From positions 75,488 to 139,487 of the forward strand of contig JBBQTA010000007.1 of assembly GCA_038213465.1 (NCBI GenBank): a stretch of DNA of 64,000 nt, given 5' to 3'. Under the pieces are notes generated by a model that saw nothing but the letters and a program-made list of their open reading frames with translations, had not been told where the DNA came from and ran no database searches. Positions within the stretch are counted from its first letter, which is position 1. Each line of letters begins with the position of its first letter. The position numbers were made by a program, and so were the translations under genes. Of the stretch, positions 1 to 64,000 are shown in pieces. Source of the DNA: Gemmatimonadales bacterium (GTDB lineage Bacteria > Gemmatimonadota > Gemmatimonadetes > Gemmatimonadales > Gemmatimonadaceae).

Positions 1-647
1 GGCGAGTACTTCCACTTCTTGATCCAGTCTTTCTGCCGTTCGATGTTGTTGGCCAACTGCGCTTCGATGGGAAAGCCGTCCGCGAGTTGCAGTGCCGGTG
101 CGAGCACGTCGCGCAACGACAACGTGCCATACTCGGCGAGCATGACCATCAACCCGCCCGGTGTGCCCGGCGTGAGCGCCGCCAAGGGGCCGAACTCCGG
201 TGGATGCGTGTAGCCCTTGCTTTTGTAGTACTCGGCCGTCGCGCCGGTCGGTGCGACACCAAGCGCGTTGATGCCGATGACCTTCTTCGTGGTAGGATTG
301 TAGATCAGCGCCTGCGTCTCTCCGCCGCAGTGCAGCGTGTCCCACAGCGTGCACGTCGCGGCGAGCATGGCGGCCGCCGCATCAACCGCGTTGCCACCCT
401 TCTGAAACATCATCGCACCCGCCGTCGCGCCGAGTGGCTTGCCGGTGATTGCCATCCAGTGACGGCCGTGCAGCGGCGGCTTTTGCGTGGTGGAGCGGCG
501 TGGATCGGCGGACTGCACGGGCCGGCCCTCGGTCGCCCCCTGCGCGTCGACGGACCGGAGCGGAAGCACCAGCGGCAGCGTTGCGACGACCGTTACGGTC
601 ATCAGCATGCGCACAGCGGCGCGGGTGACCAGGCGGGATGACAGCAT
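1..647 (-). CDS. Gamma-glutamyltransferase family protein, N-terminal part (runs off the window start)
   Basis: Manual translation from ATG at 647: signal-like MLSSRLVTRAAVRMLMTVTVVATLPLVLP, then KPPLHGRHWMAITGKPLGATAGAMMFQKGGNAVDAAAA, GGETQALIYNP and TPGTPGGLMVMLAEYGTLSL, typical of a GGT large subunit. Absent from the ORF track because the stop lies outside the window. Confidence 0.85.
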   Translation of the reverse strand, partial: MLSSRLVTRAAVRMLMTVTVVATLPLVLPLRSVDAQGATEGRPVQSADPRRSTTQKPPLHGRHWMAITGKPLGATAGAMMFQKGGNAVDAAAAMLAATCTLWDTLHCGGETQALIYNPTTKKVIGINALGVAPTGATAEYYKSKGYTHPPEFGPLAALTPGTPGGLMVMLAEYGTLSLRDVLAPALQLADGFPIEAQLANNIERQKDWIKKWKYS

Positions 648-978
648 GGGGCAGATCCGGTGAGTGGCGGCCGAGACGATCAGGCGGCGGAGTCGATGGG
701 CAGGCATCGAGCGATCGACGCTGGTAGCGATCGGTGTAACGTCGGCGCCACACGGCTCGCTGTCCATCCCTGGCGAGCGGGGCCGAAACGGTCACGGACG
801 CGGCGCATTCATGCGCCTTGAACCGACACTCGCTGGCGCTCCTGCGTCCGACACGGTATGGTCACGGTCCCGCCGTGTACGACTTGCGCCGCGATCGATC
901 GGCGCCTTGCTCGCCCCTCCGCCGCAACACCCCGCGCCCCGTACGCCCCCACCCCACACCCTTCGGGAGGCACCAGCC

Positions 979-1413
979 ATGCCGACAATCCGCGACATCC
1001 TCGTTCGGAAAGGGACGGATATCGTCTCGGTGCACCCCAGCACGACGGTCCTCGAGGCCGCGGCACTCATGAACGAGCGCGGAATCGGTGGGGTGCTCGT
1101 GCTCGATGGCGGGCAGCTCGCCGGTATTTTCAGTGAGCGCGATGTGATGCGTCGGGTGGTGGCAGCACGGCGCGATCCGGCTACCACGATTGTCGGCGAT
1201 GTGATGACCGCCAACGTGGTGACCACTACCATCGACGTGAAGATCGCTGAATGTCGTGCCATCATGACCACTCGGCGCATTCGCCATCTGCCGGTGCTCA
1301 GTGCCGACGGCATCGTCGGCGTGATCACAACTGGCGACATCCTCGCGTTCGAGGTGGATATGCAGGAAGCGCAGATCAATGCGCTGCAGAGCTACGTCTT
1401 CAGTACGAGATGA
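979..1413 (+). CDS. CBS-domain pair protein
   Basis: Start moved to ATG 979, with GGGAGG at 965-970. Two CBS repeats (VLEAAALMNERGIGGVLV...GIFSERD; MTTRRIRHLPV...GVITTGDI). Confidence 0.9.
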   Translation: MPTIRDILVRKGTDIVSVHPSTTVLEAAALMNERGIGGVLVLDGGQLAGIFSERDVMRRVVAARRDPATTIVGDVMTANVVTTTIDVKIAECRAIMTTRRIRHLPVLSADGIVGVITTGDILAFEVDMQEAQINALQSYVFSTR

Positions 1414-1428
1414 GCTGAGGGCTCGAGC

Positions 1429-2091
1429 TCAGCCGCGCGTGCGGCGACGCGCCGCGACGAACAGACCGCCTGCACCGACCAGCATGAGCGCGAGACTCGA
1501 GGGCTCAGGGACCACAGTCGCCACCGGTGCCTCTGCGATCACGAGATCGTTCACGGTCGGCCACGCGAAGTCCACGGTCGGGAGTTCCGCCTCGACCGTG
1601 AGCGACACGATATCCGAGCCGGAAACAAAGCCTAAGAAGCTTCCGACGGTCGCATCGACCAGCGTGCGCATTGTGGTGCCGCCGATGTTCGTTGCTGACA
1701 AGAAGAGATTCGTGCCGGGTCGTACGCCGCCGTTCGCGTCGCTGCCGAAGAAGAATCCGCCGATCCCGCGTACCGTCGATCCGAATCCGCTGAAGGTGAT
1801 GATGTCGGTCGAGGTATTCGTGGAGAGCCACGTATCCGAAACCGATCCCGTGCCGAAGAACGACGTCGTGTTGACCGTCGCGGAGTACGCGTAGCCGCCG
1901 GCCAGACGGTTCAACGGAGACGCCGGCGCATCGAAAACGGCGATGTCATCGAAGGTATCGGTGCCGGCATTCGATGTTGCCGCGAGGAACGAGGCGAGGT
2001 CGGAGTAGACCACGAACTGCGCGCGTGCCGTGGCGGGAAGCGCAACGAGCGCAACGGCGAGTAGCAGCCGGGAAAGTGATGCAAGACGCAT
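1429..2091 (-). CDS. PEP-CTERM sorting domain protein
   Basis: N-terminal signal peptide (ATARA-Q). C-terminal VPEPSSLALMLVGAGGLFVAARRR: PEP motif, TM helix, basic tail. Confidence 0.9.
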   Translation of the reverse strand: MRLASLSRLLLAVALVALPATARAQFVVYSDLASFLAATSNAGTDTFDDIAVFDAPASPLNRLAGGYAYSATVNTTSFFGTGSVSDTWLSTNTSTDIITFSGFGSTVRGIGGFFFGSDANGGVRPGTNLFLSATNIGGTTMRTLVDATVGSFLGFVSGSDIVSLTVEAELPTVDFAWPTVNDLVIAEAPVATVVPEPSSLALMLVGAGGLFVAARRRTRG

Positions 2092-2169
2092 GAGCGGAAG
2101 ATCCGGTTGGATGATCGAAGTGACGCGGCGACGATCGTACGTCGCCGCGTAAGGCTGAACAAACGTGTA

Positions 2170-4806
2170 TCAGAACGGCGAGCAGGTGATGAAGCCGCGG
2201 CGCAGGGCAAACCCGCCGGTCTCGCTGTCATCCGCCCAGAGCGCGGGGCGCTGGCCATTCACGCATTCGGCGAGCGGTCCGTACGTGAATCCTTCGTTGT
2301 TCACGTCTGGCATGCCGGTCGGGCGGTCGAAGCGCTGCGACACCACGAAGCGCCCGAGCGTCGGCGACACTGCCTGTGTGTCGATTTTGAGCACGGCCGA
2401 ACGTCCGTTGCACGTATTGTCACAGGTGGCCCAGATGTGCCCAAGTTCGGCATCGAACGAAATGTCCATGATGCTCGCATAACCGCTCGAGAAGGTCGCT
2501 ACGCGCGTGAACGTCCCGTTGGTGTGGTTGAGCGCGTATGCGTAGATGTTGCCATTGGCCTCGACACCCACGAAGAACAGGCCGCCGCCGTTGCTCGGAT
2601 AGTCGGCCGGGTTGTACGCGCGGTTTTTGCTCTCATCGAAGAAGCTCCGCGCGACGAGGAAGCTGTCCGGCACGCGGGTGATGGCTTCAAGGCCGAGGTT
2701 CGCACCGTTCGCGGGCAGGTCGGCGGTCAGGTCCCACTCGAGATTGGCCACCAGCACCGGCCCCCGTTCCACTGAGACGTCGTAGCGTAGAATGCTGTTG
2801 CGGCTCACGGAGTTGCTTGCGTTGTTGCGTTCAGCCGCCACGTAGATCGACGACCCCACGCCCGTCACGCCTTCTGCGTCGACGTCACCGGTGCCGTTGG
2901 GATAGCGGAGCGCCTTGCCGTTCGTCCACGTGCGCGTCGCACGCGGTGTCCAGACGCCGTTCACGAATGTGAGTCGGTGGAGCGTGCCCGGCCCGTTCCT
3001 GACCGCCCAGACCACTCCCGTTGGAAGGCCGGTCAGCGGCTGGTAGAACAGCCCGCTCATGTTGCCGCCGAACACGCCGCCGGCATCGGCCGTGCTGATG
3101 GTCTGCGCGCCGGGCCACGGCGAGAAAACGATCGCGCCGGGGCAGGCGTTCGCAGCGCCCTTGGTCGACACCGTCGTGGTGGCGAATGGACCGTTGCCGT
3201 TCGGGCACCGACCATACGTGGTCGTCGCGTGCACCGCCCACATGTAACTGTCGACCAGCGTCGTGCCATCGGCCAGGAACAGCCGTACCGCATCTGCGCC
3301 GCCCAGGCCAAAGCCGCCCAGTCCGACGCCGAACTGCGCCTCGTCGACGACCAGATATCCCCCAGCGACGATCGTCGAGCCGGATGGCAGGACATAGGTC
3401 GAGGCGTTGTTGTTGTCGCGCAGAACGTAGCCCGTCAGATCGACGGTGGCTGCGCCAGCGTTGAAGAGTTCGACCCAGTCGCCCGGCGTTCCCTGGTTCG
3501 ACTCCACTTCATTGATTCGCACCGCCGCGCCGCAATCGTTCGGCGTGCCGCGCGTGGACGTCGTGCTGGTCTGGAATGCGCCGGTACCATCCGGGCAGCG
3601 CGCGTACGTGGTCGTGGCGTGTGCCGTCCAGCGATAGCTGTCCACCAGCGTCACGCCACCCGGGGCGAACAGACGCGCCTCGTCGGCCCCGCCGAGCCCG
3701 AAACCGAACTGTGCCTCGTCCAGCAACAGGAACCCACCCGGCGCGATCACCGTATTCGATGGAATGATGTACTGCCGAGTGTTGTCGTTGTCGCGGAAGA
3801 AGTAGCCGCCAAGGTCTACGGGCACGTTGCCCGTGTTATACAGCTCGACCCAGTCGCCCGGCGTCCCGCCATTCGATTCGACTTCGTTGACCTTGATCGC
3901 GGTCGACGCCGCGGCACAGGAGTTGGCTGTTCCCTTGGTCGGCGCGGCCGTCTGTACAAATCCGCCGATGCCATCGGGGCAGCGACCGTACGTCGTCACC
4001 GCATGAGCCGACCAGGCGTAGCTGTCCACCAACGTCGTGCCATCAGGGCGGAACAGGCGAGCCTCGTCCGGCGCACCAATGCCGAACGGGAGCTGCGCCT
4101 CCTCGATCACGAAGTAGCCATTGGCCGGAATCGTCGTTCCCGCAGGAATCACGTATCCCGTCGCGCTGTTGTCGCGGAACACATACCCATCGAGTGCGAC
4201 CGGCGACGCCGACGGGTTGAACAGCTCCACCCAGTCGCCGGGTATACCGTTCTGCGACTCGATCTCATTGATCTTGATCAGGACGCTGCAGTCGTTCGCC
4301 GCACCCTTGGTGGAGATGCTCGTCGTCGCCCAGGCGCCGGTGCCATCAGGGCAGCGCCCGTAGGTGAGAGTCGAGTGCGCGGTCCAGGCGTAGCTGTCTA
4401 CCAGGGTGATGCCATCGGGCTCGAAGAGTCGCGCCTGGTCGTTCGCACCAAGTCCGAATCCGAACTGCGCTTCCTCCAACACCAGGAAGCCGCTGGCGGG
4501 AACGATCGTGCCGGCGGGGAGCACGTACTGCCGTGTGTTGTCGCTGTCGCGGAACATGTAGCCGGAGAGATCCACCGGCACCGCGCTCGTGTTGTAGAAC
4601 TCCGCCCAGTCACCCGGCGTGCCGCCGTTGGACTCGACCTCGTTCACCTTGATGGCGGCGGCAGCGCCGGAGGAGGCAAGGCGAAGCCCACGTTCGCCGG
4701 CTCGCGACGCCACGGCCGGACCCGTCGTACCATCGTTGGGTGCGCAGCTGGCGAGCAGCAGCAGCGCGAGGAAGCGTATGCTGGCAGAGACGGACCGGTG
4801 AGTCAC
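2170..4806 (-). CDS. Putative lipoprotein with four lamin-tail-like (LTD) repeats and a C-terminal beta-propeller-like domain
   Basis: Lipobox-like LLLASC. Four copies of IxxNEVES...DWVELYN...VDL.GY...RD...FG.GLG..D.ARLF...LVDSY.W......YGRCP.G.G. GTG 4806 chosen because it places the lipobox near the N-terminus; the ORF track starts at 4878. Confidence 0.8.
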   Translation of the reverse strand: MTHRSVSASIRFLALLLLASCAPNDGTTGPAVASRAGERGLRLASSGAAAAIKVNEVESNGGTPGDWAEFYNTSAVPVDLSGYMFRDSDNTRQYVLPAGTIVPASGFLVLEEAQFGFGLGANDQARLFEPDGITLVDSYAWTAHSTLTYGRCPDGTGAWATTSISTKGAANDCSVLIKINEIESQNGIPGDWVELFNPSASPVALDGYVFRDNSATGYVIPAGTTIPANGYFVIEEAQLPFGIGAPDEARLFRPDGTTLVDSYAWSAHAVTTYGRCPDGIGGFVQTAAPTKGTANSCAAASTAIKVNEVESNGGTPGDWVELYNTGNVPVDLGGYFFRDNDNTRQYIIPSNTVIAPGGFLLLDEAQFGFGLGGADEARLFAPGGVTLVDSYRWTAHATTTYARCPDGTGAFQTSTTSTRGTPNDCGAAVRINEVESNQGTPGDWVELFNAGAATVDLTGYVLRDNNNASTYVLPSGSTIVAGGYLVVDEAQFGVGLGGFGLGGADAVRLFLADGTTLVDSYMWAVHATTTYGRCPNGNGPFATTTVSTKGAANACPGAIVFSPWPGAQTISTADAGGVFGGNMSGLFYQPLTGLPTGVVWAVRNGPGTLHRLTFVNGVWTPRATRTWTNGKALRYPNGTGDVDAEGVTGVGSSIYVAAERNNASNSVSRNSILRYDVSVERGPVLVANLEWDLTADLPANGANLGLEAITRVPDSFLVARSFFDESKNRAYNPADYPSNGGGLFFVGVEANGNIYAYALNHTNGTFTRVATFSSGYASIMDISFDAELGHIWATCDNTCNGRSAVLKIDTQAVSPTLGRFVVSQRFDRPTGMPDVNNEGFTYGPLAECVNGQRPALWADDSETGGFALRRGFITCSPF
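3142..4653 (-). repeat. Four intragenic tandem repeats of about 365-380 nt (LTD-like modules)
   Basis: Units at about 4653-4288, 4278-3916, 3897-3532 and 3522-3142. Each starts I/V-K/R-V/I-NE and ends in N-x-C. Confidence 0.9.
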
Positions 4807-5134
4807 GGCGGTACCTGAGGAGTCGGGACGAACATCACGAACGGGGAGATCCGGAGGCCGGATCGACGAGTCCCCCAATGATGGAACGAATTGTCACAGC
4901 AGTCCCGCTGCATTGTCTCGGCGAAGTCACGAGCGATCCCCATCCTGCTCCCTCCGAATGTCGTCGACTCCGGGAAGGCGTGACTGCTGCCGATACTCCG
5001 CTCAGAGGATCATCATGTTGCGGCGCCCAAGCACCAGCAGATGCAGCCGCACGTGCGCCCGCACGTGAATCCTCGCGTCAGGTCCGCCGTCGGGCCGGTC
5101 ATGTCCGTTCCCGATCTTCCCGGTACGAATTCTG

Positions 5135-6901
5135 GTGCGCTGCAACGGATGCTGGATCCTGCGTGCGATCACGACTGGTCTGACGCTTGTCGGACTGGCG
5201 AATTCCTCGCGCGCGCAGACGACGTCGGTGCCAACCCGGTTCGGTCAGCCGACGGCGGTGCCCCTCGTGGTAACCTCCGTACACGATGCCCAGCGTATCG
5301 TCGACTCGCTGGTGGCCAGTCGGGCGCCGGCCCGCGAGCTCGGGGCGGCGTACAAACAGCTTGGCGACGCGTTAGACGTGGCCGACGTGCATCAGCTGGC
5401 CAGTGAAGCGTATCTGCGCAGCATCGCACTGGCGCGACAGGCGGCTGATTCCCTGGTGCTCGCCGACGCACAATACGGACTGGGATTGCTGCATTGGCGT
5501 CGCAACCGCTACGACACGGCCCTCACCTATCTCCGTCCGGCGCTTGCGTTGCGTGAGCAGGGAAACGACCGGGCAGCGATGGGTCGCGTCCTGAATACCA
5601 TCGGCGCGTGCTTCTACCAACTCGGGCAATACGAGTACGCCCTCAACGCCTTCGTGCGTTCGCTGGCATTGCGCCGCGAAGCGCACGATAGCGCGGGCAT
5701 GGCGCGTATTCTCACCAACATCGGCAAGACATATCAGGATTGGCGACAATACCGGCGGGCACGACAAGTGCTGGACGAGGCCGTGGCGATTGCCTCCCGC
5801 GTGGACAACCCGGCCGTGCTCGGATACGCGCTGAACAGCTTGGCCATGCTCTACGTGGATATGGGCGAGTTTACACCCGTACGTCCGTTACTGATGAAGT
5901 CCAGAGCGGCGTACAGCGCTGGACGAGCACACGTGACGCTCGCGGACTCGCTGAGTGGATGGTCGCTGAACACCTTGACCATGGGCATCCTGCTGACGCG
6001 CGAGGGGCGCGCCGCGGACGCGCTGCTGGTGCTCGATTCGGTGCTGGCGGCAGGCGAACAACGCGGTAGCGTGCGCGGCCAGGCGCGTGCGCTGCTCTAT
6101 CTGGGCGAGGCGTACCGTCGTCTGCAGCGACCGGCGCGGGCGAAGACGGCGTTGACAGAGTCGTTGCGCCTGTCCCGCAGTGTCGAACAGCGCGTCATGG
6201 CACTGGACGCGCTGGAAGCGCTGGCGGATGTCGAGGAGGCAGGCGGTCGCCCGGGCGATGCGCTTCGCCATCTGCGCGCATTCCAATTGCTCCGCGATAC
6301 CATCTTCGATCAGTCCACGGCGCAGCATCTGGCCACCCTGGAGGCGAGCGCGGAAGCGGAGCGTCAGCAAGATGAAAACGAGCGACTGCGCGAGAAGCAG
6401 CGCGTTCACACGCTCATCATTCAGCGGCAGCGTGCGGTGGGCGCGCTCGGCGCGGTCATTGTCGTGCTGTCCGCGTCGCTGCTGCTGCTGTCGGTGTACT
6501 TCATTCGACGGGGGCGTGCGCGCGAACGAGCACTGGCACGGGCGAACAGCGATCTCGCCGAAGCGAATAAGGATCTTCGCCATGCCCTGTCGGAGGTGAA
6601 CACCCTCTCCGGACTCATTCCGATCTGTGCGTCATGCAAATCGGTACGCGACGATCGTGGCTATTGGGAATCGGTGGAGACGTATATCGCGAACCGGTCC
6701 GACGCCACGTTCACGCACGGCATCTGCCAATCGTGCGGCCCCAGGCTTTACGGCGATTTTTGGGCGGAAGAGCCGAGCGCGCCATTAGCTGCAGCGTCAC
6801 ATGTCCGACGCGCGGATGCCCCGGACTCGCATGCCGGAGCGACTGCCGGCGAAATCATCGGCGCTGGAGCGGGCAGCGCCCACGGCACGGCGCGCGCGTA
6901 G
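5135..6901 (+). CDS. TPR-repeat membrane sensor-like protein with a C-terminal Cys-rich cytoplasmic domain
   Basis: Signal-like N-terminus; several TPRs (MGRVLNTIGACFYQLGQYEYAL; MARILTNIGKTYQDWRQY); TM helix AVGALGAVIVVLSASLLLLSVYFI; coiled coil; then LSGLIPICASCKSVRDDRGYWESVETYI...FTHGICQSC. Confidence 0.85.
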   Translation: MRCNGCWILRAITTGLTLVGLANSSRAQTTSVPTRFGQPTAVPLVVTSVHDAQRIVDSLVASRAPARELGAAYKQLGDALDVADVHQLASEAYLRSIALARQAADSLVLADAQYGLGLLHWRRNRYDTALTYLRPALALREQGNDRAAMGRVLNTIGACFYQLGQYEYALNAFVRSLALRREAHDSAGMARILTNIGKTYQDWRQYRRARQVLDEAVAIASRVDNPAVLGYALNSLAMLYVDMGEFTPVRPLLMKSRAAYSAGRAHVTLADSLSGWSLNTLTMGILLTREGRAADALLVLDSVLAAGEQRGSVRGQARALLYLGEAYRRLQRPARAKTALTESLRLSRSVEQRVMALDALEALADVEEAGGRPGDALRHLRAFQLLRDTIFDQSTAQHLATLEASAEAERQQDENERLREKQRVHTLIIQRQRAVGALGAVIVVLSASLLLLSVYFIRRGRARERALARANSDLAEANKDLRHALSEVNTLSGLIPICASCKSVRDDRGYWESVETYIANRSDATFTHGICQSCGPRLYGDFWAEEPSAPLAAASHVRRADAPDSHAGATAGEIIGAGAGSAHGTARA

Positions 6902-6933
6902 AGTATTCCACGCGCGCGTCGTGTGCGCTGGAC

Positions 6934-7446
6934 CTACATGGCGCCCATTTTCAGGTCGCCGCAGGCCACGATGGTGCCGAGATCGGTCGGCGACATGTGC
7001 ACGTTCACATGAAAATCGCCCGACGTCGGGGCGGGAACGTTGACCGTCGCCATCGAGGTCGCGGCACCGTTCGCATCGGCCGTCAACGGCGCGTAATCGG
7101 TCGGCGGTCCAACGATATCGCCGCCGCTGCTGCAGCTGCCGACGTGCACGTGCCACGGGTGTACCCCGTTGGCCGGCGCGCCGGTGATTGCGATTTCAAC
7201 CGCCGTCGTCCCGGGCGTCGAGCCCGGCATCGCAGACGCGGTGCCGACTACCATCGTGCCGCCCTTCGATTCGAGCGTCGTGGTCCACTTCCCTGCGTCC
7301 GACGACATGCTCTCCATCGCCGGCGCCGACATGGCCGCCGCTGCCGAATCCGTATTCTGTGCCTTCTCGCCGCCACAGGCGACCAACGAACTCAGCGCAA
7401 CGATGACGCCGACTCCCTGCAGACTCCGCCACGATACACTGCGCAT
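6934..7446 (-). CDS. Cu/Zn superoxide dismutase-fold lipoprotein (SOD-like)
   Basis: GGAGG before ATG 7446; lipobox LVAC; PWHVHVGSC, FHVNVH and IVACGDL resemble the copper-site strands and terminal motif of the Sod_Cu fold. Confidence 0.65.
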   Translation of the reverse strand: MRSVSWRSLQGVGVIVALSSLVACGGEKAQNTDSAAAAMSAPAMESMSSDAGKWTTTLESKGGTMVVGTASAMPGSTPGTTAVEIAITGAPANGVHPWHVHVGSCSSGGDIVGPPTDYAPLTADANGAATSMATVNVPAPTSGDFHVNVHMSPTDLGTIVACGDLKMGAM

Positions 7447-7646
7447 GCGACCTCCACCGAACAGGTGAATGATAGGATGATTCGACCCCGCCTCACCAAC
7501 CGTCAGAACGACACTGGCCCGGGCATCACTGGTACATATGCACAATCCGTGCTCACGGTGCCCGGCATCTTGTGATGCACGTCGGAGGTCGCAGACAGGC
7601 TCATCCGGAGCGATGTGATCTCACGCTACCTCGGTTGCGCATGGAC

Positions 7647-7668
7647 GTGCTATACTCCTATATATCAC
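7647..7668 (+). promoter_or_regulatory. Imperfect inverted repeat (putative GntR operator) overlapping an extended -10 promoter
   Basis: GTGCTATA-ctccta-TATATCAC (7 of 8 arm match). Contains TGcTATACT at 7648-7656 and ends 5 nt before the GntR ATG at 7674. Confidence 0.65.
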
Positions 7669-7673
7669 CTTCA

Positions 7674-8093
7674 ATGCAACTCTTCATTCGACCGGGCGAC
7701 GATCTACCGATATACCGGCAGATCATGCGGCAGATGATGGATGCCATTGCCGGCGGACGGCTCGCGGCCGGCGAACAGCTGCCGTCACACCGCGATCTGA
7801 GCGAGCAGCTCGTCATCGCGCCGCTCACGGTAAAGAAAGCCTACGACGAACTGGAGGCACTGGGCTACGTCGCGACGCAGCGCGGACGCGGCACCTTTGT
7901 CGCCGCACGATTGCCCCGCACCGCCACGACGGTGCAACGCGCGCAGATCGAGGAGGCCGCGCGCGCGTTCGTGACACAGGCCTATCTCGCCGGACTGCGA
8001 CTGAACGAGATCGTTCAACTGATCAGGGACGCCGATCGCGAGATCTCGGCGGGACCGACATGGCATCACCGCAAGGAGAGTGCACGGCGATGA
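7674..8093 (+). CDS. GntR family transcriptional regulator, YtrA-like
   Basis: PIYRQI...G.L..GEQLPSHRDLSEQLVIAPLTVKKAYDELEALGYVATQRGRGTFV winged HTH with a short C-terminal helix. Its stop overlaps the ABC ATPase start (ATGA). Confidence 0.9.
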   Translation: MQLFIRPGDDLPIYRQIMRQMMDAIAGGRLAAGEQLPSHRDLSEQLVIAPLTVKKAYDELEALGYVATQRGRGTFVAARLPRTATTVQRAQIEEAARAFVTQAYLAGLRLNEIVQLIRDADREISAGPTWHHRKESARR

Positions 8094-9004
8094 CTGAATT
8101 GCTGGTATGGCGCGACGTAGTGCGTGGGTTCGGCGGTGCCGCACCGGTCCTCAATGGCGTCACGCTGTCGGTACAGCGAGAGGAGATCGTCGGACTGCTC
8201 GGACGCAATGGTGCCGGCAAGACGACGCTGCTGCACCTCGCCATGGGGATGCTGCATCCGCACGCCGGTACGGTACGCGTTTTCGGTCTCGCGCCCGCCG
8301 AGCATCCGGTGGCCGTCAAGCGACGCGTCGGATACGTGGCCGAAGATCAGGTCCTCCCGCCGCACTCGGCCTTCGGTGATCTTCTGGCCTTTCACCGCCA
8401 AATATTCCCGACGTGGGACGCGGCACTCGAGCGGCAGTTGCTCGACCGGTTCGGACTGCGCGACCGGAGCCGCAAGATGCGCACGCTGAGCAAGGGTGAG
8501 GCGCGGCAGGTCGCGCTCATTTGTGCGGTGTGTCATCGGCCGGAACTGCTGATGCTCGACGAACCGGCCGGCGGTCTCGATCCGGTGGCGCGCCGCGAAT
8601 TTCTGGAGACGTCCATCCAGCTGCTCAATCGCGAAGGCACGAGCATCATCTTCTCATCGCATCACATGGGCGATGTCGAGCGACTGGGCGGACGAGTGGT
8701 GCTGTTGGACGGCGGCGTCATTCGCTTGGACGCGGAGCTCGACGCGCTGCGCGAGCAACATTGTGTCGCGATCGTTCCGCGCGCTCCCGGGCTCGAGCAG
8801 TCGGCGATCGCGCGACTCCCACAGTGTCTTCGCGTGCGCACGGTCGGCAATGCGTTTCATGCGGTCTTCCGCGGCCAACCGGACATGGTGCGGTGGCAGT
8901 TGCGCGACGCGCTCGGTGTCGCCGATGCGCGTTGCGAACGCGTGCCGCTCGAAGAGCTATTCGTGGAGCTGGTCGGTGGGGAGCGGCTGGAGAAGGCGTC
9001 GTGA
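8090..9004 (+). CDS. ABC transporter ATP-binding protein
   Basis: Walker A GRNGAGKTT, signature LSKGE, Walker B LLMLDEP, H-switch SSHH. ATG 8090 overlaps the GntR stop. Confidence 0.93.
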   Translation: MTELLVWRDVVRGFGGAAPVLNGVTLSVQREEIVGLLGRNGAGKTTLLHLAMGMLHPHAGTVRVFGLAPAEHPVAVKRRVGYVAEDQVLPPHSAFGDLLAFHRQIFPTWDAALERQLLDRFGLRDRSRKMRTLSKGEARQVALICAVCHRPELLMLDEPAGGLDPVARREFLETSIQLLNREGTSIIFSSHHMGDVERLGGRVVLLDGGVIRLDAELDALREQHCVAIVPRAPGLEQSAIARLPQCLRVRTVGNAFHAVFRGQPDMVRWQLRDALGVADARCERVPLEELFVELVGGERLEKAS

Positions 9005-10626
9005 CGCTCTGGCTCATGCGGCAGTACGTGCAGAAGCCGACGGCGTGGGGCGGATCGCTGCTGGGCGCGATGCTCGTCCTGCAATGGCCGGTGCTGGGCA
9101 TGTCGATCGCGACCATGCTCATGCTCCTGCAACTGCGCGCGGTGCCGGGTCGCGCCACGGTGTTCGACGCGGCGCTCCCGATCTCGGCACGCGACCTCGT
9201 GACGGCGCGCCTGTTCGCACGACTGCTGCTCCTCGCGATACCAACGCTCGCGTGCGTGGTTGCGTGGCGCGGTGCGGTGGCGGTGGTCTGGCCGATGTCG
9301 CGCCTACTGGAACTCGCGTCGATTGTCACGCTGGCGCAGCTGCTGCCGATCTGTGTGCGACCGGGTGTACTGAACCTGCCGGCGCGCGAAGCATTCGTAC
9401 TGCCGTTCGCGCTGCTGGCCGTGGTGAGTGGGCTCATCCTGTGGCTGCTACCGTCGGTTGCGGGGGCGGCGATACTCGGCAGCGCCGTGGTGGTTCTCGT
9501 CGCATGGACGGTGGCGACCACACCCGCATCGTTCGAGCGCGTGGCGTCGGGCTCCGGAGAAGGCGGTGAGTTGGTTGCATTGAAGCAGAGCGTCGGGCAG
9601 TCGGCCGACAGCTGGCGCCGTGCGTGGCGGCCTATCCTGCAGTCGGTGACACCGTGGCCGGTGGTCATGAGTCTGTGCGGCATGATCGTCTTCGGCTGGC
9701 TCGGCGACTGGCTGCTCTATACCGTGCTTTTGTCGGTCGGCGCACATCTTCAGCTGCGCCAGCGTACCGCGTGGCTCGCCGCACTGCCGCTCTCACATCG
9801 CGCACGTCTGATGGCGGTCGTGATTCCGTTCTGCGTGAGCACACTGGGCGGAGTCGCCATCGGCCGGTCGCTGCCAAGCTTCGGCGGGATGGATCGCGAC
9901 ATGTCCTTCGAGGCGCCACGCTCGCTGTACGAACGCGGAAAGTACTTCTCCAGCCCAACGCGTGTGCCGCTCACGTACTGGAGGCGGTTGCGCACGCGGC
10001 CACTCCCGACCGGCGCGATGCACATCAGTCGGCAGGTCGAAGTCGTCTCGCCCTGGGGCGAGACCGCGGTGGCCGACACGTTCACCATTCTCGGTGCGAT
10101 GTACTTCAATCCGTACACCACCGGACCTCAAAGTTCGACGCGCTTTGTCGACTGGCAATTTGGTAAGGCCACCAGTGCGGTGTACGGCCGCCCCATCTCG
10201 ATGCGCAACTACAACGACGAGTCGATCGCACGTCCGCCGAGCGTCGTCGATGCCTGGTCGGTGCAACTGCTCGGCGGTGGGCTTACCCTGACGTTGCTGT
10301 TCTATATGCTCTTCGTCTACGAACTCCCACTCTCAGCACGCGCCAGTTGCGTCAGGATGCCATCGGCCGCCGCGGCGCCGCTGCTGCTACTCTTCCTCCC
10401 GGTGTACACGATCGGGGGCATCTGCATCTACTTCGGTTACCATCGCGGCGGGTCGATTGCCATGCCCATGATCGAACGCGCACTCCTTGCGACAACACGC
10501 GCGCTGCCGGACAACGTGCTCGTGGTCGCGCTCATCGCGGCCATCCCGCCGGTGCTGATCTACCTGCTGCTCGAGTGGCAGTTCAGCCGAAGCGAGGTCC
10601 CGCGCGTAGCCACGGTACGTCGCTGA
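9001..10626 (+). CDS. Putative ABC exporter permease (multi-TM membrane protein)
   Basis: GTG 9001 overlaps the ATPase stop (GTGA). More than ten hydrophobic segments and one extracytoplasmic domain. Confidence 0.75.
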   Translation: MTLWLMRQYVQKPTAWGGSLLGAMLVLQWPVLGMSIATMLMLLQLRAVPGRATVFDAALPISARDLVTARLFARLLLLAIPTLACVVAWRGAVAVVWPMSRLLELASIVTLAQLLPICVRPGVLNLPAREAFVLPFALLAVVSGLILWLLPSVAGAAILGSAVVVLVAWTVATTPASFERVASGSGEGGELVALKQSVGQSADSWRRAWRPILQSVTPWPVVMSLCGMIVFGWLGDWLLYTVLLSVGAHLQLRQRTAWLAALPLSHRARLMAVVIPFCVSTLGGVAIGRSLPSFGGMDRDMSFEAPRSLYERGKYFSSPTRVPLTYWRRLRTRPLPTGAMHISRQVEVVSPWGETAVADTFTILGAMYFNPYTTGPQSSTRFVDWQFGKATSAVYGRPISMRNYNDESIARPPSVVDAWSVQLLGGGLTLTLLFYMLFVYELPLSARASCVRMPSAAAAPLLLLFLPVYTIGGICIYFGYHRGGSIAMPMIERALLATTRALPDNVLVVALIAAIPPVLIYLLLEWQFSRSEVPRVATVRR

Positions 10627-10644
10627 GCGCCGACTCGCTCCCGC

Positions 10645-11205
10645 TCATCGTGGCGAAACTGCCAACGCCGCCTCGATATCCGCACCAATATCCGCCGGCG
10701 CCTTGGTCGACGCGTAACGACGAATCGCCTTGCCGTCGCGGCCCACCAGGAACTTGGTGAAGTTCCACTTCACCCCTTCGCTGCCCAGCAGGCCGGGCGC
10801 CTGCACCTTGAGCCATTGAAAGAGCGGGTGCGCGTCGGCGCCGTTCACCTGCACCTTGCTCATCATCGGAAACGTCACGCCGTAATTCTTTTGGCAGAAG
10901 GTCGCGATCTCCGTGTCGCTGCCGGGATCCTGCGCGCCGAACTCGTTGCTGGGAAAGCCGACAATCAGCAGCCCGCGCTCGCGGTAGCGTTCCCACAGCT
11001 GTTCGAGTCCGGCGAACTGCGGCGTGAAGCCACACGCACTGGCCGTGTTCACCACCAGCACGACCCGGTCGCGAAACTCGTCGAATCGTACGTGGTTGCC
11101 GTCAATGGCGATGGCGTCGAAGTCGTAAAGCTTCGCCGTCTTGAGATTGAACGTTCGGACGGTGTCGACGGGCGGGAGGCCTGGAGGCAGGTCGGAAGTG
11201 GACAT
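10645..11205 (-). CDS. Glutathione peroxidase (Gpx/BtuE family, Cys-type)
   Basis: VNTASACGFTPQF, GFPSNEFGAQDPG, FCQKNYGVTFPM, VKWNFTKFLV. Start moved to ATG 11205. Confidence 0.93.
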   Translation of the reverse strand: MSTSDLPPGLPPVDTVRTFNLKTAKLYDFDAIAIDGNHVRFDEFRDRVVLVVNTASACGFTPQFAGLEQLWERYRERGLLIVGFPSNEFGAQDPGSDTEIATFCQKNYGVTFPMMSKVQVNGADAHPLFQWLKVQAPGLLGSEGVKWNFTKFLVGRDGKAIRRYASTKAPADIGADIEAALAVSPR

Positions 11206-11345
11206 ACGGCGAAACGTGGCGAATGCAACCGGCCGGCGCCACCACCCCGCGTTGACAGTTCGCATCGCGTCGTCAAACCCGTACGTTATCCCGATCGTCA
11301 CCCGTCCCCGAGCACCCACACCACGCCCTGCCGCTTTCACTGACT

Positions 11346-13391
11346 ATGGCACAATTTCTTCCCAGGCCCCCTGTCGCACCGCGTGTCGCATCGATGCTGC
11401 GCGCGGGCATGCTCGCCCTTGCGTTTCTCGCGCCCACGGTCATTATCGCGCAAACGCCCCGCGCACTCCGCTCCTCGGACATCTATCGGTTTCGTGACGT
11501 TGGTGCAGCACGCATCTCCCCCGACGGCGCGTGGATTGCCTACACGGTCACCACCGTCGACTCGGCCAAGGACAAGAGCGACAGCGACGTATGGATGGTG
11601 AGCTGGGATGGCACCCGCACGCTGCGCATGACCAGTTCCCCGGAGGGGGAAAGCAATCCGCGCTGGAGTCCGGACAATCGCTTTCTCTCATTCGTCTCCG
11701 GACGATACGAGTCCAAGGGCGGGCAAATCTGGTTGCTCGACCGGGCGGGCGGTGAAGCGGTGCGCCTCACGGATCTCAAGGGCGGCGTGGCCGAGTACGA
11801 ATGGTCGCCCGACGGCGCGCGCATTGTTGTGGTGTCACACGATCCGGATCCGGAAGAGCTCAAGCCCGACTCGCTGAAGAATAAGAACCCCAAGCCGATC
11901 GTGGTGGACCGCTTCGCCTTCAAGCGCGATAACACCGGTTACCTCGATCGCACGCGCGACCACATCTGGCTGGTGGACGTGCCGACCCGGAAGTCGACGC
12001 AACTCACCAGCGGCGACTTCGATCACAACAGCGTGCGCTGGTCGCCCGATGGCAAACGCCTCGCGTTCGTGAGCGAGCGTGGCAACGCCGACGCGGACCG
12101 CGCCAACAACAGTGACGTGTACGTGATGGATGCGACGCCCAGCGCCACGCCGACCAAACTCACGACGTGGTCCGGCCCAGACGGCAATCCGGTCTGGAGC
12201 CCCGACGGCACGTTTATCGCCTATCTGCAGGCGAGCGAGCCGCAGCTGTCGGCGTACACGCAGAGCACGATCGCGGTTGTCCCGAGCACCGGCGGCGCGC
12301 CACGACTCGTCGCGCCTGCACTCGATCGGGATGTGAGCGGGTTGACATTCAGCAACGATGGCAACGCGTTGCACTTTCTCCTGGGCGATGATCGCGCGGT
12401 GCATCTGGCGCGCATACCGGTGGGTGGCGGCACCGTGACCCGATTGCTGGATGGACGTCGCACGGTCACCACGTATGACGCGTCGCCGAGCGGCCGCATC
12501 GCGCTGAACACGGGCACTGCGTCTCGCTCGGCAGAGATCCACGCGTTCGAGAATGGTACGCTGCGGGCACTGACGCACGTCAACGACAGCGTTTTCGCCT
12601 TGCTGCAGGTGTCCACCACCGAGGACATCGAGTTCAAGAACAAGGATGGCCTCACCGTCGGCGCGCTCCTCGTCAAGCCCGCCGGTTTCGATGCATCCAG
12701 GAAGTATCCGCTGTTGCTGCGCATTCATGGCGGGCCGAATGGACAGGATCAGCATCTGTACAGTTTTGAGCGCGAGCTCCTTGCCGCAAACGGCTACCTC
12801 GTGCTCGCCGTGAACTACCGCGGCTCGAGCGGTCGTGGTCAGGCGTGGAAGAAGGCGATCTTCGCCGACTGGGGCAATAAGGAAGTGCAGGATCTGCTGG
12901 CCGGCGTGGACCATGTCATCGGCATGGGGATTGCCGACCCTGAGCGACTGGGGATCGGCGGGTGGAGCTACGGCGGCATTCTCACGAACTACACGATCGC
13001 CACCACCAGGCGCTTCAAGGCGGCCACCAGCGGCGCAGGTAGCTCGTTGCAAACGAGTATGTACGGCAGCGACCAGTACATCTACCAGTACGAGAACGAG
13101 CTCGGCTCACCCTGGAAGAATCCGAAGGCGTGGGAGAAGGTGTCATATCCGTTCTGGCACGCGGACCGCATCAGCACGCCAACGATGTTCCTTGGCGGCG
13201 AAAAAGACTTCAATGTGCCGATCGCCGGTGGTGAGCAGATGTATCAGGCGCTCATGTCACTCGGCGTGCCGAGCCAATTGATCGTGTATCCGGGGCAGTT
13301 TCACGGCATCACGCGACCGAGCTTCGTGAAGGACCGTTACGACCGATACGTCGGCTGGTACGCGAAGTATCTCATGGGCGTGGCGCAGTAA
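11346..13391 (+). CDS. S9 family (prolyl oligopeptidase/acylaminoacyl) serine peptidase
   Basis: Signal peptide; PD40-type W(S)PDG propeller repeats; IHGGP; nucleophile GGWSYGG; acid GEKDFNV; His GQFHG. Confidence 0.93.
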   Translation: MAQFLPRPPVAPRVASMLRAGMLALAFLAPTVIIAQTPRALRSSDIYRFRDVGAARISPDGAWIAYTVTTVDSAKDKSDSDVWMVSWDGTRTLRMTSSPEGESNPRWSPDNRFLSFVSGRYESKGGQIWLLDRAGGEAVRLTDLKGGVAEYEWSPDGARIVVVSHDPDPEELKPDSLKNKNPKPIVVDRFAFKRDNTGYLDRTRDHIWLVDVPTRKSTQLTSGDFDHNSVRWSPDGKRLAFVSERGNADADRANNSDVYVMDATPSATPTKLTTWSGPDGNPVWSPDGTFIAYLQASEPQLSAYTQSTIAVVPSTGGAPRLVAPALDRDVSGLTFSNDGNALHFLLGDDRAVHLARIPVGGGTVTRLLDGRRTVTTYDASPSGRIALNTGTASRSAEIHAFENGTLRALTHVNDSVFALLQVSTTEDIEFKNKDGLTVGALLVKPAGFDASRKYPLLLRIHGGPNGQDQHLYSFERELLAANGYLVLAVNYRGSSGRGQAWKKAIFADWGNKEVQDLLAGVDHVIGMGIADPERLGIGGWSYGGILTNYTIATTRRFKAATSGAGSSLQTSMYGSDQYIYQYENELGSPWKNPKAWEKVSYPFWHADRISTPTMFLGGEKDFNVPIAGGEQMYQALMSLGVPSQLIVYPGQFHGITRPSFVKDRYDRYVGWYAKYLMGVAQ

Positions 13392-13794
13392 CGCAGATGG
13401 CCGCGCCGCCGCCCGCTGCGTGCGGCGGCGTGACTATCGAAACCGCAATCCGACCGTGATCGAGCAGTCCGAGATGTACAACGGTGGGGTAGGCGGGACG
13501 GCAGCTTTTGTCCACGCTTGGTGGCACACGTACGTAGCACGGATCGGTCGTGGCGATGCTTCCACGGGTGCCCGCCGTCACCGCCCACATGCGATGCTGG
13601 TTCACCGAGCGACGCACCCCAACCAACAGTTCGGCGGCCGCCCCGCTTTCGTTGTAATAGTCGAGACGGCCGCCATTGCCTGTACCCGGTCCCAACGCGA
13701 TGTCGACGGAGATTGCACGTGGCGCCTGCGCCCGCGTCCACGCCGGCAACATCACCGATGCCACCAGCGCGGCCCACAGACGCCTGACGCGCAC
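13372..13794 (-). pseudogene. Small secreted protein gene, probably truncated at its 3' end
   Basis: GTG 1 nt after the PQQ-enzyme stop. Signal peptide RVRRLWAALVASVMLPAWTRA-Q, then a beta-strand-like region with a Cys pair. The tail reads through the hairpin and overlaps the convergent S9 gene. Confidence 0.4.
13404..13430. terminator. GC-rich hairpin downstream of the S9 peptidase (terminator-like, no U-tract)
   Basis: Perfect 9-bp stem CGCCGCCGC / GCGGCGGCG with a 9-nt loop, between convergent genes. Confidence 0.4.
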
Positions 13795-13795
13795 G

Positions 13796-16006
13796 TTACT
13801 TCTTCTTGCCAGGCAGTGTGAGTGCGACGAGGCTGGTGTTTTCCTCGGCGCCCGTCGCAAACACGATGTACTGCTTGCCGTTGTGCAGGAAGGTCATCGG
13901 CATGGCCGTCGTCTTGCTCGGGATCTTCACCGCGCCAGCCTGCTTGCCTGTGTTCTTGTCCACCGCGAACAGCTGCGGCGGCTGCCCTGGGACGCCACCA
14001 CCGCGACCGGTACCGTAGATGACGAGCGTTTTCGTGTTCATCACCTGCGCCTGTCCACCCGCGCCCACCTCGGGGAGTGTCACGCCGTTAAAGATCGGAT
14101 CGCGGCTGGTGGTCTTGACCATGCCACCATTCGACGTCCACCACGACTTGTCGCCGCTGTTCATGTCGTACGCCGTGATGCCGCCCATTGGCTTGGCCTT
14201 GACGATCGAAACGCCGCCGATGCGTGAGCCGGCGGCGCGTCCGGAGAACCCGTCACCGCGTCCACCTTCGCTCTTGGCGTAACCCGATGGCGCCGGCAGG
14301 GCGCCGATCAAGCCGCAACTGTCATGCGGAGAGCTGTAGCTGAATTCGGAGCACGGATCCTTGGCCAGCGTCGCCGTGCTGAGCGGGCTGATGGAGGCGA
14401 CGAACAGCTTGCCCGTGACCGGATCGACGGCCGCGCCACCGTCGATGTTCACGCCACCGCTCGCACCGGGTGCATACCACGAGCACTTCTTGCCGAACTT
14501 GCCGCTGCCATCGGCGAGCGACGGCGGAATGAAATACGGGCCCATGCGGCACGTCTGTGCAACCTTCAGCGCCGAGTCGCGAATGGCCGGCGTGTAGTCG
14601 ATGAGATCCGCCTCGACGAGGCCCTGCTGCGCATACGGCGCGGGCTTGCTGGGAATCGGCTGTGTCGGCGAGGCTTCTTCACCCGGCACATCGCTGGCCA
14701 TGACCGGCGTCTCGGGCATCGGCCAAATCGGTTCCCCGGTCGCACGATCGAACGTGTACACCCACCCCTGCTTGGTCGTCTGCGCCACGACTTTGCGTGC
14801 ACGGCCGTCGACGGTGACGTTCAGCAGGTTCGGCGCCATGGGCGTGTCGTAGTCCCAGATGTCATGATGCACCATCTGAAAATGCCACGTGCGAAGCCCC
14901 GTCTTCGCATCGATGGCGACAAGGCTGTTGCCGAACAGGTTGTTCCCGGGACGATGGCCACCGTACTCGTCCATGAGCGGCATGCCGACGGGGATGTAGA
15001 CCAGTCCCAGTTCGGGGTCCGCGCTGTACGGCGCCCACGCATCGTTCTTGCCCACGCCATCGGTGCCGATCTTCGAGCTTTTCGTCCACGAGTCGGCGCC
15101 ATACTCGCCGGGCTGCGGAATGAGGTTGAACTTCCACAGCTGCTTACCGGTGCGGATGTCGAAGCCGCGTATGATGCCCGGCACGTTGTGCGTGCGAATG
15201 GGATAGTAGCCGTGAATCGACGAATTGCCGACCACCAGTACGTTGCCGATGACGATCGGCGGCGAGCTCGCCGCGACCTGACCCACGGCCGGATCGATGC
15301 CGATCGTGCCGTCGGCGCCAGTCTTCGTGACCGGGTTCCATGTCTCTCCGGGCTTGGCCCGTCGCATCGGCGCCGCGTCGCTGATGATCAGCGGACCGGA
15401 ATCGTCCACGGCCAGCGGCACCATCGGGTATCCCATCCCTTCCATCAGGTCGACCACACCGTTCTTGCCGAATGCCGGATCGGGACGTCCCGTCTTCGCG
15501 TCGAGCGAGGCGAGATGATAGCCCGGCGTGACGACGAACACGCGCTCAGTCGCGCCTTCATTCCAGTACGCGAGTCCGCGTCCGGCAAACTGCCGCGGCG
15601 CCTTCTGCCAGCGAATGCCTTCGTCAAGACGCCACATCCACATCGTCTCGCCGTTCGTGGGATCGATCGCCGTGGCGATGCGCCGCGTGGTCGCAACGGT
15701 GAACAGTCGCCCGTTCGCGTAGAGCGGCGTCGCACGAAAGTATTCGTCCTTGCCGAATGCGCCGGCGTTCCACTGCCAGGCCACCTGCAGTGAGTCGAAA
15801 TTCTGCGCGTTGATCTGCTCGAGCGGCGAATAACGCGTGCTCCACGCGTCGGCGCCCCAGTAGCGCCACTCACCGTATGCATTGCCGCGCTCGAGCGGCT
15901 TGGTCTGTGCCGTCGTACGCACGGCCTGCGTCAACAATACGCCACCGATGGCGGCGCACGCCAGCACGGCAATCCCCGCGGTTCGCCGCGTTCTCTGCTG
16001 CATCAT
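13796..16006 (-). CDS. PQQ-dependent dehydrogenase (glucose/quinate dehydrogenase-like beta-propeller)
   Basis: Signal peptide; RYSPLEQINAQNFDSLQVAWQW; ATPLYANGRLF; FGNSLVAIDAKTG..TWHFQMVHHDIWDYD; QTTKQGWVYTFDRATGEPIW; PMTFLHNGKQYIV. Confidence 0.9.
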   Translation of the reverse strand: MMQQRTRRTAGIAVLACAAIGGVLLTQAVRTTAQTKPLERGNAYGEWRYWGADAWSTRYSPLEQINAQNFDSLQVAWQWNAGAFGKDEYFRATPLYANGRLFTVATTRRIATAIDPTNGETMWMWRLDEGIRWQKAPRQFAGRGLAYWNEGATERVFVVTPGYHLASLDAKTGRPDPAFGKNGVVDLMEGMGYPMVPLAVDDSGPLIISDAAPMRRAKPGETWNPVTKTGADGTIGIDPAVGQVAASSPPIVIGNVLVVGNSSIHGYYPIRTHNVPGIIRGFDIRTGKQLWKFNLIPQPGEYGADSWTKSSKIGTDGVGKNDAWAPYSADPELGLVYIPVGMPLMDEYGGHRPGNNLFGNSLVAIDAKTGLRTWHFQMVHHDIWDYDTPMAPNLLNVTVDGRARKVVAQTTKQGWVYTFDRATGEPIWPMPETPVMASDVPGEEASPTQPIPSKPAPYAQQGLVEADLIDYTPAIRDSALKVAQTCRMGPYFIPPSLADGSGKFGKKCSWYAPGASGGVNIDGGAAVDPVTGKLFVASISPLSTATLAKDPCSEFSYSSPHDSCGLIGALPAPSGYAKSEGGRGDGFSGRAAGSRIGGVSIVKAKPMGGITAYDMNSGDKSWWTSNGGMVKTTSRDPIFNGVTLPEVGAGGQAQVMNTKTLVIYGTGRGGGVPGQPPQLFAVDKNTGKQAGAVKIPSKTTAMPMTFLHNGKQYIVFATGAEENTSLVALTLPGKKK

Positions 16007-18015
16007 CGTTGCTCCATTGCGTTGCGTGTTGGACCCGCGTGAATGCGCTGCACCTGCAAATACTGCTTTCGGTCCTGCAGCCGCTGGCTCCCCGACGTCC
16101 GCTCGACGGGCGCGCCCCGGCGCTGGTCGTTGCCGTCGGCGGCCGAGGTATCAAACCGGATGGCGTTGAGCACGGCGGGATCAGCGGACAGTTCCGACTT
16201 CCCCGCCGGCATGCCATTGAGCTTGAGCACGTACGCAACCACCAACACGTACTCGTCTTCGCTGAGGCTGCCCGGTGTCGCCTTGGGCATGCGCTCGCTC
16301 ACGTACGCGTACAGTTCCGCCAGCGGACGCCCCGCCCACTTGCTCGTGAACAGCGTGCCGGTGTGCGACGCACTGGTATGGCAGCCCGTGCAGGCACCGA
16401 GAAAGACTTCCTTGCCACCGGCCGCCTGCTCGGCCGTGAAAACACCGCTCACCGTGCTGCGCATCCGCTGCGCCTTTGGCTGTGCGCTCGCCTCGCGTGG
16501 CGCGCCAACGAGCGCGAGTGCCGCCGCGAACAACGCGGCCGCAGCATTGCGACGGGTCGGCGTGAGCCAGCGCCCCACGCGCCCTGACACGGCCCACGTG
16601 AGCCCACCCAGCGCCAGCGCGATGGCCAATGCGCGCATCACGTCGGCTATAAAAAGCGCGTCGACCATTGGCCAGGTGATGCGGTAGGTGCGCAGTTCGG
16701 CAAACCGTTCGCTCATCCAGTGCCACGCCGAATGACCAACAATCGCCGACAGCAGTACCGTGCCGATGCGCTCAGGCATCACGCGCGTGAATAGTGCGTG
16801 CAGCACCGGCAGTGCCACCGCCAGGACCGCCAACTGTCCCAGCTCGACTCCCACATTGAATGCCGCCAGCGACACCGCCAGATGCGTGCCGGCAAACTGC
16901 AGCGTGTCGCGCAGCGCAAAGGAAAAGCCGAATCCGTGCACGAGACCGAACGCAAACGCCAGCGGCCAGCGTCGTTCGATTCTGGCCCCCACGATGTTCT
17001 CGCACGCCATGTACACGATCGAGAGCGCGATGAGTACCTCGACCAGCGGCGGAAACCACAGGGCGTCCGGCGCATAGCCCGCCGCCGACGCGACCAACGT
17101 GATCGAGTGGGCCACCGTGAACGCCGTGACGAGCGCGATCACCGGCCGCGCCTTGCGGAACGGAATCACGAGGCACAACAGAAACAACAAATGATCGATG
17201 CCGTCAAGGATATGCGCGAAGCCCAGCGCCACGAATCGTGTCGCGGACTGCCACCACGAGGGGTCGAGACGCACCAGCCCCGGATCGCCGTCATACGTGA
17301 GTACGCGCTCGTCGCCGCCGCCGCGTGGCACAAAGTGCAGCACGGTCGTCGTCCGCACACCCAAATGGGCCAGCGCCGGCGTCATGGCGAACGTTGCGTC
17401 GTCGCGCGTGATCGTGTACTCGAGCATTACGTCGAGCAGGGCCTGCGTCCACGGCAACTCCGTGCTTGCCGGCAACGGCGCCGCGGAAAACTCGGCCAGC
17501 GCCGTTTCGTACGACGCGAACGCGCGATTGGACGGCAGCGCCGCACGCACGCCGGCGATCGTTGGCGCGTCGAGCTTGATATTGTCGGCGTAGAGCGTGA
17601 TCGCATCGGCGACCCAGAGTTGCGCAGCGTCGCGCAGCGTGGAGTCGGCACGCGCCAGATCCAGCCACTGGATCCCGTTCACGCCAGCGGCTGTCGCCGC
17701 ACCCGCCGACGCCTCGCTTGGCGCACGCGCCATCGCAGACGTGACCGCTCGAAACGGAAACTCCACGTCTCGCATCGCTTCCAGCGGCACCCGCACCAGC
17801 ACACGCAACCGCTGCCCCTCCGGCTTCACGAAGGCGCGCACGACCACATTCGATGGCACTTCATGCGCAAGTGGCGTGACGGCCCGCCACAGCAGCAATC
17901 CCAGCGCGAGCACGGTCACGCGCACGAGGGAACGCGTTGCAGGAGTGGGTGGACGGCGTGTGGCGATCGGCATTGATGTCGGCAACGAACGGACGCGAAC
18001 GGCGAGACGTGACAC
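16003..18015 (-). CDS. HupE/UreJ family membrane protein fused to a C-terminal c-type cytochrome
   Basis: Periplasmic N-domain (AHEVP); GFAHILDGIDHLLFLLCL; TAFTVAHSITL; FGLVHGFGF; FNVGVELGQ; then GVFTAEQAAGG...CTGCH...MP (CxxCH plus distal Met). Start uncertain (18015 or ATG 17973). Stop overlaps the PQQ gene start. Confidence 0.85.
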   Translation of the reverse strand: MSRLAVRVRSLPTSMPIATRRPPTPATRSLVRVTVLALGLLLWRAVTPLAHEVPSNVVVRAFVKPEGQRLRVLVRVPLEAMRDVEFPFRAVTSAMARAPSEASAGAATAAGVNGIQWLDLARADSTLRDAAQLWVADAITLYADNIKLDAPTIAGVRAALPSNRAFASYETALAEFSAAPLPASTELPWTQALLDVMLEYTITRDDATFAMTPALAHLGVRTTTVLHFVPRGGGDERVLTYDGDPGLVRLDPSWWQSATRFVALGFAHILDGIDHLLFLLCLVIPFRKARPVIALVTAFTVAHSITLVASAAGYAPDALWFPPLVEVLIALSIVYMACENIVGARIERRWPLAFAFGLVHGFGFSFALRDTLQFAGTHLAVSLAAFNVGVELGQLAVLAVALPVLHALFTRVMPERIGTVLLSAIVGHSAWHWMSERFAELRTYRITWPMVDALFIADVMRALAIALALGGLTWAVSGRVGRWLTPTRRNAAAALFAAALALVGAPREASAQPKAQRMRSTVSGVFTAEQAAGGKEVFLGACTGCHTSASHTGTLFTSKWAGRPLAELYAYVSERMPKATPGSLSEDEYVLVVAYVLKLNGMPAGKSELSADPAVLNAIRFDTSAADGNDQRRGAPVERTSGSQRLQDRKQYLQVQRIHAGPTRNAMEQR

Positions 18016-18198
18016 CGAGACGGGTCACGGCAGGAGAGTGCGGTCTCTGGACAGCGGTGGGAGGCGGGGTTAGTTCAGGGGTGCGCCAGCGGGCGACCAT
18101 GAACGCCGCCGCCGAACACACCCTTGCTCGAACTTATCATTGGCTCGCGGAAAGCACACGGGGCGAGCCACCATCTGGAGCACCATTTGGAGCATCGA

Positions 18199-19380
18199 AT
18201 GACAGGAACGCGGAATCGAGTCGTCTGGGGCGTACTGGGTACGACCGTCCTCGCGCTGGCCGTGGGGCAGGCCTCGTTGCGCGCCGACGCGCGGCAGACC
18301 GTGCAGGCGCCACGCTTCGAGGTGGACCCGATGTGGCCCAAGCCTCTCCCCAATCACTGGGTGCTCGGCTCCGTGATCGGCGTCGGCGTGGACAATCGCG
18401 ATCATGTGTTCATCATCCACCGCGGCGACTCCACGCTCAACCAGCGGACCGAGGCCGGCGGCGGTGGGGCCAACCCGATGGCGGAGTGCTGCATCGCCGC
18501 GCCGCCCGTTGTGGAATTCGACGCCGCGGGCAATCTGGTCAAGGCGTGGGGCGGCGCCGGCGACGGCTACGACTGGCCGTCGTCCAACCACGGCATCGCG
18601 GTGGACGACAAGGACAACGTGTGGATCGGCGGCAACGGCGGACGCGACTCGCACATCCTCAAATTCACGCACGATGGCACGTTCATCGCGCAGTACGGCG
18701 CCTCCAGGCAGACCGCCAACAGCAGCGACAGCAGCCACTTCGGTCGTGTCGCCAAGATCTCGTTCGACAACAAGGCCAGCGAGGCCTACGTGGCCGACGG
18801 CTACGGCAACAAGCGCGTGGCCGTGGTGGATATGAACTCCGGCAAGATCAAGCGCTTTTGGGGCGCCTACGGTAATAAACCGGACGACGCGAACCTTGGC
18901 CCGTACAATCCTGACGCGCCACTGGTCAAGCAGTTCCGTAATCCGGTCCACTGCGCCGAACCCGCCAACGATGGCCTGGTGTACGTCTGCGACCGGCCGA
19001 ACGATCGCATTCAGGTCTTCCGCAAGGACGGCTCCTTCGTGAAGGAGGTGCAGGTCGCACCGCGCACGCGTGGCGACGGCTCGGTGTGGGACATCGCCTT
19101 CTCGCGTGATGCGGCGCAGAAGTATCTGTTCCTCGCCGACGGACGTAACGAGCGCGTGTACGTGATGGATCGGCAGTCGCTCGAGATCCTCACCAGCTTC
19201 GGCGACGGCGGTCGTCAACCCGGCCAGTTCTTCGCCGTGCACAGCATCGCCACCGACAGCAAGGGCAACGTCTATACCACGGAAACGTACGAAGGCAAGC
19301 GCCTCCAGAAATTCGCCTACAAGGGCATCGGCACCGTGAGCCGCGCCAACCAGGGCATCCTCTGGCCCAAGGGCAAGTAG
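18199..19380 (+). CDS. Secreted NHL-repeat beta-propeller protein (amidating-lyase-like)
   Basis: Signal peptide; FEVDPMWPKPLP; HGIAVDDKDNVWI; YVADGYGNKRV; YVCDRPNDRIQVF; HSIATDSKGNVYT. ATG 18199 preceded by GGAG. Confidence 0.85.
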   Translation: MTGTRNRVVWGVLGTTVLALAVGQASLRADARQTVQAPRFEVDPMWPKPLPNHWVLGSVIGVGVDNRDHVFIIHRGDSTLNQRTEAGGGGANPMAECCIAAPPVVEFDAAGNLVKAWGGAGDGYDWPSSNHGIAVDDKDNVWIGGNGGRDSHILKFTHDGTFIAQYGASRQTANSSDSSHFGRVAKISFDNKASEAYVADGYGNKRVAVVDMNSGKIKRFWGAYGNKPDDANLGPYNPDAPLVKQFRNPVHCAEPANDGLVYVCDRPNDRIQVFRKDGSFVKEVQVAPRTRGDGSVWDIAFSRDAAQKYLFLADGRNERVYVMDRQSLEILTSFGDGGRQPGQFFAVHSIATDSKGNVYTTETYEGKRLQKFAYKGIGTVSRANQGILWPKGK

Positions 19381-19390
19381 GCCGCGAGAC

Positions 19391-19879
19391 CTACTTGCCC
19401 GGCATCACCGCGACACACTCGATCTCGACTTTGGCACCCGGCGAGACGAGCGCTGCGACCACGACCGTGCTCCGCGCCGGCGGCGTGGTCGGGAAGAACT
19501 CGCGATACGCCTGATTCATGCCGCCATAATCCTTCACGTCGATCAAAAAGACCGTGCACTTGGCCGCCTGTGCCATGGTCGTGCCGGCTGCCTCGAACAC
19601 CTGCTTGATGTTGTCCAGCGCGACCTTGGTCTGCCCGCCAACCGTGCTGTCCGGCGCATCCCGCTTCATTCCCAGCTGTCCCGACGAGTAGACCACATCG
19701 CCGATCCGGATGCCTGGGGTCAGCGTGGCCGACGCGCTCATCCCCTTCGGCACGATCGGAATACGCGTCTGCGCCTGCATGGCCACCGGGCTCAGGAAGA
19801 CCATGGTGGCCAGCGCCGTCGAGGCGGCACGGGCGAGCGACGGGTGAGCACGGAAGGAAAGCGCACGGGACTGAGCCAT
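19391..19879 (-). CDS. RidA/YjgF family imine/enamine deaminase with an N-terminal signal-like extension
   Basis: YSSGQLG; QTKVALDNIKQVFEAAG; KCTVFLIDVKDYGGMNQAYREFF; PPARSTV (conserved Arg); KVEIECVA. Confidence 0.9.
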   Translation of the reverse strand: MAQSRALSFRAHPSLARAASTALATMVFLSPVAMQAQTRIPIVPKGMSASATLTPGIRIGDVVYSSGQLGMKRDAPDSTVGGQTKVALDNIKQVFEAAGTTMAQAAKCTVFLIDVKDYGGMNQAYREFFPTTPPARSTVVVAALVSPGAKVEIECVAVMPGK

Positions 19880-20391
19880 CGGAAGCCTCGGAGCGTAGGG
19901 GAGAGTGACGGCGCGTCGCCGGCGTGGGACGACGTTGGCGCGGCCGTTGCCGGAATGTCGAGCTTGATGCGGCGGAGCGTGGAATCGAACGGGAGTGGGA
20001 CCGCCCCCGCCCGCATGCCATTCAGCTTGAGCATGTACGCCGTCACGTCGGCATACTCGTCGCGCGACAGCGAGCCGGGGGCGGAATCGGGCATCGTGCT
20101 GCGAATCAGATCGTACAGGTCGAACGCCGTCCGGCCGTTCCAGTTGAGCCGGAAGTCGGCGGACGACATGTCCTTACGCGTGTGACACTGCAGGCAGACC
20201 CGCGTGAAGACCTCGTCACCCCGCGCCGCCTGCTCGGCGCTGTACACGCCCGAATCGGCAGCCGCGGTGACGTGCTGCGCTCCGGCGCGCTGGGCAATCG
20301 CCGTGGACAGCACTGTGAGGTACAGCACAGAGCCAGCGGCAATCGCGCCGGCGCGCGCGATGTATCGAATTCCGACCGTCCGTAGCGACAT
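19792..20391 (-). CDS. Periplasmic class I c-type cytochrome
   Basis: C-terminal part of ORF 19792..21822, from ATG 20391. Signal peptide; GVYSAEQAARG...CLQCH...IRSTMPDSAPGSLSRDEYADVTAYML. Confidence 0.85.
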   Translation of the reverse strand: MSLRTVGIRYIARAGAIAAGSVLYLTVLSTAIAQRAGAQHVTAAADSGVYSAEQAARGDEVFTRVCLQCHTRKDMSSADFRLNWNGRTAFDLYDLIRSTMPDSAPGSLSRDEYADVTAYMLKLNGMRAGAVPLPFDSTLRRIKLDIPATAAPTSSHAGDAPSLSPTLRGFRWLSPVRFPSVLTRRSPVPPRRRWPPWSS

Positions 20392-20478
20392 GGCGGCCAA
20401 TCTCCGCAACCGCGCCACGGATTGCAACCGTCCGGGCTTCATTACATCTTCGGCCAGACCCTTCAGCCCGTCGATGCC

Positions 20479-21930
20479 ATGCCGGATGAGTTCAACCCGT
20501 TCCTGAGCGCGGATTTCGACACCGAGTCGATGCCCCGCCGCGACTTCCTCCGCCTTGCCGGTGTCGGCGCGGGGGCGTTGCTGGCCACCGGGTGCGCCAC
20601 CGTCCCTGCGGCGCAGGTGCGCGGGCTCGAACCCAGGGCGAGTGGCGGGAAGGGCGTGGGTAGTGTCGTCGTGGTTGGCGCGGGTGCGTGGGGCGGCTGG
20701 ACCGCTTATCACCTGCGCAAGCGCGGCGCCAAGGTCACGCTCATCGACGCGTACGGCGCCGGCAACTCCCGCTCGACCAGCGGCGACGAGTCGCGCGGCA
20801 TCCGCTCGTCGTATGGCGACCGGACGGTCGGCGAGCTCTGGACCCCCTGGGCGCGTGAAGCCATCCGCCGCTGGGCCGCGTTCGACGCGGAATGGGGCCC
20901 CACATTCGGCACCAGGTTTTATCACCAGACCGGCGATGTCATCATGCGGGAGAAGGACGAGCCGTTCCTCAAGCGCACGCTCGACCTGTGGACGGCGAAC
21001 AACGTCGCCCACGAGGTCCTCACCGGCGACGAGGTGCGTAAACGCTGGCCGGTCATCAACGCGGACGACACGACGATCGCGATCTATGAGCCCGATGCCG
21101 GTGTGGCGCGCGCGCGTGCGTCCACGCAGGCCGTCGCCGCCGTCGCTGTGAAGATGGGCGTTAAGTTCATCCAATCGCGTGCCACGCTGCGCCCGATCGT
21201 CAACGGCAATCTGGATGGCGTGCAACTGGAAGACGGATCGATCATCCGCGGTGATGCGTACGTCTTCGCCTGCGGGCCGTGGCTGCGCAAGCTCTTCCCG
21301 GCGCTCATGGAAAACCGCATGCGCATCCCGCTCGGCTACGTCTGCTACTTCGGCACACCGGTGGGCGATTCGCGCTTCACCTATCCCAACCTGCCGAGCT
21401 ACAACTTTCCCGGCGTGACCGGATGGGCCGCGCTTCCCACGGACAGTCGCGGATTCCGCGTGCGCGGCGGTATTGCCGCGCCGCAGCCGCCAGAAACGCC
21501 GGACCAGAAGGCCGAACGCGAGGCGCGGGCCAAGGCTGCCCCGCCACCGCCGCCCCCCGATCCCCTGCAGAACGATCCCGATACGAGCACGCGATGGGCC
21601 GCCCCCGATCGCATCGAGGGAATGCGTCGCTTCGTGCAACGTCGCTTCCCCCTCCTCGCCGACGCGCCGCTGCTCGAAACGCGCTGCTGCCACTACGAGT
21701 CGAGCATCAATCGCGACTTCATCGTGGATCACGTGCCAGACACGAGGAATGCGTGGATCGCCGGCGTCGGACAATCCGAAGGTTTCAAGTTCGGTCCCGT
21801 GGTCGGCGAGTACATCGCCCAACGTGTGCTCGGCGTCGACGGCGACCCGAAGCTGATCAAGGCCTTCGCGCTGCCCACCGATCAGTACGAAGTGCCACGA
21901 GCGCCGGGCGACGAGGACGACGTGTTCTGA
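20479..21930 (+). CDS. Tat-exported FAD-dependent oxidoreductase (DAO/sarcosine oxidase family)
   Basis: Twin-arginine signal PRRDFL; Rossmann VVVVGAGAWGGWTA...LID; RSTSGDESRGIR; YVFACGPW; GFKFGPVVGE. Confidence 0.88.
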   Translation: MPDEFNPFLSADFDTESMPRRDFLRLAGVGAGALLATGCATVPAAQVRGLEPRASGGKGVGSVVVVGAGAWGGWTAYHLRKRGAKVTLIDAYGAGNSRSTSGDESRGIRSSYGDRTVGELWTPWAREAIRRWAAFDAEWGPTFGTRFYHQTGDVIMREKDEPFLKRTLDLWTANNVAHEVLTGDEVRKRWPVINADDTTIAIYEPDAGVARARASTQAVAAVAVKMGVKFIQSRATLRPIVNGNLDGVQLEDGSIIRGDAYVFACGPWLRKLFPALMENRMRIPLGYVCYFGTPVGDSRFTYPNLPSYNFPGVTGWAALPTDSRGFRVRGGIAAPQPPETPDQKAEREARAKAAPPPPPPDPLQNDPDTSTRWAAPDRIEGMRRFVQRRFPLLADAPLLETRCCHYESSINRDFIVDHVPDTRNAWIAGVGQSEGFKFGPVVGEYIAQRVLGVDGDPKLIKAFALPTDQYEVPRAPGDEDDVF

Positions 21931-21993
21931 CGTGCAGATGCGTGCGGGCGCGCTGTCTCATCGAGGCGCGCCCAATGCGGCGTGGGCGCTGCG

Positions 21994-22887
21994 CTATCGC
22001 GATCGGTTGCCGCGGGCCGCGTTCTCCTGACTGTTGAGTGTCCAATCGTACTCGGTCACGCGCACGGTGAAGCTGCCGCGGCTCAGCAGTTCACGCTCCG
22101 CGCCGGCCGGATAGTACTGCGCGATGAACTTCCCCACCGACGCGTTCGAGCCGCCGAAATCCTTGATGTAGTCGCGAAACTCGACGAAGATCGGGCTCAC
22201 GTGCACGATGCGCTGGACGACGTCCACGCGATTCTTGGTCGGCGAGCGCAACAGAAACGCCTTGGCCTGATCGTCGAGCTGCGCCTCGAGTCGCGCACCT
22301 GTGAATGCTTCGCTGCGGAGCGGCGGACAGCCCATCGCCGCGCACACCAGCGCGAAGTGAATACGCGGCTCGTTGTACCGCGGGCGAATGATGTCCTGCT
22401 CGATCTCGTCCAGCCCATACACCGTGCCGCCGACCCTGGCGATCTTTTCGGCCCACGGACCGTATCCCTTCACGAAGCCAAAACTCTTGTTGATGTTGCG
22501 GATCGACCGGCGCTCACGCTTTGCATTGATCAGCTGGATGGTGTACGCATTGTACGCGTTGATCCAGAAGGCCAGCTGAGCGGACTTGCTCCAGCCGCGT
22601 GACGGGTCGGCCGCCGCCAGCTTGTCGAGGTAGCGCGCGAATTCCGGGGATCGGGCGAACGCGTCGTAATCGACCATGCCGCGCGCTACGTGGGCCCGCA
22701 GCAGCGCGTCGAATGCACCGTGATCAAATTCATCTGGCGCGGACTGCGCGACGACCGTCGCATGCGTCACCGACACCAAGGGTGCCGCGACCAGCAGGAG
22801 CGGTGCGACGAATCCGCGGAGCCAGCGCATGGTGCTCGCGGCAAGGTGCGGCCTGCGATGTGCGGAATCACTCTGGGAGGACGGCAT
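21994..22887 (-). CDS. DUF547 domain secreted protein
   Basis: AQLAFWINAYNAYTIQLI and EPRIHFALVCAAMGCPPLR, characteristic of DUF547. The start may be ATG 22830 (MRWLRGF signal peptide). Confidence 0.85.
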   Translation of the reverse strand: MPSSQSDSAHRRPHLAASTMRWLRGFVAPLLLVAAPLVSVTHATVVAQSAPDEFDHGAFDALLRAHVARGMVDYDAFARSPEFARYLDKLAAADPSRGWSKSAQLAFWINAYNAYTIQLINAKRERRSIRNINKSFGFVKGYGPWAEKIARVGGTVYGLDEIEQDIIRPRYNEPRIHFALVCAAMGCPPLRSEAFTGARLEAQLDDQAKAFLLRSPTKNRVDVVQRIVHVSPIFVEFRDYIKDFGGSNASVGKFIAQYYPAGAERELLSRGSFTVRVTEYDWTLNSQENAARGNRSR

Positions 22888-23059
22888 GGCATGAATCGGG
22901 CAGAAGAAGTCGTGAGGCAGCAGCGACGCCGAACAAACGAAACCGGATCTCAGAGACTATCTCCGGAACGCTTCTACGGTTCCACCCTTGGATCCGCAAG
23001 CAACCGACTTCACATTGAGCGGGTCCGAAGCCCCCACTCAATTCTCCAGGGATCCGAGC

Positions 23060-23785
23060 GTGACCGACAGTACTGACGCGTCCGGGACAGCCAAGGCGTC
23101 CACGATCTGGCGCACGGTGGGCATCGCTGTTGCGGCGGTCATTGCGCTCGTCGTCTTCGGACGCTGGGGGGCGCGTTACGTGCCGATTTTCGCTGAGTGG
23201 GTGCGCGGACTCGGTGCAATGGGCCCGCTGGTATTCATCGGCGGCTACATCCTGGCCGCGGTGGCCGGCGTTCCCGGCTCGCTGCTCACCCTCGCTGCGG
23301 GCGCCATCTTTGGTCTCGCATTCGGCGTGCTCTACGTCTTCATTGGCGCGACACTCGGCGCATCGGCGGCCTTTCTCGTGTCGCGCTACGTGGCACGTCG
23401 ACAAATCGAAAAGCGCGTGGCCGGCAACGCAAAGTTCCAGTCGCTTGATCGCGCGATTGCCGCCGATGGTCGCAAGATCGTCTTCCTGCTGCGGCTGTCG
23501 CCGGTGTTTCCGTTTTCGTTGCTGAACTACGCCCTTGGCTTGTCGCAGGTGCGCTTTGTCGACTACGTCGTGGCCTCGATCGGCATGCTGCCGGGTACAG
23601 TGTTGTATGTCTACTACGGCAAGCTGGCCGGAGATGTCGCCACCGTGGCCGCAGGCGACGCTCCGGCGCGCGGGACCGGCTACTACGCCGTGCTCGTGGT
23701 CGGCCTCGTGGCGACCATCGCCGTGACCACCATCATCACACGCGTCGCGCGACGCGCATTGCGAGCCACGGAGGTCGCTGCATGA
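23060..23785 (+). CDS. TVP38/TMEM64 (DedA superfamily, SNARE-associated) membrane protein
   Basis: VPGSLLTLAAGAIFG; GATLGASAAFLVSRY; LLRLSPVFPFSLLNYALGLS; GMLPGT. Confidence 0.9.
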   Translation: MTDSTDASGTAKASTIWRTVGIAVAAVIALVVFGRWGARYVPIFAEWVRGLGAMGPLVFIGGYILAAVAGVPGSLLTLAAGAIFGLAFGVLYVFIGATLGASAAFLVSRYVARRQIEKRVAGNAKFQSLDRAIAADGRKIVFLLRLSPVFPFSLLNYALGLSQVRFVDYVVASIGMLPGTVLYVYYGKLAGDVATVAAGDAPARGTGYYAVLVVGLVATIAVTTIITRVARRALRATEVAA

Positions 23786-25329
23786 CAGGCACCACCACGA
23801 CCGACACGGCGGCGCGCCGCCCATCGTTGCTCCCGAACGATGCGGACGATGCACGGCTACTCGCGCAGGTGCACCCGGTCGATTGGCAGAACCCGACGCC
23901 CAAGTCGCGCTATCACCTCGTGGTGATCGGTGCGGGCACCGGCGGGCTCGTCACCGCCGCCGCCGCCGCAGGTCTCGGCGCACGCGTGGCATTGATCGAG
24001 CGCCATCTCATGGGTGGTGATTGCCTCAACGTCGGATGCGTACCGTCCAAGGCTGTCATCCGTGCGTCTCGCGCGTGGTATGCTGCGCACAGCGGTCCAT
24101 CCCGCTTCGGTTCGCCGCCGGTCGAACGCGATGGCGATTTCGCCGCGGTGATGGCGCGCCTGCGCCACGTGCGCGCCGATCTCGCGGTGATTGACAGCGC
24201 GGCACGCTTCGGCGAGCTCGGCGTCGATGTCTTTCTGGGCGACGCGACCTTCGATGGCCCCGACACGATCAGCGTCGCAGGCGCACACCTCACGTTTCGT
24301 CGCGCCGTGATCGCCACCGGCGCGCGCGCGCTTGTTCCACCCATTCCGGGGCTCGCCGCGACGCCGTACTACACCAACGAAAGCATCTTCACGCTGACCG
24401 AACGTCCTGCGCACCTCGCCATCCTCGGCGCGGGACCCATCGGCTGCGAATTGGCGCAGGCGTTCGCGCGCTTGGGCACGCGGGTGACGCTGATGGACAA
24501 GAACACGCAGATCATGCCGCGCGAAGATGCCGACGCCGCGGCGGTCGTCTCCGAGGCCATGCGACGGGACGGCGTCGAGATCATGCTGGGCGTCGAAATT
24601 CAGCGGGTCGCACACGAGAATGACACCACCACGCTGCACGCCCAGCGCGATGGCCGGCAGCTGGAGGTACTATGTGATGCACTCCTTGTCGCGACGGGAC
24701 GCACACCGAACGTGAACGGCCTGCAACTCGATCGCGCGAACGTCGCATTCGACGAACGCACCGGCGTCACCGTCGACGATCGGTTGCGTACGAGCAATTC
24801 GCGCATCTATGCGGTGGGCGATGTGTCCTCGGCGCTTCAGTTCACGCATGCCGCTGACTTTCAGGCGCGCCTGGTGGTGCAGAATGCGCTGTTCTTCGGG
24901 CGCGGCAAGGCCAGTGACCTGATCACACCGCGCGTCACGTACACCAGCCCCGAAGTCGCGAGCGTGGGCGAATCGGAACGTACCGCCGCGAAGAAGAACC
25001 GTGCGGTCGACGTGGTCACCGTCCCGCTGCACGAGGTCGATCGGGCGAGGCTCGACGACGAGACCGACGGATTTTGCCGCATTCTGCTGGCGCGCGGCAC
25101 CGACCGCATCATCGGCGCCACACTGGTCGCCGAGCACGCGGGTGAGAATATCGGTGAAGTGGTGCTGGCCATGACCGCCGAGGTCGGACTGGGCATGATC
25201 GGCAAGACCATGCATCCGTACCCGACGCAGGGGGAGATGCTGCGTAAGGCCGCGGACGCGTGGCGTCGCCGCAAGCTGACGCCACTGGTGAAGACGCTCT
25301 TCGCCGTCTTCTTCCGCATCATCCGGTGA
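23782..25329 (+). CDS. Pyridine nucleotide-disulfide oxidoreductase, MerA/dihydrolipoamide dehydrogenase-like
   Basis: VIGAGTGG; GGDCLNVGCVPSK redox disulfide; GAGPIGCE; IYAVGDV; HPYPTQGE. No C-terminal Cys-Cys pair and no HMA domain. ATGA overlap with the TVP38 gene. Confidence 0.88.
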   Translation: MTGTTTTDTAARRPSLLPNDADDARLLAQVHPVDWQNPTPKSRYHLVVIGAGTGGLVTAAAAAGLGARVALIERHLMGGDCLNVGCVPSKAVIRASRAWYAAHSGPSRFGSPPVERDGDFAAVMARLRHVRADLAVIDSAARFGELGVDVFLGDATFDGPDTISVAGAHLTFRRAVIATGARALVPPIPGLAATPYYTNESIFTLTERPAHLAILGAGPIGCELAQAFARLGTRVTLMDKNTQIMPREDADAAAVVSEAMRRDGVEIMLGVEIQRVAHENDTTTLHAQRDGRQLEVLCDALLVATGRTPNVNGLQLDRANVAFDERTGVTVDDRLRTSNSRIYAVGDVSSALQFTHAADFQARLVVQNALFFGRGKASDLITPRVTYTSPEVASVGESERTAAKKNRAVDVVTVPLHEVDRARLDDETDGFCRILLARGTDRIIGATLVAEHAGENIGEVVLAMTAEVGLGMIGKTMHPYPTQGEMLRKAADAWRRRKLTPLVKTLFAVFFRIIR

Positions 25330-26480
25330 GTGGAGAGCGACGACTCCTCCTCGTGGGCGGCGGTCACGCGCATCTGGAAGTGTTGCGCAACGCGGCGACG
25401 AATCGGTTCAGCGGGGAGCTCGTCTTGATCTCGCCATCGCGCGCGCAATTGTACTCGGGGATGATGCCCGGGCAATTGCGCGAGGCGTGGCCGGAGTCGG
25501 CGCTGTCGGTGGATCTGCCGGCGCTCTGCCGTGCGGCGGGCGCGCGCTTCGAGGAAGCGGCCGCCACCCGGCTCGATGCGGACGCGACCTCCATTCTTGT
25601 GCAGACGAACGCCGGGGCGTTCACCGGATCGCACGCGTCGCTGGACATCGGCGCATCCGCATCGGGGCTCGAGCTGCCCGGCGTTCGAACGCATGCGTTC
25701 ACACCCAAGCCGCTCGCGTCATGGCATGCGTTGCTGACCCGCGCGGGCACACTCACAACCGTTGACGCGGCAACCCTGGATTGCTGCGTTGTCGGCGGGG
25801 GCGCGGCGGGCACGGAGCTCGCGATGGCCCTCGCGGCGCGACTGTGCGCCAGCGGCCGTTCGCCCTCCATCGCGATCGTCTCAGCCACCGAGCATGTCCC
25901 GTCCGGTTTCAGGACGTCGGTCACGCCGCGTATCGAGCGCGCGCTCGCGCCAGTCTTTGCACGGCATGGCATCCGCGCGATCACCGGCGGAACAGTGTGT
26001 GCGGTAACCGGGCGCGGCGTCGAACTGGCCGATGGCCGCGAAATCCGCTCCGCAATGACCATTTGGGCGACGGGCGCCAGCGCACCCGCGATCATTCGGG
26101 ATTCCGGATTGCCTACCGACGACGCGGGTTATCTCGCCGTTGACCGCACACTGCGCGCTACGTCGGGCGTTCCGCTGTGGGGGGCTGGCGACTGCGTGTC
26201 CATCGCCGACGCCCCATGGGTGACCAAGTCCGGCGTCTACGCGGTACGCGCAGCACCAATCCTCGCGCACAACCTGCGACTCGCGACGGAAAAGAACACC
26301 GACGCCAGGCGCACCGTCGCCATGCGAAGCTTCAATCCGCAGCGCCACACCATGCTTATTCTCGACACGGCCGACGGCGCGGCGCTGCTGAGCTGGCGCG
26401 GGCTGGTCATCCACGCGGGCCTGGCGCTCCGCCTCAAACGCTACATCGACGAACGTTTCGTGGCGCGGTATCAGCGATAG
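25326..26480 (+). CDS. FAD-dependent oxidoreductase resembling the domain often fused N-terminal to SelD
   Basis: LLLVGGGHAHLEVL; YSGMMPG; VVGGGAAGTELA; WGAGDC; KSGVYAVRAAPILAHNL; LKRYIDERFV. GTGA overlap with the upstream gene. Confidence 0.8.
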   Translation: MSGERRLLLVGGGHAHLEVLRNAATNRFSGELVLISPSRAQLYSGMMPGQLREAWPESALSVDLPALCRAAGARFEEAAATRLDADATSILVQTNAGAFTGSHASLDIGASASGLELPGVRTHAFTPKPLASWHALLTRAGTLTTVDAATLDCCVVGGGAAGTELAMALAARLCASGRSPSIAIVSATEHVPSGFRTSVTPRIERALAPVFARHGIRAITGGTVCAVTGRGVELADGREIRSAMTIWATGASAPAIIRDSGLPTDDAGYLAVDRTLRATSGVPLWGAGDCVSIADAPWVTKSGVYAVRAAPILAHNLRLATEKNTDARRTVAMRSFNPQRHTMLILDTADGAALLSWRGLVIHAGLALRLKRYIDERFVARYQR

Positions 26481-28414
26481 CCGGCCGCCTGCAGCTCGAA
26501 CAGCTCGGCGTAGCGTCCGCGCTGCGACAAGAGCTCCTCGTGCGTTCCTGACGATTCCACGCGGCCGTTCTCGAGCACCAGAATGCGATCAGCCATACGC
26601 ACGCTGGAGAAGCGGTGCGAGATGAGCACCCCGGTCTTGCCTTCGCTCAACTCCTTGAAGCGCTGAAACACCTCGAACTCCGCCCGCGCATCGAGCGCGG
26701 CCGTCGGTTCATCGAGAATGAGCAACTGCGCCTCGCGCATATACGCGCGCGCGATCGCCACCTTCTGCCATTCACCGCCGGAGAGATCCACACCGGTGCG
26801 AAAGCGCTTGCCGATCTGCTGGTCGTAGCCGTTGGGCAACTTGGCAATCACCCCGCTGGCCAGACTGCGCTCCGCCGATGTCACGATCCGCTCTTGATCG
26901 TCGCGCGCGTCGATCCGTCCCACCGCGATATTCTCGCCCGCCGTCATGTTGTAGCGCACGAAGTCCTGAAAGATCACCCCAATATTGGCGCGCAGGTCGC
27001 CGAGCTCGTACTGGCGCAGGTCATGTCCATCCAGCAGGATGCGCCCCTCGACCGGATCGTACAGGCGAGCGAGCAGCTTCACGAGCGTCGTCTTGCCCGC
27101 ACCGTTCTCTCCGACCAGTGCCAGCACTTCGCCGGCACGCAGGGTGAAATCGAGATGTCGCACGGCCCAGCGCTCGGCCTCCGGATACTTGAAGCCGACG
27201 TTCTCGAACACGAGGCCCGACCGGATCGGCATCGGGAACGGTCGCGCGTTCGGTGGCGAGGTGATGCCGGGCGCAATGGTGAAGAACGAAAACAGGTCGT
27301 CGAGGTAGAGCGCCTGACTCGCCGTCTGCGTGAAGCCGATGAGCATCCCTTCAAACAGGCCGCGCAACCGCCGGAACGAGCCGGCGAGAAACGTCAGATC
27401 GCCGATCGTGAACTGTCCCGCCACGGTGCGCCAGACGATGACCGCATACGCCACGTAATAGCCGCCGGTGCCGAGCGCCGTGAGCACGCCGCCCCAGCCG
27501 GCGCGCTTGATCGCGAGACGGCGATTGGCCGCATAGAAATCGTTGGCCAACTGGCGATAGCGATCAATCAGAAACGCGTTGAGCCCGAAGATCTTCACTT
27601 CCTTCGCCGACTCCACACTCGCGCCGATCATGCGCACGTAATCCAGCTCCCGCCGGTCCGCAGTGCGCGAGTAGGCCAGCGCGTAGCTCTTCTCGTTGAA
27701 GTACGCCTCGCCAAGAAACGCTGGGATGAGCGCGACCAGCAGCAACGCAATGAGCCACGGCGCGATGACGACCATGCCCGCGGCGAAACTGGCAATCGTG
27801 ATCAGGTCCTGGACCTGACCGAACAGCTGACTCATGAGCGACATGCGCCCCGAGGCCTGACGGCGTGCACGCTCGAGTTTATCCTGCTGCTCGCTGTCTT
27901 CGAAATCCTCGAGATCGAGTGTAGCCGCATGCTCCATGAGGCGGATGCTCGTGGCATTTGAGAACTGCTCCGAGAGCAACGAATCGAACAGCGACACGAA
28001 GCGGCCGAGTACATCGGAGAGGACGGCCAGCCCAAACTCTGCCGCCAGCAGCCAGAGCATGCGATGCGAGGCCGCGTCGGCGATCCACTGGCGCGCGTCG
28101 AGCGACGCGTTCGCGACCGGCGCGTGCGCCATCACTTCGTCGATGATCAGCTTGCCCACGTACAGCGTGAGCACCGGCAGCACTGCACGCACCAGTCGCA
28201 GCAAGAGCGTGCCGATGGTCAGCGAGCGGCTGGTCTGCCAGATGAGGACCAGAAAGGGCGGAATGTTGCGGATCGCACCCAATCGCTCGCGCAGCGAACG
28301 CGTCGGCGGGGTGGAGCCGGGCCCAGTGCCTCTGCCGCTGCCACTGCCGCCGCCCCGTTCACCCCCGAAGCCACCGCCCAGCGACGGTCCACCCGATCTG
28401 TCGATTCGCGCCAT
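26471..28414 (-). CDS. Fused permease/ATPase ABC exporter (ABC-B type)
   Basis: Six-TM domain, then GENGAGKTT, LSGGEWQKVAIARA, LILDEPT, ISHRFS. Start uncertain (28414-28510). Confidence 0.92.
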   Translation of the reverse strand: MARIDRSGGPSLGGGFGGERGGGSGSGRGTGPGSTPPTRSLRERLGAIRNIPPFLVLIWQTSRSLTIGTLLLRLVRAVLPVLTLYVGKLIIDEVMAHAPVANASLDARQWIADAASHRMLWLLAAEFGLAVLSDVLGRFVSLFDSLLSEQFSNATSIRLMEHAATLDLEDFEDSEQQDKLERARRQASGRMSLMSQLFGQVQDLITIASFAAGMVVIAPWLIALLLVALIPAFLGEAYFNEKSYALAYSRTADRRELDYVRMIGASVESAKEVKIFGLNAFLIDRYRQLANDFYAANRRLAIKRAGWGGVLTALGTGGYYVAYAVIVWRTVAGQFTIGDLTFLAGSFRRLRGLFEGMLIGFTQTASQALYLDDLFSFFTIAPGITSPPNARPFPMPIRSGLVFENVGFKYPEAERWAVRHLDFTLRAGEVLALVGENGAGKTTLVKLLARLYDPVEGRILLDGHDLRQYELGDLRANIGVIFQDFVRYNMTAGENIAVGRIDARDDQERIVTSAERSLASGVIAKLPNGYDQQIGKRFRTGVDLSGGEWQKVAIARAYMREAQLLILDEPTAALDARAEFEVFQRFKELSEGKTGVLISHRFSSVRMADRILVLENGRVESSGTHEELLSQRGRYAELFELQAAGYR

Positions 28415-28537
28415 CTCCAACGCTACCGACTGGCGCCGTCTGCCACCACAGCAAGTTCCGGCGTTGCCATTACGTTGTGCCAACACACTACGGTGTACCA
28501 ACCCAGCCAAGACCTCCTTGAGCGGCTGCGCCCAGAC

Positions 28538-31298
<2,761 letters not shown>

Positions 31299-31571
31299 GA
31301 CGCGATCCGATCGGCATCCACCGCGGCGCGCATCCGTCGCGATAACTACGACTGGCGCGCCACAGTGCGTGACGTAACCACGCCGTCGCTCGTCTGTCCC
31401 GGTGCAGCAGATATCCTTCCGCGCTCCGTCACCGAAGGCATTGCAGGCCTGCTCCGGCACGCAACACTGCGGACGCTGGTGAACGTCGGGCACCATCCCT
31501 TCCGGGAGGCGCCTCGGTCGTTCTTCGCGCACGTGGAGACGCTGCTCGCGGAGCCACCACTTGACTCCTGA
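31299..31571 (+). pseudogene. C-terminal remnant of an alpha/beta hydrolase
   Basis: Frame opens directly after the pgm stop: ...NYDWRATVRDVTTPSLVCPGAADILP...GHHPFREAPRSFFAHVETLL (acid and His motifs). No GxSxG nucleophile or N-terminal half. Confidence 0.6.
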
Positions 31572-31580
31572 CACCAGACG

Positions 31581-32426
31581 ATGAAGGCCGCCGAATCAGT
31601 GCTCGCTGCATGTGTGGCCGGACTGGCCTGGTTCATCGGGAATCAGAGCATGGGCGCAAAGCGGGTCCCGCTGCACAACGAAGCGGCCGGACAGATCGCC
31701 TCGGCCAACCCACCCCGCAGCGCGAACCGCACCGATTCCGCACCAGCCTCCGCCTCAGCCTCACCCTTCGCGCAGGACGACGCGTTCGGTACCGCCGTGT
31801 CGGAGTTGGGCACGGTGGTCGAATCGTCGCCGTACCCCACCACGGCGCGCCCGCTCAACCCGCGTGAATTGCGCGCGCGTCTGATCAATGGCGCCGACGG
31901 CACCTACATCCACGATATCGTCAGCGCACGCGACTCGGCCATCTCCCGCTGGCCCGATCGTCTGTCACGGCCGTTGCGCATCTGGATCGAAGAAGCCGAG
32001 CGCGTGGACGGCTGGAATGCCGACTTCGTGTCTGCGGTGCGCGACGCGTTCGACAGCTGGGCGCAGGCGGGTGTGCCGGTGCACTTCACGTTTGTCGTGG
32101 ACTCGGGCACTGCCGATGTGCACGTCACCTTCGTCGATCGCTTCGCCAACGGCATCAGTGGCAAGACGGTATGGAGCCGAGACGCGGCGTGGTGGCTGGT
32201 CTCGAGTGAAATCCAGCTCGGGATTGTGCATCCAGGCGGCGGCAACGTATCCGCGCCACAGATGCGTGCGATCGCACTGCACGAAGTCGGACATCTGCTC
32301 GGCCTCGATCACTCGCGCGATCCCGACAACATCATGTCGGCGCGCATTCGCGTGCGCGATCTGACCGAAGCCGACCGCTCGACCGTGCGCCTGCTCTACT
32401 CGCTGCCCGCCGGCTCGCTCAAATAG
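31581..32426 (+). CDS. Matrixin (M10) family zinc metalloprotease
   Basis: HEVGHLLGLDH (HExxHxxGxxH), Met-turn NIMS, ADVHVTF, N-terminal signal/anchor. Confidence 0.88.
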   Translation: MKAAESVLAACVAGLAWFIGNQSMGAKRVPLHNEAAGQIASANPPRSANRTDSAPASASASPFAQDDAFGTAVSELGTVVESSPYPTTARPLNPRELRARLINGADGTYIHDIVSARDSAISRWPDRLSRPLRIWIEEAERVDGWNADFVSAVRDAFDSWAQAGVPVHFTFVVDSGTADVHVTFVDRFANGISGKTVWSRDAAWWLVSSEIQLGIVHPGGGNVSAPQMRAIALHEVGHLLGLDHSRDPDNIMSARIRVRDLTEADRSTVRLLYSLPAGSLK

Positions 32427-32535
32427 CCGTCCACCGCCGCAAGGCACGCCGACGCTGCCAGTGAGCTCGGGAGCAACGCTTCGGCAGATCGCTACTGCAT
32501 CGCTGCCACGTTTCTACCACGTCGCGACCACGAGT

Positions 32536-33903
32536 CTACCACCGCACGACGATCACGCGCGGCATCGCACCGCGCGCCATTACCGTGAGCCTGACCTCGC
32601 GCGTCCGCCCGGAGGAGAAAGCACGGCGCAACGGCGCCAGATCGCGCACCGGTGCGCCATTCACGGCGCGAATCACGTCGCCCGGACGCAATCCAGCATC
32701 GGCCGCCGGCGTACCGGCCGGCACCCGCAGCGCCAGCAAACCGGCTTCGAGCCCGAGCGTCTGCGCGAGTACCTCATCGACGACGGACAGTTGCGCGCCC
32801 GCGATCACGGCCATCCCCGTGCCGGCCAGCATGGCGCCCACCGCCGGCGTTGGCGACAACGGTGGCAGTCCCGGCGTTGAGAGCGTGGGCGGCGTAAGCG
32901 ACGTGAACGGCGTAAAGGAGAACTGTCCCACCGTCCGCTCGCAGACCTGGCCCGGCCCGCAACGCGTCAGCGTCAGCGAGCGCTCCGCGTTCGGACGTGC
33001 GCCCACCGTGACCGACAGATCGCGCGTCCGACTGCCGCGCCGCACACGCATGCGCACCGTCTGTCCCGGCACCAGCAGTTCGGCGTAATTCACTGCCTGC
33101 GTGCGCACATCGCGTCCGTTGTACGCCAGCACGGTGTCACCGGCAGTGAGTCCGCTCTGCTCGGCCGGGGAACCTGCATCCACCGCCTCAATGACCGGAT
33201 AGTCGCAATAGTTCGTCAGCGCACCTTCGGGGGACATGACGGTGATCTTGGATTCGGACAGATGCATGCCAAGCCATCCCGTGGGCATCGCCGTACGCGT
33301 CGGCATGTGCATTCGCGCCGCCTCCGAGAACGCGGCGATCTGCGGCTGCAGCGAACGGATCGCCACCTCGATGTCCGGCCCGATCCAGCGCAGTGCGCTA
33401 TCCAGCATCGGCGCGACGGCACGCAGACTCCCTTCCATGGTTTCGAACAGCGCCACGCCGGGGGGCAGCCGGCGCCCGGCGATCAGGCGCGGAATGCTGT
33501 CGCCACGCCGGATCGCGATCGCTTCGCCATCGCTCCCATCGGGATTCTTGTAGCGCACGATGATCTGCATCAGTGAATCCACACCCCGCTGCGCCTGTGA
33601 GATCCGGCGGATTTCCACGCTGCGATTGGAATCGGCGCGCTGCCCGATGAGGACGGCAGCGTCGTCGAGTTCTCGTTTGAATCGCAAGAGCGCGCGTCCT
33701 TCCGGGCCCTCGGTCAACAACGTCGGTGACGACGTCAACTCGGCGCACCGACTGGACGCGGTGCCTGTCGTGGTCGTGCCGCGGGTGCGCGTCTGTTGTG
33801 CCCCGGCGTTACCCAGCGCCACACCGGCGAATGCCAGTGCGACGATCGCGCCGTCGCGAACCATGAAACGAAAATTGTGACGAACCCCGGCAATCGGTCG
33901 CAT
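32536..33903 (-). CDS. Secreted protein with two PDZ domains
   Basis: Signal peptide (GNAGA-Q); PDZ1 GWLGMH...IEAVDAGSPAEQSGLTAGDTVLAYNG; PDZ2 VPAGTPAADAGLRPGDVIRAVNG. TGATG coupling to the upstream gene. Confidence 0.82.
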   Translation of the reverse strand: MRPIAGVRHNFRFMVRDGAIVALAFAGVALGNAGAQQTRTRGTTTTGTASSRCAELTSSPTLLTEGPEGRALLRFKRELDDAAVLIGQRADSNRSVEIRRISQAQRGVDSLMQIIVRYKNPDGSDGEAIAIRRGDSIPRLIAGRRLPPGVALFETMEGSLRAVAPMLDSALRWIGPDIEVAIRSLQPQIAAFSEAARMHMPTRTAMPTGWLGMHLSESKITVMSPEGALTNYCDYPVIEAVDAGSPAEQSGLTAGDTVLAYNGRDVRTQAVNYAELLVPGQTVRMRVRRGSRTRDLSVTVGARPNAERSLTLTRCGPGQVCERTVGQFSFTPFTSLTPPTLSTPGLPPLSPTPAVGAMLAGTGMAVIAGAQLSVVDEVLAQTLGLEAGLLALRVPAGTPAADAGLRPGDVIRAVNGAPVRDLAPLRRAFSSGRTREVRLTVMARGAMPRVIVVRW

Positions 33904-34742
33904 CAGTACCCTTCGATCGTCTTGTCGACCGGCAGGGCACCACTCAACTGCTGCAACGTGGCCTCACGCGCGTTGGATGCCGCCAGGTAGTAGTGATTCA
34001 GGACGGGGTCCTGCGGGGCCTCCCGCAAGGCCGCCCGGGACGCCGCCATCATCTGGTCGAGCGCCGCCAGCCGCGCCCGGTACACGTCCGACGAACGCAC
34101 CGTCGTGTCGTTCGCGGCGAGCCACAGCGACGCCCGCTCGTACTCGTACTGCGCGTTGTTCAACACCGCCGTGGCCTGCGACACCGAGGCGAACGTATCC
34201 TCGCCACCAAGCGATGCCGGTCGAATCGTCGCGGCGAAGCCCTCGCTGGACTCTCCGTCGCTCGTCACCACCGGCTGACCGAACGGCAGCAGGTTCGCGC
34301 CGGCCGACATTCGTCCACCGATGCCGCCGGCGAGCACCAGCGCTGCGGCCGCCGCCCCACGCAGCCAGACCGGCATCCCGCGCGAGGGCCTGTTGGCTTG
34401 CGCACGACGTGCCGCCGCCGTTGTCGTCTGCTCGCGTGCAATCCGTTCGCCGGTGCCATCGAGGGCGCGCACCACCAGCGGCGCCTCCGGTATCCGATGG
34501 TCCGACGCCGACGTCAGCATCCCGTCCGCGCGCAACACGACCGACAGCCGCTCCCAGTCGGTCAGGCGCGGTGCGTCGGCCGACGCCGTGCCGAACCCGT
34601 CGTGCGCGACCAATCGGGCCAGTGCGTCGAACGCGTCGCGCTCCGCGCGGCAGACAGCGCAGGCGCCCAGATGCGTGAGCTCCTCCGAGGTCGGCGGCTC
34701 GTGATCGAAGGCGGCGATTCGTTCAGTATCCAGGTGCTGCAT
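33903..34742 (-). CDS. Putative anti-sigma factor (zinc-finger N-terminus, single TM)
   Basis: MQHLDTERIAAF...THLGACAVC (ZAS-type HxxxCxxC); TM WLRGAAAAALVLAGGIGG; helical periplasmic C-domain (ALREAPQDPVLNHYYL). Directly downstream of the ECF sigma. Confidence 0.8.
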   Translation of the reverse strand: MQHLDTERIAAFDHEPPTSEELTHLGACAVCRAERDAFDALARLVAHDGFGTASADAPRLTDWERLSVVLRADGMLTSASDHRIPEAPLVVRALDGTGERIAREQTTTAAARRAQANRPSRGMPVWLRGAAAAALVLAGGIGGRMSAGANLLPFGQPVVTSDGESSEGFAATIRPASLGGEDTFASVSQATAVLNNAQYEYERASLWLAANDTTVRSSDVYRARLAALDQMMAASRAALREAPQDPVLNHYYLAASNAREATLQQLSGALPVDKTIEGY

Positions 34743-35310
34743 AGCTGCGTTCACTCGAGCCGGCGTGAGGTGCGTCAACAAGCGGGGCGAGGAGCCGGCG
34801 AAGCTTCGCGCGCGCCTTGAACAATTGCGACTTGGAACCACCGGGCGTGATCCCAAGTTCCGTGGCGATTTCTTGGTGCGTGTACCCTTCCACATCGTGC
34901 AACAGGAAGACCGTGCGCGCACCTGGCGACAGTTTTCCTGCGGCCTCGCTGATCGTGGCTGCCAGCATGCTCCGCTCGCCGTCTTGCTCGACCGACGCGG
35001 AATCCTCCTCGATGCCCGTTTCCGTCGCCGCGATCCGCTTCACACGTCGGAGGGCGTTCAGCGCGCGATTGATCGCCACGCGATGCACCCACGTGCTGAA
35101 CTTGGCGTCGCCCCGCCAAGACGGGAGGGCACGAAAGATCTGGATCCAGACCTCCTGCGCGATGTCCTCGGCAAGGTCTGCATCTCCGGCAAGTCGTCGG
35201 ACGACGGCGTCCACATGCGGTGAATGCTGGTTCCACAGCAGTCGCATGGCGCGCTCGTCACCTTCGATTGCCCGTCTGACTATTGCAGCGTCGGTCTCCA
35301 TGGGTTCCAT
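34723..35310 (-). CDS. ECF (RpoE-type) RNA polymerase sigma factor
   Basis: AEDIAQEVWIQIF; DAKFSTWVHRVAINRALN; LSPGARTVFLLHDVEGYTHQEIATELGITPGGSKSQLFKARAKLR. Confidence 0.93.
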   Translation of the reverse strand: MEPMETDAAIVRRAIEGDERAMRLLWNQHSPHVDAVVRRLAGDADLAEDIAQEVWIQIFRALPSWRGDAKFSTWVHRVAINRALNALRRVKRIAATETGIEEDSASVEQDGERSMLAATISEAAGKLSPGARTVFLLHDVEGYTHQEIATELGITPGGSKSQLFKARAKLRRLLAPLVDAPHAGSSERSYAAPGY

Positions 35311-35316
35311 CCAATC

Positions 35317-35344
35317 TGTCACCACCAGCGCGCCGAGGGTTTCC
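35317..35344 (-). promoter_or_regulatory. Candidate ECF-type autoregulatory promoter
   Basis: Minus strand reads GGAAAC-N16-GTGACA, which would place +1 at about 35310, the ATG of the sigma gene. Confidence 0.4.
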
Positions 35345-35522
35345 TGCGCCCCAGGGTGCCGCGCGGCTGACGCCCGGTGACATACAGGGCTGGTCGGAGC
35401 GGGCGTGCGCAGTTGCGTTCTGTCGGCAGGATCGTGGTTCTCGTGGATAAGGTGGCACCGAAGGCCCGATGACGGGTTCTGTGATAGAGCAAAAGCTTGA
35501 CGTGCTCTGTTGCTCGTCTTAA

Positions 35523-37088
35523 ATGCTCAGTAGGCCGTGCCGGCACTCATGCCTTCCCTACGCAGGTCATCCGACTGTGTTACTCGTCGCTGCCTTTGCA
35601 CTTGCCGTGGTGCTCCACACGTCAAACGGACTTCCCTCGGGAGAGCCCTCTGCCGTGGGCATGTCGGCAAGCCGGCTGTCCACGATCGATCGGGTCGTCC
35701 AGCGCGGCCTTGATGCTGGCGGCTATCCGGGCGCCTCGGTTGTGGTGGGGCGGAAGGGCTTCAGTGTCTGGTCGCGCGGCTTCGGCTCGCTCGACTGGGG
35801 CGGGAAGACCCGCGTCTCGTCGACCCAAAGCATCTACGATCTCGCCTCGCTGACCAAGGTCGTTGGCACGACTACGGCCATCATGGTCCTGTACGATCAG
35901 GGAAAGATCGAACTCGACGCCCCGGTCTCCCGCTACATCCCGACCTTCAGCGGCGGCAACAAGGATCTGGTCACGGTCCGCCACCTGCTCACCCACCGCG
36001 CGGGACTTCCCGCCGGCCGCGAGCTCTGGCGCATTGCCTCCACACCGGCGCAGGCGCGCGACGCGGTCATTGCCGCGCCCATCCAGTGCGCTCCCGGCAA
36101 CTGTTACGAGTACTCCGACCTCGGCGCCGACCTCCTTGGCTTTGTCGCCGAAGCCGCATCCGGCGTCACGCTTGATGTCTTCCTCCGTCGCAATGTGTTC
36201 GACAAGCTGGACATGTCCGACACACGTTTCCGGCTCGGTGCGGTGGACGTGGAGCGTACAGCGCCCACCGAAATCGCTCCGCCGCGCGGGTATCCGCTGC
36301 GTGGCGAGGTGCACGACGAAAACGCCTGGGCGCTGGGCGGCGTGGCCGGTCATGCGGGGCTTTTCAGCACGGCCGGCGACCTGTCCGTCTTTGCCCAGAT
36401 GCTGCTCGACGGCGGCACCTACAACGGCGTGCGCGTCGTGGCCGATTCCACCGTTGCGCTCTTCACCAAGCGGGCGGCAGGTCATCGCGCTCTCGGATGG
36501 GACACCTGCGCAGGCGGCGCCGGCTGCGGGCAATACCTGTCCGAGCGCGCCTACGGACACACCGGGTTCACCGGAACGTCGCTCTGGATCGACCCGGATC
36601 GGCATATGTTCGTCATCCTGCTGACCAATCGGGTGCATGCGGCGCGGGCCCGTCGCCCGTCCAAGGTCATCGCCGATGTGCGTAACGATCTGGCCGACGC
36701 CGCGGTCCTGGCGGTAATGGACGATCCGTCGGGCGTGTTGGCCATGCCCGCCAGCTTTCGTGCCGACAAGGCGACCGACTGGAACCGTCCGCTGCGCTCC
36801 AGCCGCGCCAGCAGTGCCGCAGCGCGCCGTCGTGCGTCCGCGGCAGCAAAGGCGCGCCGGGCCAAGGCGGCCAAGACGTCCACGACCAGGAAGTCCACCA
36901 CGGCCAAGGCGTCGGGCAAGACCTCGTCCAAGAGGAACGCCAAGGCCACACCGGCCAGGAAGGCCGTGTCCAAGGCCAGCGTCGCCAAAAAGACGACAGG
37001 CAAATCCGCCACCAGGAAGTCCGCGGCCAAGCCCACCAAGGCCAGTACTGCGGCCAAAAAGAAAAGCACAGCCAAAAAGTCGGGCTGA
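35523..37088 (+). CDS. Serine hydrolase (class C beta-lactamase/PBP-like) with a Lys/Ala/Ser/Thr-rich C-terminal tail
   Basis: SLTK (SxxK), LLTHRAG, YSDLG, GHAGLFST, HTGFTG; about 100 aa basic low-complexity tail. Confidence 0.9.
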   Translation: MLSRPCRHSCLPYAGHPTVLLVAAFALAVVLHTSNGLPSGEPSAVGMSASRLSTIDRVVQRGLDAGGYPGASVVVGRKGFSVWSRGFGSLDWGGKTRVSSTQSIYDLASLTKVVGTTTAIMVLYDQGKIELDAPVSRYIPTFSGGNKDLVTVRHLLTHRAGLPAGRELWRIASTPAQARDAVIAAPIQCAPGNCYEYSDLGADLLGFVAEAASGVTLDVFLRRNVFDKLDMSDTRFRLGAVDVERTAPTEIAPPRGYPLRGEVHDENAWALGGVAGHAGLFSTAGDLSVFAQMLLDGGTYNGVRVVADSTVALFTKRAAGHRALGWDTCAGGAGCGQYLSERAYGHTGFTGTSLWIDPDRHMFVILLTNRVHAARARRPSKVIADVRNDLADAAVLAVMDDPSGVLAMPASFRADKATDWNRPLRSSRASSAAARRRASAAAKARRAKAAKTSTTRKSTTAKASGKTSSKRNAKATPARKAVSKASVAKKTTGKSATRKSAAKPTKASTAAKKKSTAKKSG

Positions 37089-37093
37089 ATCCC

Positions 37094-37114
37094 GGCGATT
37101 GCTGTCGCCTTTTT
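37094..37114 (+). terminator. Probable intrinsic terminator
   Basis: GGCGAT-tgct-GTCGCC hairpin followed by TTTTT, 5 nt after the stop of the serine hydrolase gene. Confidence 0.55.
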
Positions 37115-37149
37115 CGGCCACGCGCTACCTTTCGGTCATGGAGGAGCTC

Positions 37150-37554
37150 ATGACCGACGACACACTGGCCGCCACGGATGCCCTGACAGAGGCACCGGCG
37201 CCTGCAGCGACCGAGAGCGACGCCGCCGAATCCAGCGCCGCGCCGTCCGAAGGTGGACCGATTTCACCCGACCAGGCCAAACTCGTCCTGCGTCGCGTGA
37301 AGGACCCCGAGCTCAATCTGAACATCGTTGATCTCGGACTGATCTACGAAGTCACCGTCGAAGACACGGTGATCAAGATCGACATGAGTCTGACGTCGCC
37401 AGGCTGCCCCTCTGGCCCCGAGATCATGGGCGAAGCCGAGCAGCAGTTGCGCACCATTCCTGGCGTCACCGACGTGGTGATGAACCTGATCTGGTCGCCG
37501 CCATGGACCCCCGAACGCATCGAGCCACGCGTGCGCGCGTACATGGGCTTCTAG
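37150..37554 (+). CDS. DUF59/SufT-like Fe-S cluster assembly protein
   Basis: GAGGAG before ATG 37150; LRRVKDPELNLNIVDLGLIYEV; MSLTSPGCP; WSPPWTPERI. Confidence 0.9.
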   Translation: MTDDTLAATDALTEAPAPAATESDAAESSAAPSEGGPISPDQAKLVLRRVKDPELNLNIVDLGLIYEVTVEDTVIKIDMSLTSPGCPSGPEIMGEAEQQLRTIPGVTDVVMNLIWSPPWTPERIEPRVRAYMGF

Positions 37555-37580
37555 TCGGCAGCACGCGGGCACTTGAGGCA

Positions 37581-37629
37581 ACTTTGTACTGAAAAGTACT
37601 TGACAGCAGGACGCCCTCCCGTGGATACT
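37581..37629 (+). promoter_or_regulatory. Sigma70-type promoter with an upstream inverted repeat
   Basis: TTGACA at 37600-37605, 18-nt spacer, GATACT at 37624-37629, ATG at 37635. ACTTT-N7-AAAGT inverted repeat at 37581-37597, in an AT-rich patch. Confidence 0.65.
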
Positions 37630-37634
37630 GCAGC

Positions 37635-38267
37635 ATGGCCGCTCCCCGACCCGATCCGCCCGCCATCCACGATCGCGCCCTGCAGGACCTGTCGTTCATC
37701 CGGCGGACCATGGAAGGCGCGGCCGCGTTCACCGATGTGCCGGGGTGGGGGCTGGTCGGACTCGGCGTCACGGCACTGGTGGCCGCACCGATCGCCGATC
37801 GGCAGCCGAGCGCGGAACGGTGGCTCTTGGTCTGGCTCCTCGCCGCAGTCGTCGGCGCATCGATCGGCAGTGGAACGATGCTGCACAAGATGCGACGCCG
37901 GGTCGGCAACGGCGGCGCTGTCCTGCTCAACGTGCCCGCGCGAAAATTTCTCTTCGGGTTGTGGCCCGGCATCCTTGTCGGCGCGCTGCTGACGATCGCG
38001 CTGGTCGATCCGTACACATCGGGGATCGAGCTGCGTCTCATGACGTGTGTGCTGCCGGGACTCTGGCTCCTGCTCTACGGGATGGGCGTGGCCACCGCGG
38101 GGACGGTCTCTATTCGCGCCGTGCCGCTGATGGGCATCGGCTTCATCGCACTCGGCGTCATCGCACTCTTTCTTCTCGCGGCTGATGGTGACTTGATGAT
38201 GGCACTCGGCTTCGGACTCCTGCACATCGTGTTCGGTGTGCGTATCGCCCGGAGGCATGGTGGGTAA
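37635..38267 (+). CDS. Hypothetical multi-TM membrane protein
   Basis: ALQDLSFIRRTME N-terminal motif and about six hydrophobic helices. Overlaps the downstream regulator. Confidence 0.8.
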   Translation: MAAPRPDPPAIHDRALQDLSFIRRTMEGAAAFTDVPGWGLVGLGVTALVAAPIADRQPSAERWLLVWLLAAVVGASIGSGTMLHKMRRRVGNGGAVLLNVPARKFLFGLWPGILVGALLTIALVDPYTSGIELRLMTCVLPGLWLLLYGMGVATAGTVSIRAVPLMGIGFIALGVIALFLLAADGDLMMALGFGLLHIVFGVRIARRHGG

Positions 38268-38709
38268 GCGTGATGGCAGTGCCGCGCGTGCGCCTCGCGC
38301 CGAAGATCGTGAGGCGCAGCAGATCGCGTCACAGAAGTCGGCCCGCGTATCCGGAATCACTCTGCAGGCTGTAGACGGAGACACGTCCATGCCCATGGCG
38401 CTCGACCGTCTCATTCACGAGCGCGTGCGGTTGGCCATCGTCAGTTTGCTGGCCGTGCACGAGTCGCTCAGCTTCAATGAGCTCAAGGCGATGCTTGACA
38501 CGTCCGATGGCAACGTCTCGGTGCACGCGCGCAAGCTCGAGGACGCCGGCTACATCACCTGCACCAAAGGGTTCGACGGCCGCATTCCGCGCACCGAGTA
38601 CCGACTCGCCGCCGACGGTCGCACCGCGCTCGAACGGTATCTCTCGCATATGGAAGCGCTGATCAAGCGCGTGGGGGGGCGTGACGGGCGTGGAGTCTCA
38701 GTGCGCTGA
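38257..38709 (+). CDS. Winged-helix transcriptional regulator (MarR/ArsR-like)
   Basis: GGAGG before ATG 38257; LDRLIHERVRLAIVSLL...LSFNELK...SDGNVSVHARKLEDAGYI...KGFDGRIPRTEY. Confidence 0.88.
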   Translation: MVGKRDGSAARAPRAEDREAQQIASQKSARVSGITLQAVDGDTSMPMALDRLIHERVRLAIVSLLAVHESLSFNELKAMLDTSDGNVSVHARKLEDAGYITCTKGFDGRIPRTEYRLAADGRTALERYLSHMEALIKRVGGRDGRGVSVR

Positions 38710-38762
38710 AACTCCACCCTGTGTCACGGCAAGCCGACGGCGTCCGGCGACCGCCGCCGCAT

Positions 38763-40979
<2,217 letters not shown>

Positions 40980-41563
40980 CTATATCTCCGATTCGTGACT
41001 GCGATGTGTGTACCGCGCCCTCGATATACGCAATAAATCTACCGCCGAACGAGCAGATGTCATGCGTCACCGGGCAGGTAGGTCGCGGGGCGAAAGCGTT
41101 TGCCGTGAGCGCATTCCGTGAGCCCATTCCGGGCGACCGATGCGAACGAATCGAACGTGGCGATCCAACTGTTTCCCTGTTTTGGCGCGAACGCGCGTCC
41201 GCTCTGCACCATCGCGTTCAGCACGCGCGCGTGCGTTGGCCTCAGTCCGCCGTTGCGTCGCGGCCGGCGTCCGGATCTGCGTTCGTGTCTGCGCCGCGCG
41301 CGACGCCGGTCCGCTGGCGTGCAGCACCGCGACCGTCGTTCCCGCCAGCAGCCATCCCCGCATCGTGCGAATCCATCGTGCGTGGTACCCTGAACGTGCG
41401 GGCTCCGACGACTAGCCGGTGCGATGGGTGCGGGCGTACACTCCCATGCGCCGCGGCCGTCCCCGACGTCCACCGCTCGACGCGCGCCGGGACGGTGCGC
41501 CCGAGCGGCGGCGTATGCCTGCCCAGCGACGGATCCGCCCCGACTTACGCCTGAGGAGTCCCA

Positions 41564-43276
41564 ATGCCCCGCTTCACCGTCATCACATCCGGTGGCACCA
41601 AGGCCGCCATGACTGCCGCCATGATTGCCGCCATGATTGCCGCACTGGGCGCCGATTCCACGTCGCTCCATGCCCAGCGGCCGGGCACCATGGCCGGCCG
41701 GTCGACGGTGTACGCGCCCAACGGTATGGTGGCGACGAGTCAACCACTCGCGTCGGCGGCTGGTCTGGATGTGCTGCGCCGCGGCGGCAACGCCATCGAT
41801 GCGGCCGTGGCGGCGGCGGCTGTGCTCAGCGTGACCGAACCGCACATGACGGGCATCGGTGGCGACATGTTTGCGATCGTGTGGCTGGCCAGGGAGCAGA
41901 AGCTGGTCGCGCTGAACGCGGGCGGTCGCGCAGGATCGCGCATGACGCGCGCAACGCTGCAGGCACGCGGATTCCGCGCCGGCTCGCAGCAGGGAGTGAT
42001 GTCGGTGACCGTCCCCGGTGCGTTGGCCGGATGGGACATGCTGGTCCGCACGCATGGCACGCGCACCTTGGCGCAGCTGCTGCAGCCGGCCATCGGCTAT
42101 GCGCGCGACGGATTTCCAGTGTCGCCGATCATTGCCGCACAATGGGCCGACGAAACGGCATTTCTCAAGCGCGACTCCGCCGCTGCCGCCACGTACCTCC
42201 CCAGCGGCCGCGCTCCGAAGGCCGGCGAGTGGTTTCGCAATCCCGACTACGCACGCACGCTCACGTCGATCGCCGATAGCGGCATCAGGACGTTCTATGG
42301 CGGCTCGCTCGGCAAGCGCATCGTGGCGCGCATTTCCGCACTCGATGGCTTCGTCACGCTGGATGATCTGAAAAGGAACGCGCCGAACTGGATCACGCCG
42401 ATCTCGGTGCCGTTTGCCGGCTACCGCGTCTGGGAGTTGCCGCCAAACAATCAGGGAATCGCGGCGCTCGAAATGCTGCGTATTCTCGAGACGTACGACC
42501 TGAAAGCGATGGGGCACAACTCGCCTGCGTATCTGCATCACCTCATCGAGGCGAAGAAGCTCGCGTACGCCGACCTCGATCGGTTCGTCGGCGATGCGGA
42601 GCATCTCGACATGCCCGCGTCCGAGATGCTCACCGACGAGTTCATCGCGGAGCGGCGGAGTCACCTGAATCCGACAACGGCGCAGGAGCGTGTCGACCCG
42701 GGTCCGCTTCGCACGAAGAGCGAAACGATTTATCTCTCCGTTGCCGACGCCCAGGGGAACATGGTGTCGTTCATCAACTCGATCTACGACTACTTCGGCT
42801 CCGGGATCGTGGTACCGGGCACCGGCTTCGCGCTGCATAACCGCGGCGCCGGATTCACGCTCGCGCCCGGATTGCCGAACACCGTCGCGCCCGGGAAGCG
42901 ACCGTTCCACACGCTCATTCCGGGCTTCGTGACGCAAACCGTGAACGGACGCGACCAGGCGTACATGAGTTTCGGATTGATGGGCGGCGGGGTGCAGGCG
43001 CAGGGGCACGTGCAGTTCCTGCTCAATCATTTCGTGTTTGGGATGGATGTGCAGGCCGCCATCGACGCGCCGCGCTTTCGCCACTACGATCGGCAGCGTG
43101 TCGCACTTGAACCGCCCATCGCCGACGGTGTGCGCACCGCACTCGCTGCGATGGGCCACGTACTGATCGATCAGCCGCCGATCGCCTTTGGCGGCGCGCA
43201 GGCCATCATTCGGCTGCCAAAGGGCTTCGCCGCCGGCAGCGACCCACGCAAGGACGGATTGGCCATCGGCTACTGA
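41564..43276 (+). CDS. ggt: Gamma-glutamyltransferase family Ntn-hydrolase (YwrD-like)
   Basis: GAGGAG RBS; MVATSQPLASAAG...GGNAIDAA; TGIGGDMFA; SETIYLSVAD (autocleavage Thr); PGKRPFHTLIP; GSDPRKDG. Confidence 0.9.
   Translation: MPRFTVITSGGTKAAMTAAMIAAMIAALGADSTSLHAQRPGTMAGRSTVYAPNGMVATSQPLASAAGLDVLRRGGNAIDAAVAAAAVLSVTEPHMTGIGGDMFAIVWLAREQKLVALNAGGRAGSRMTRATLQARGFRAGSQQGVMSVTVPGALAGWDMLVRTHGTRTLAQLLQPAIGYARDGFPVSPIIAAQWADETAFLKRDSAAAATYLPSGRAPKAGEWFRNPDYARTLTSIADSGIRTFYGGSLGKRIVARISALDGFVTLDDLKRNAPNWITPISVPFAGYRVWELPPNNQGIAALEMLRILETYDLKAMGHNSPAYLHHLIEAKKLAYADLDRFVGDAEHLDMPASEMLTDEFIAERRSHLNPTTAQERVDPGPLRTKSETIYLSVADAQGNMVSFINSIYDYFGSGIVVPGTGFALHNRGAGFTLAPGLPNTVAPGKRPFHTLIPGFVTQTVNGRDQAYMSFGLMGGGVQAQGHVQFLLNHFVFGMDVQAAIDAPRFRHYDRQRVALEPPIADGVRTALAAMGHVLIDQPPIAFGGAQAIIRLPKGFAAGSDPRKDGLAIGY
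41603..41643 (+). repeat. 12-bp tandem repeat within the ggt signal peptide
   Basis: GCCGCCATGACT, GCCGCCATGATT, GCCGCCATGATT, then partial GCCGC; encodes AAMT-AAMI-AAMI-AA. Confidence 0.8.
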
Positions 43277-43375
43277 CCGTTGGCTCGACACCCAGCGTTA
43301 TCGGCGTGACCGGCGTCACCAGCTTGTGCACCCGTTCGCTTGCCGCATCGTTTGATTATCCGTATTGCCTATGCC

Positions 43376-46348
43376 ATGGCTAATGACGTGTGGGCTACTC
43401 TCGTACGTGGATGCGTTGCGTTTTCGCACACGCAGGCGGGCGGTCTGGTGCGTACGTCCTTCAAGGACACGGGATCGCTCGTCAGCTCCCTCGTTCCCGG
43501 ATCGTCCGGCATCTACAAGGATCGTCTTACGCAACTGAAGAAGGATGTGAGCGCCGCCGGTGACGCGTTCAAGCCGATCATCAAGGCGGTCGACGCGGAG
43601 TCGAAGAAGGCATCGGACGCGGTCGCGAACATGGCGAAGGAACTGGGCACCGACCCGTTCACGTGGGAGGCCGCCGCGCGCGCCGCAACGGAACTCGGCT
43701 ACGTGCTGATCGCCCTCGATGCCGCGCTTGAGATCATCGCGAAGAAGGCCGCGGAGCCGGAGGCCAACCCGGCCACCCGCCAGCAGATCGAGGACCAGAT
43801 CCGGAACATCCGCGAGCCGTGGGTGGCGCCGTTTCGCGCCATGGGCGTCGGTACCACGTCCGGCTTCGACGCGCTGTGCAAGACCGTGCTGCATCTCGAC
43901 AACGCCGGTGAAAGGTTCGCGACGCAGCTCACCTGGTCCCGCGCGCAGAAGCGGCTCGCGCTCACCCTGGGTGCCCTTGGCCCCATCGGCCTTGGCACGC
44001 CGGGACCGCGGGGCGCGACCCCGATCAGTCTCGATGGCGTCGAAGTGGAGGCGTTCTTCAGCTATCTCAACACCGCGAAGCTCGGCCTCGCGATTCGCAC
44101 GCGCATGCGCGCCGGGCTGCGCGGCGACAAGATGCTGGAGACGATCATTCCGCAGCAGGCACCCGCGGCGAACTCCAGTTCCGTCGCGATCGCCCTCGAT
44201 ACGAAGGATGGATTGACGTTCGGCGACGGACCCAATCGCACCATCGTACTGCCCGTCCGCTTCAATTTCCCGGGCATCGAGTTGCGCGAGATGAGCATGG
44301 CGCGCCCGGTCGGCAAAGAAGAAAACAGCGGCCGGATCGATTTGATGGTCACGATTGCCGGCAAGCTGGGCGAGGTCTTCGGCGTGGTGGCCGAGGGTGG
44401 CGGCGTCACGATTCGCTGGAAAGGCGATGCGAATGCCGCCGTGGAGGTGTTGCCCAAGCCGCCCACCGGCACCGGTCTGCGCCTCAAGACCGGGCTCGTC
44501 ACGGGCGGCGGCTATCTGCGTTACAAAGAGGCCGCCGGTGAATACGGTGGTGTGCTCGATCTGCAGTTCACGAAAATCGGTGTCACCGCGGCCGGACTGA
44601 TCACGTTCGATCCGTTTTCGCTCGTCCTGATCATGGGCGTGCACTTCTTTCCGAAGATCGAGTTGAGTTACGGCTTCACGCTCAACGGCTTGGGTGGCAT
44701 CATCGCGCTCAATCGCGGTCTGTCGACGGTTGAACTGGCGAAGGGGCTGCAGGAGGGCGCGCTCGATCAATTGCTCTTCCCGAGCGACCCTGTCGCGGCG
44801 GCGCCGAAGATGCTTGATCGCATCGGAAGGATCTTTCCGCCGCGCGACGGTGCGGTCGTGGTCGGGCCGATTGCCGAGTTGGGGTGGGGGTCGCAGTCGG
44901 GCTTCGTGAAAGCCAAGATCGGCGTGGTGCTCGCGCTGCCCGACCCGATGCTCGTGGTGCTGGGTGTAATGAGCGTGATAGTGCCGTCGCCCGAGGTGCC
45001 GGTGTTTTTGCGCACGGTCGACTTGCATGCCGAGTTGATGGTCGTGATCACGCCGGACTATGTGCTCGCGCGTGTCTCGCTCGTGAAGTCGAAGCTCGCC
45101 AACCTGACCGTGTCCGGTGATCTCGGCTTGTTCGTGCGCTGGAATGCCGGTGCCGAGTTCGCGATTTCCGTTGGCGGATTCTTCCCAGGGTACCTGCCGC
45201 CGTCGGAATTGACTGGACTGCGCCGGATTACCATCGAAGTGTCACCGCCCGTTCCGTGGATCACGATCCGCGCGGAAGCGTACGTTGCGATCACGGCGAA
45301 CACCGTGCAGTTTGGCGGACGCGTGTCACTGATCGCCGATCTGGGGATCGTCGGCGGCAAGGCGTGGATTGGCGTGGATGCCATGTTCTTCTGGACACCG
45401 CACCTCCACTTCATCTTCGAGATCAACGCCGGGATCGAACTTACCGCGCTCGGCGAAACGATCGCGGGCGTGCGCTTTCAGGGGCGGCTGTCGGGGATGA
45501 CGCCGTGGCGGCTTGAGGGACGGGCGAGCGTCAAGATTCTGCTGTGGGACGTGCCCTTCGATCTCGGCCCGATCGAGTGGGGGGAGAAGTATGTCGCACC
45601 CGTTGCCGCGGTATCGCCGGTGCAGTTGGCCGCCGCTGCGCTGCGCGCAGATACCGCATGGAAGCCAATCCTGCCGTCGGGAACGGACGCGCTGGCACGC
45701 TTCCGCGAGGATGACCTCGCGCCGTCGCTTCTGCATCCGTTGGGTGCGCTCGAAGTGAAGCAGCTGCGCGTGCCCTTCGAGACGGACATCGACCGCATTG
45801 GTTCCAGTCCCGTCACGTCGCGCCGCGTGCATCTGGCCGATCCGCAGGTGGGCACCATCGCGGCGCAGACCGTGTCGCACGCCGCCGACCACTTCGCGCC
45901 TGGGCACTTCAAGGATCTGACGCAGGATCAACAGACGTCGCGGCGGAGCTTCGAGGAATTTCCCTGCGGCATACGAGTCGCCGCGACCAGCGGCGCACTC
46001 TACGGCGCGCCGACATCCGTGACGTACGGGTGGGAGACCGCGTACCCCCACGAATCGTTCGGTCGTGCGCGTACCGCCTTCGCGCAGCTGGACATGGTGG
46101 CGGCCGCGGCGCTGCGGTCCAACGCGGTGTCCGCCAGCGCGAGGCAAACAGCCAATCCGTACATGCCCACGCAACCGGATCCCGTGCCGCTCACCATTGC
46201 CGATGCCGGACGCGTGCGGATCGTGCGACGCGTCGATCTGAGTGTCGTGGCCGACGTGACGACATCGATGACCACCGCCGACGCGTTCGACCGGCTCGAC
46301 GCTCTGGCGCCGTTGTATGGGGACACCCTCCAACTCGTGACCGCCTGA
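43376..46348 (+). CDS. Large uncharacterised protein, DUF6603-like (operon gene 1, 990 aa)
   Basis: Strand- and Gly-rich core (GGGYL...EYGGVL.L; ELSYGFTLNGLGGIIALNR; VGPIAELGWG; LAISVGGF.P.Y; AYVAITANTVQFGG; DAMFFW.P...F) matches my recollection of DUF6603 proteins. Start moved from TTG 43340 to ATG 43376. No signal peptide. Confidence 0.8.
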   Translation: MANDVWATLVRGCVAFSHTQAGGLVRTSFKDTGSLVSSLVPGSSGIYKDRLTQLKKDVSAAGDAFKPIIKAVDAESKKASDAVANMAKELGTDPFTWEAAARAATELGYVLIALDAALEIIAKKAAEPEANPATRQQIEDQIRNIREPWVAPFRAMGVGTTSGFDALCKTVLHLDNAGERFATQLTWSRAQKRLALTLGALGPIGLGTPGPRGATPISLDGVEVEAFFSYLNTAKLGLAIRTRMRAGLRGDKMLETIIPQQAPAANSSSVAIALDTKDGLTFGDGPNRTIVLPVRFNFPGIELREMSMARPVGKEENSGRIDLMVTIAGKLGEVFGVVAEGGGVTIRWKGDANAAVEVLPKPPTGTGLRLKTGLVTGGGYLRYKEAAGEYGGVLDLQFTKIGVTAAGLITFDPFSLVLIMGVHFFPKIELSYGFTLNGLGGIIALNRGLSTVELAKGLQEGALDQLLFPSDPVAAAPKMLDRIGRIFPPRDGAVVVGPIAELGWGSQSGFVKAKIGVVLALPDPMLVVLGVMSVIVPSPEVPVFLRTVDLHAELMVVITPDYVLARVSLVKSKLANLTVSGDLGLFVRWNAGAEFAISVGGFFPGYLPPSELTGLRRITIEVSPPVPWITIRAEAYVAITANTVQFGGRVSLIADLGIVGGKAWIGVDAMFFWTPHLHFIFEINAGIELTALGETIAGVRFQGRLSGMTPWRLEGRASVKILLWDVPFDLGPIEWGEKYVAPVAAVSPVQLAAAALRADTAWKPILPSGTDALARFREDDLAPSLLHPLGALEVKQLRVPFETDIDRIGSSPVTSRRVHLADPQVGTIAAQTVSHAADHFAPGHFKDLTQDQQTSRRSFEEFPCGIRVAATSGALYGAPTSVTYGWETAYPHESFGRARTAFAQLDMVAAAALRSNAVSASARQTANPYMPTQPDPVPLTIADAGRVRIVRRVDLSVVADVTTSMTTADAFDRLDALAPLYGDTLQLVTA

Positions 46349-46351
46349 CTC

Positions 46352-49300
46352 ATGCCCGGTTCACTCAGCGCAGCGCGCGGCTACGTCACGAACGCGTTCG
46401 CGACCGCTCTCGCCACACCCTTCGTGCCCGAGAACACGGTCTTCGGCGAGTACACGTTCGTCCCGTGGGCGCGCACAGGACTGGCCGCCGCGCAGGCATC
46501 GCCAGGCGCGGATCCGTTGCGCGCGACGGTGCGCGTCTCACTGACGGTCCGGGACGACGCGGCGACGTCGGAACAGGTGGAGCGGACACTGATATTGCGC
46601 GGGCCAGGCGATGTGATCGGACTCGATCCCGCGCAGATCATCCGTCGGTATCCCGTGCACGGCACCAAGGACGCCGAAGAGAGTGTGCTGGCGCACATCG
46701 AGTTCGACCGACCGGAACTGCCGTGGCTCTTCTCGCCAGTTGCGTCGGAGGGCAATCGCATCGCGCCGTGGCTGGTGTTGGTGGTGTGCGACGCGAGCCG
46801 CGCCACCGAGCAAGCCGGCCCGCCCGGACTCCCGCGACAACTCGTCACGCACCTAGGCGAGTTGCAGGCGCTGGAGGATTCGTGGGCGTGGGCGCACGCG
46901 CAGATCATCGGCGCTGCTGCGGGCGTGCCAACCGTCGCCGATCGTCTGTCCGCCAGTTACGGTCCCGCCAATCTTTCCCGGTTGATGTGTCCGCGAAAAC
47001 TCGACAAAGGCACGCGATACATCGCTGCGCTCGTGCCGGCCTTCGACTGCGGCAGGCAAACCGGCCTCGGCGCGACGGGTGGCACCCTCGAACCCGCGTG
47101 GGTCAGGGCCGGCGATGGCAGCGATGCGGACACGCAGATCGTTCTGCCGGTCTTCGACAGCTGGCAGTTTGCCGTGGCCGACGGTGGCGATTTCGAGCTG
47201 CTCGCCGGGCGCTTGCAGGGCGTGGTGGCTCCCTGGAATGTGGGCCGTCGCCTGATCGATGTGCGTACACCACACGGGAACGTCACCGATCTCGCGCCTG
47301 GCGACGCGGGCACTACGCAAGTGCTGCGCTGCGCACTCGTGTCGCCAACAGCTGTCCCCGCCGACCAGCCACCGGATTCGAGCGCGTGGTCGGTGGAGAA
47401 GCGTGACGAACTCCGCGTGGAAGTCGACCGGTCCAACGCCGTCGATGAAGATCTGCCACGAGTCGGCGCGCGCCTGTATGCCCAGTTTCAACGTGGGGCC
47501 ACTGCCTTAGGCCCCGTGTTTGGATCGCCCGCGACAAGCGCTGACGCCGCGGATGCCGATTGGTTCACGCAGCTCAACACATCTCCCATGCACCGGGTGA
47601 TCGCCGGCCTCGGCACGCGCGTCGTGCAGCGGGATCAGGAACAGCTCCTGCAGTCGGCGTGGGCGCAGGTCGGCGAATTGCAGAAGACGAATGCTGCGCT
47701 GGTCCGCTTGCAGTTCGGCCGGTATGTCGGCGAATCGTTGCATCGGAATCATCTCACGAAGCTTGGCCTTGGTGAACTGACGCAAGTGTTACGCGGTGTA
47801 CACGCGCGCGTGTCAGCCAGCGGCACCGCCCTCACCATGCACGGGGTACTCGCGCGCAGCACGTCGTCGCCGATGGCGATGACCTCGGCCTTCCGCCGAT
47901 TCGTCAGAGTGCGCGGACCACTCGCGCGCTTCGCCACGGCCCGCGAGGTTGGCGCGCTCAGGAGCATCGTGGCGCAGGGCCAGCAGTATCGGGATTTTCG
48001 ACGCACGTATGTGGAACCGGACGGGGTGCGGACCCTGTCGGCCAGCGCCATCGCAGCACTGCCGGCGGCGCTGGTCGCGCGCAAGCTTGGCGTGTCCGAG
48101 GCAACGGCGCCTGCAGTACTCGCGCGCCGACTCGCCGATCGCACCACGTTGTCGGTCGCCGATCGGCTTGCCCAGCCGGTGGCCAGCTGGCGCGTCCCCG
48201 TTGGCAGTATGGATCTCGGGCAGCGTGCCGCGATCGCCATCGCCGCGCAGGTGGACGAAGCCATGCCGTCAAACTTTGCGCGTGACGCTGCGCGTGCCGA
48301 GGCCTTGGCACCTCTGCTCGTGGGCGTGGCCAACAGCACTGTGCCCGACGCCTCCGCACGTGCCAGGCTCGCCGTGAGTCGCATTGCCGGTCGCTTGCCG
48401 TTTTCGGGGATTCCGCCGAATGCGGGTATGCCGGTCAACATAGGCAACGCCGTGCGCGGCGCGGGCGTGGCGTTTGCCCGACCCAACGTGGTGTCTCGCG
48501 CGGGACTCAATCCCCAGCGTGCCGTGGCCGCCGTACTCCCCCGTGCGCGCTTCGAGACCGTGGCGTCGCGCCGCATCACGGAGACGCTGCTCGTCTCGAG
48601 AGCCGTCGCGTTCTCCGACCTGGCCACGTCTCTTTCGCAACTCATGATCGGGGTCGGAGTCTCCAAGTTGCCACGCACGCCGGATCGACCGGCGCTCACG
48701 TTCACGCGCACGGCGTTGCTCGCGACGGTGGCTCCCGCGGCCACGGCGACCCGCTATGCCGAGGCTCGGCTGGGTACGATGCCCACCTGGCTGCCAAACA
48801 CGTGGTTCGCCGATGGCCGCGTCGCACCCATCATGGCGGCACCGCGTTTCAATCACGCCATGTTCGACGCGCTGTACACGTACGATCGCGATTGGCTCGT
48901 TCCCGGTCTGGGTAGCATTCCGTTAACCGACTTTGTCACCGTCCTCGAAACCAACCCGGCGTTCACCGAGAGTTTTCTCGTGGGATTGTCGGATGAGATG
49001 GGACGCGAGCTCCTGTGGCGCGACTATCCCACCGATCAGCGAGGCACGTATTTCCGACGTTTCTGGAATCCGGACGCCGACGAACTGCCCATCGACATTC
49101 ACCGGTTTGCGCCGACGCCACTGGGATCCCATCTCACCGGCGGCGCACGCGGCAAAGTCGTGCTCGTGGTGCGTGGGGAAGTCGTGCGGCGCTACCCCGA
49201 CGCGATGCTGCTGGCCATGCGCGCCGACCGGTCGCCCGAGGCGGACGTACCCCCGCGATTCAGCGCGAACCCGAAAGACACAGCGCGCATTCTCTTTCAT

Positions 49301-49666
49301 CACCACCTCGCGCCCGACATCCTGCTCGTGGGATTCGATCTGTATCCAAGTCAGATCCAGTCGGAACCGTGGTGGTTCATTCTCGCGGAGAATCCGAGCG
49401 CGCCGCGGTTCGGCCTCGACCTGCCGCCGGTTGGCAATGGCGCAGCCGCACGCGGAGTGCAACGCAACAATCTCGACTGGAACGATCTGGGACCGTTGTC
49501 GCACAATCGCTTTCTCAATACAGCCGCGCGCACGCTGCAGATCGCCGACGGCGCGGGCGCTCCTGTGATCTGGCCCGATCACGCAGGAGTGGTCGCACGT
49601 ACGCTGCTGCAGAGCCCATTTCGTGCCGCGTTCCATGCGCGCAAACTCATTACGCCGCGGGTCTGA
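46352..49666 (+). CDS. Large uncharacterised protein (operon gene 2, 1104 aa)
   Basis: Long ORF starting 3 nt after gene 1. Motif-like blocks GPGDVIGLD, HIEFDRPELPWLFSP, SRLMCPRKL, WQF..GDFE, AGLGTRVV..DQE.L..SAW.Q, NPAFTESFLVGLSDEMGRELLWRDYPTDQRGTYFRRFW. Confidence 0.85.
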   Translation: MPGSLSAARGYVTNAFATALATPFVPENTVFGEYTFVPWARTGLAAAQASPGADPLRATVRVSLTVRDDAATSEQVERTLILRGPGDVIGLDPAQIIRRYPVHGTKDAEESVLAHIEFDRPELPWLFSPVASEGNRIAPWLVLVVCDASRATEQAGPPGLPRQLVTHLGELQALEDSWAWAHAQIIGAAAGVPTVADRLSASYGPANLSRLMCPRKLDKGTRYIAALVPAFDCGRQTGLGATGGTLEPAWVRAGDGSDADTQIVLPVFDSWQFAVADGGDFELLAGRLQGVVAPWNVGRRLIDVRTPHGNVTDLAPGDAGTTQVLRCALVSPTAVPADQPPDSSAWSVEKRDELRVEVDRSNAVDEDLPRVGARLYAQFQRGATALGPVFGSPATSADAADADWFTQLNTSPMHRVIAGLGTRVVQRDQEQLLQSAWAQVGELQKTNAALVRLQFGRYVGESLHRNHLTKLGLGELTQVLRGVHARVSASGTALTMHGVLARSTSSPMAMTSAFRRFVRVRGPLARFATAREVGALRSIVAQGQQYRDFRRTYVEPDGVRTLSASAIAALPAALVARKLGVSEATAPAVLARRLADRTTLSVADRLAQPVASWRVPVGSMDLGQRAAIAIAAQVDEAMPSNFARDAARAEALAPLLVGVANSTVPDASARARLAVSRIAGRLPFSGIPPNAGMPVNIGNAVRGAGVAFARPNVVSRAGLNPQRAVAAVLPRARFETVASRRITETLLVSRAVAFSDLATSLSQLMIGVGVSKLPRTPDRPALTFTRTALLATVAPAATATRYAEARLGTMPTWLPNTWFADGRVAPIMAAPRFNHAMFDALYTYDRDWLVPGLGSIPLTDFVTVLETNPAFTESFLVGLSDEMGRELLWRDYPTDQRGTYFRRFWNPDADELPIDIHRFAPTPLGSHLTGGARGKVVLVVRGEVVRRYPDAMLLAMRADRSPEADVPPRFSANPKDTARILFHHHLAPDILLVGFDLYPSQIQSEPWWFILAENPSAPRFGLDLPPVGNGAAARGVQRNNLDWNDLGPLSHNRFLNTAARTLQIADGAGAPVIWPDHAGVVARTLLQSPFRAAFHARKLITPRV

Positions 49667-49670
49667 CCAC

Positions 49671-52600
49671 ATGGCCGATGTGAACCTCGCTGAACTTCGT
49701 AAATGGCAGCGCGATGTGGCCGCCCGCGCTGGCGTGCGCGATGCGCTGGATGCGAGCATCGTGGCCCGAGCCGCCGAGCTGACTACGATGGACGTGCAAA
49801 TCGCAGACCTGCGCGCGCGAGGCGCTTCTGCCACGGCTTTGGAGAAACGGCGGGCTCGCGTACGTGATGCGCGGGACGCCGACGTGGGGTCGCTTGGCTT
49901 GGCCAACGACGAGTTACGCGACATCCTGAATCGCATCGCCCTCGACGCCGGCGATGCCGATGCCGGCGTTCCACTGTTGTTGCTGCCGGTGCGGCTCGAA
50001 ACGCGTTACTCCGCAGACCTGGCGTCGCTCCGCGTACGCATCTACCCCGACGACGTGCACATCGACACGCTCGATCGCGGGGTAAGCGACGAGGAGCGCG
50101 CCAGTGGTATGGCGTACTGGAACACCCGGTGGCGGGCGTCCGACGAGGAAGCCGCCGAGGCCTGGCGCTTGCTGCTGGACCAGGTCGGACGACACCGCGC
50201 CTTGTGGGTCGCGCGAACGCTCTCGCCGGTCAATCTCGGGCAACGGGCCAATGACGCGTCGCCCGGGTTTCCCGACGTCGCCCCCCGCTCGAACCGTCCG
50301 GCCGTCGCCCGCCTGCTGCCCGATGCGTTTTCTGCCGTCATCACGCAGGGCGCACAGCGCATCACCGCGACCGGTCGCGCCATCCTCCCCGACGTCACCG
50401 TTGGTCTGTTCGCCACGGACCTCACGGAGTTGAGCAGCGTCCTCGGTGCGAAGGTGGTGGCGGGCGCCGAATGGCTGGCCGACTACGATGAGGCGGTACG
50501 AATCGGCATGGCCATCACTGTACCGCTGCCGGAGCCCGGTGCCCGGGTAGATCGGCTGATCGTGTACGGTGTGCGCCGCGGGCTGCAGCCCAGGAACGCG
50601 CCAGTCGAACTGGCTGCGCTGCTGGAAGCCCACCGCTGCGGCGCGGGCTTCGCGTTCCTGCCGCAGGGGACGCCCACCAACAACACGGAGGACGATCGCG
50701 CCGGCTGGCAGCGTCGCGTCGAACCGCGGGCACCGGCCAACCATGCCAGCGCCATCGATATGCGCTCCAACGCCGCGGTGCTGGCAACCGCCCTTGGCCT
50801 CGACCCACTGGTCTTGGGCGAACTCGATCACGGCGAGGCGCGAGAGCAGGCGCGCGCGCAGGCCATGAACGTGGCCCTCTGGGGACCGTCGTGGGGAAGC
50901 TTCCTGGACAAGGTCAATCGCGTCACGAAGGATGGCGCGACGCTGACCGACTCTGCACGTGAAGACACGCGCGTGTTTCATCGCGATGTCGTGCGCGGAC
51001 GCGGACCGCTGCCCGCCGTGCGCGTCGGGAACCAACCGTACGGCGTCCTCCCCGTCAGCACTGTGTCGCGTTGGCGCCCGGACCGCTTCGAGGCCGGACT
51101 GCTGCCTGTGCTCACACGTCTGCGTGAGAAGTGGCGGCAATCGCTTGAGAATGTGCCGAGGTTGGGAACGGGTCCGATCGATGACACGCTGCTCGAACTG
51201 CTGGGGTCCACGCCGGTTTCCGGCGAGCTACGGGTGCGCACGGTGTTGGCATCGGAGTTCGCCCTCCTCGGCCGCGAAGTGTCCGGCAGCGATCAGTCCG
51301 AGGTGGACCTCGAGCGTATCATCGAAGAGATGATCTGGGAGGATGTGATCGCCAACGCGAGCCTCGTGCATCCCAGCGGATCGATGGGTGAACAGCGTCC
51401 GCTGTCACTGCCGCTGGCGCTGGACAGTGATGGAGCGTTCATCGACGCGCTGCTCGCGGGACGGCCGCCCGCCGCCGCCAGCGTCTTGCAGGTGTTGCTC
51501 GAACTGGCATGGGATCGGGCGCTCACGGATTGGCGGAACGATTCCGCAAATGGTCGGCTTCCGGAAGTCGTGCGCAACGCCACGACGCTCACGGCGGTCG
51601 ATCGGGAGCGCACGCTGGCCGTCGCCACGCAGGCCGCAACGACGCCGTCGGCCACGTTCTTTGCGGAAGCGAACCGCGTCAGTGCGACCTTCGCTAAAGC
51701 CGCTCCCACCAAGGCCGAGTTTCAGCCGATTCAGTCGCAGGCGCGCTCCTTCGCCGAGCTGGCGCTCGAGTCCACCACGGTGTCGGCGCGGGCCGAACTC
51801 GGACTGTACGGCACGTATGCCTGGCTGCACTCGCAAGGGCGGCTGAACGAGATCCGTGAAGCCCTGACTGAGCTTCGCGGCACCACCCTCATCGAGCGGC
51901 GCATCTTGGTGGCCGAGACGCTCGACATTGCGTCGCACCGACTCGACGCGTGGATCACGGGACTGGTCGAACGTCGGCGTCGCGCGCAGCGCGTCACCAA
52001 ACCCGAGGGTCTGTCGATCGGCGCGTATGGCTGGGTCGAGGATATCGAGCCCACAGATGGTCGCGCCGCCGATGGCGGCTTCGTGCACGCCCCGAGTCTC
52101 ACGCAGGCGGCGACTGTGGGCGTGCTGCGGAGCGCCTATCTCTCGCACAATGCCGACGCGGCCGGCGACGGCGCCTTTGCCATTGATCTGTCGAGTGCGC
52201 GCGTGAGGTCGGCCTTGCATCTTCTCGAAGGCGTTCGCCAGGGGCAATCGTTGGGCGGACTGCTGGGATACCGCTGCGAACGTGCCATACACGAGGCGGA
52301 ACTCGACCGCTTCATTCTTTCGCTGCGCACGATCGCGCCGCTCACACAGGGCAAGCTGACCGATCGCAGCGAGACCGTGGCATCCGGTGCGCAGGAAGCG
52401 CTGGCGGCCGGCAATGTGCTCGACGGAATCGAGTTGGTGGAGAAGTATCAGGGCAAGGTGGCGGGCTGGAACGCAGACGAGATTCGCCGGCGGTTGAATG
52501 TGCGGCCAACCAACAACCCCCATCTCGTGGGCGCATGGGACGCGCTCACCGACGACGAGTGGAGTCGCATGGATGCCGCGATACGTGACATGGCTGCGGC

Positions 52601-54215
52601 GCTCGATGCGACCTCAGACCTGCTGCTGGCCGAATCGGTGCACCAGTTGGTCGCCGGCAGCACCGCGCGAGCTGCGGCGGCGCTCGATGCGGCCAGCGGT
52701 GGCGACTCCGCACCGCCCGAGCCGGAGTTCGTGCTCACTCCTACCGATGGCATGCCGTTCACGTACCGCATCCTTGCGGTCGCGGGTGACGCCGCCGTCT
52801 GGACCATGACGCGACCGCGCAGTGCCGCCGAGCCCAGTCTCGAGGCATGGGTCGCGGCGCGACTCGGCGATCCTGCAACGATCGTCATCGCCTCGTTGGG
52901 AGATGGCAGCATGCTCAGCGTCGCGGACACGGGGCTGTCCGCGCTCGACCTCGTGTACGACGCCACCGACCGCGCGGCATTCGATCAGCGCCTGCGCGCC
53001 GCGCTCCCAACCATCGCGGGGGCCGACCTTCATGACATTCGCGATCCGGCGTGGGCGACTGAGTTGCGCGCAATCGGCGATGTCTTCGAGAGTGCGGCGT
53101 CGCTCCGCGCGGTGCTCGTCCGCGCGCGTCCGGCCACGCCAAGCGATCTGACGCTGCCCAACGCGCCAGCGACGCGCACGGTCAGCAACGATGCGCTCCA
53201 GTCGGCGCTCGCGCGTGCCGCGGCGGCGCGCGATCTGCTCGTGCTGCGCAGTCGGGTACTCGACGCGATGCTGGCCGACCAGGTGCACGAGACCGCACTG
53301 CTGCTGCCCGTGCTGGAGGACCTCGCAGCGTTCGGGCTGGTGCCACCACTCGTGGCGCAGGACCAGCTACCCATCGTCGCCCAATCCATTCTCGCCAGCG
53401 CGATCCGTCGCGTGAAGACCGCCGACGCCGCGCTGGCGCGTCCGGCGTCGCCCGAGAGCGTGCTTGAGGCCGGGCAGGCGATCTTTGGCGACGGATTCTG
53501 GATCGTGCCCGCCATCGGCGCGCCCGATACGGCGGACGGCTGGAGCGCGGCGCTCGATGCGACACCGGTTGGCGCCACGGCGACGGCGGTCCAGATGCTG
53601 CTCACCGACTATGCGTCGGTGCGGGACGGCACGCGTCGCTATCTGGAAGCATCCATGCTCACCGACGCGCCTCCGCCGATCGCGGTGCAGTTGGCCGGTT
53701 TCGGAAAAAATCCGCCGACCGGGTGGGTCGGAGGTGCGATGCCACTGGACGCGCCCACGCCCGATACGCCCGTGGTCAGCACGCTGCTGGATATCGCGGG
53801 GCAGTACGACGGTCAGAGCGAGACCGTGGCGCTCGTCCTCGATGAGTGGATGGAAGTGGTGCCCATCAGAGCGCGGCGCGGCGCGGCCGACGATGCGCCG
53901 ATTGTCGAACGACGCACGACCGGGATCACCTTCAACGCGATGGCGCCTTCCGCGCGGGCACCGCAAGTCATACTGCTGGCCATTGCGCCGGACGCGCAGC
54001 GATGGACCGGGAGCAGCATCGTGGACGTGCTCGACGACACGCTCGAACTCGCGCGCCTCCGCGCCGTCACACTCGAACGCACGAACGGCGTCGCGCGCAT
54101 CCTGCCCGCGCTATACGAGCAGAGCTGGTCGCTGCAAGGCGAGAAAGTCATGCACCTCAGCGATCGTGTGAATCTCGTCACCGCGTTTGCCGCCTACACC
54201 AAGGAACAGCCGTGA
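49671..54215 (+). CDS. Very large uncharacterised protein (operon gene 3, 1514 aa)
   Basis: ATG 4 nt after the gene 2 stop. Blocks PLLLLPVRLETRY, RVRIYPDDVHID, GRGPLPAVRVGNQPYGVLP, ETLDIASHRLDAWITG, DLSSARVR.A..LLEGVRQGQSLGGLLGY..ER, LVLDEWMEVVP, APSARAPQVILLA. Confidence 0.85.
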   Translation: MADVNLAELRKWQRDVAARAGVRDALDASIVARAAELTTMDVQIADLRARGASATALEKRRARVRDARDADVGSLGLANDELRDILNRIALDAGDADAGVPLLLLPVRLETRYSADLASLRVRIYPDDVHIDTLDRGVSDEERASGMAYWNTRWRASDEEAAEAWRLLLDQVGRHRALWVARTLSPVNLGQRANDASPGFPDVAPRSNRPAVARLLPDAFSAVITQGAQRITATGRAILPDVTVGLFATDLTELSSVLGAKVVAGAEWLADYDEAVRIGMAITVPLPEPGARVDRLIVYGVRRGLQPRNAPVELAALLEAHRCGAGFAFLPQGTPTNNTEDDRAGWQRRVEPRAPANHASAIDMRSNAAVLATALGLDPLVLGELDHGEAREQARAQAMNVALWGPSWGSFLDKVNRVTKDGATLTDSAREDTRVFHRDVVRGRGPLPAVRVGNQPYGVLPVSTVSRWRPDRFEAGLLPVLTRLREKWRQSLENVPRLGTGPIDDTLLELLGSTPVSGELRVRTVLASEFALLGREVSGSDQSEVDLERIIEEMIWEDVIANASLVHPSGSMGEQRPLSLPLALDSDGAFIDALLAGRPPAAASVLQVLLELAWDRALTDWRNDSANGRLPEVVRNATTLTAVDRERTLAVATQAATTPSATFFAEANRVSATFAKAAPTKAEFQPIQSQARSFAELALESTTVSARAELGLYGTYAWLHSQGRLNEIREALTELRGTTLIERRILVAETLDIASHRLDAWITGLVERRRRAQRVTKPEGLSIGAYGWVEDIEPTDGRAADGGFVHAPSLTQAATVGVLRSAYLSHNADAAGDGAFAIDLSSARVRSALHLLEGVRQGQSLGGLLGYRCERAIHEAELDRFILSLRTIAPLTQGKLTDRSETVASGAQEALAAGNVLDGIELVEKYQGKVAGWNADEIRRRLNVRPTNNPHLVGAWDALTDDEWSRMDAAIRDMAAALDATSDLLLAESVHQLVAGSTARAAAALDAASGGDSAPPEPEFVLTPTDGMPFTYRILAVAGDAAVWTMTRPRSAAEPSLEAWVAARLGDPATIVIASLGDGSMLSVADTGLSALDLVYDATDRAAFDQRLRAALPTIAGADLHDIRDPAWATELRAIGDVFESAASLRAVLVRARPATPSDLTLPNAPATRTVSNDALQSALARAAAARDLLVLRSRVLDAMLADQVHETALLLPVLEDLAAFGLVPPLVAQDQLPIVAQSILASAIRRVKTADAALARPASPESVLEAGQAIFGDGFWIVPAIGAPDTADGWSAALDATPVGATATAVQMLLTDYASVRDGTRRYLEASMLTDAPPPIAVQLAGFGKNPPTGWVGGAMPLDAPTPDTPVVSTLLDIAGQYDGQSETVALVLDEWMEVVPIRARRGAADDAPIVERRTTGITFNAMAPSARAPQVILLAIAPDAQRWTGSSIVDVLDDTLELARLRAVTLERTNGVARILPALYEQSWSLQGEKVMHLSDRVNLVTAFAAYTKEQP

Positions 54216-55903
54216 GTCTCGACCTCTTGGTGTCCGTCAAAGCCATCCCGGAGAATCTCCGGGCGCTCGCGCTCGGTCCTGCCGCGTGGACACGTCTTGA
54301 ACCGCAGTCGGTCAGCGGCGATCCGAGTTCGGGTCTCGAAGCCCGCGTGCACGATCCGCTCTGGCTGCTTGCCCGTCAGTGGCAGTTTGGTGAGTTCCGC
54401 GGCGAAGACGCCGGTACGCCATTCGCCGTACACGCGAGCACCGTGAGCGAGCGCGTCACGGCATGGCAACCCGGCAACCTGCAGAGTGATGCGGCGGCGT
54501 TGCCGATGCCGATGCACGAGCCGCTCGAGGTCAGTGTCGAGCGCGAGCCGCCTGCGGCCGGTGGCCCCGGCTTGCGGCAACGCGCCGAAGCGGGGTCGTT
54601 GCTGCGCACGGCACTGGCCGATGCTGGCCTGGACGCAAGCGCCTCGCTGTTGGCGGCCTGCCCCCTGGACGTCAGCGCACCAGGTATCCCGCGTCTGTTT
54701 CACGCGCTCGCCCTGAAGCACCCCGATGGGCACGCGGCCGCTGCCGCCCTCGACGCCGGCGATCCGGCGTGGCTGGACGGGGCGGGACCTGCCGCGCTCG
54801 CCGCCGCCGCCGCGTGGCTGGCGTGGTATCGCCAGAACGTGTCGGCATCGACGGCCTCAGATCCGAATTCGTGGATAGACGAACGGATCGAGTATCGCTT
54901 CTCCGTGCGCGTGGGTGAACCTGACACACAGCGGGTGTTCAGCGCCCCGCTGCACGAAGGGGGCGCGATCGACTGGTATTCGTTTGATCACGCGCCGAAC
55001 GGGCGGCTGGGGCTCTCCGAGGAACCGGAGGTTCAGCCGGCCACCACCGCGACGCGCACGGTGCTCGCGTCGCCCTTGAGCTTCAGCGGCATGCCGTCGG
55101 ACCGCCTCTGGCAGTTCGAAGACGGTGCCGTGAACTTCGGCAAGCTCAACGTATTCCCGCACGATCTCGCACGTCTCTGCTTCGTGGAGTTCGCGATGAT
55201 CTATGGCAGCGACTGGTTCGTGCTGCCAGTTGACCTCGACGCCGGAACCTTCACCACCGTGCGCGAACTGGCTTACACGACCACTTTTGGTGAGCGGTTC
55301 GTGGTCCCCCCGGCCGATGATGTCGGACGCTCCGGTCGCTTCTGCCTCTTCGAACTCGACCAGCTCGGCCGCAGCGGCACGCTCAACGGATTGTTCATCC
55401 CGCCGTCCAGCCGCGCCGCGGCGGAGGGGAATGCGCTGGAAGACGTGCTGTTTGTGAGAGACGAAAGCGCGAACATGGCGTGGGCGCTCGAGTCCACCGT
55501 GCAGGATGCGGGCGGCGACCCTCGCCGACGGCGTGACGAGCCTCAGGCGCCGATCGCTCCCGTGAATCCCGAGCCGCCCGGTGAATTGCACTACCGATTG
55601 GCCACCGGCGTCCCCCGGTTCTGGATCCCGTTGGTCCCGATGCCCAGCGCTGGTCGTCGCGGTGGCTTCGTGCTGCGGAAGGGGACCATGACGGATGTCG
55701 ATGAATCCGTCGGCCAGGTTCTCGATGCAACGCCATTCACACTGCACGAGGAGGAGGTGCCACGCGAAGGCGTGCGCGTCTCCCGAGTGCCCGCGCTGCT
55801 GCGCACCACCGATGGGCGCCGCATACGATGGATCGCGCGCCGAGTTGCCATCGGGACTGGCGAGGGCTCGAGCGGGCTGGCGTTCGACGGGGCAACGCGC
55901 TGA
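54212..55903 (+). CDS. Uncharacterised protein (operon gene 4, 563 aa)
   Basis: GTG overlaps the gene 3 stop (GTGA). Blocks WTRLEPQ, ARVHDPLWLLARQWQFGEFRGEDAGTP, GMPSDRLWQFED, EFAMIYGSDWFVLP, EDVLFVRDESANMAWALE, EEEVPREG, GEGSSGLAFD. Confidence 0.85.
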   Translation: MSLDLLVSVKAIPENLRALALGPAAWTRLEPQSVSGDPSSGLEARVHDPLWLLARQWQFGEFRGEDAGTPFAVHASTVSERVTAWQPGNLQSDAAALPMPMHEPLEVSVEREPPAAGGPGLRQRAEAGSLLRTALADAGLDASASLLAACPLDVSAPGIPRLFHALALKHPDGHAAAAALDAGDPAWLDGAGPAALAAAAAWLAWYRQNVSASTASDPNSWIDERIEYRFSVRVGEPDTQRVFSAPLHEGGAIDWYSFDHAPNGRLGLSEEPEVQPATTATRTVLASPLSFSGMPSDRLWQFEDGAVNFGKLNVFPHDLARLCFVEFAMIYGSDWFVLPVDLDAGTFTTVRELAYTTTFGERFVVPPADDVGRSGRFCLFELDQLGRSGTLNGLFIPPSSRAAAEGNALEDVLFVRDESANMAWALESTVQDAGGDPRRRRDEPQAPIAPVNPEPPGELHYRLATGVPRFWIPLVPMPSAGRRGGFVLRKGTMTDVDESVGQVLDATPFTLHEEEVPREGVRVSRVPALLRTTDGRRIRWIARRVAIGTGEGSSGLAFDGATR

Positions 55904-56079
55904 ACGTCACGATCGCGCGCGGCACGCGACTGCGATCGCGCAGTTCCTCCTCGATCGTTTCGTGTTCGGGACGGATGTGGCGGTTGACCGCAGGACCAAT
56001 CGGATGTCCTACATCGTTAAGTTGGGCGTGAGTCGGCGCGCGCGCGCTGACCGCGTCGCAACTCTCACGATGGACACCC

Positions 56080-58485
56080 ATGGTCGCTCGTTTCATGCAG
56101 GCCGCAGGCGCGGCGGCCTCGCCGTCCCTGCCGCAACCCGCGTCGCGTGTGGCTCCGCGAAGAATGCTCCGCGCGTTGATGGCCTGCGTCGCCACGTTGC
56201 TTTGGGCAACGGAGGTGCACGCACAAGATCGCGTTCCAGCCGGCGGTTCCACCGGCACGATCAGTGGTCGCCTGATTGAAGCGCTCAAGGAAACGCCGGT
56301 CGTCGGCGCCGTGGTGCGCGTGTTGGGGCAAGAAGTGGCCACACAGTCCGATTCGAGCGGACGATTCACACTGCGCGGCGTGCGCATCGGCATCGTGACG
56401 ATCGAAGTGCGGCGACTGGGGTTTGCGCCCGTCACCAAAGGCAACATTGCGGTATCACCAGCGAAGCCTGCGGAAGTGGCTGTGGTGCTGCGCCCCATCG
56501 ACGTGCAACTCGATGCGGTCACGGTGCGTCCGGAGGCGTTTCCGGCGCAGGTGGCCGCATCCACGCCGGTCTCCACGCAAACGTACGACGCCGAAGAAGT
56601 CCGGCGTCAGCCCGGCGCCCAGGAAGACGTGTTGCGCGCGGTCTCGATCGCCCCCGGCGTTGGCGTGACCACTGGCGGCCGCAATGACCTGGTCGTGCGT
56701 GGCGGCGCGCCCTTCGAGAACCTGTTCGTCGTGGACAATATCGAAGTACCGAACATCAATCACTTCGGTTCGCAAGGATCCACAGGTGGCCCGGTGTCGC
56801 TCATCAACATCCGCTTCATCGAGTCGGCGTCGCTCTCGGCCGGTGGCTTTGGTGCTCGCTTGGGCGACCGCACGTCATCAGCCACCACGCTCACCTTGCG
56901 CGAAGGCAATCGCGAGCGGATTGCCGGCGAACTCAATGTCGCGGCCACGCAATACGGCGCGCTCATCGAAGGCCCCCTCGGCAAGCATGCGTCGTTCTTT
57001 GCGAACGTGCGCAAGAGCTATCTCGATCTGCTGTTCAAGGCGTTCGGATTCAGCTTCATCCCGTCGTACGAGGATGCGACGGTGAAGGTGGCGTGGCGTC
57101 CGACCTCGCGCGACGCGTTCAGTTTTCTTACCATCGCTGCGCGCGGTTCCATCTCCTTCGACAACTCGACCGACACCGGGCGTGTCACCAACTCGCAGGT
57201 TCTCTCGCCCACACAGGACCAGTACTTCAGCGGGATCACGTGGAAGCGGCTGCTGAGCCGAGGCGTCGCGACGACCACACTGGGTCGGACATGGACGCGT
57301 TACGTGACGGCGCAGCGGGATTCGCTGCTGGTACCGATTCTCGAGAGCCGCTCGGCGGAAGGCGAGAACACGCTCCGCACCGATGTGGCATGGCTCGCGG
57401 GGCGCGGTGTGGAGATCGAAACGGGAACAATCTTCAAGTACGCGAGCGACCTGCGCTATGACGCCACGCTGGCTGGCCTCACGCGCCGCGATGCGAATGG
57501 CATTGACCGGCCACTGCGCGTCGACACCGGTTTCACTGCGCTACGGAACGGCACCTACGTGCAGGCCACGTGGCAGGCGCAGCCACGACTGCGCTTGTCG
57601 ATCGGCGCGCGCAACGATTGGTATGGATTTCTTGACAACGCCGTGCGATTTTCGCCGCGTGCGAGTGCGTCGCTGCAGGTTGATCCGGTCACCACGCTCA
57701 CGCTGGCCGGCGGACGCTACTATCAAGCACCGAGTTACATCTGGCTGGTCGGTGACCCGCAGAACGCTGAGCGCCTGACGCCGTTTCGCGCGGATCAGGC
57801 CGTGGCCGGCGTGACGCGGCTTGTAGGCAGTGACATCAAGGTGCAACTCGAAGTGTATGGGAAGCGCTATGGCGACTATCCCGCGCGCCGGTTCCGTCCG
57901 CAGGCTGTGCTGAGCCCGAGCGGCTTTGACGATGCGACAACCGATATTCCGTTTGGACTCGAGCCGCTGGAATCGACGGCGACCGGCAACGCGTTCGGCG
58001 TTGAGCTCTTTGCGCAGAAGAAGTTCGGCGCGTCGCCGTTTTATGGACAGCTCAGCACGAGTCTCAATCGGACGCGCTTTGCTGGCATCAACGGCACGGC
58101 CACCCGCGGCGCGTTCGATTCTCCCGTGACGGCGAATGGCGTGTTGGGATGGCGTCCCAACGCGAAGTGGGAAGTCGCGACGCGCCTGCGCGGCGCCACC
58201 GGACTGCCGTTCACCCCGTTCGTCACCGTGGGATCACTTGCTGGTACGTTGGACTTCACGCAGTACAACGCCCAGCGTGTGGGAACCTTTTTTGCGGCCG
58301 ACCTGCGGGTGGATCGCCGCTTTATCATGCGTCGCACGCAGTTGATCGCCTTCATCGATCTGCAGAACTTCACCAATCGGCAGAACCAGCAGGCACCGCA
58401 GTGGGATCCGAGAACCCGCTTGCCCAACAACGACAACGCGGGTGTGGGGCTTCTGCCGTCCATCGGACTGAACCTGGAGTTCTGA
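56080..58485 (+). CDS. TonB-dependent receptor
   Basis: Signal peptide; carboxypeptidase-regulatory-like N-domain (GTISGRLIE...SDSSGRFTL); plug (DVLRAVSIAPGV...VVRGG..ENLFVVDNIEV); beta-barrel ending LPSIGLNLEF. Confidence 0.92.
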   Translation: MVARFMQAAGAAASPSLPQPASRVAPRRMLRALMACVATLLWATEVHAQDRVPAGGSTGTISGRLIEALKETPVVGAVVRVLGQEVATQSDSSGRFTLRGVRIGIVTIEVRRLGFAPVTKGNIAVSPAKPAEVAVVLRPIDVQLDAVTVRPEAFPAQVAASTPVSTQTYDAEEVRRQPGAQEDVLRAVSIAPGVGVTTGGRNDLVVRGGAPFENLFVVDNIEVPNINHFGSQGSTGGPVSLINIRFIESASLSAGGFGARLGDRTSSATTLTLREGNRERIAGELNVAATQYGALIEGPLGKHASFFANVRKSYLDLLFKAFGFSFIPSYEDATVKVAWRPTSRDAFSFLTIAARGSISFDNSTDTGRVTNSQVLSPTQDQYFSGITWKRLLSRGVATTTLGRTWTRYVTAQRDSLLVPILESRSAEGENTLRTDVAWLAGRGVEIETGTIFKYASDLRYDATLAGLTRRDANGIDRPLRVDTGFTALRNGTYVQATWQAQPRLRLSIGARNDWYGFLDNAVRFSPRASASLQVDPVTTLTLAGGRYYQAPSYIWLVGDPQNAERLTPFRADQAVAGVTRLVGSDIKVQLEVYGKRYGDYPARRFRPQAVLSPSGFDDATTDIPFGLEPLESTATGNAFGVELFAQKKFGASPFYGQLSTSLNRTRFAGINGTATRGAFDSPVTANGVLGWRPNAKWEVATRLRGATGLPFTPFVTVGSLAGTLDFTQYNAQRVGTFFAADLRVDRRFIMRRTQLIAFIDLQNFTNRQNQQAPQWDPRTRLPNNDNAGVGLLPSIGLNLEF

Positions 58486-58576
58486 GCTTACCACACCCTT
58501 CACCACATCCCGATCGAATGTTCTGTCCCGAGTCCGCACGTTTTGCGTTGCCAGTCATGGCCAGTCCGGATGCGCA

Positions 58577-59014
58577 GTGACAGGCATCATCCCATTCCTC
58601 ATGCTCCTGTCGGTGCTGCTGGGAATCGCCTGGGGCTTTCGGACGCTGCTGCTGGTGCTGCTGGCGCAATCGGCCGAGCGTGGCACCGTGATCCCCGTGT
58701 CGATGACGCTGGCGCGCGTGCTTGTCCCCGTCAACGAAACGTTCGTCCTCAGTCTTCCGGCCCGGCGCGATGGCGAGCCGTTGACACAATTGGGATCGCT
58801 CGTCTTGACGTCGGGGCGTGTGCGTCTGGTTCGCCGTGGCACCGTGGTCAGCGATCTGCTCTTGGCCCAAATCGCACACCTGACCGTGCAGAGCGGGACA
58901 CTGCGCGTGACGATGCGCGGTGATTCGGGGCCGCTCGTGATCCGGGTCGCGCAGCCGGCCACGATCGCCCGCTACATCCGGACATTGGCCTCGGCGAAGA
59001 CGACTGCCAGATAG
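58577..59014 (+). CDS. Small membrane-anchored hypothetical protein
   Basis: N-terminal TM helix, then a beta-rich domain (GSLVLTSGRVRL, PH-like pattern). Fills the gap between the TBDR and the convergent MBL gene. Confidence 0.6.
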   Translation: MTGIIPFLMLLSVLLGIAWGFRTLLLVLLAQSAERGTVIPVSMTLARVLVPVNETFVLSLPARRDGEPLTQLGSLVLTSGRVRLVRRGTVVSDLLLAQIAHLTVQSGTLRVTMRGDSGPLVIRVAQPATIARYIRTLASAKTTAR

Positions 59015-59017
59015 CCG

Positions 59018-60034
59018 CTAACCGAGAGCGGGTGTCGCCGGTTCGCGGTCCGCGCGACGCGTCAGTCGTCTTGTCTCGCCATGTCGCATCACCGTAAAGC
59101 GTTCCGGTGCCAGCGCGCGCGCCGCCATCGCTGCCGCGAGGTCCTTCGGCGGCTGATCCAGTGATTCGTCGGTCAATGGGAACGTGCCCCAGTGCACGCC
59201 GATCGCCGCGTCGGCGCCGACATCGAGCATGACCTGGACGGCCTCGTCGGGGTTCACGTGCTGCGTCCGCATGAACCACCGCGGCTCGTAGGCGCCGATG
59301 CCGATCGCGGCAAAATCGAAGCCGCCGAACTGCGCGCCGATGCGCCGTGGATCGTCGGAGTACCCGAGATCGCCGGAATACCAGAACCGGAACGATGGGT
59401 GCACGATGGCCCAGCTGCCCCAAGGTGTATCGTTGCGCCGCAGCGCCGAGCGACTGCTCCAGTGCTGCACCGGCAGGAAGTGCAACTCCAGATCGCCGGT
59501 TGGCGTGTCGAGGCGATGGGTGTCGTGCCACTCGACGCCGACCGCAGTCGAGGTGCCGTTCACGGTCGCGCTCGGCACCTGTCTGGCGAACCACGACTCC
59601 ACGCCGCGCGGTACCAGGAACGGGGGGGGCCCCCCCGCCTGTCGGGCCACGCCACGCACCGACGGTCGGTCCAGATGGTCGTAGTGGTTGTGCGAAATCA
59701 GCACGGCATCGATGGAGGGCAGCTGCGCGAGCGACAATCCCGGTGGCTGATGACGTCTGGGCCCCGCGAACGCGACCGGCGAGACGCGTCGGCTGAACAC
59801 CGGGTCTATGAGCATGTTGCGCCCGGCGAGTTGCAGGAGCAGCGACGCATGGCCGATCCAGGTGAGCGTCGTGTCGGTGCGATTGGACCGCAGATACTCG
59901 ACGTCGGGTGGCACGCCGCGAATCGGCGCCGCGGGTGGATGGGGTAAGCGGTGCCGCAGGCGGTCGTAGGTCCATCGCGCGACCCCCGAGGGGTCCACGT
60001 CGATGCCACTGGGGTTGCGATACGGTGGAGGCAT
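59018..60034 (-). CDS. MBL-fold metallo-hydrolase (NAPE-PLD/RomA-like)
   Basis: TWIGHAS; LIDPVFS; ISHNHYDHLD; VQHWSSR; WYSGDLGY; IGAYEPRW; HVNP; HWGTF. Start moved to ATG 60034. Confidence 0.9.
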   Translation of the reverse strand: MPPPYRNPSGIDVDPSGVARWTYDRLRHRLPHPPAAPIRGVPPDVEYLRSNRTDTTLTWIGHASLLLQLAGRNMLIDPVFSRRVSPVAFAGPRRHQPPGLSLAQLPSIDAVLISHNHYDHLDRPSVRGVARQAGGPPPFLVPRGVESWFARQVPSATVNGTSTAVGVEWHDTHRLDTPTGDLELHFLPVQHWSSRSALRRNDTPWGSWAIVHPSFRFWYSGDLGYSDDPRRIGAQFGGFDFAAIGIGAYEPRWFMRTQHVNPDEAVQVMLDVGADAAIGVHWGTFPLTDESLDQPPKDLAAAMAARALAPERFTVMRHGETRRLTRRADREPATPALG

Positions 60035-60217
60035 CAGGCGACGGAGGTGGGACAGCGCGGAACTGACAGACAAAGATAGGTCGGGATTGGACGCCCGGAT
60101 TGGCGAAGGACCCGCCTCGTCCTCCCAAAACGGGACGGTGGTGCGAACAAAACATGAGCCTGCCGCGTAGACCTCGGATTGCTCTTTGATTTTTTGTCCC
60201 ACCTCGTCTGTTCAATC

Positions 60218-61627
60218 ATGCCAACGTCGCACATGCGCCAACGTTCTATTCTTCCGTTCTTTTTGTTGCTGAGCGCGTCGCTCGCGCTTGCATCAACCGC
60301 GTTCGCACAAGGCGGTCGTCCGCCGGGTGGCCCGCCGCCGGGCGTGATGGCACGACCAAGCGCACCCGACTCGCTGACGTTGCAGTCGCAGGCGATTCGG
60401 GTTTTTCTGGACTGTCAGGGCCGCGTGCGTGGCTGTGATCGCGACTTCATCGTGACCGATGTGAACTTCGTGAACTGGATGCGCGACCGGTTCGACGCCG
60501 ACGTCCAGATTCTCGTCTCCGGATTGACCAACGGCGGTGGCGGATCGGAGAACACGGTCACGTTCATCGGGCGTCGCGCCTTTGAAGGAATGGCGGACAC
60601 TCTGGTGCTGAACACGCTGCCGAATGACGCCGACGACGTCATCCGCCGCGAGCTGGCGCGCACGTTCAAACTGGGGCTCGCGCGATATGTGGCCCGGTCG
60701 CCCTTGGCGAAGCGCCTGCAGATCGCATACGTCGGGCCGGCCGGCATGCAACAGGCATCGCCGGCCAACCTCAAGGACAAGTGGAACCTCTGGACGTACA
60801 CGACGAACTTCAACGCGTTCGTGCGCGCCGAGGAGCAGCAGCAGTCGGTGAACGGTTCATTGTCGCTGGCGGCGAATCGTTCGACAGCGACCTGGAAGTT
60901 GAACACGTCGGTGAGTGGCAACGTGAATACGCAGAACTTCAAGATCGCCGCCACATCGACCCGCCCGGCGATCTCGGTACGCAACGAGCAGCGCACGTAC
61001 AACGCGAACAGTCTGATCGTGCGGTCGCTGAATACGCATTGGTCTGCCGGCGTGAAGGCTGGCGCCGGCTATTCGGACTTTCTCAACCAGGACCTCGCAC
61101 TGCGGTTGCAGCCGGCCGTTGAGTACAACGTGTTTCCTTGGACGGAGCAGACACGCCGCCAACTGACATTTCTGTACAACGTCGGTCCCAACTACTACAA
61201 TTACCAGCGCACGACGGTGCTCAATCGCGATTCGGAAACGCGATTCAGCCAACAAGCCACCGCGTCCTTGGTCGCCCGCCAGTCGTGGGGATCCTCCAAC
61301 GTCTCGCTGGACTGGTTGAACTACCTGCACGATGTCAGCCGACATGCACTCACGCTCAGCGGGAACGTCGACTTGCGCATCGGTCGCGGCTTCTCGCTCA
61401 ACATCGGTGGCTCCGCCGCCCGCGTGAACGATCAGATCTATCTCCCGCGCGCAGGCAACACCGAAGAAGAAATTCTCTTGCAGCGTCAGGCGCTGCAGAC
61501 CGGCTTTCGCATCACGACCAACGTCGGCGTTCGCTACACCTTTGGATCGATCTACAACACCATCGTGAACCAGCGCTTCAGCAGCCTTGGCTCGAGTGGC
61601 GGTCGATTCAACTTCCAGTTCTTCTGA
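60218..61627 (+). CDS. Putative outer-membrane beta-barrel protein
   Basis: Signal peptide (ASTAFA-Q); periplasmic alpha/beta N-domain with a Cys pair; alternating-strand C-domain ending in Phe (FNFQFF). Confidence 0.7.
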   Translation: MPTSHMRQRSILPFFLLLSASLALASTAFAQGGRPPGGPPPGVMARPSAPDSLTLQSQAIRVFLDCQGRVRGCDRDFIVTDVNFVNWMRDRFDADVQILVSGLTNGGGGSENTVTFIGRRAFEGMADTLVLNTLPNDADDVIRRELARTFKLGLARYVARSPLAKRLQIAYVGPAGMQQASPANLKDKWNLWTYTTNFNAFVRAEEQQQSVNGSLSLAANRSTATWKLNTSVSGNVNTQNFKIAATSTRPAISVRNEQRTYNANSLIVRSLNTHWSAGVKAGAGYSDFLNQDLALRLQPAVEYNVFPWTEQTRRQLTFLYNVGPNYYNYQRTTVLNRDSETRFSQQATASLVARQSWGSSNVSLDWLNYLHDVSRHALTLSGNVDLRIGRGFSLNIGGSAARVNDQIYLPRAGNTEEEILLQRQALQTGFRITTNVGVRYTFGSIYNTIVNQRFSSLGSSGGRFNFQFF

Positions 61628-61708
61628 CCCGAGACACGGCGGTCCGTCCGGCGGCTGGGCGGAGATGGCGCGTCCATCACGCGCCTCACGTGCGTGGTGA
61701 CGCCGCTG

Positions 61709-64000
61709 TCAGCGGGCCGCACCCGACGAGTTCACGCGGGGCACGCCGGCGCGAAAGAGATAGCTCAGTTTCACGAAGGCGCCGTCCGACACTCGCTCGG
61801 CTTCGAAGGGGCGCATCGTAAGACTCGCATCCAATGCCGAACCGTATCCCACGAACAGCACGGTGCCGGGACTCGGCAAATACGAGACGAGCCAATCGGC
61901 ACGTCCAAGCAGCGTCCGGCGGCGACCGATCTCGCTGTACGTCCCGCTGGCCCCTCGCGTGAGCAGAGGACGCTCGGTGCGCGGATCCCGCAGCGCGTCA
62001 CGGTCGCGCGATTCGACCTGCACGATCACTCGCGCAAAGAGCGCACGGGAAAACTGGTACTCCGTGCGCAGGCGTGGCACTACCTGCGTGCTGAACACGG
62101 ACCCATCGCGCGAGCGCACGAAACGCTGATAGCGCACGAGTGACGAGAGGCGCAACTGCGGCGACGGACGCAAGTCGGTGGACAGCTCCATCTCCGTGCG
62201 CGTGGCAGTGGCGGTTTCAAAGAACTCGGGTTCCGTTCCGCGCCGCGCGCTGAGGGAAGCCCCACCGCGACGCCACTGCGGTGTGTTCACCGAAAGCTGA
62301 AGCGCGCGCGTGAACTGCCGGTCAGCGGGCACGAAGGCCGCCGTATCGATCCGACCGCCGCTTGTGGCGCGCAGCGTCGCGATGCGCGCGTAGCGTCTCG
62401 CATCGAACGCCACCGCCTGCAGCTCGGGGGACAACGACGCGCGCCAGCCGCCGCGCAACACGAACGAGTTGTCGAGGACGGCGGTGACCTCCAACGGCGA
62501 ACCGCGCTGCTGAAATCCCGCGTAGGACCACAGCGCCGACGAACGGAGGAACTGCTGCTGCTGATCCCACCATCCACCCTTGCGGCCAAAACGCGTAAAT
62601 CGCTGGAAGAGTTGGGCACGGACGAAGTCGGTCCGATTCACGAAGCCGCTTTGCGTCTCGAACTGCGGTGAAAAGGAGGCGAGCGAACTGCGATATCCCC
62701 ACGCACGTCCGGTCCGTCCGTGATTCATCTCGAGGAGCTGTCCGCTGCGCGTTCCGGCGCTGTCACCGGTCAGACTGGTCGCCGCGCGGACCTCGACGTT
62801 GTACACTTTCGCGAAGTTCAGGCGCGAGTCGACCCCAGCCACCCGGTTGAAGCCTCGGCCCTCCGTTCGATCGGTGAAAACGAGGCCGGCCGAGCTCTGG
62901 GTGCCAATATCCCGGCGCACCCGCAAAAGATTGAACACCGGATTGGTCCGTCCGTCGCGACTGGTGCGCGCGGCGTCGACGGCGCTGAGCAGTCCGATAT
63001 CGACGCGGGGAATCTTGCCGGTGACCTTCACGGCGCCGAGCGGTTGCACGATGCGCCGGGTGTACACCAGCTGGTTTGGGGCATCGAATTGCTCGCTCCC
63101 TTCTACAAAGAACGGACGGAGCTCCGGAAAGAAGAGGGCGAATCGCGGATCGCCTGGAATCTGTCCAACGTCGGTTTCCACCTGACTGAAGTCGGGATTC
63201 GCGGTGCCGTTCACGGTGAAGTTCGCGGTGGCCCCCCATCGCACATCGCCGCCAAACTGTCCACGGGTGCCATACTTCCAGCTGTCAGCGCCCGTCGGCG
63301 CGCCGGAGGCGAATGTCGTGGACGTCGGCACGAGGTCGAGCACCAGTCCGCGCTTCATGCCGGTCATGCCGCGGAGGTAGCCCGCCTGTGCCGAGAAGGC
63401 TTGAATGGATCGAGAGGTCGGCGCCCACGTATCCTGGAAACCGGTGCGCTGCGTCTGTCGCACCACCTGAAAGCCCCAGTCCTGTCGATCGCCCATCTGA
63501 AACCGGATCGACTTGAAGGGAATGCGCGCCTCCACCGAGAATCCGTCATCGAGCAGCCGGCCCGCCGACTGCCACACGTAGTCTTGCGACAGATCGACCA
63601 CCCCCAGCGAGGCGCGGGAGACGCCCGGTGTCGCCGATTGTTCACTGCGCATGCCGTCCGCCTGCACACCGAGCGGATTCATGGCGAACGTGAAGGCACG
63701 GCGCCGATCATTGAACGTGTCGAATTGAAGCGCAATCCAGTCGTCGTTCAGGATGCGATCCCGCTCGGCCAGCGTGGCGCGCACCGTTCCCGGCGGCGCC
63801 CAGGCGCGCACCCCCACGTAGATGGCATCGCTGGCGTACCAGATGCGCACCTCGGTCGAGTCCTGCCCCGGACGACCGTCCACCGGATTGTACGACGTGA
63901 ACTGCGTCAGCAGCGCGGCCTTGCTCCACACTCGCTCGTCGAGCCGGCCGTCGAGGGTGACGTCGGCATCCGCCACCAGTGGTGGCCGCACGTCGAGTTG
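61709..64000 (-). CDS. CBM9-like/DUF5916 outer-membrane protein (N-terminus lies beyond the window end)
   Basis: TLDGRLDERVWSKA; TEVRIW...AIYVG; DWIALQFDTFNDRR...F..NPLGVQADG; EARIPFKSIRF; NPDFSQVETD; ELRPFFVEG. The frame stays open to the window end. Confidence 0.85.
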   Translation of the reverse strand, partial: QLDVRPPLVADADVTLDGRLDERVWSKAALLTQFTSYNPVDGRPGQDSTEVRIWYASDAIYVGVRAWAPPGTVRATLAERDRILNDDWIALQFDTFNDRRRAFTFAMNPLGVQADGMRSEQSATPGVSRASLGVVDLSQDYVWQSAGRLLDDGFSVEARIPFKSIRFQMGDRQDWGFQVVRQTQRTGFQDTWAPTSRSIQAFSAQAGYLRGMTGMKRGLVLDLVPTSTTFASGAPTGADSWKYGTRGQFGGDVRWGATANFTVNGTANPDFSQVETDVGQIPGDPRFALFFPELRPFFVEGSEQFDAPNQLVYTRRIVQPLGAVKVTGKIPRVDIGLLSAVDAARTSRDGRTNPVFNLLRVRRDIGTQSSAGLVFTDRTEGRGFNRVAGVDSRLNFAKVYNVEVRAATSLTGDSAGTRSGQLLEMNHGRTGRAWGYRSSLASFSPQFETQSGFVNRTDFVRAQLFQRFTRFGRKGGWWDQQQQFLRSSALWSYAGFQQRGSPLEVTAVLDNSFVLRGGWRASLSPELQAVAFDARRYARIATLRATSGGRIDTAAFVPADRQFTRALQLSVNTPQWRRGGASLSARRGTEPEFFETATATRTEMELSTDLRPSPQLRLSSLVRYQRFVRSRDGSVFSTQVVPRLRTEYQFSRALFARVIVQVESRDRDALRDPRTERPLLTRGASGTYSEIGRRRTLLGRADWLVSYLPSPGTVLFVGYGSALDASLTMRPFEAERVSDGAFVKLSYLFRAGVPRVNSSGAAR

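What the first reader, a model, noticed from the sequence alone, without database searches (positions are those of the whole stretch)
43376..55903. Four-gene, 12.5-kb operon of giant uncharacterised proteins: candidate undescribed macromolecular machine
Seen in sequence: four co-directional ORFs of 990, 1104, 1514 and 563 aa with junctions of +3 nt, +4 nt and a GTGA overlap, implying translational coupling. None has a signal peptide, a lipobox or an obvious multi-TM segment. I see no Walker A, HExxH, heme motif or recognisable nuclease motif. All four carry short W/P/G/D-rich blocks that look like family signatures. Recollection, not verified here: gene 1 resembles DUF6603, and similar cassettes of hypothetical proteins occur patchily in unrelated bacteria. 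Inference: about 4,170 aa of coupled, non-enzymatic-looking protein best fits a fixed-stoichiometry structural complex. Candidates are a toxin/delivery complex (Tc- or contractile-injection-associated), a lipid- or membrane-engaging machine, a protein shell, or an anti-phage/anti-predator device. I know of no function assigned to it.
Basis: partly seen in the sequence, partly recalled or inferred. Interest (0 to 1): 0.92.

Follow-up and report, generated by a model that had tools for sequence, protein, structure and literature searches.

The report
Conserved four-gene operon, function unknown
Four very large, tightly coupled genes form a self-contained module that keeps the same gene order in at least twelve bacterial phyla and in salt-loving archaea; it resembles no characterised system I could find, and it is probably a new protein machine that acts on the cell envelope.

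Summary
There are four + strand genes of 990, 1104, 1514 and 563 aa, with junctions of +3 nt, +4 nt and a GTGA overlap. None has a signal peptide, a TM helix or a catalytic motif. Gene 1 is a strong DUF6603 member.

The four genes are co-conserved without exception. In every one of about 75 loci with enough contig they appear in the same order on the same strand, while the flanking genes differ throughout. These loci cover Gemmatimonadota, Proteobacteria, Actinomycetota, Chloroflexota, Acidobacteriota, Bacillota and other phyla. Haloarchaeal megaplasmids carry the module too, but phages do not.

Pfam (apart from DUF6603), NCBIfam, PADLOC, PHROGs, PDB sequence profiles and Foldseek give no informative match. 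No paper in the searched library mentions DUF6603.

The AF2 model of gene 1 shows a helical bundle followed by about 30 long antiparallel β-strands, resembling giant β-barrels only loosely. Gene 4 is a confident model with no structural neighbour, and its most conserved stretches are unplaced, which suggests interfaces.

Divergent clades add an operon-coupled enzyme without an export signal (PhoD-like, M64, M23 or S8). They also add binding modules (PG-binding, lamin-tail, FG-GAP/PQQ, Kelch).

Best reading: a new envelope-directed multiprotein apparatus, either for toxin or enzyme delivery or for suicide lysis. The mechanism is inferred, not shown.

The parts
43277..43375 (+). 99-nt intergenic leader between the signal-peptide-bearing gamma-glutamyltranspeptidase gene and g1; presumed promoter region
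   Evidence: Sequence read. There is no sigma-70-like match on the + strand and no Rfam family.
43376..46348 (+). g1, 990 aa: an N-terminal helical bundle (about residues 1-184), a DUF6603 domain built of about 30 long antiparallel beta-strands (about 185-735), and a mixed C-terminal part
   Evidence: Pfam PF20248, E 3.5e-93. AF2 model with pLDDT 79.5 and pTM 0.60. Foldseek gives only weak hits (TM about 0.15) to 24-30-stranded barrels and lipid-binding sheets. Conserved positions are almost all G/P. No internal sequence repeats were found.
46352..49666 (+). g2, 1104 aa: a family with no Pfam model. The conserved parts are about 30-530 and about 770-1100; the middle is variable and receives beta-propeller inserts in other lineages.
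   Evidence: No family hit. 4737 representative clusters at E<=1e-3. FG-GAP/PQQ inserts and a C-terminal DUF3892 in the Streptomyces-type versions.
49671..54215 (+). g3, 1514 aa: the largest subunit, with a coiled-coil-like N-terminus (about 5-95). Its length is strikingly constant (about 1500-1550 aa) across phyla.
   Evidence: More than 1308 homologues, all named 'hypothetical'. The profile search against PDB finds only coiled-coil noise. Conserved motifs IYPDDIHxD and HAxTAGxLRS.
54212..55903 (+). g4, 563 aa: a confidently modelled fold with no structural neighbour. Its two most conserved stretches (residues 22-66, including DPLWLLARQWQxGEF, and residues 289-335) are unplaced in the monomer model. 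Its C-terminus is where PG-binding or lamin-tail domains are added in other lineages.
   Evidence: AF2 model with pLDDT 77 and pTM 0.73; segments below pLDDT 50 listed. Foldseek finds nothing in PDB or BFVD. Fusions are shown (P0343).
55904..56079 (+). 176-nt intergenic region before an unrelated TonB-dependent receptor gene; the end of the module
   Evidence: Sequence read. No terminator-like site lies here.

Best explanation
The four genes encode the subunits of one large multiprotein apparatus that has not been described before. It is made in the cytoplasm and acts at or across a cell envelope. Proposed working model (inferred): g1 supplies a giant beta-sheet or barrel-like shell or conduit. 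g2, g3 and g4 form the scaffold. In other lineages they carry surface-binding modules (peptidoglycan-binding, lamin-tail, FG-GAP/PQQ and Kelch propellers). In sister clades an enzyme gene coupled into the operon, whose product has no export signal (PhoD-like phosphoesterase, M64 or M23 or S8 peptidase), is the cargo or effector. The window's version is the minimal four-protein core without a dedicated enzyme gene. The most likely role is a released or envelope-breaching toxin or enzyme delivery complex used in conflicts between microbes. Its logic resembles Tc toxins or other cargo-loaded machines, but it is not homologous to them. Shown here: gene structure, coupling, universal co-conservation, breadth of distribution, lack of known domains, fold features, and the accessory genes and domains. 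Inferred: physical complex, location, cargo relationship and target.
For: - **Obligate unit.** g1-g2-g3-g4 keep the same order and strand in every locus with enough contig, across at least 12 bacterial phyla. Haloarchaeal plasmids carry the module too. Subunit sizes are conserved and the flanks are unrelated.
- **Coupling.** The window junctions are 3 nt, 4 nt and a 4-nt overlap.
- **Structural character.** No enzymatic family or motif is found. Conserved residues are G/P in g1 and R/W/P/G/D/E in g2-g4. The most conserved g4 segments are unplaced in a monomer model that is otherwise confident, as expected for partner interfaces.
- **Envelope direction.** g4 is fused to PG_binding_1 (L055 and P0343) and to two lamin-tail domains in haloarchaea. 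g2 carries FG-GAP/PQQ or VCBS inserts. g1 is fused to Kelch.
- **Swappable enzyme gene abutting g1, product without signal peptide.** PhoD-like (L059, L067, L076, L079, L086, L075, and L090 where it is fused to a PG-binding motif), M64-like (L057, L061), M23 (L081), S8 (L085), and LamG+LGFP (L062). Start codons overlap or abut the upstream stop codon.
- **Not phage-borne.** The only 'phage' hit is a mislabelled bacterial contig.
Against: - No secretion, lysis or release genes recur next to the module, so how it would leave the cytoplasm is unknown.
- The window's clade has no enzyme gene at all.
- No shared adaptor domain was detected among the accessory enzymes.
- DUF3892, fused to g2 in Streptomyces-type versions, has been predicted to be an intracellular sensor in defence contexts (papers 10.1101/2025.01.14.632903 and 10.1101/2022.04.27.489752).
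- The beta-barrel resemblance of g1 is weak (TM about 0.15), and I could not inspect the model's coordinates.
- No experimental or transcript evidence was obtained.
- g2 and g3, which make up 63% of the protein mass, were not modelled.
Confidence: 0.35

Rival explanations
1. Anti-phage or abortive-infection device. The complex sits in the cytoplasm and senses infection through propeller or DUF3892 modules. It then breaches the cell's own envelope. g1 would act as a giant pore. PG-binding modules and hydrolases would reach the wall through the breach, as signal-less endolysins do through holin lesions. The infected cell is killed.
For: - The distribution is patchy and horizontally mobile, with no synteny even between 75-83% identical cassettes.
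- The module sits on megaplasmids.
- Some loci lie near integrase and PIN TA genes, AbiE TA genes, STAND, TIR or NB-ARC genes, and MTase/HD/AAA genes.
- DUF3892 has been linked by prediction to defence.
- Every component lacks an export signal, while cell-wall-directed domains are present.
Against: - There is no PADLOC hit.
- The 108 immediate neighbours are mostly housekeeping genes, with only 2 integrases and no defence family among the commonest hits.
- There is no NTPase or nuclease, which most known defence systems contain.
- 4170 aa of constitutive protein is costly for a sensor and effector.
Confidence: 0.25
2. Intracellular structural assembly (scaffold, shell, or lipid- or polymer-binding body) with a physiological rather than conflict role, for example stress or storage. 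The binding modules would recognise internal ligands.
For: - The proteins have a cytoplasmic character.
- Conservation is of a structural type.
- The window's neighbours are housekeeping genes and its GC content shows no anomaly.
- g1 gives weak Foldseek hits to lipid-binding beta-sheets such as ApoB100 and vitellogenin.
Against: - The module is rare and patchy: 242 loci among 185,579 species genomes with the patterns used.
- It is horizontally mobile.
- PG-binding, LGFP, M23 and lamin-tail modules have no obvious cytoplasmic ligand.
- The accessory enzymes vary from clade to clade.
Confidence: 0.15
3. The four genes are only neighbours on a mobile element, or they serve the element's own transfer or maintenance. 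They do not form one machine.
For: The module occurs on plasmids and beside integrases in some genomes.
Against: - Colinearity is perfect while everything around the module changes.
- No replication, conjugation or recombination domain is found in any of the four.
- There are no terminal repeats or tRNA genes at the borders.
- One isolated g4 remnant beside IS5 looks like decay, not like independent function.
Confidence: 0.03

Closest known systems
Tc (ABC) toxin complexes (TcA, TcB, TcC)
   Same: Both are multi-gene operons of very large proteins without signal peptides. In Tc toxins a large beta-sheet shell encloses the cargo, a beta-propeller is associated with that shell, the subunits are decorated with receptor-binding modules, and the toxic moiety is swappable. 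Here the comparable features are the g1 beta-domain, the Kelch, FG-GAP and PQQ additions, and the variable enzyme genes in sister clades.
   Different: No homology was found. There are no VRP1, neuraminidase-like, TcA_TcB_BD, SpvB or RHS/YD families, and no RHS or Tc structures in the top 50 Foldseek hits listed. The enzyme is a separate gene upstream, not a C-terminal hypervariable region. The module occurs in archaea. The window's version has no effector gene.
Contractile injection systems (eCIS, T6SS, tailocins)
   Same: These are also self-contained, horizontally mobile, cargo-loaded multiprotein weapons whose structural proteins lack signal peptides.
   Different: No sheath, tube, baseplate, spike, PAAR or AAA+ components are found in or around the module. 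There are only four proteins, all unrelated to phage families, and there are no true phage occurrences.
Giant single-chain beta-barrels (Deinococcus SlpA, PapC/FimD ushers, LptD)
   Same: These are the best Foldseek matches of the g1 model (E 8e-5 to 1e-3). Like SlpA, g1 has a helical N-terminal part followed by about 30 long antiparallel strands.
   Different: TM-scores are only about 0.15. g1 has no signal peptide. It occurs in monoderm bacteria and archaea, which have no outer membrane or BAM machinery. There is no sequence similarity.
Holin-endolysin lysis cassettes and abortive-infection lysis modules
   Same: In both, cell-wall-binding or cell-wall-degrading proteins are made without export signals, so they must reach the wall through a lesion made by a partner protein.
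   Different: There is no small TM holin and no phage context. The core is four giant soluble-looking proteins. The hydrolase is absent from the window's clade.

Membership tests
Pfam DUF6603 (PF20248), for g1 only | Match to the family HMM above the gathering score | tested here: met
   E 3.5e-93, 313.3 bits against a cutoff of 27, covering profile positions 20-501 of 502. Every g1 homologue listed also carries PF20248.
Tc (ABC) toxin complex | TcA-type domains (VRP1, neuraminidase-like, TcA_TcB_BD) | tested here: not met
   No such Pfam hit in any of the four proteins at E<=0.1.
Tc (ABC) toxin complex | TcB/TcC RHS/YD-repeat cocoon with SpvB and an FG-GAP propeller | tested here: not met
   No RHS or SpvB hit. 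No Tc or RHS structure appears among the top 50 listed Foldseek hits for g1. FG-GAP is seen only as a lineage-specific insert in the g2 of other genomes.
Contractile injection systems (eCIS, T6SS, tailocin) | Sheath, tube, baseplate and spike genes in the locus | tested here: not met
   There are no Pfam or PHROG hits in the four proteins. No conserved neighbour family was found across about 75 loci.
Outer-membrane beta-barrel proteins | N-terminal signal peptide and restriction to diderm bacteria | tested here: not met
   There is no signal peptide. Orthologues occur in Actinomycetota, Bacillota and haloarchaea.
Known anti-phage defence systems (PADLOC-DB v2) | Match of any component to a defence-system HMM | tested here: not met
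   No hits for the four proteins or the downstream gene.
Known anti-phage defence systems | Enrichment in defence islands | tested here: inconclusive
   The immediate neighbours (108 ORFs) show no defence family among the commonest Pfam hits. However, TA, STAND, TIR and NB-ARC genes lie within 10-20 kb in several loci. No statistical test was made.
AsmA/TamB/bridge-like lipid-transfer proteins | AsmA, TamB or DUF490-type family match, or a repeating beta-groove fold | tested here: not met
   There is no Pfam hit. No TamB, VPS13 or ATG2 structure is among the top 50 listed Foldseek hits. No internal repeats were found in g1. I could not inspect the fold geometry.
One physical four-subunit complex (the claim itself) | Direct interaction, co-purification and a shared transcript | not testable with these tools
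   The only evidence is indirect: gene coupling, universal co-occurrence, and conserved but unplaced segments in g4. The RNA evidence is inconclusive.

The most novel reading that the evidence does not exclude
This is a new class of envelope-breaching or cargo-delivering protein machine, shared by bacteria of many phyla and by haloarchaea. It is built from four protein families, at least one of which (g4) has a fold with no detectable structural relative. A single-chain, roughly 30-stranded beta-structure (DUF6603) would serve as conduit or cargo shell. Clade-specific hydrolases (PhoD-like, M23, M64, S8) would be the payloads.
Probability: 0.3. Interest if true: 0.95.

Novelty: categorically new. 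Interest (0 to 1): 0.82.

Why it matters
Each of the g2, g3 and g4 families has hundreds to thousands of sequence clusters: 4737 clusters at 50% identity for g2 alone. None has a Pfam model, a solved relative or, as far as I could find, a paper. The four families always travel together, in bacteria with one or two membranes and in archaea.

A 4,170-aa module kept intact across that range must do something important. Yet it contains no NTPase, no nuclease and no known secretion component, so whatever it does probably works on a principle not yet in the catalogue.

If it is a delivery or lysis machine, it would be a new type of microbial weapon or immune device and a candidate protein-delivery tool. 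If it is an intracellular body, it would be a new prokaryotic ultrastructure. In either case it can be tested directly in culturable carriers: Ensifer adhaerens, Rhizobium rhizogenes, Rhizobium lusitanum, Methylobacter tundripaludum, Novosphingobium, Streptomyces and Salinigranum.

Tried and rejected
- **Database searches with no result for the four proteins.** NCBIfam, PADLOC and PHROGs gave nothing usable.
- **PDB by sequence.** Single sequences and family profiles returned only coiled-coil or helical-bundle noise.
- **Foldseek.** The g1 model gave only generic large-barrel or large-sheet hits with TM about 0.15. The g4 model gave nothing against PDB or BFVD.
- **Paralogy among the four proteins.** hhalign found none.
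- **Internal repeats in g1.** None found.
- **Mobile-element borders.** No flanking repeats and no tRNA.
- **RNA elements.** None found.
- **Phage origin.** Rejected. The single hit, MT835531, is a 76% GC bacterial contig carrying LexA, LysR and ADH genes.
- **GH25 lysozymes downstream in Rhizobium rhizogenes as cargo.** Rejected. They have signal peptides and lie behind a 700-nt AT-rich gap.
- **The upstream GGT in the window as a component.** Rejected. It has a signal peptide and is not conserved elsewhere.
- **A shared adaptor domain among the accessory enzymes.** None detectable by phmmer.
- **Accessory ~430-aa and ~525-aa families.** No PDB relatives.
- **Transcript evidence.** No RNA run holds the window. 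There are only sparse low-depth contigs for a Novosphingobium orthologue.
- **GxSxG at g3 residue 858.** The serine is not conserved (the consensus is GQPLG), so it is not a catalytic motif.
Full report
**1. The observation**

The window is about 65% GC. On the + strand there are four consecutive ORFs:
- g1, 43376-46348, 990 aa
- g2, 46352-49666, 1104 aa
- g3, 49671-54215, 1514 aa
- g4, 54212-55903, 563 aa

The junctions were read directly: TGA-ctc-ATG, TGA-ccac-ATG and an overlapping GTGA. GC3 is about 0.8 in these frames. The database's own gene calls for this contig have the same ends (P0001, P0288).

None of the four has a signal peptide, a lipobox or a helical TM segment. None has a Walker A, HExxH, CxxCH, PD-(D/E)xK-like or HNH-like motif. 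g1 is a strong DUF6603 member (PF20248, E 3.5e-93). The other three hit nothing in Pfam, NCBIfam, PADLOC or PHROGs.

The flanking genes are ordinary: KatG and a signal-peptide-bearing gamma-glutamyltranspeptidase upstream, and a TonB-dependent receptor downstream.

**2. Is it one unit?**

Homologues of g3 number more than 1308. Nearly all are about 1500-1550 aa long and all are named 'hypothetical'. g4 has at least 687 homologues. g2 has 4737 representative clusters at 50% identity.

A scan of one genome per species found 242 loci among 185,579 species, and 80 were fetched. The organisms include:
- Gemmatimonadota, which hold the closest relative (a Gemmatimonas MAG at 78-83% identity), so the window is probably from this phylum
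- Alpha-, Beta- and Gammaproteobacteria
- Chthoniobacterales, Chloroflexota and Acidobacteriota
- many Actinomycetota, including Streptomyces
- Planctomycetota, Bacteroidales, Nitrospira, Aminicenantes, Nannocystis and Bacillota

tblastn with the four window proteins shows that every locus with enough contig carries g1-g2-g3-g4 in that order on one strand. The only absences are at contig ends. Subunit sizes are conserved.

Nothing else is conserved around the module in the window's clade. Even cassettes 75-83% identical to the window's sit between different genes. The borders have no repeats or tRNA genes.

The module is also on large plasmids of Rhizobium, Streptomyces, Gemmatirosa and Paraburkholderia. 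It is also on megaplasmids of four haloarchaeal genera, and orthology in Salinigranum was confirmed by profile HMMs. It is not in phages: the single 'phage' record is a mislabelled 76% GC bacterial contig.

The four families are not paralogous to one another. So this is a self-contained, horizontally mobile, obligately four-part module.

**3. What the proteins look like**

The g1 model (pLDDT 79.5, pTM 0.60) has three parts: a helical bundle (residues 1-184), about 30 long antiparallel strands joined by tight turns (185-735), and a mixed C-terminal part. Its conserved positions are almost only Gly and Pro. Foldseek finds only loose resemblance (TM about 0.15) to 24-30-stranded outer-membrane barrels (SlpA, ushers, LptD) and to lipid-binding sheets (ApoB100, vitellogenin). 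g1 cannot be an ordinary outer-membrane protein, because it has no signal peptide and occurs in monoderm bacteria and archaea.

The g4 model is confident overall (pTM 0.73). Its two most conserved stretches, residues 22-66 and 289-335, are below pLDDT 50. I read these as partner interfaces, which is an inference. g4 has no structural neighbour in PDB or BFVD.

g3 starts with a coiled-coil-like segment. Conserved residues in g2-g4 are mainly R, W, P, G, D and E, with no recognisable catalytic constellation.

**4. Clues from relatives**

Lineage-specific additions are all binding modules:
- g4 with PG_binding_1, in a Casimicrobiaceae MAG and in an independent database protein
- g4 with two lamin-tail domains in haloarchaea, where RefSeq also labels g3 as carrying a 'BGTF surface domain'
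- g2 with FG-GAP/PQQ (annotated as VCBS) propeller inserts and a C-terminal DUF3892 in Streptomyces-type versions
- g1 with Kelch, followed by an extra Kelch gene, in Actinomadura

In the more divergent clades a fifth gene lies directly upstream on the same strand:
- a PhoD-like phosphoesterase of about 900-1000 aa in Nitrospira, Solirubrobacterales, Streptomyces and haloarchaea; in S. longwoodensis it is fused to a peptidoglycan-binding motif
- an M64-like peptidase in Bacteroidales and Aminicenantes
- an M23 peptidase in a Bacillota MAG
- a LamG+LGFP protein in Nannocystis
- an S8 peptidase in Actinomadura

None of these shows a signal peptide. In most of these loci the g1 reading frame is open right up to the stop codon of the enzyme gene, with start codons that overlap or abut it. 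The exceptions are the Nannocystis locus (L062), where the smallest possible gap is 37 nt, and the Bacillota locus (L081, M23), where it is 257 nt. No shared adaptor domain was detected among the enzymes.

The pattern is a constant core plus a swappable hydrolase made without an export signal. This is the logic of cargo-loaded machines such as Tc toxins, eCIS and T6SS. It is also the logic of holin-dependent endolysins.

**5. Interpretation**

I consider it most likely (about 0.35) that the four proteins build an envelope-directed apparatus that delivers or positions enzymes and binding modules outside the producer's cytoplasm, as a weapon between microbes. The window carries the minimal core.

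The main rival (about 0.25) is a suicide or abortive-infection device that breaches the cell's own envelope. It draws support from several points: the patchy mobile distribution; nearby TA, STAND, TIR and NB-ARC genes in some loci; and DUF3892, which has been predicted to be an intracellular sensor in defence contexts. Against it stand the lack of any PADLOC hit and the mostly housekeeping immediate neighbours.

An intracellular structural body (about 0.15) fits the cytoplasmic character of the proteins. It does not fit the wall-directed modules or the patchiness. Mere adjacency on a mobile element is practically excluded.

**6. Comparison and novelty**

The module fails every tested defining feature of Tc toxins, contractile injection systems, outer-membrane barrels, AsmA/TamB-type proteins and catalogued defence systems (see the membership table). 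The resemblance to Tc toxins or to holin-endolysin systems lies in logic only.

No paper in the searchable library mentions DUF6603, PF20248 or IPR046538. I therefore rate it categorically new. There is a caveat: its function is inferred from gene context and fused domains, and there is no experimental or transcript evidence.

**7. Limits**

- The model coordinates could not be inspected, so I cannot say whether the g1 sheet closes into a barrel.
- g2 and g3 are unmodelled.
- The association with defence genes was not tested statistically.
- The count of 242 species is a lower bound that depends on two peptide patterns.

Noticed in passing
L087 (GenBank MT835531.1, 'UNVERIFIED: Bacteriophage sp.', human faecal sample): This 40-kb 'phage' record is 76% GC. 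It encodes LexA, a LysR regulator, an alcohol dehydrogenase, a periplasmic binding protein, a SIR2 protein and a 1691-aa BTAD-nSTAND-WD40 protein. It looks like an actinobacterial chromosomal contig that was misfiled as a phage.
   Followed up: yes
L006 (JANMHY010000495.1, MAG labelled Burkholderiales): Its cassette is 72-80% identical in protein (74-80% over the three complete genes; only 113 residues of g4 lie on the contig) to the window's and to the Gemmatimonas versions. That is far closer than other proteobacterial copies, which are about 45-55% identical. This points either to recent cross-phylum transfer or to a binning error.
   Followed up: no
L089 (Streptomyces anthocyanicus plasmid NZ_CP109276.1), locus 17980-19785: A lone g4-like gene (601 aa) sits without g1-g3, beside two IS5 transposase genes and an SMI1/KNR4 gene. 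It is apparently a decayed remnant of the module.
   Followed up: partly
L090/L088 (Streptomyces longwoodensis plasmid NZ_CP109035.1): An RHS repeat-associated core-domain toxin gene lies just upstream of the five-gene module on the opposite strand. An NB-ARC protein lies about 6 kb downstream and an SMI1/KNR4 (immunity-type) protein about 16 kb downstream. The module sits in a region rich in conflict genes.
   Followed up: no
L093-L095 (Rhizobium rhizogenes), 12448-17516 downstream of g4: Two secreted GH25 lysozymes, one fused to a caspase-like Peptidase_C14 domain, and a PLD-like protein follow the module after a 700-nt AT-rich gap. They have signal peptides, so they look like a separate module.
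   Followed up: partly
L065, L070, L080 downstream of g4; L072, L074 downstream of g4: Two further accessory families have no Pfam or PDB relatives. One is about 430 aa. The other is about 525 aa and has a Cys-rich N-terminus (CxxC...GGC). Both recur immediately after g4 in divergent actinobacterial and Gemmatimonadales loci.
   Followed up: partly
L091 (Methylobacter tundripaludum), 14160-16604 and 21180-21746: An nSTAND1-TPR NTPase and a TIR_2 protein lie within 10 kb downstream of the module.
   Followed up: no
window 60179-61627 (+) and 37635-38267 (+): Two further ORFs in the window, of 482 aa and 210 aa, have coding-like GC3 but no Pfam hit.
   Followed up: no
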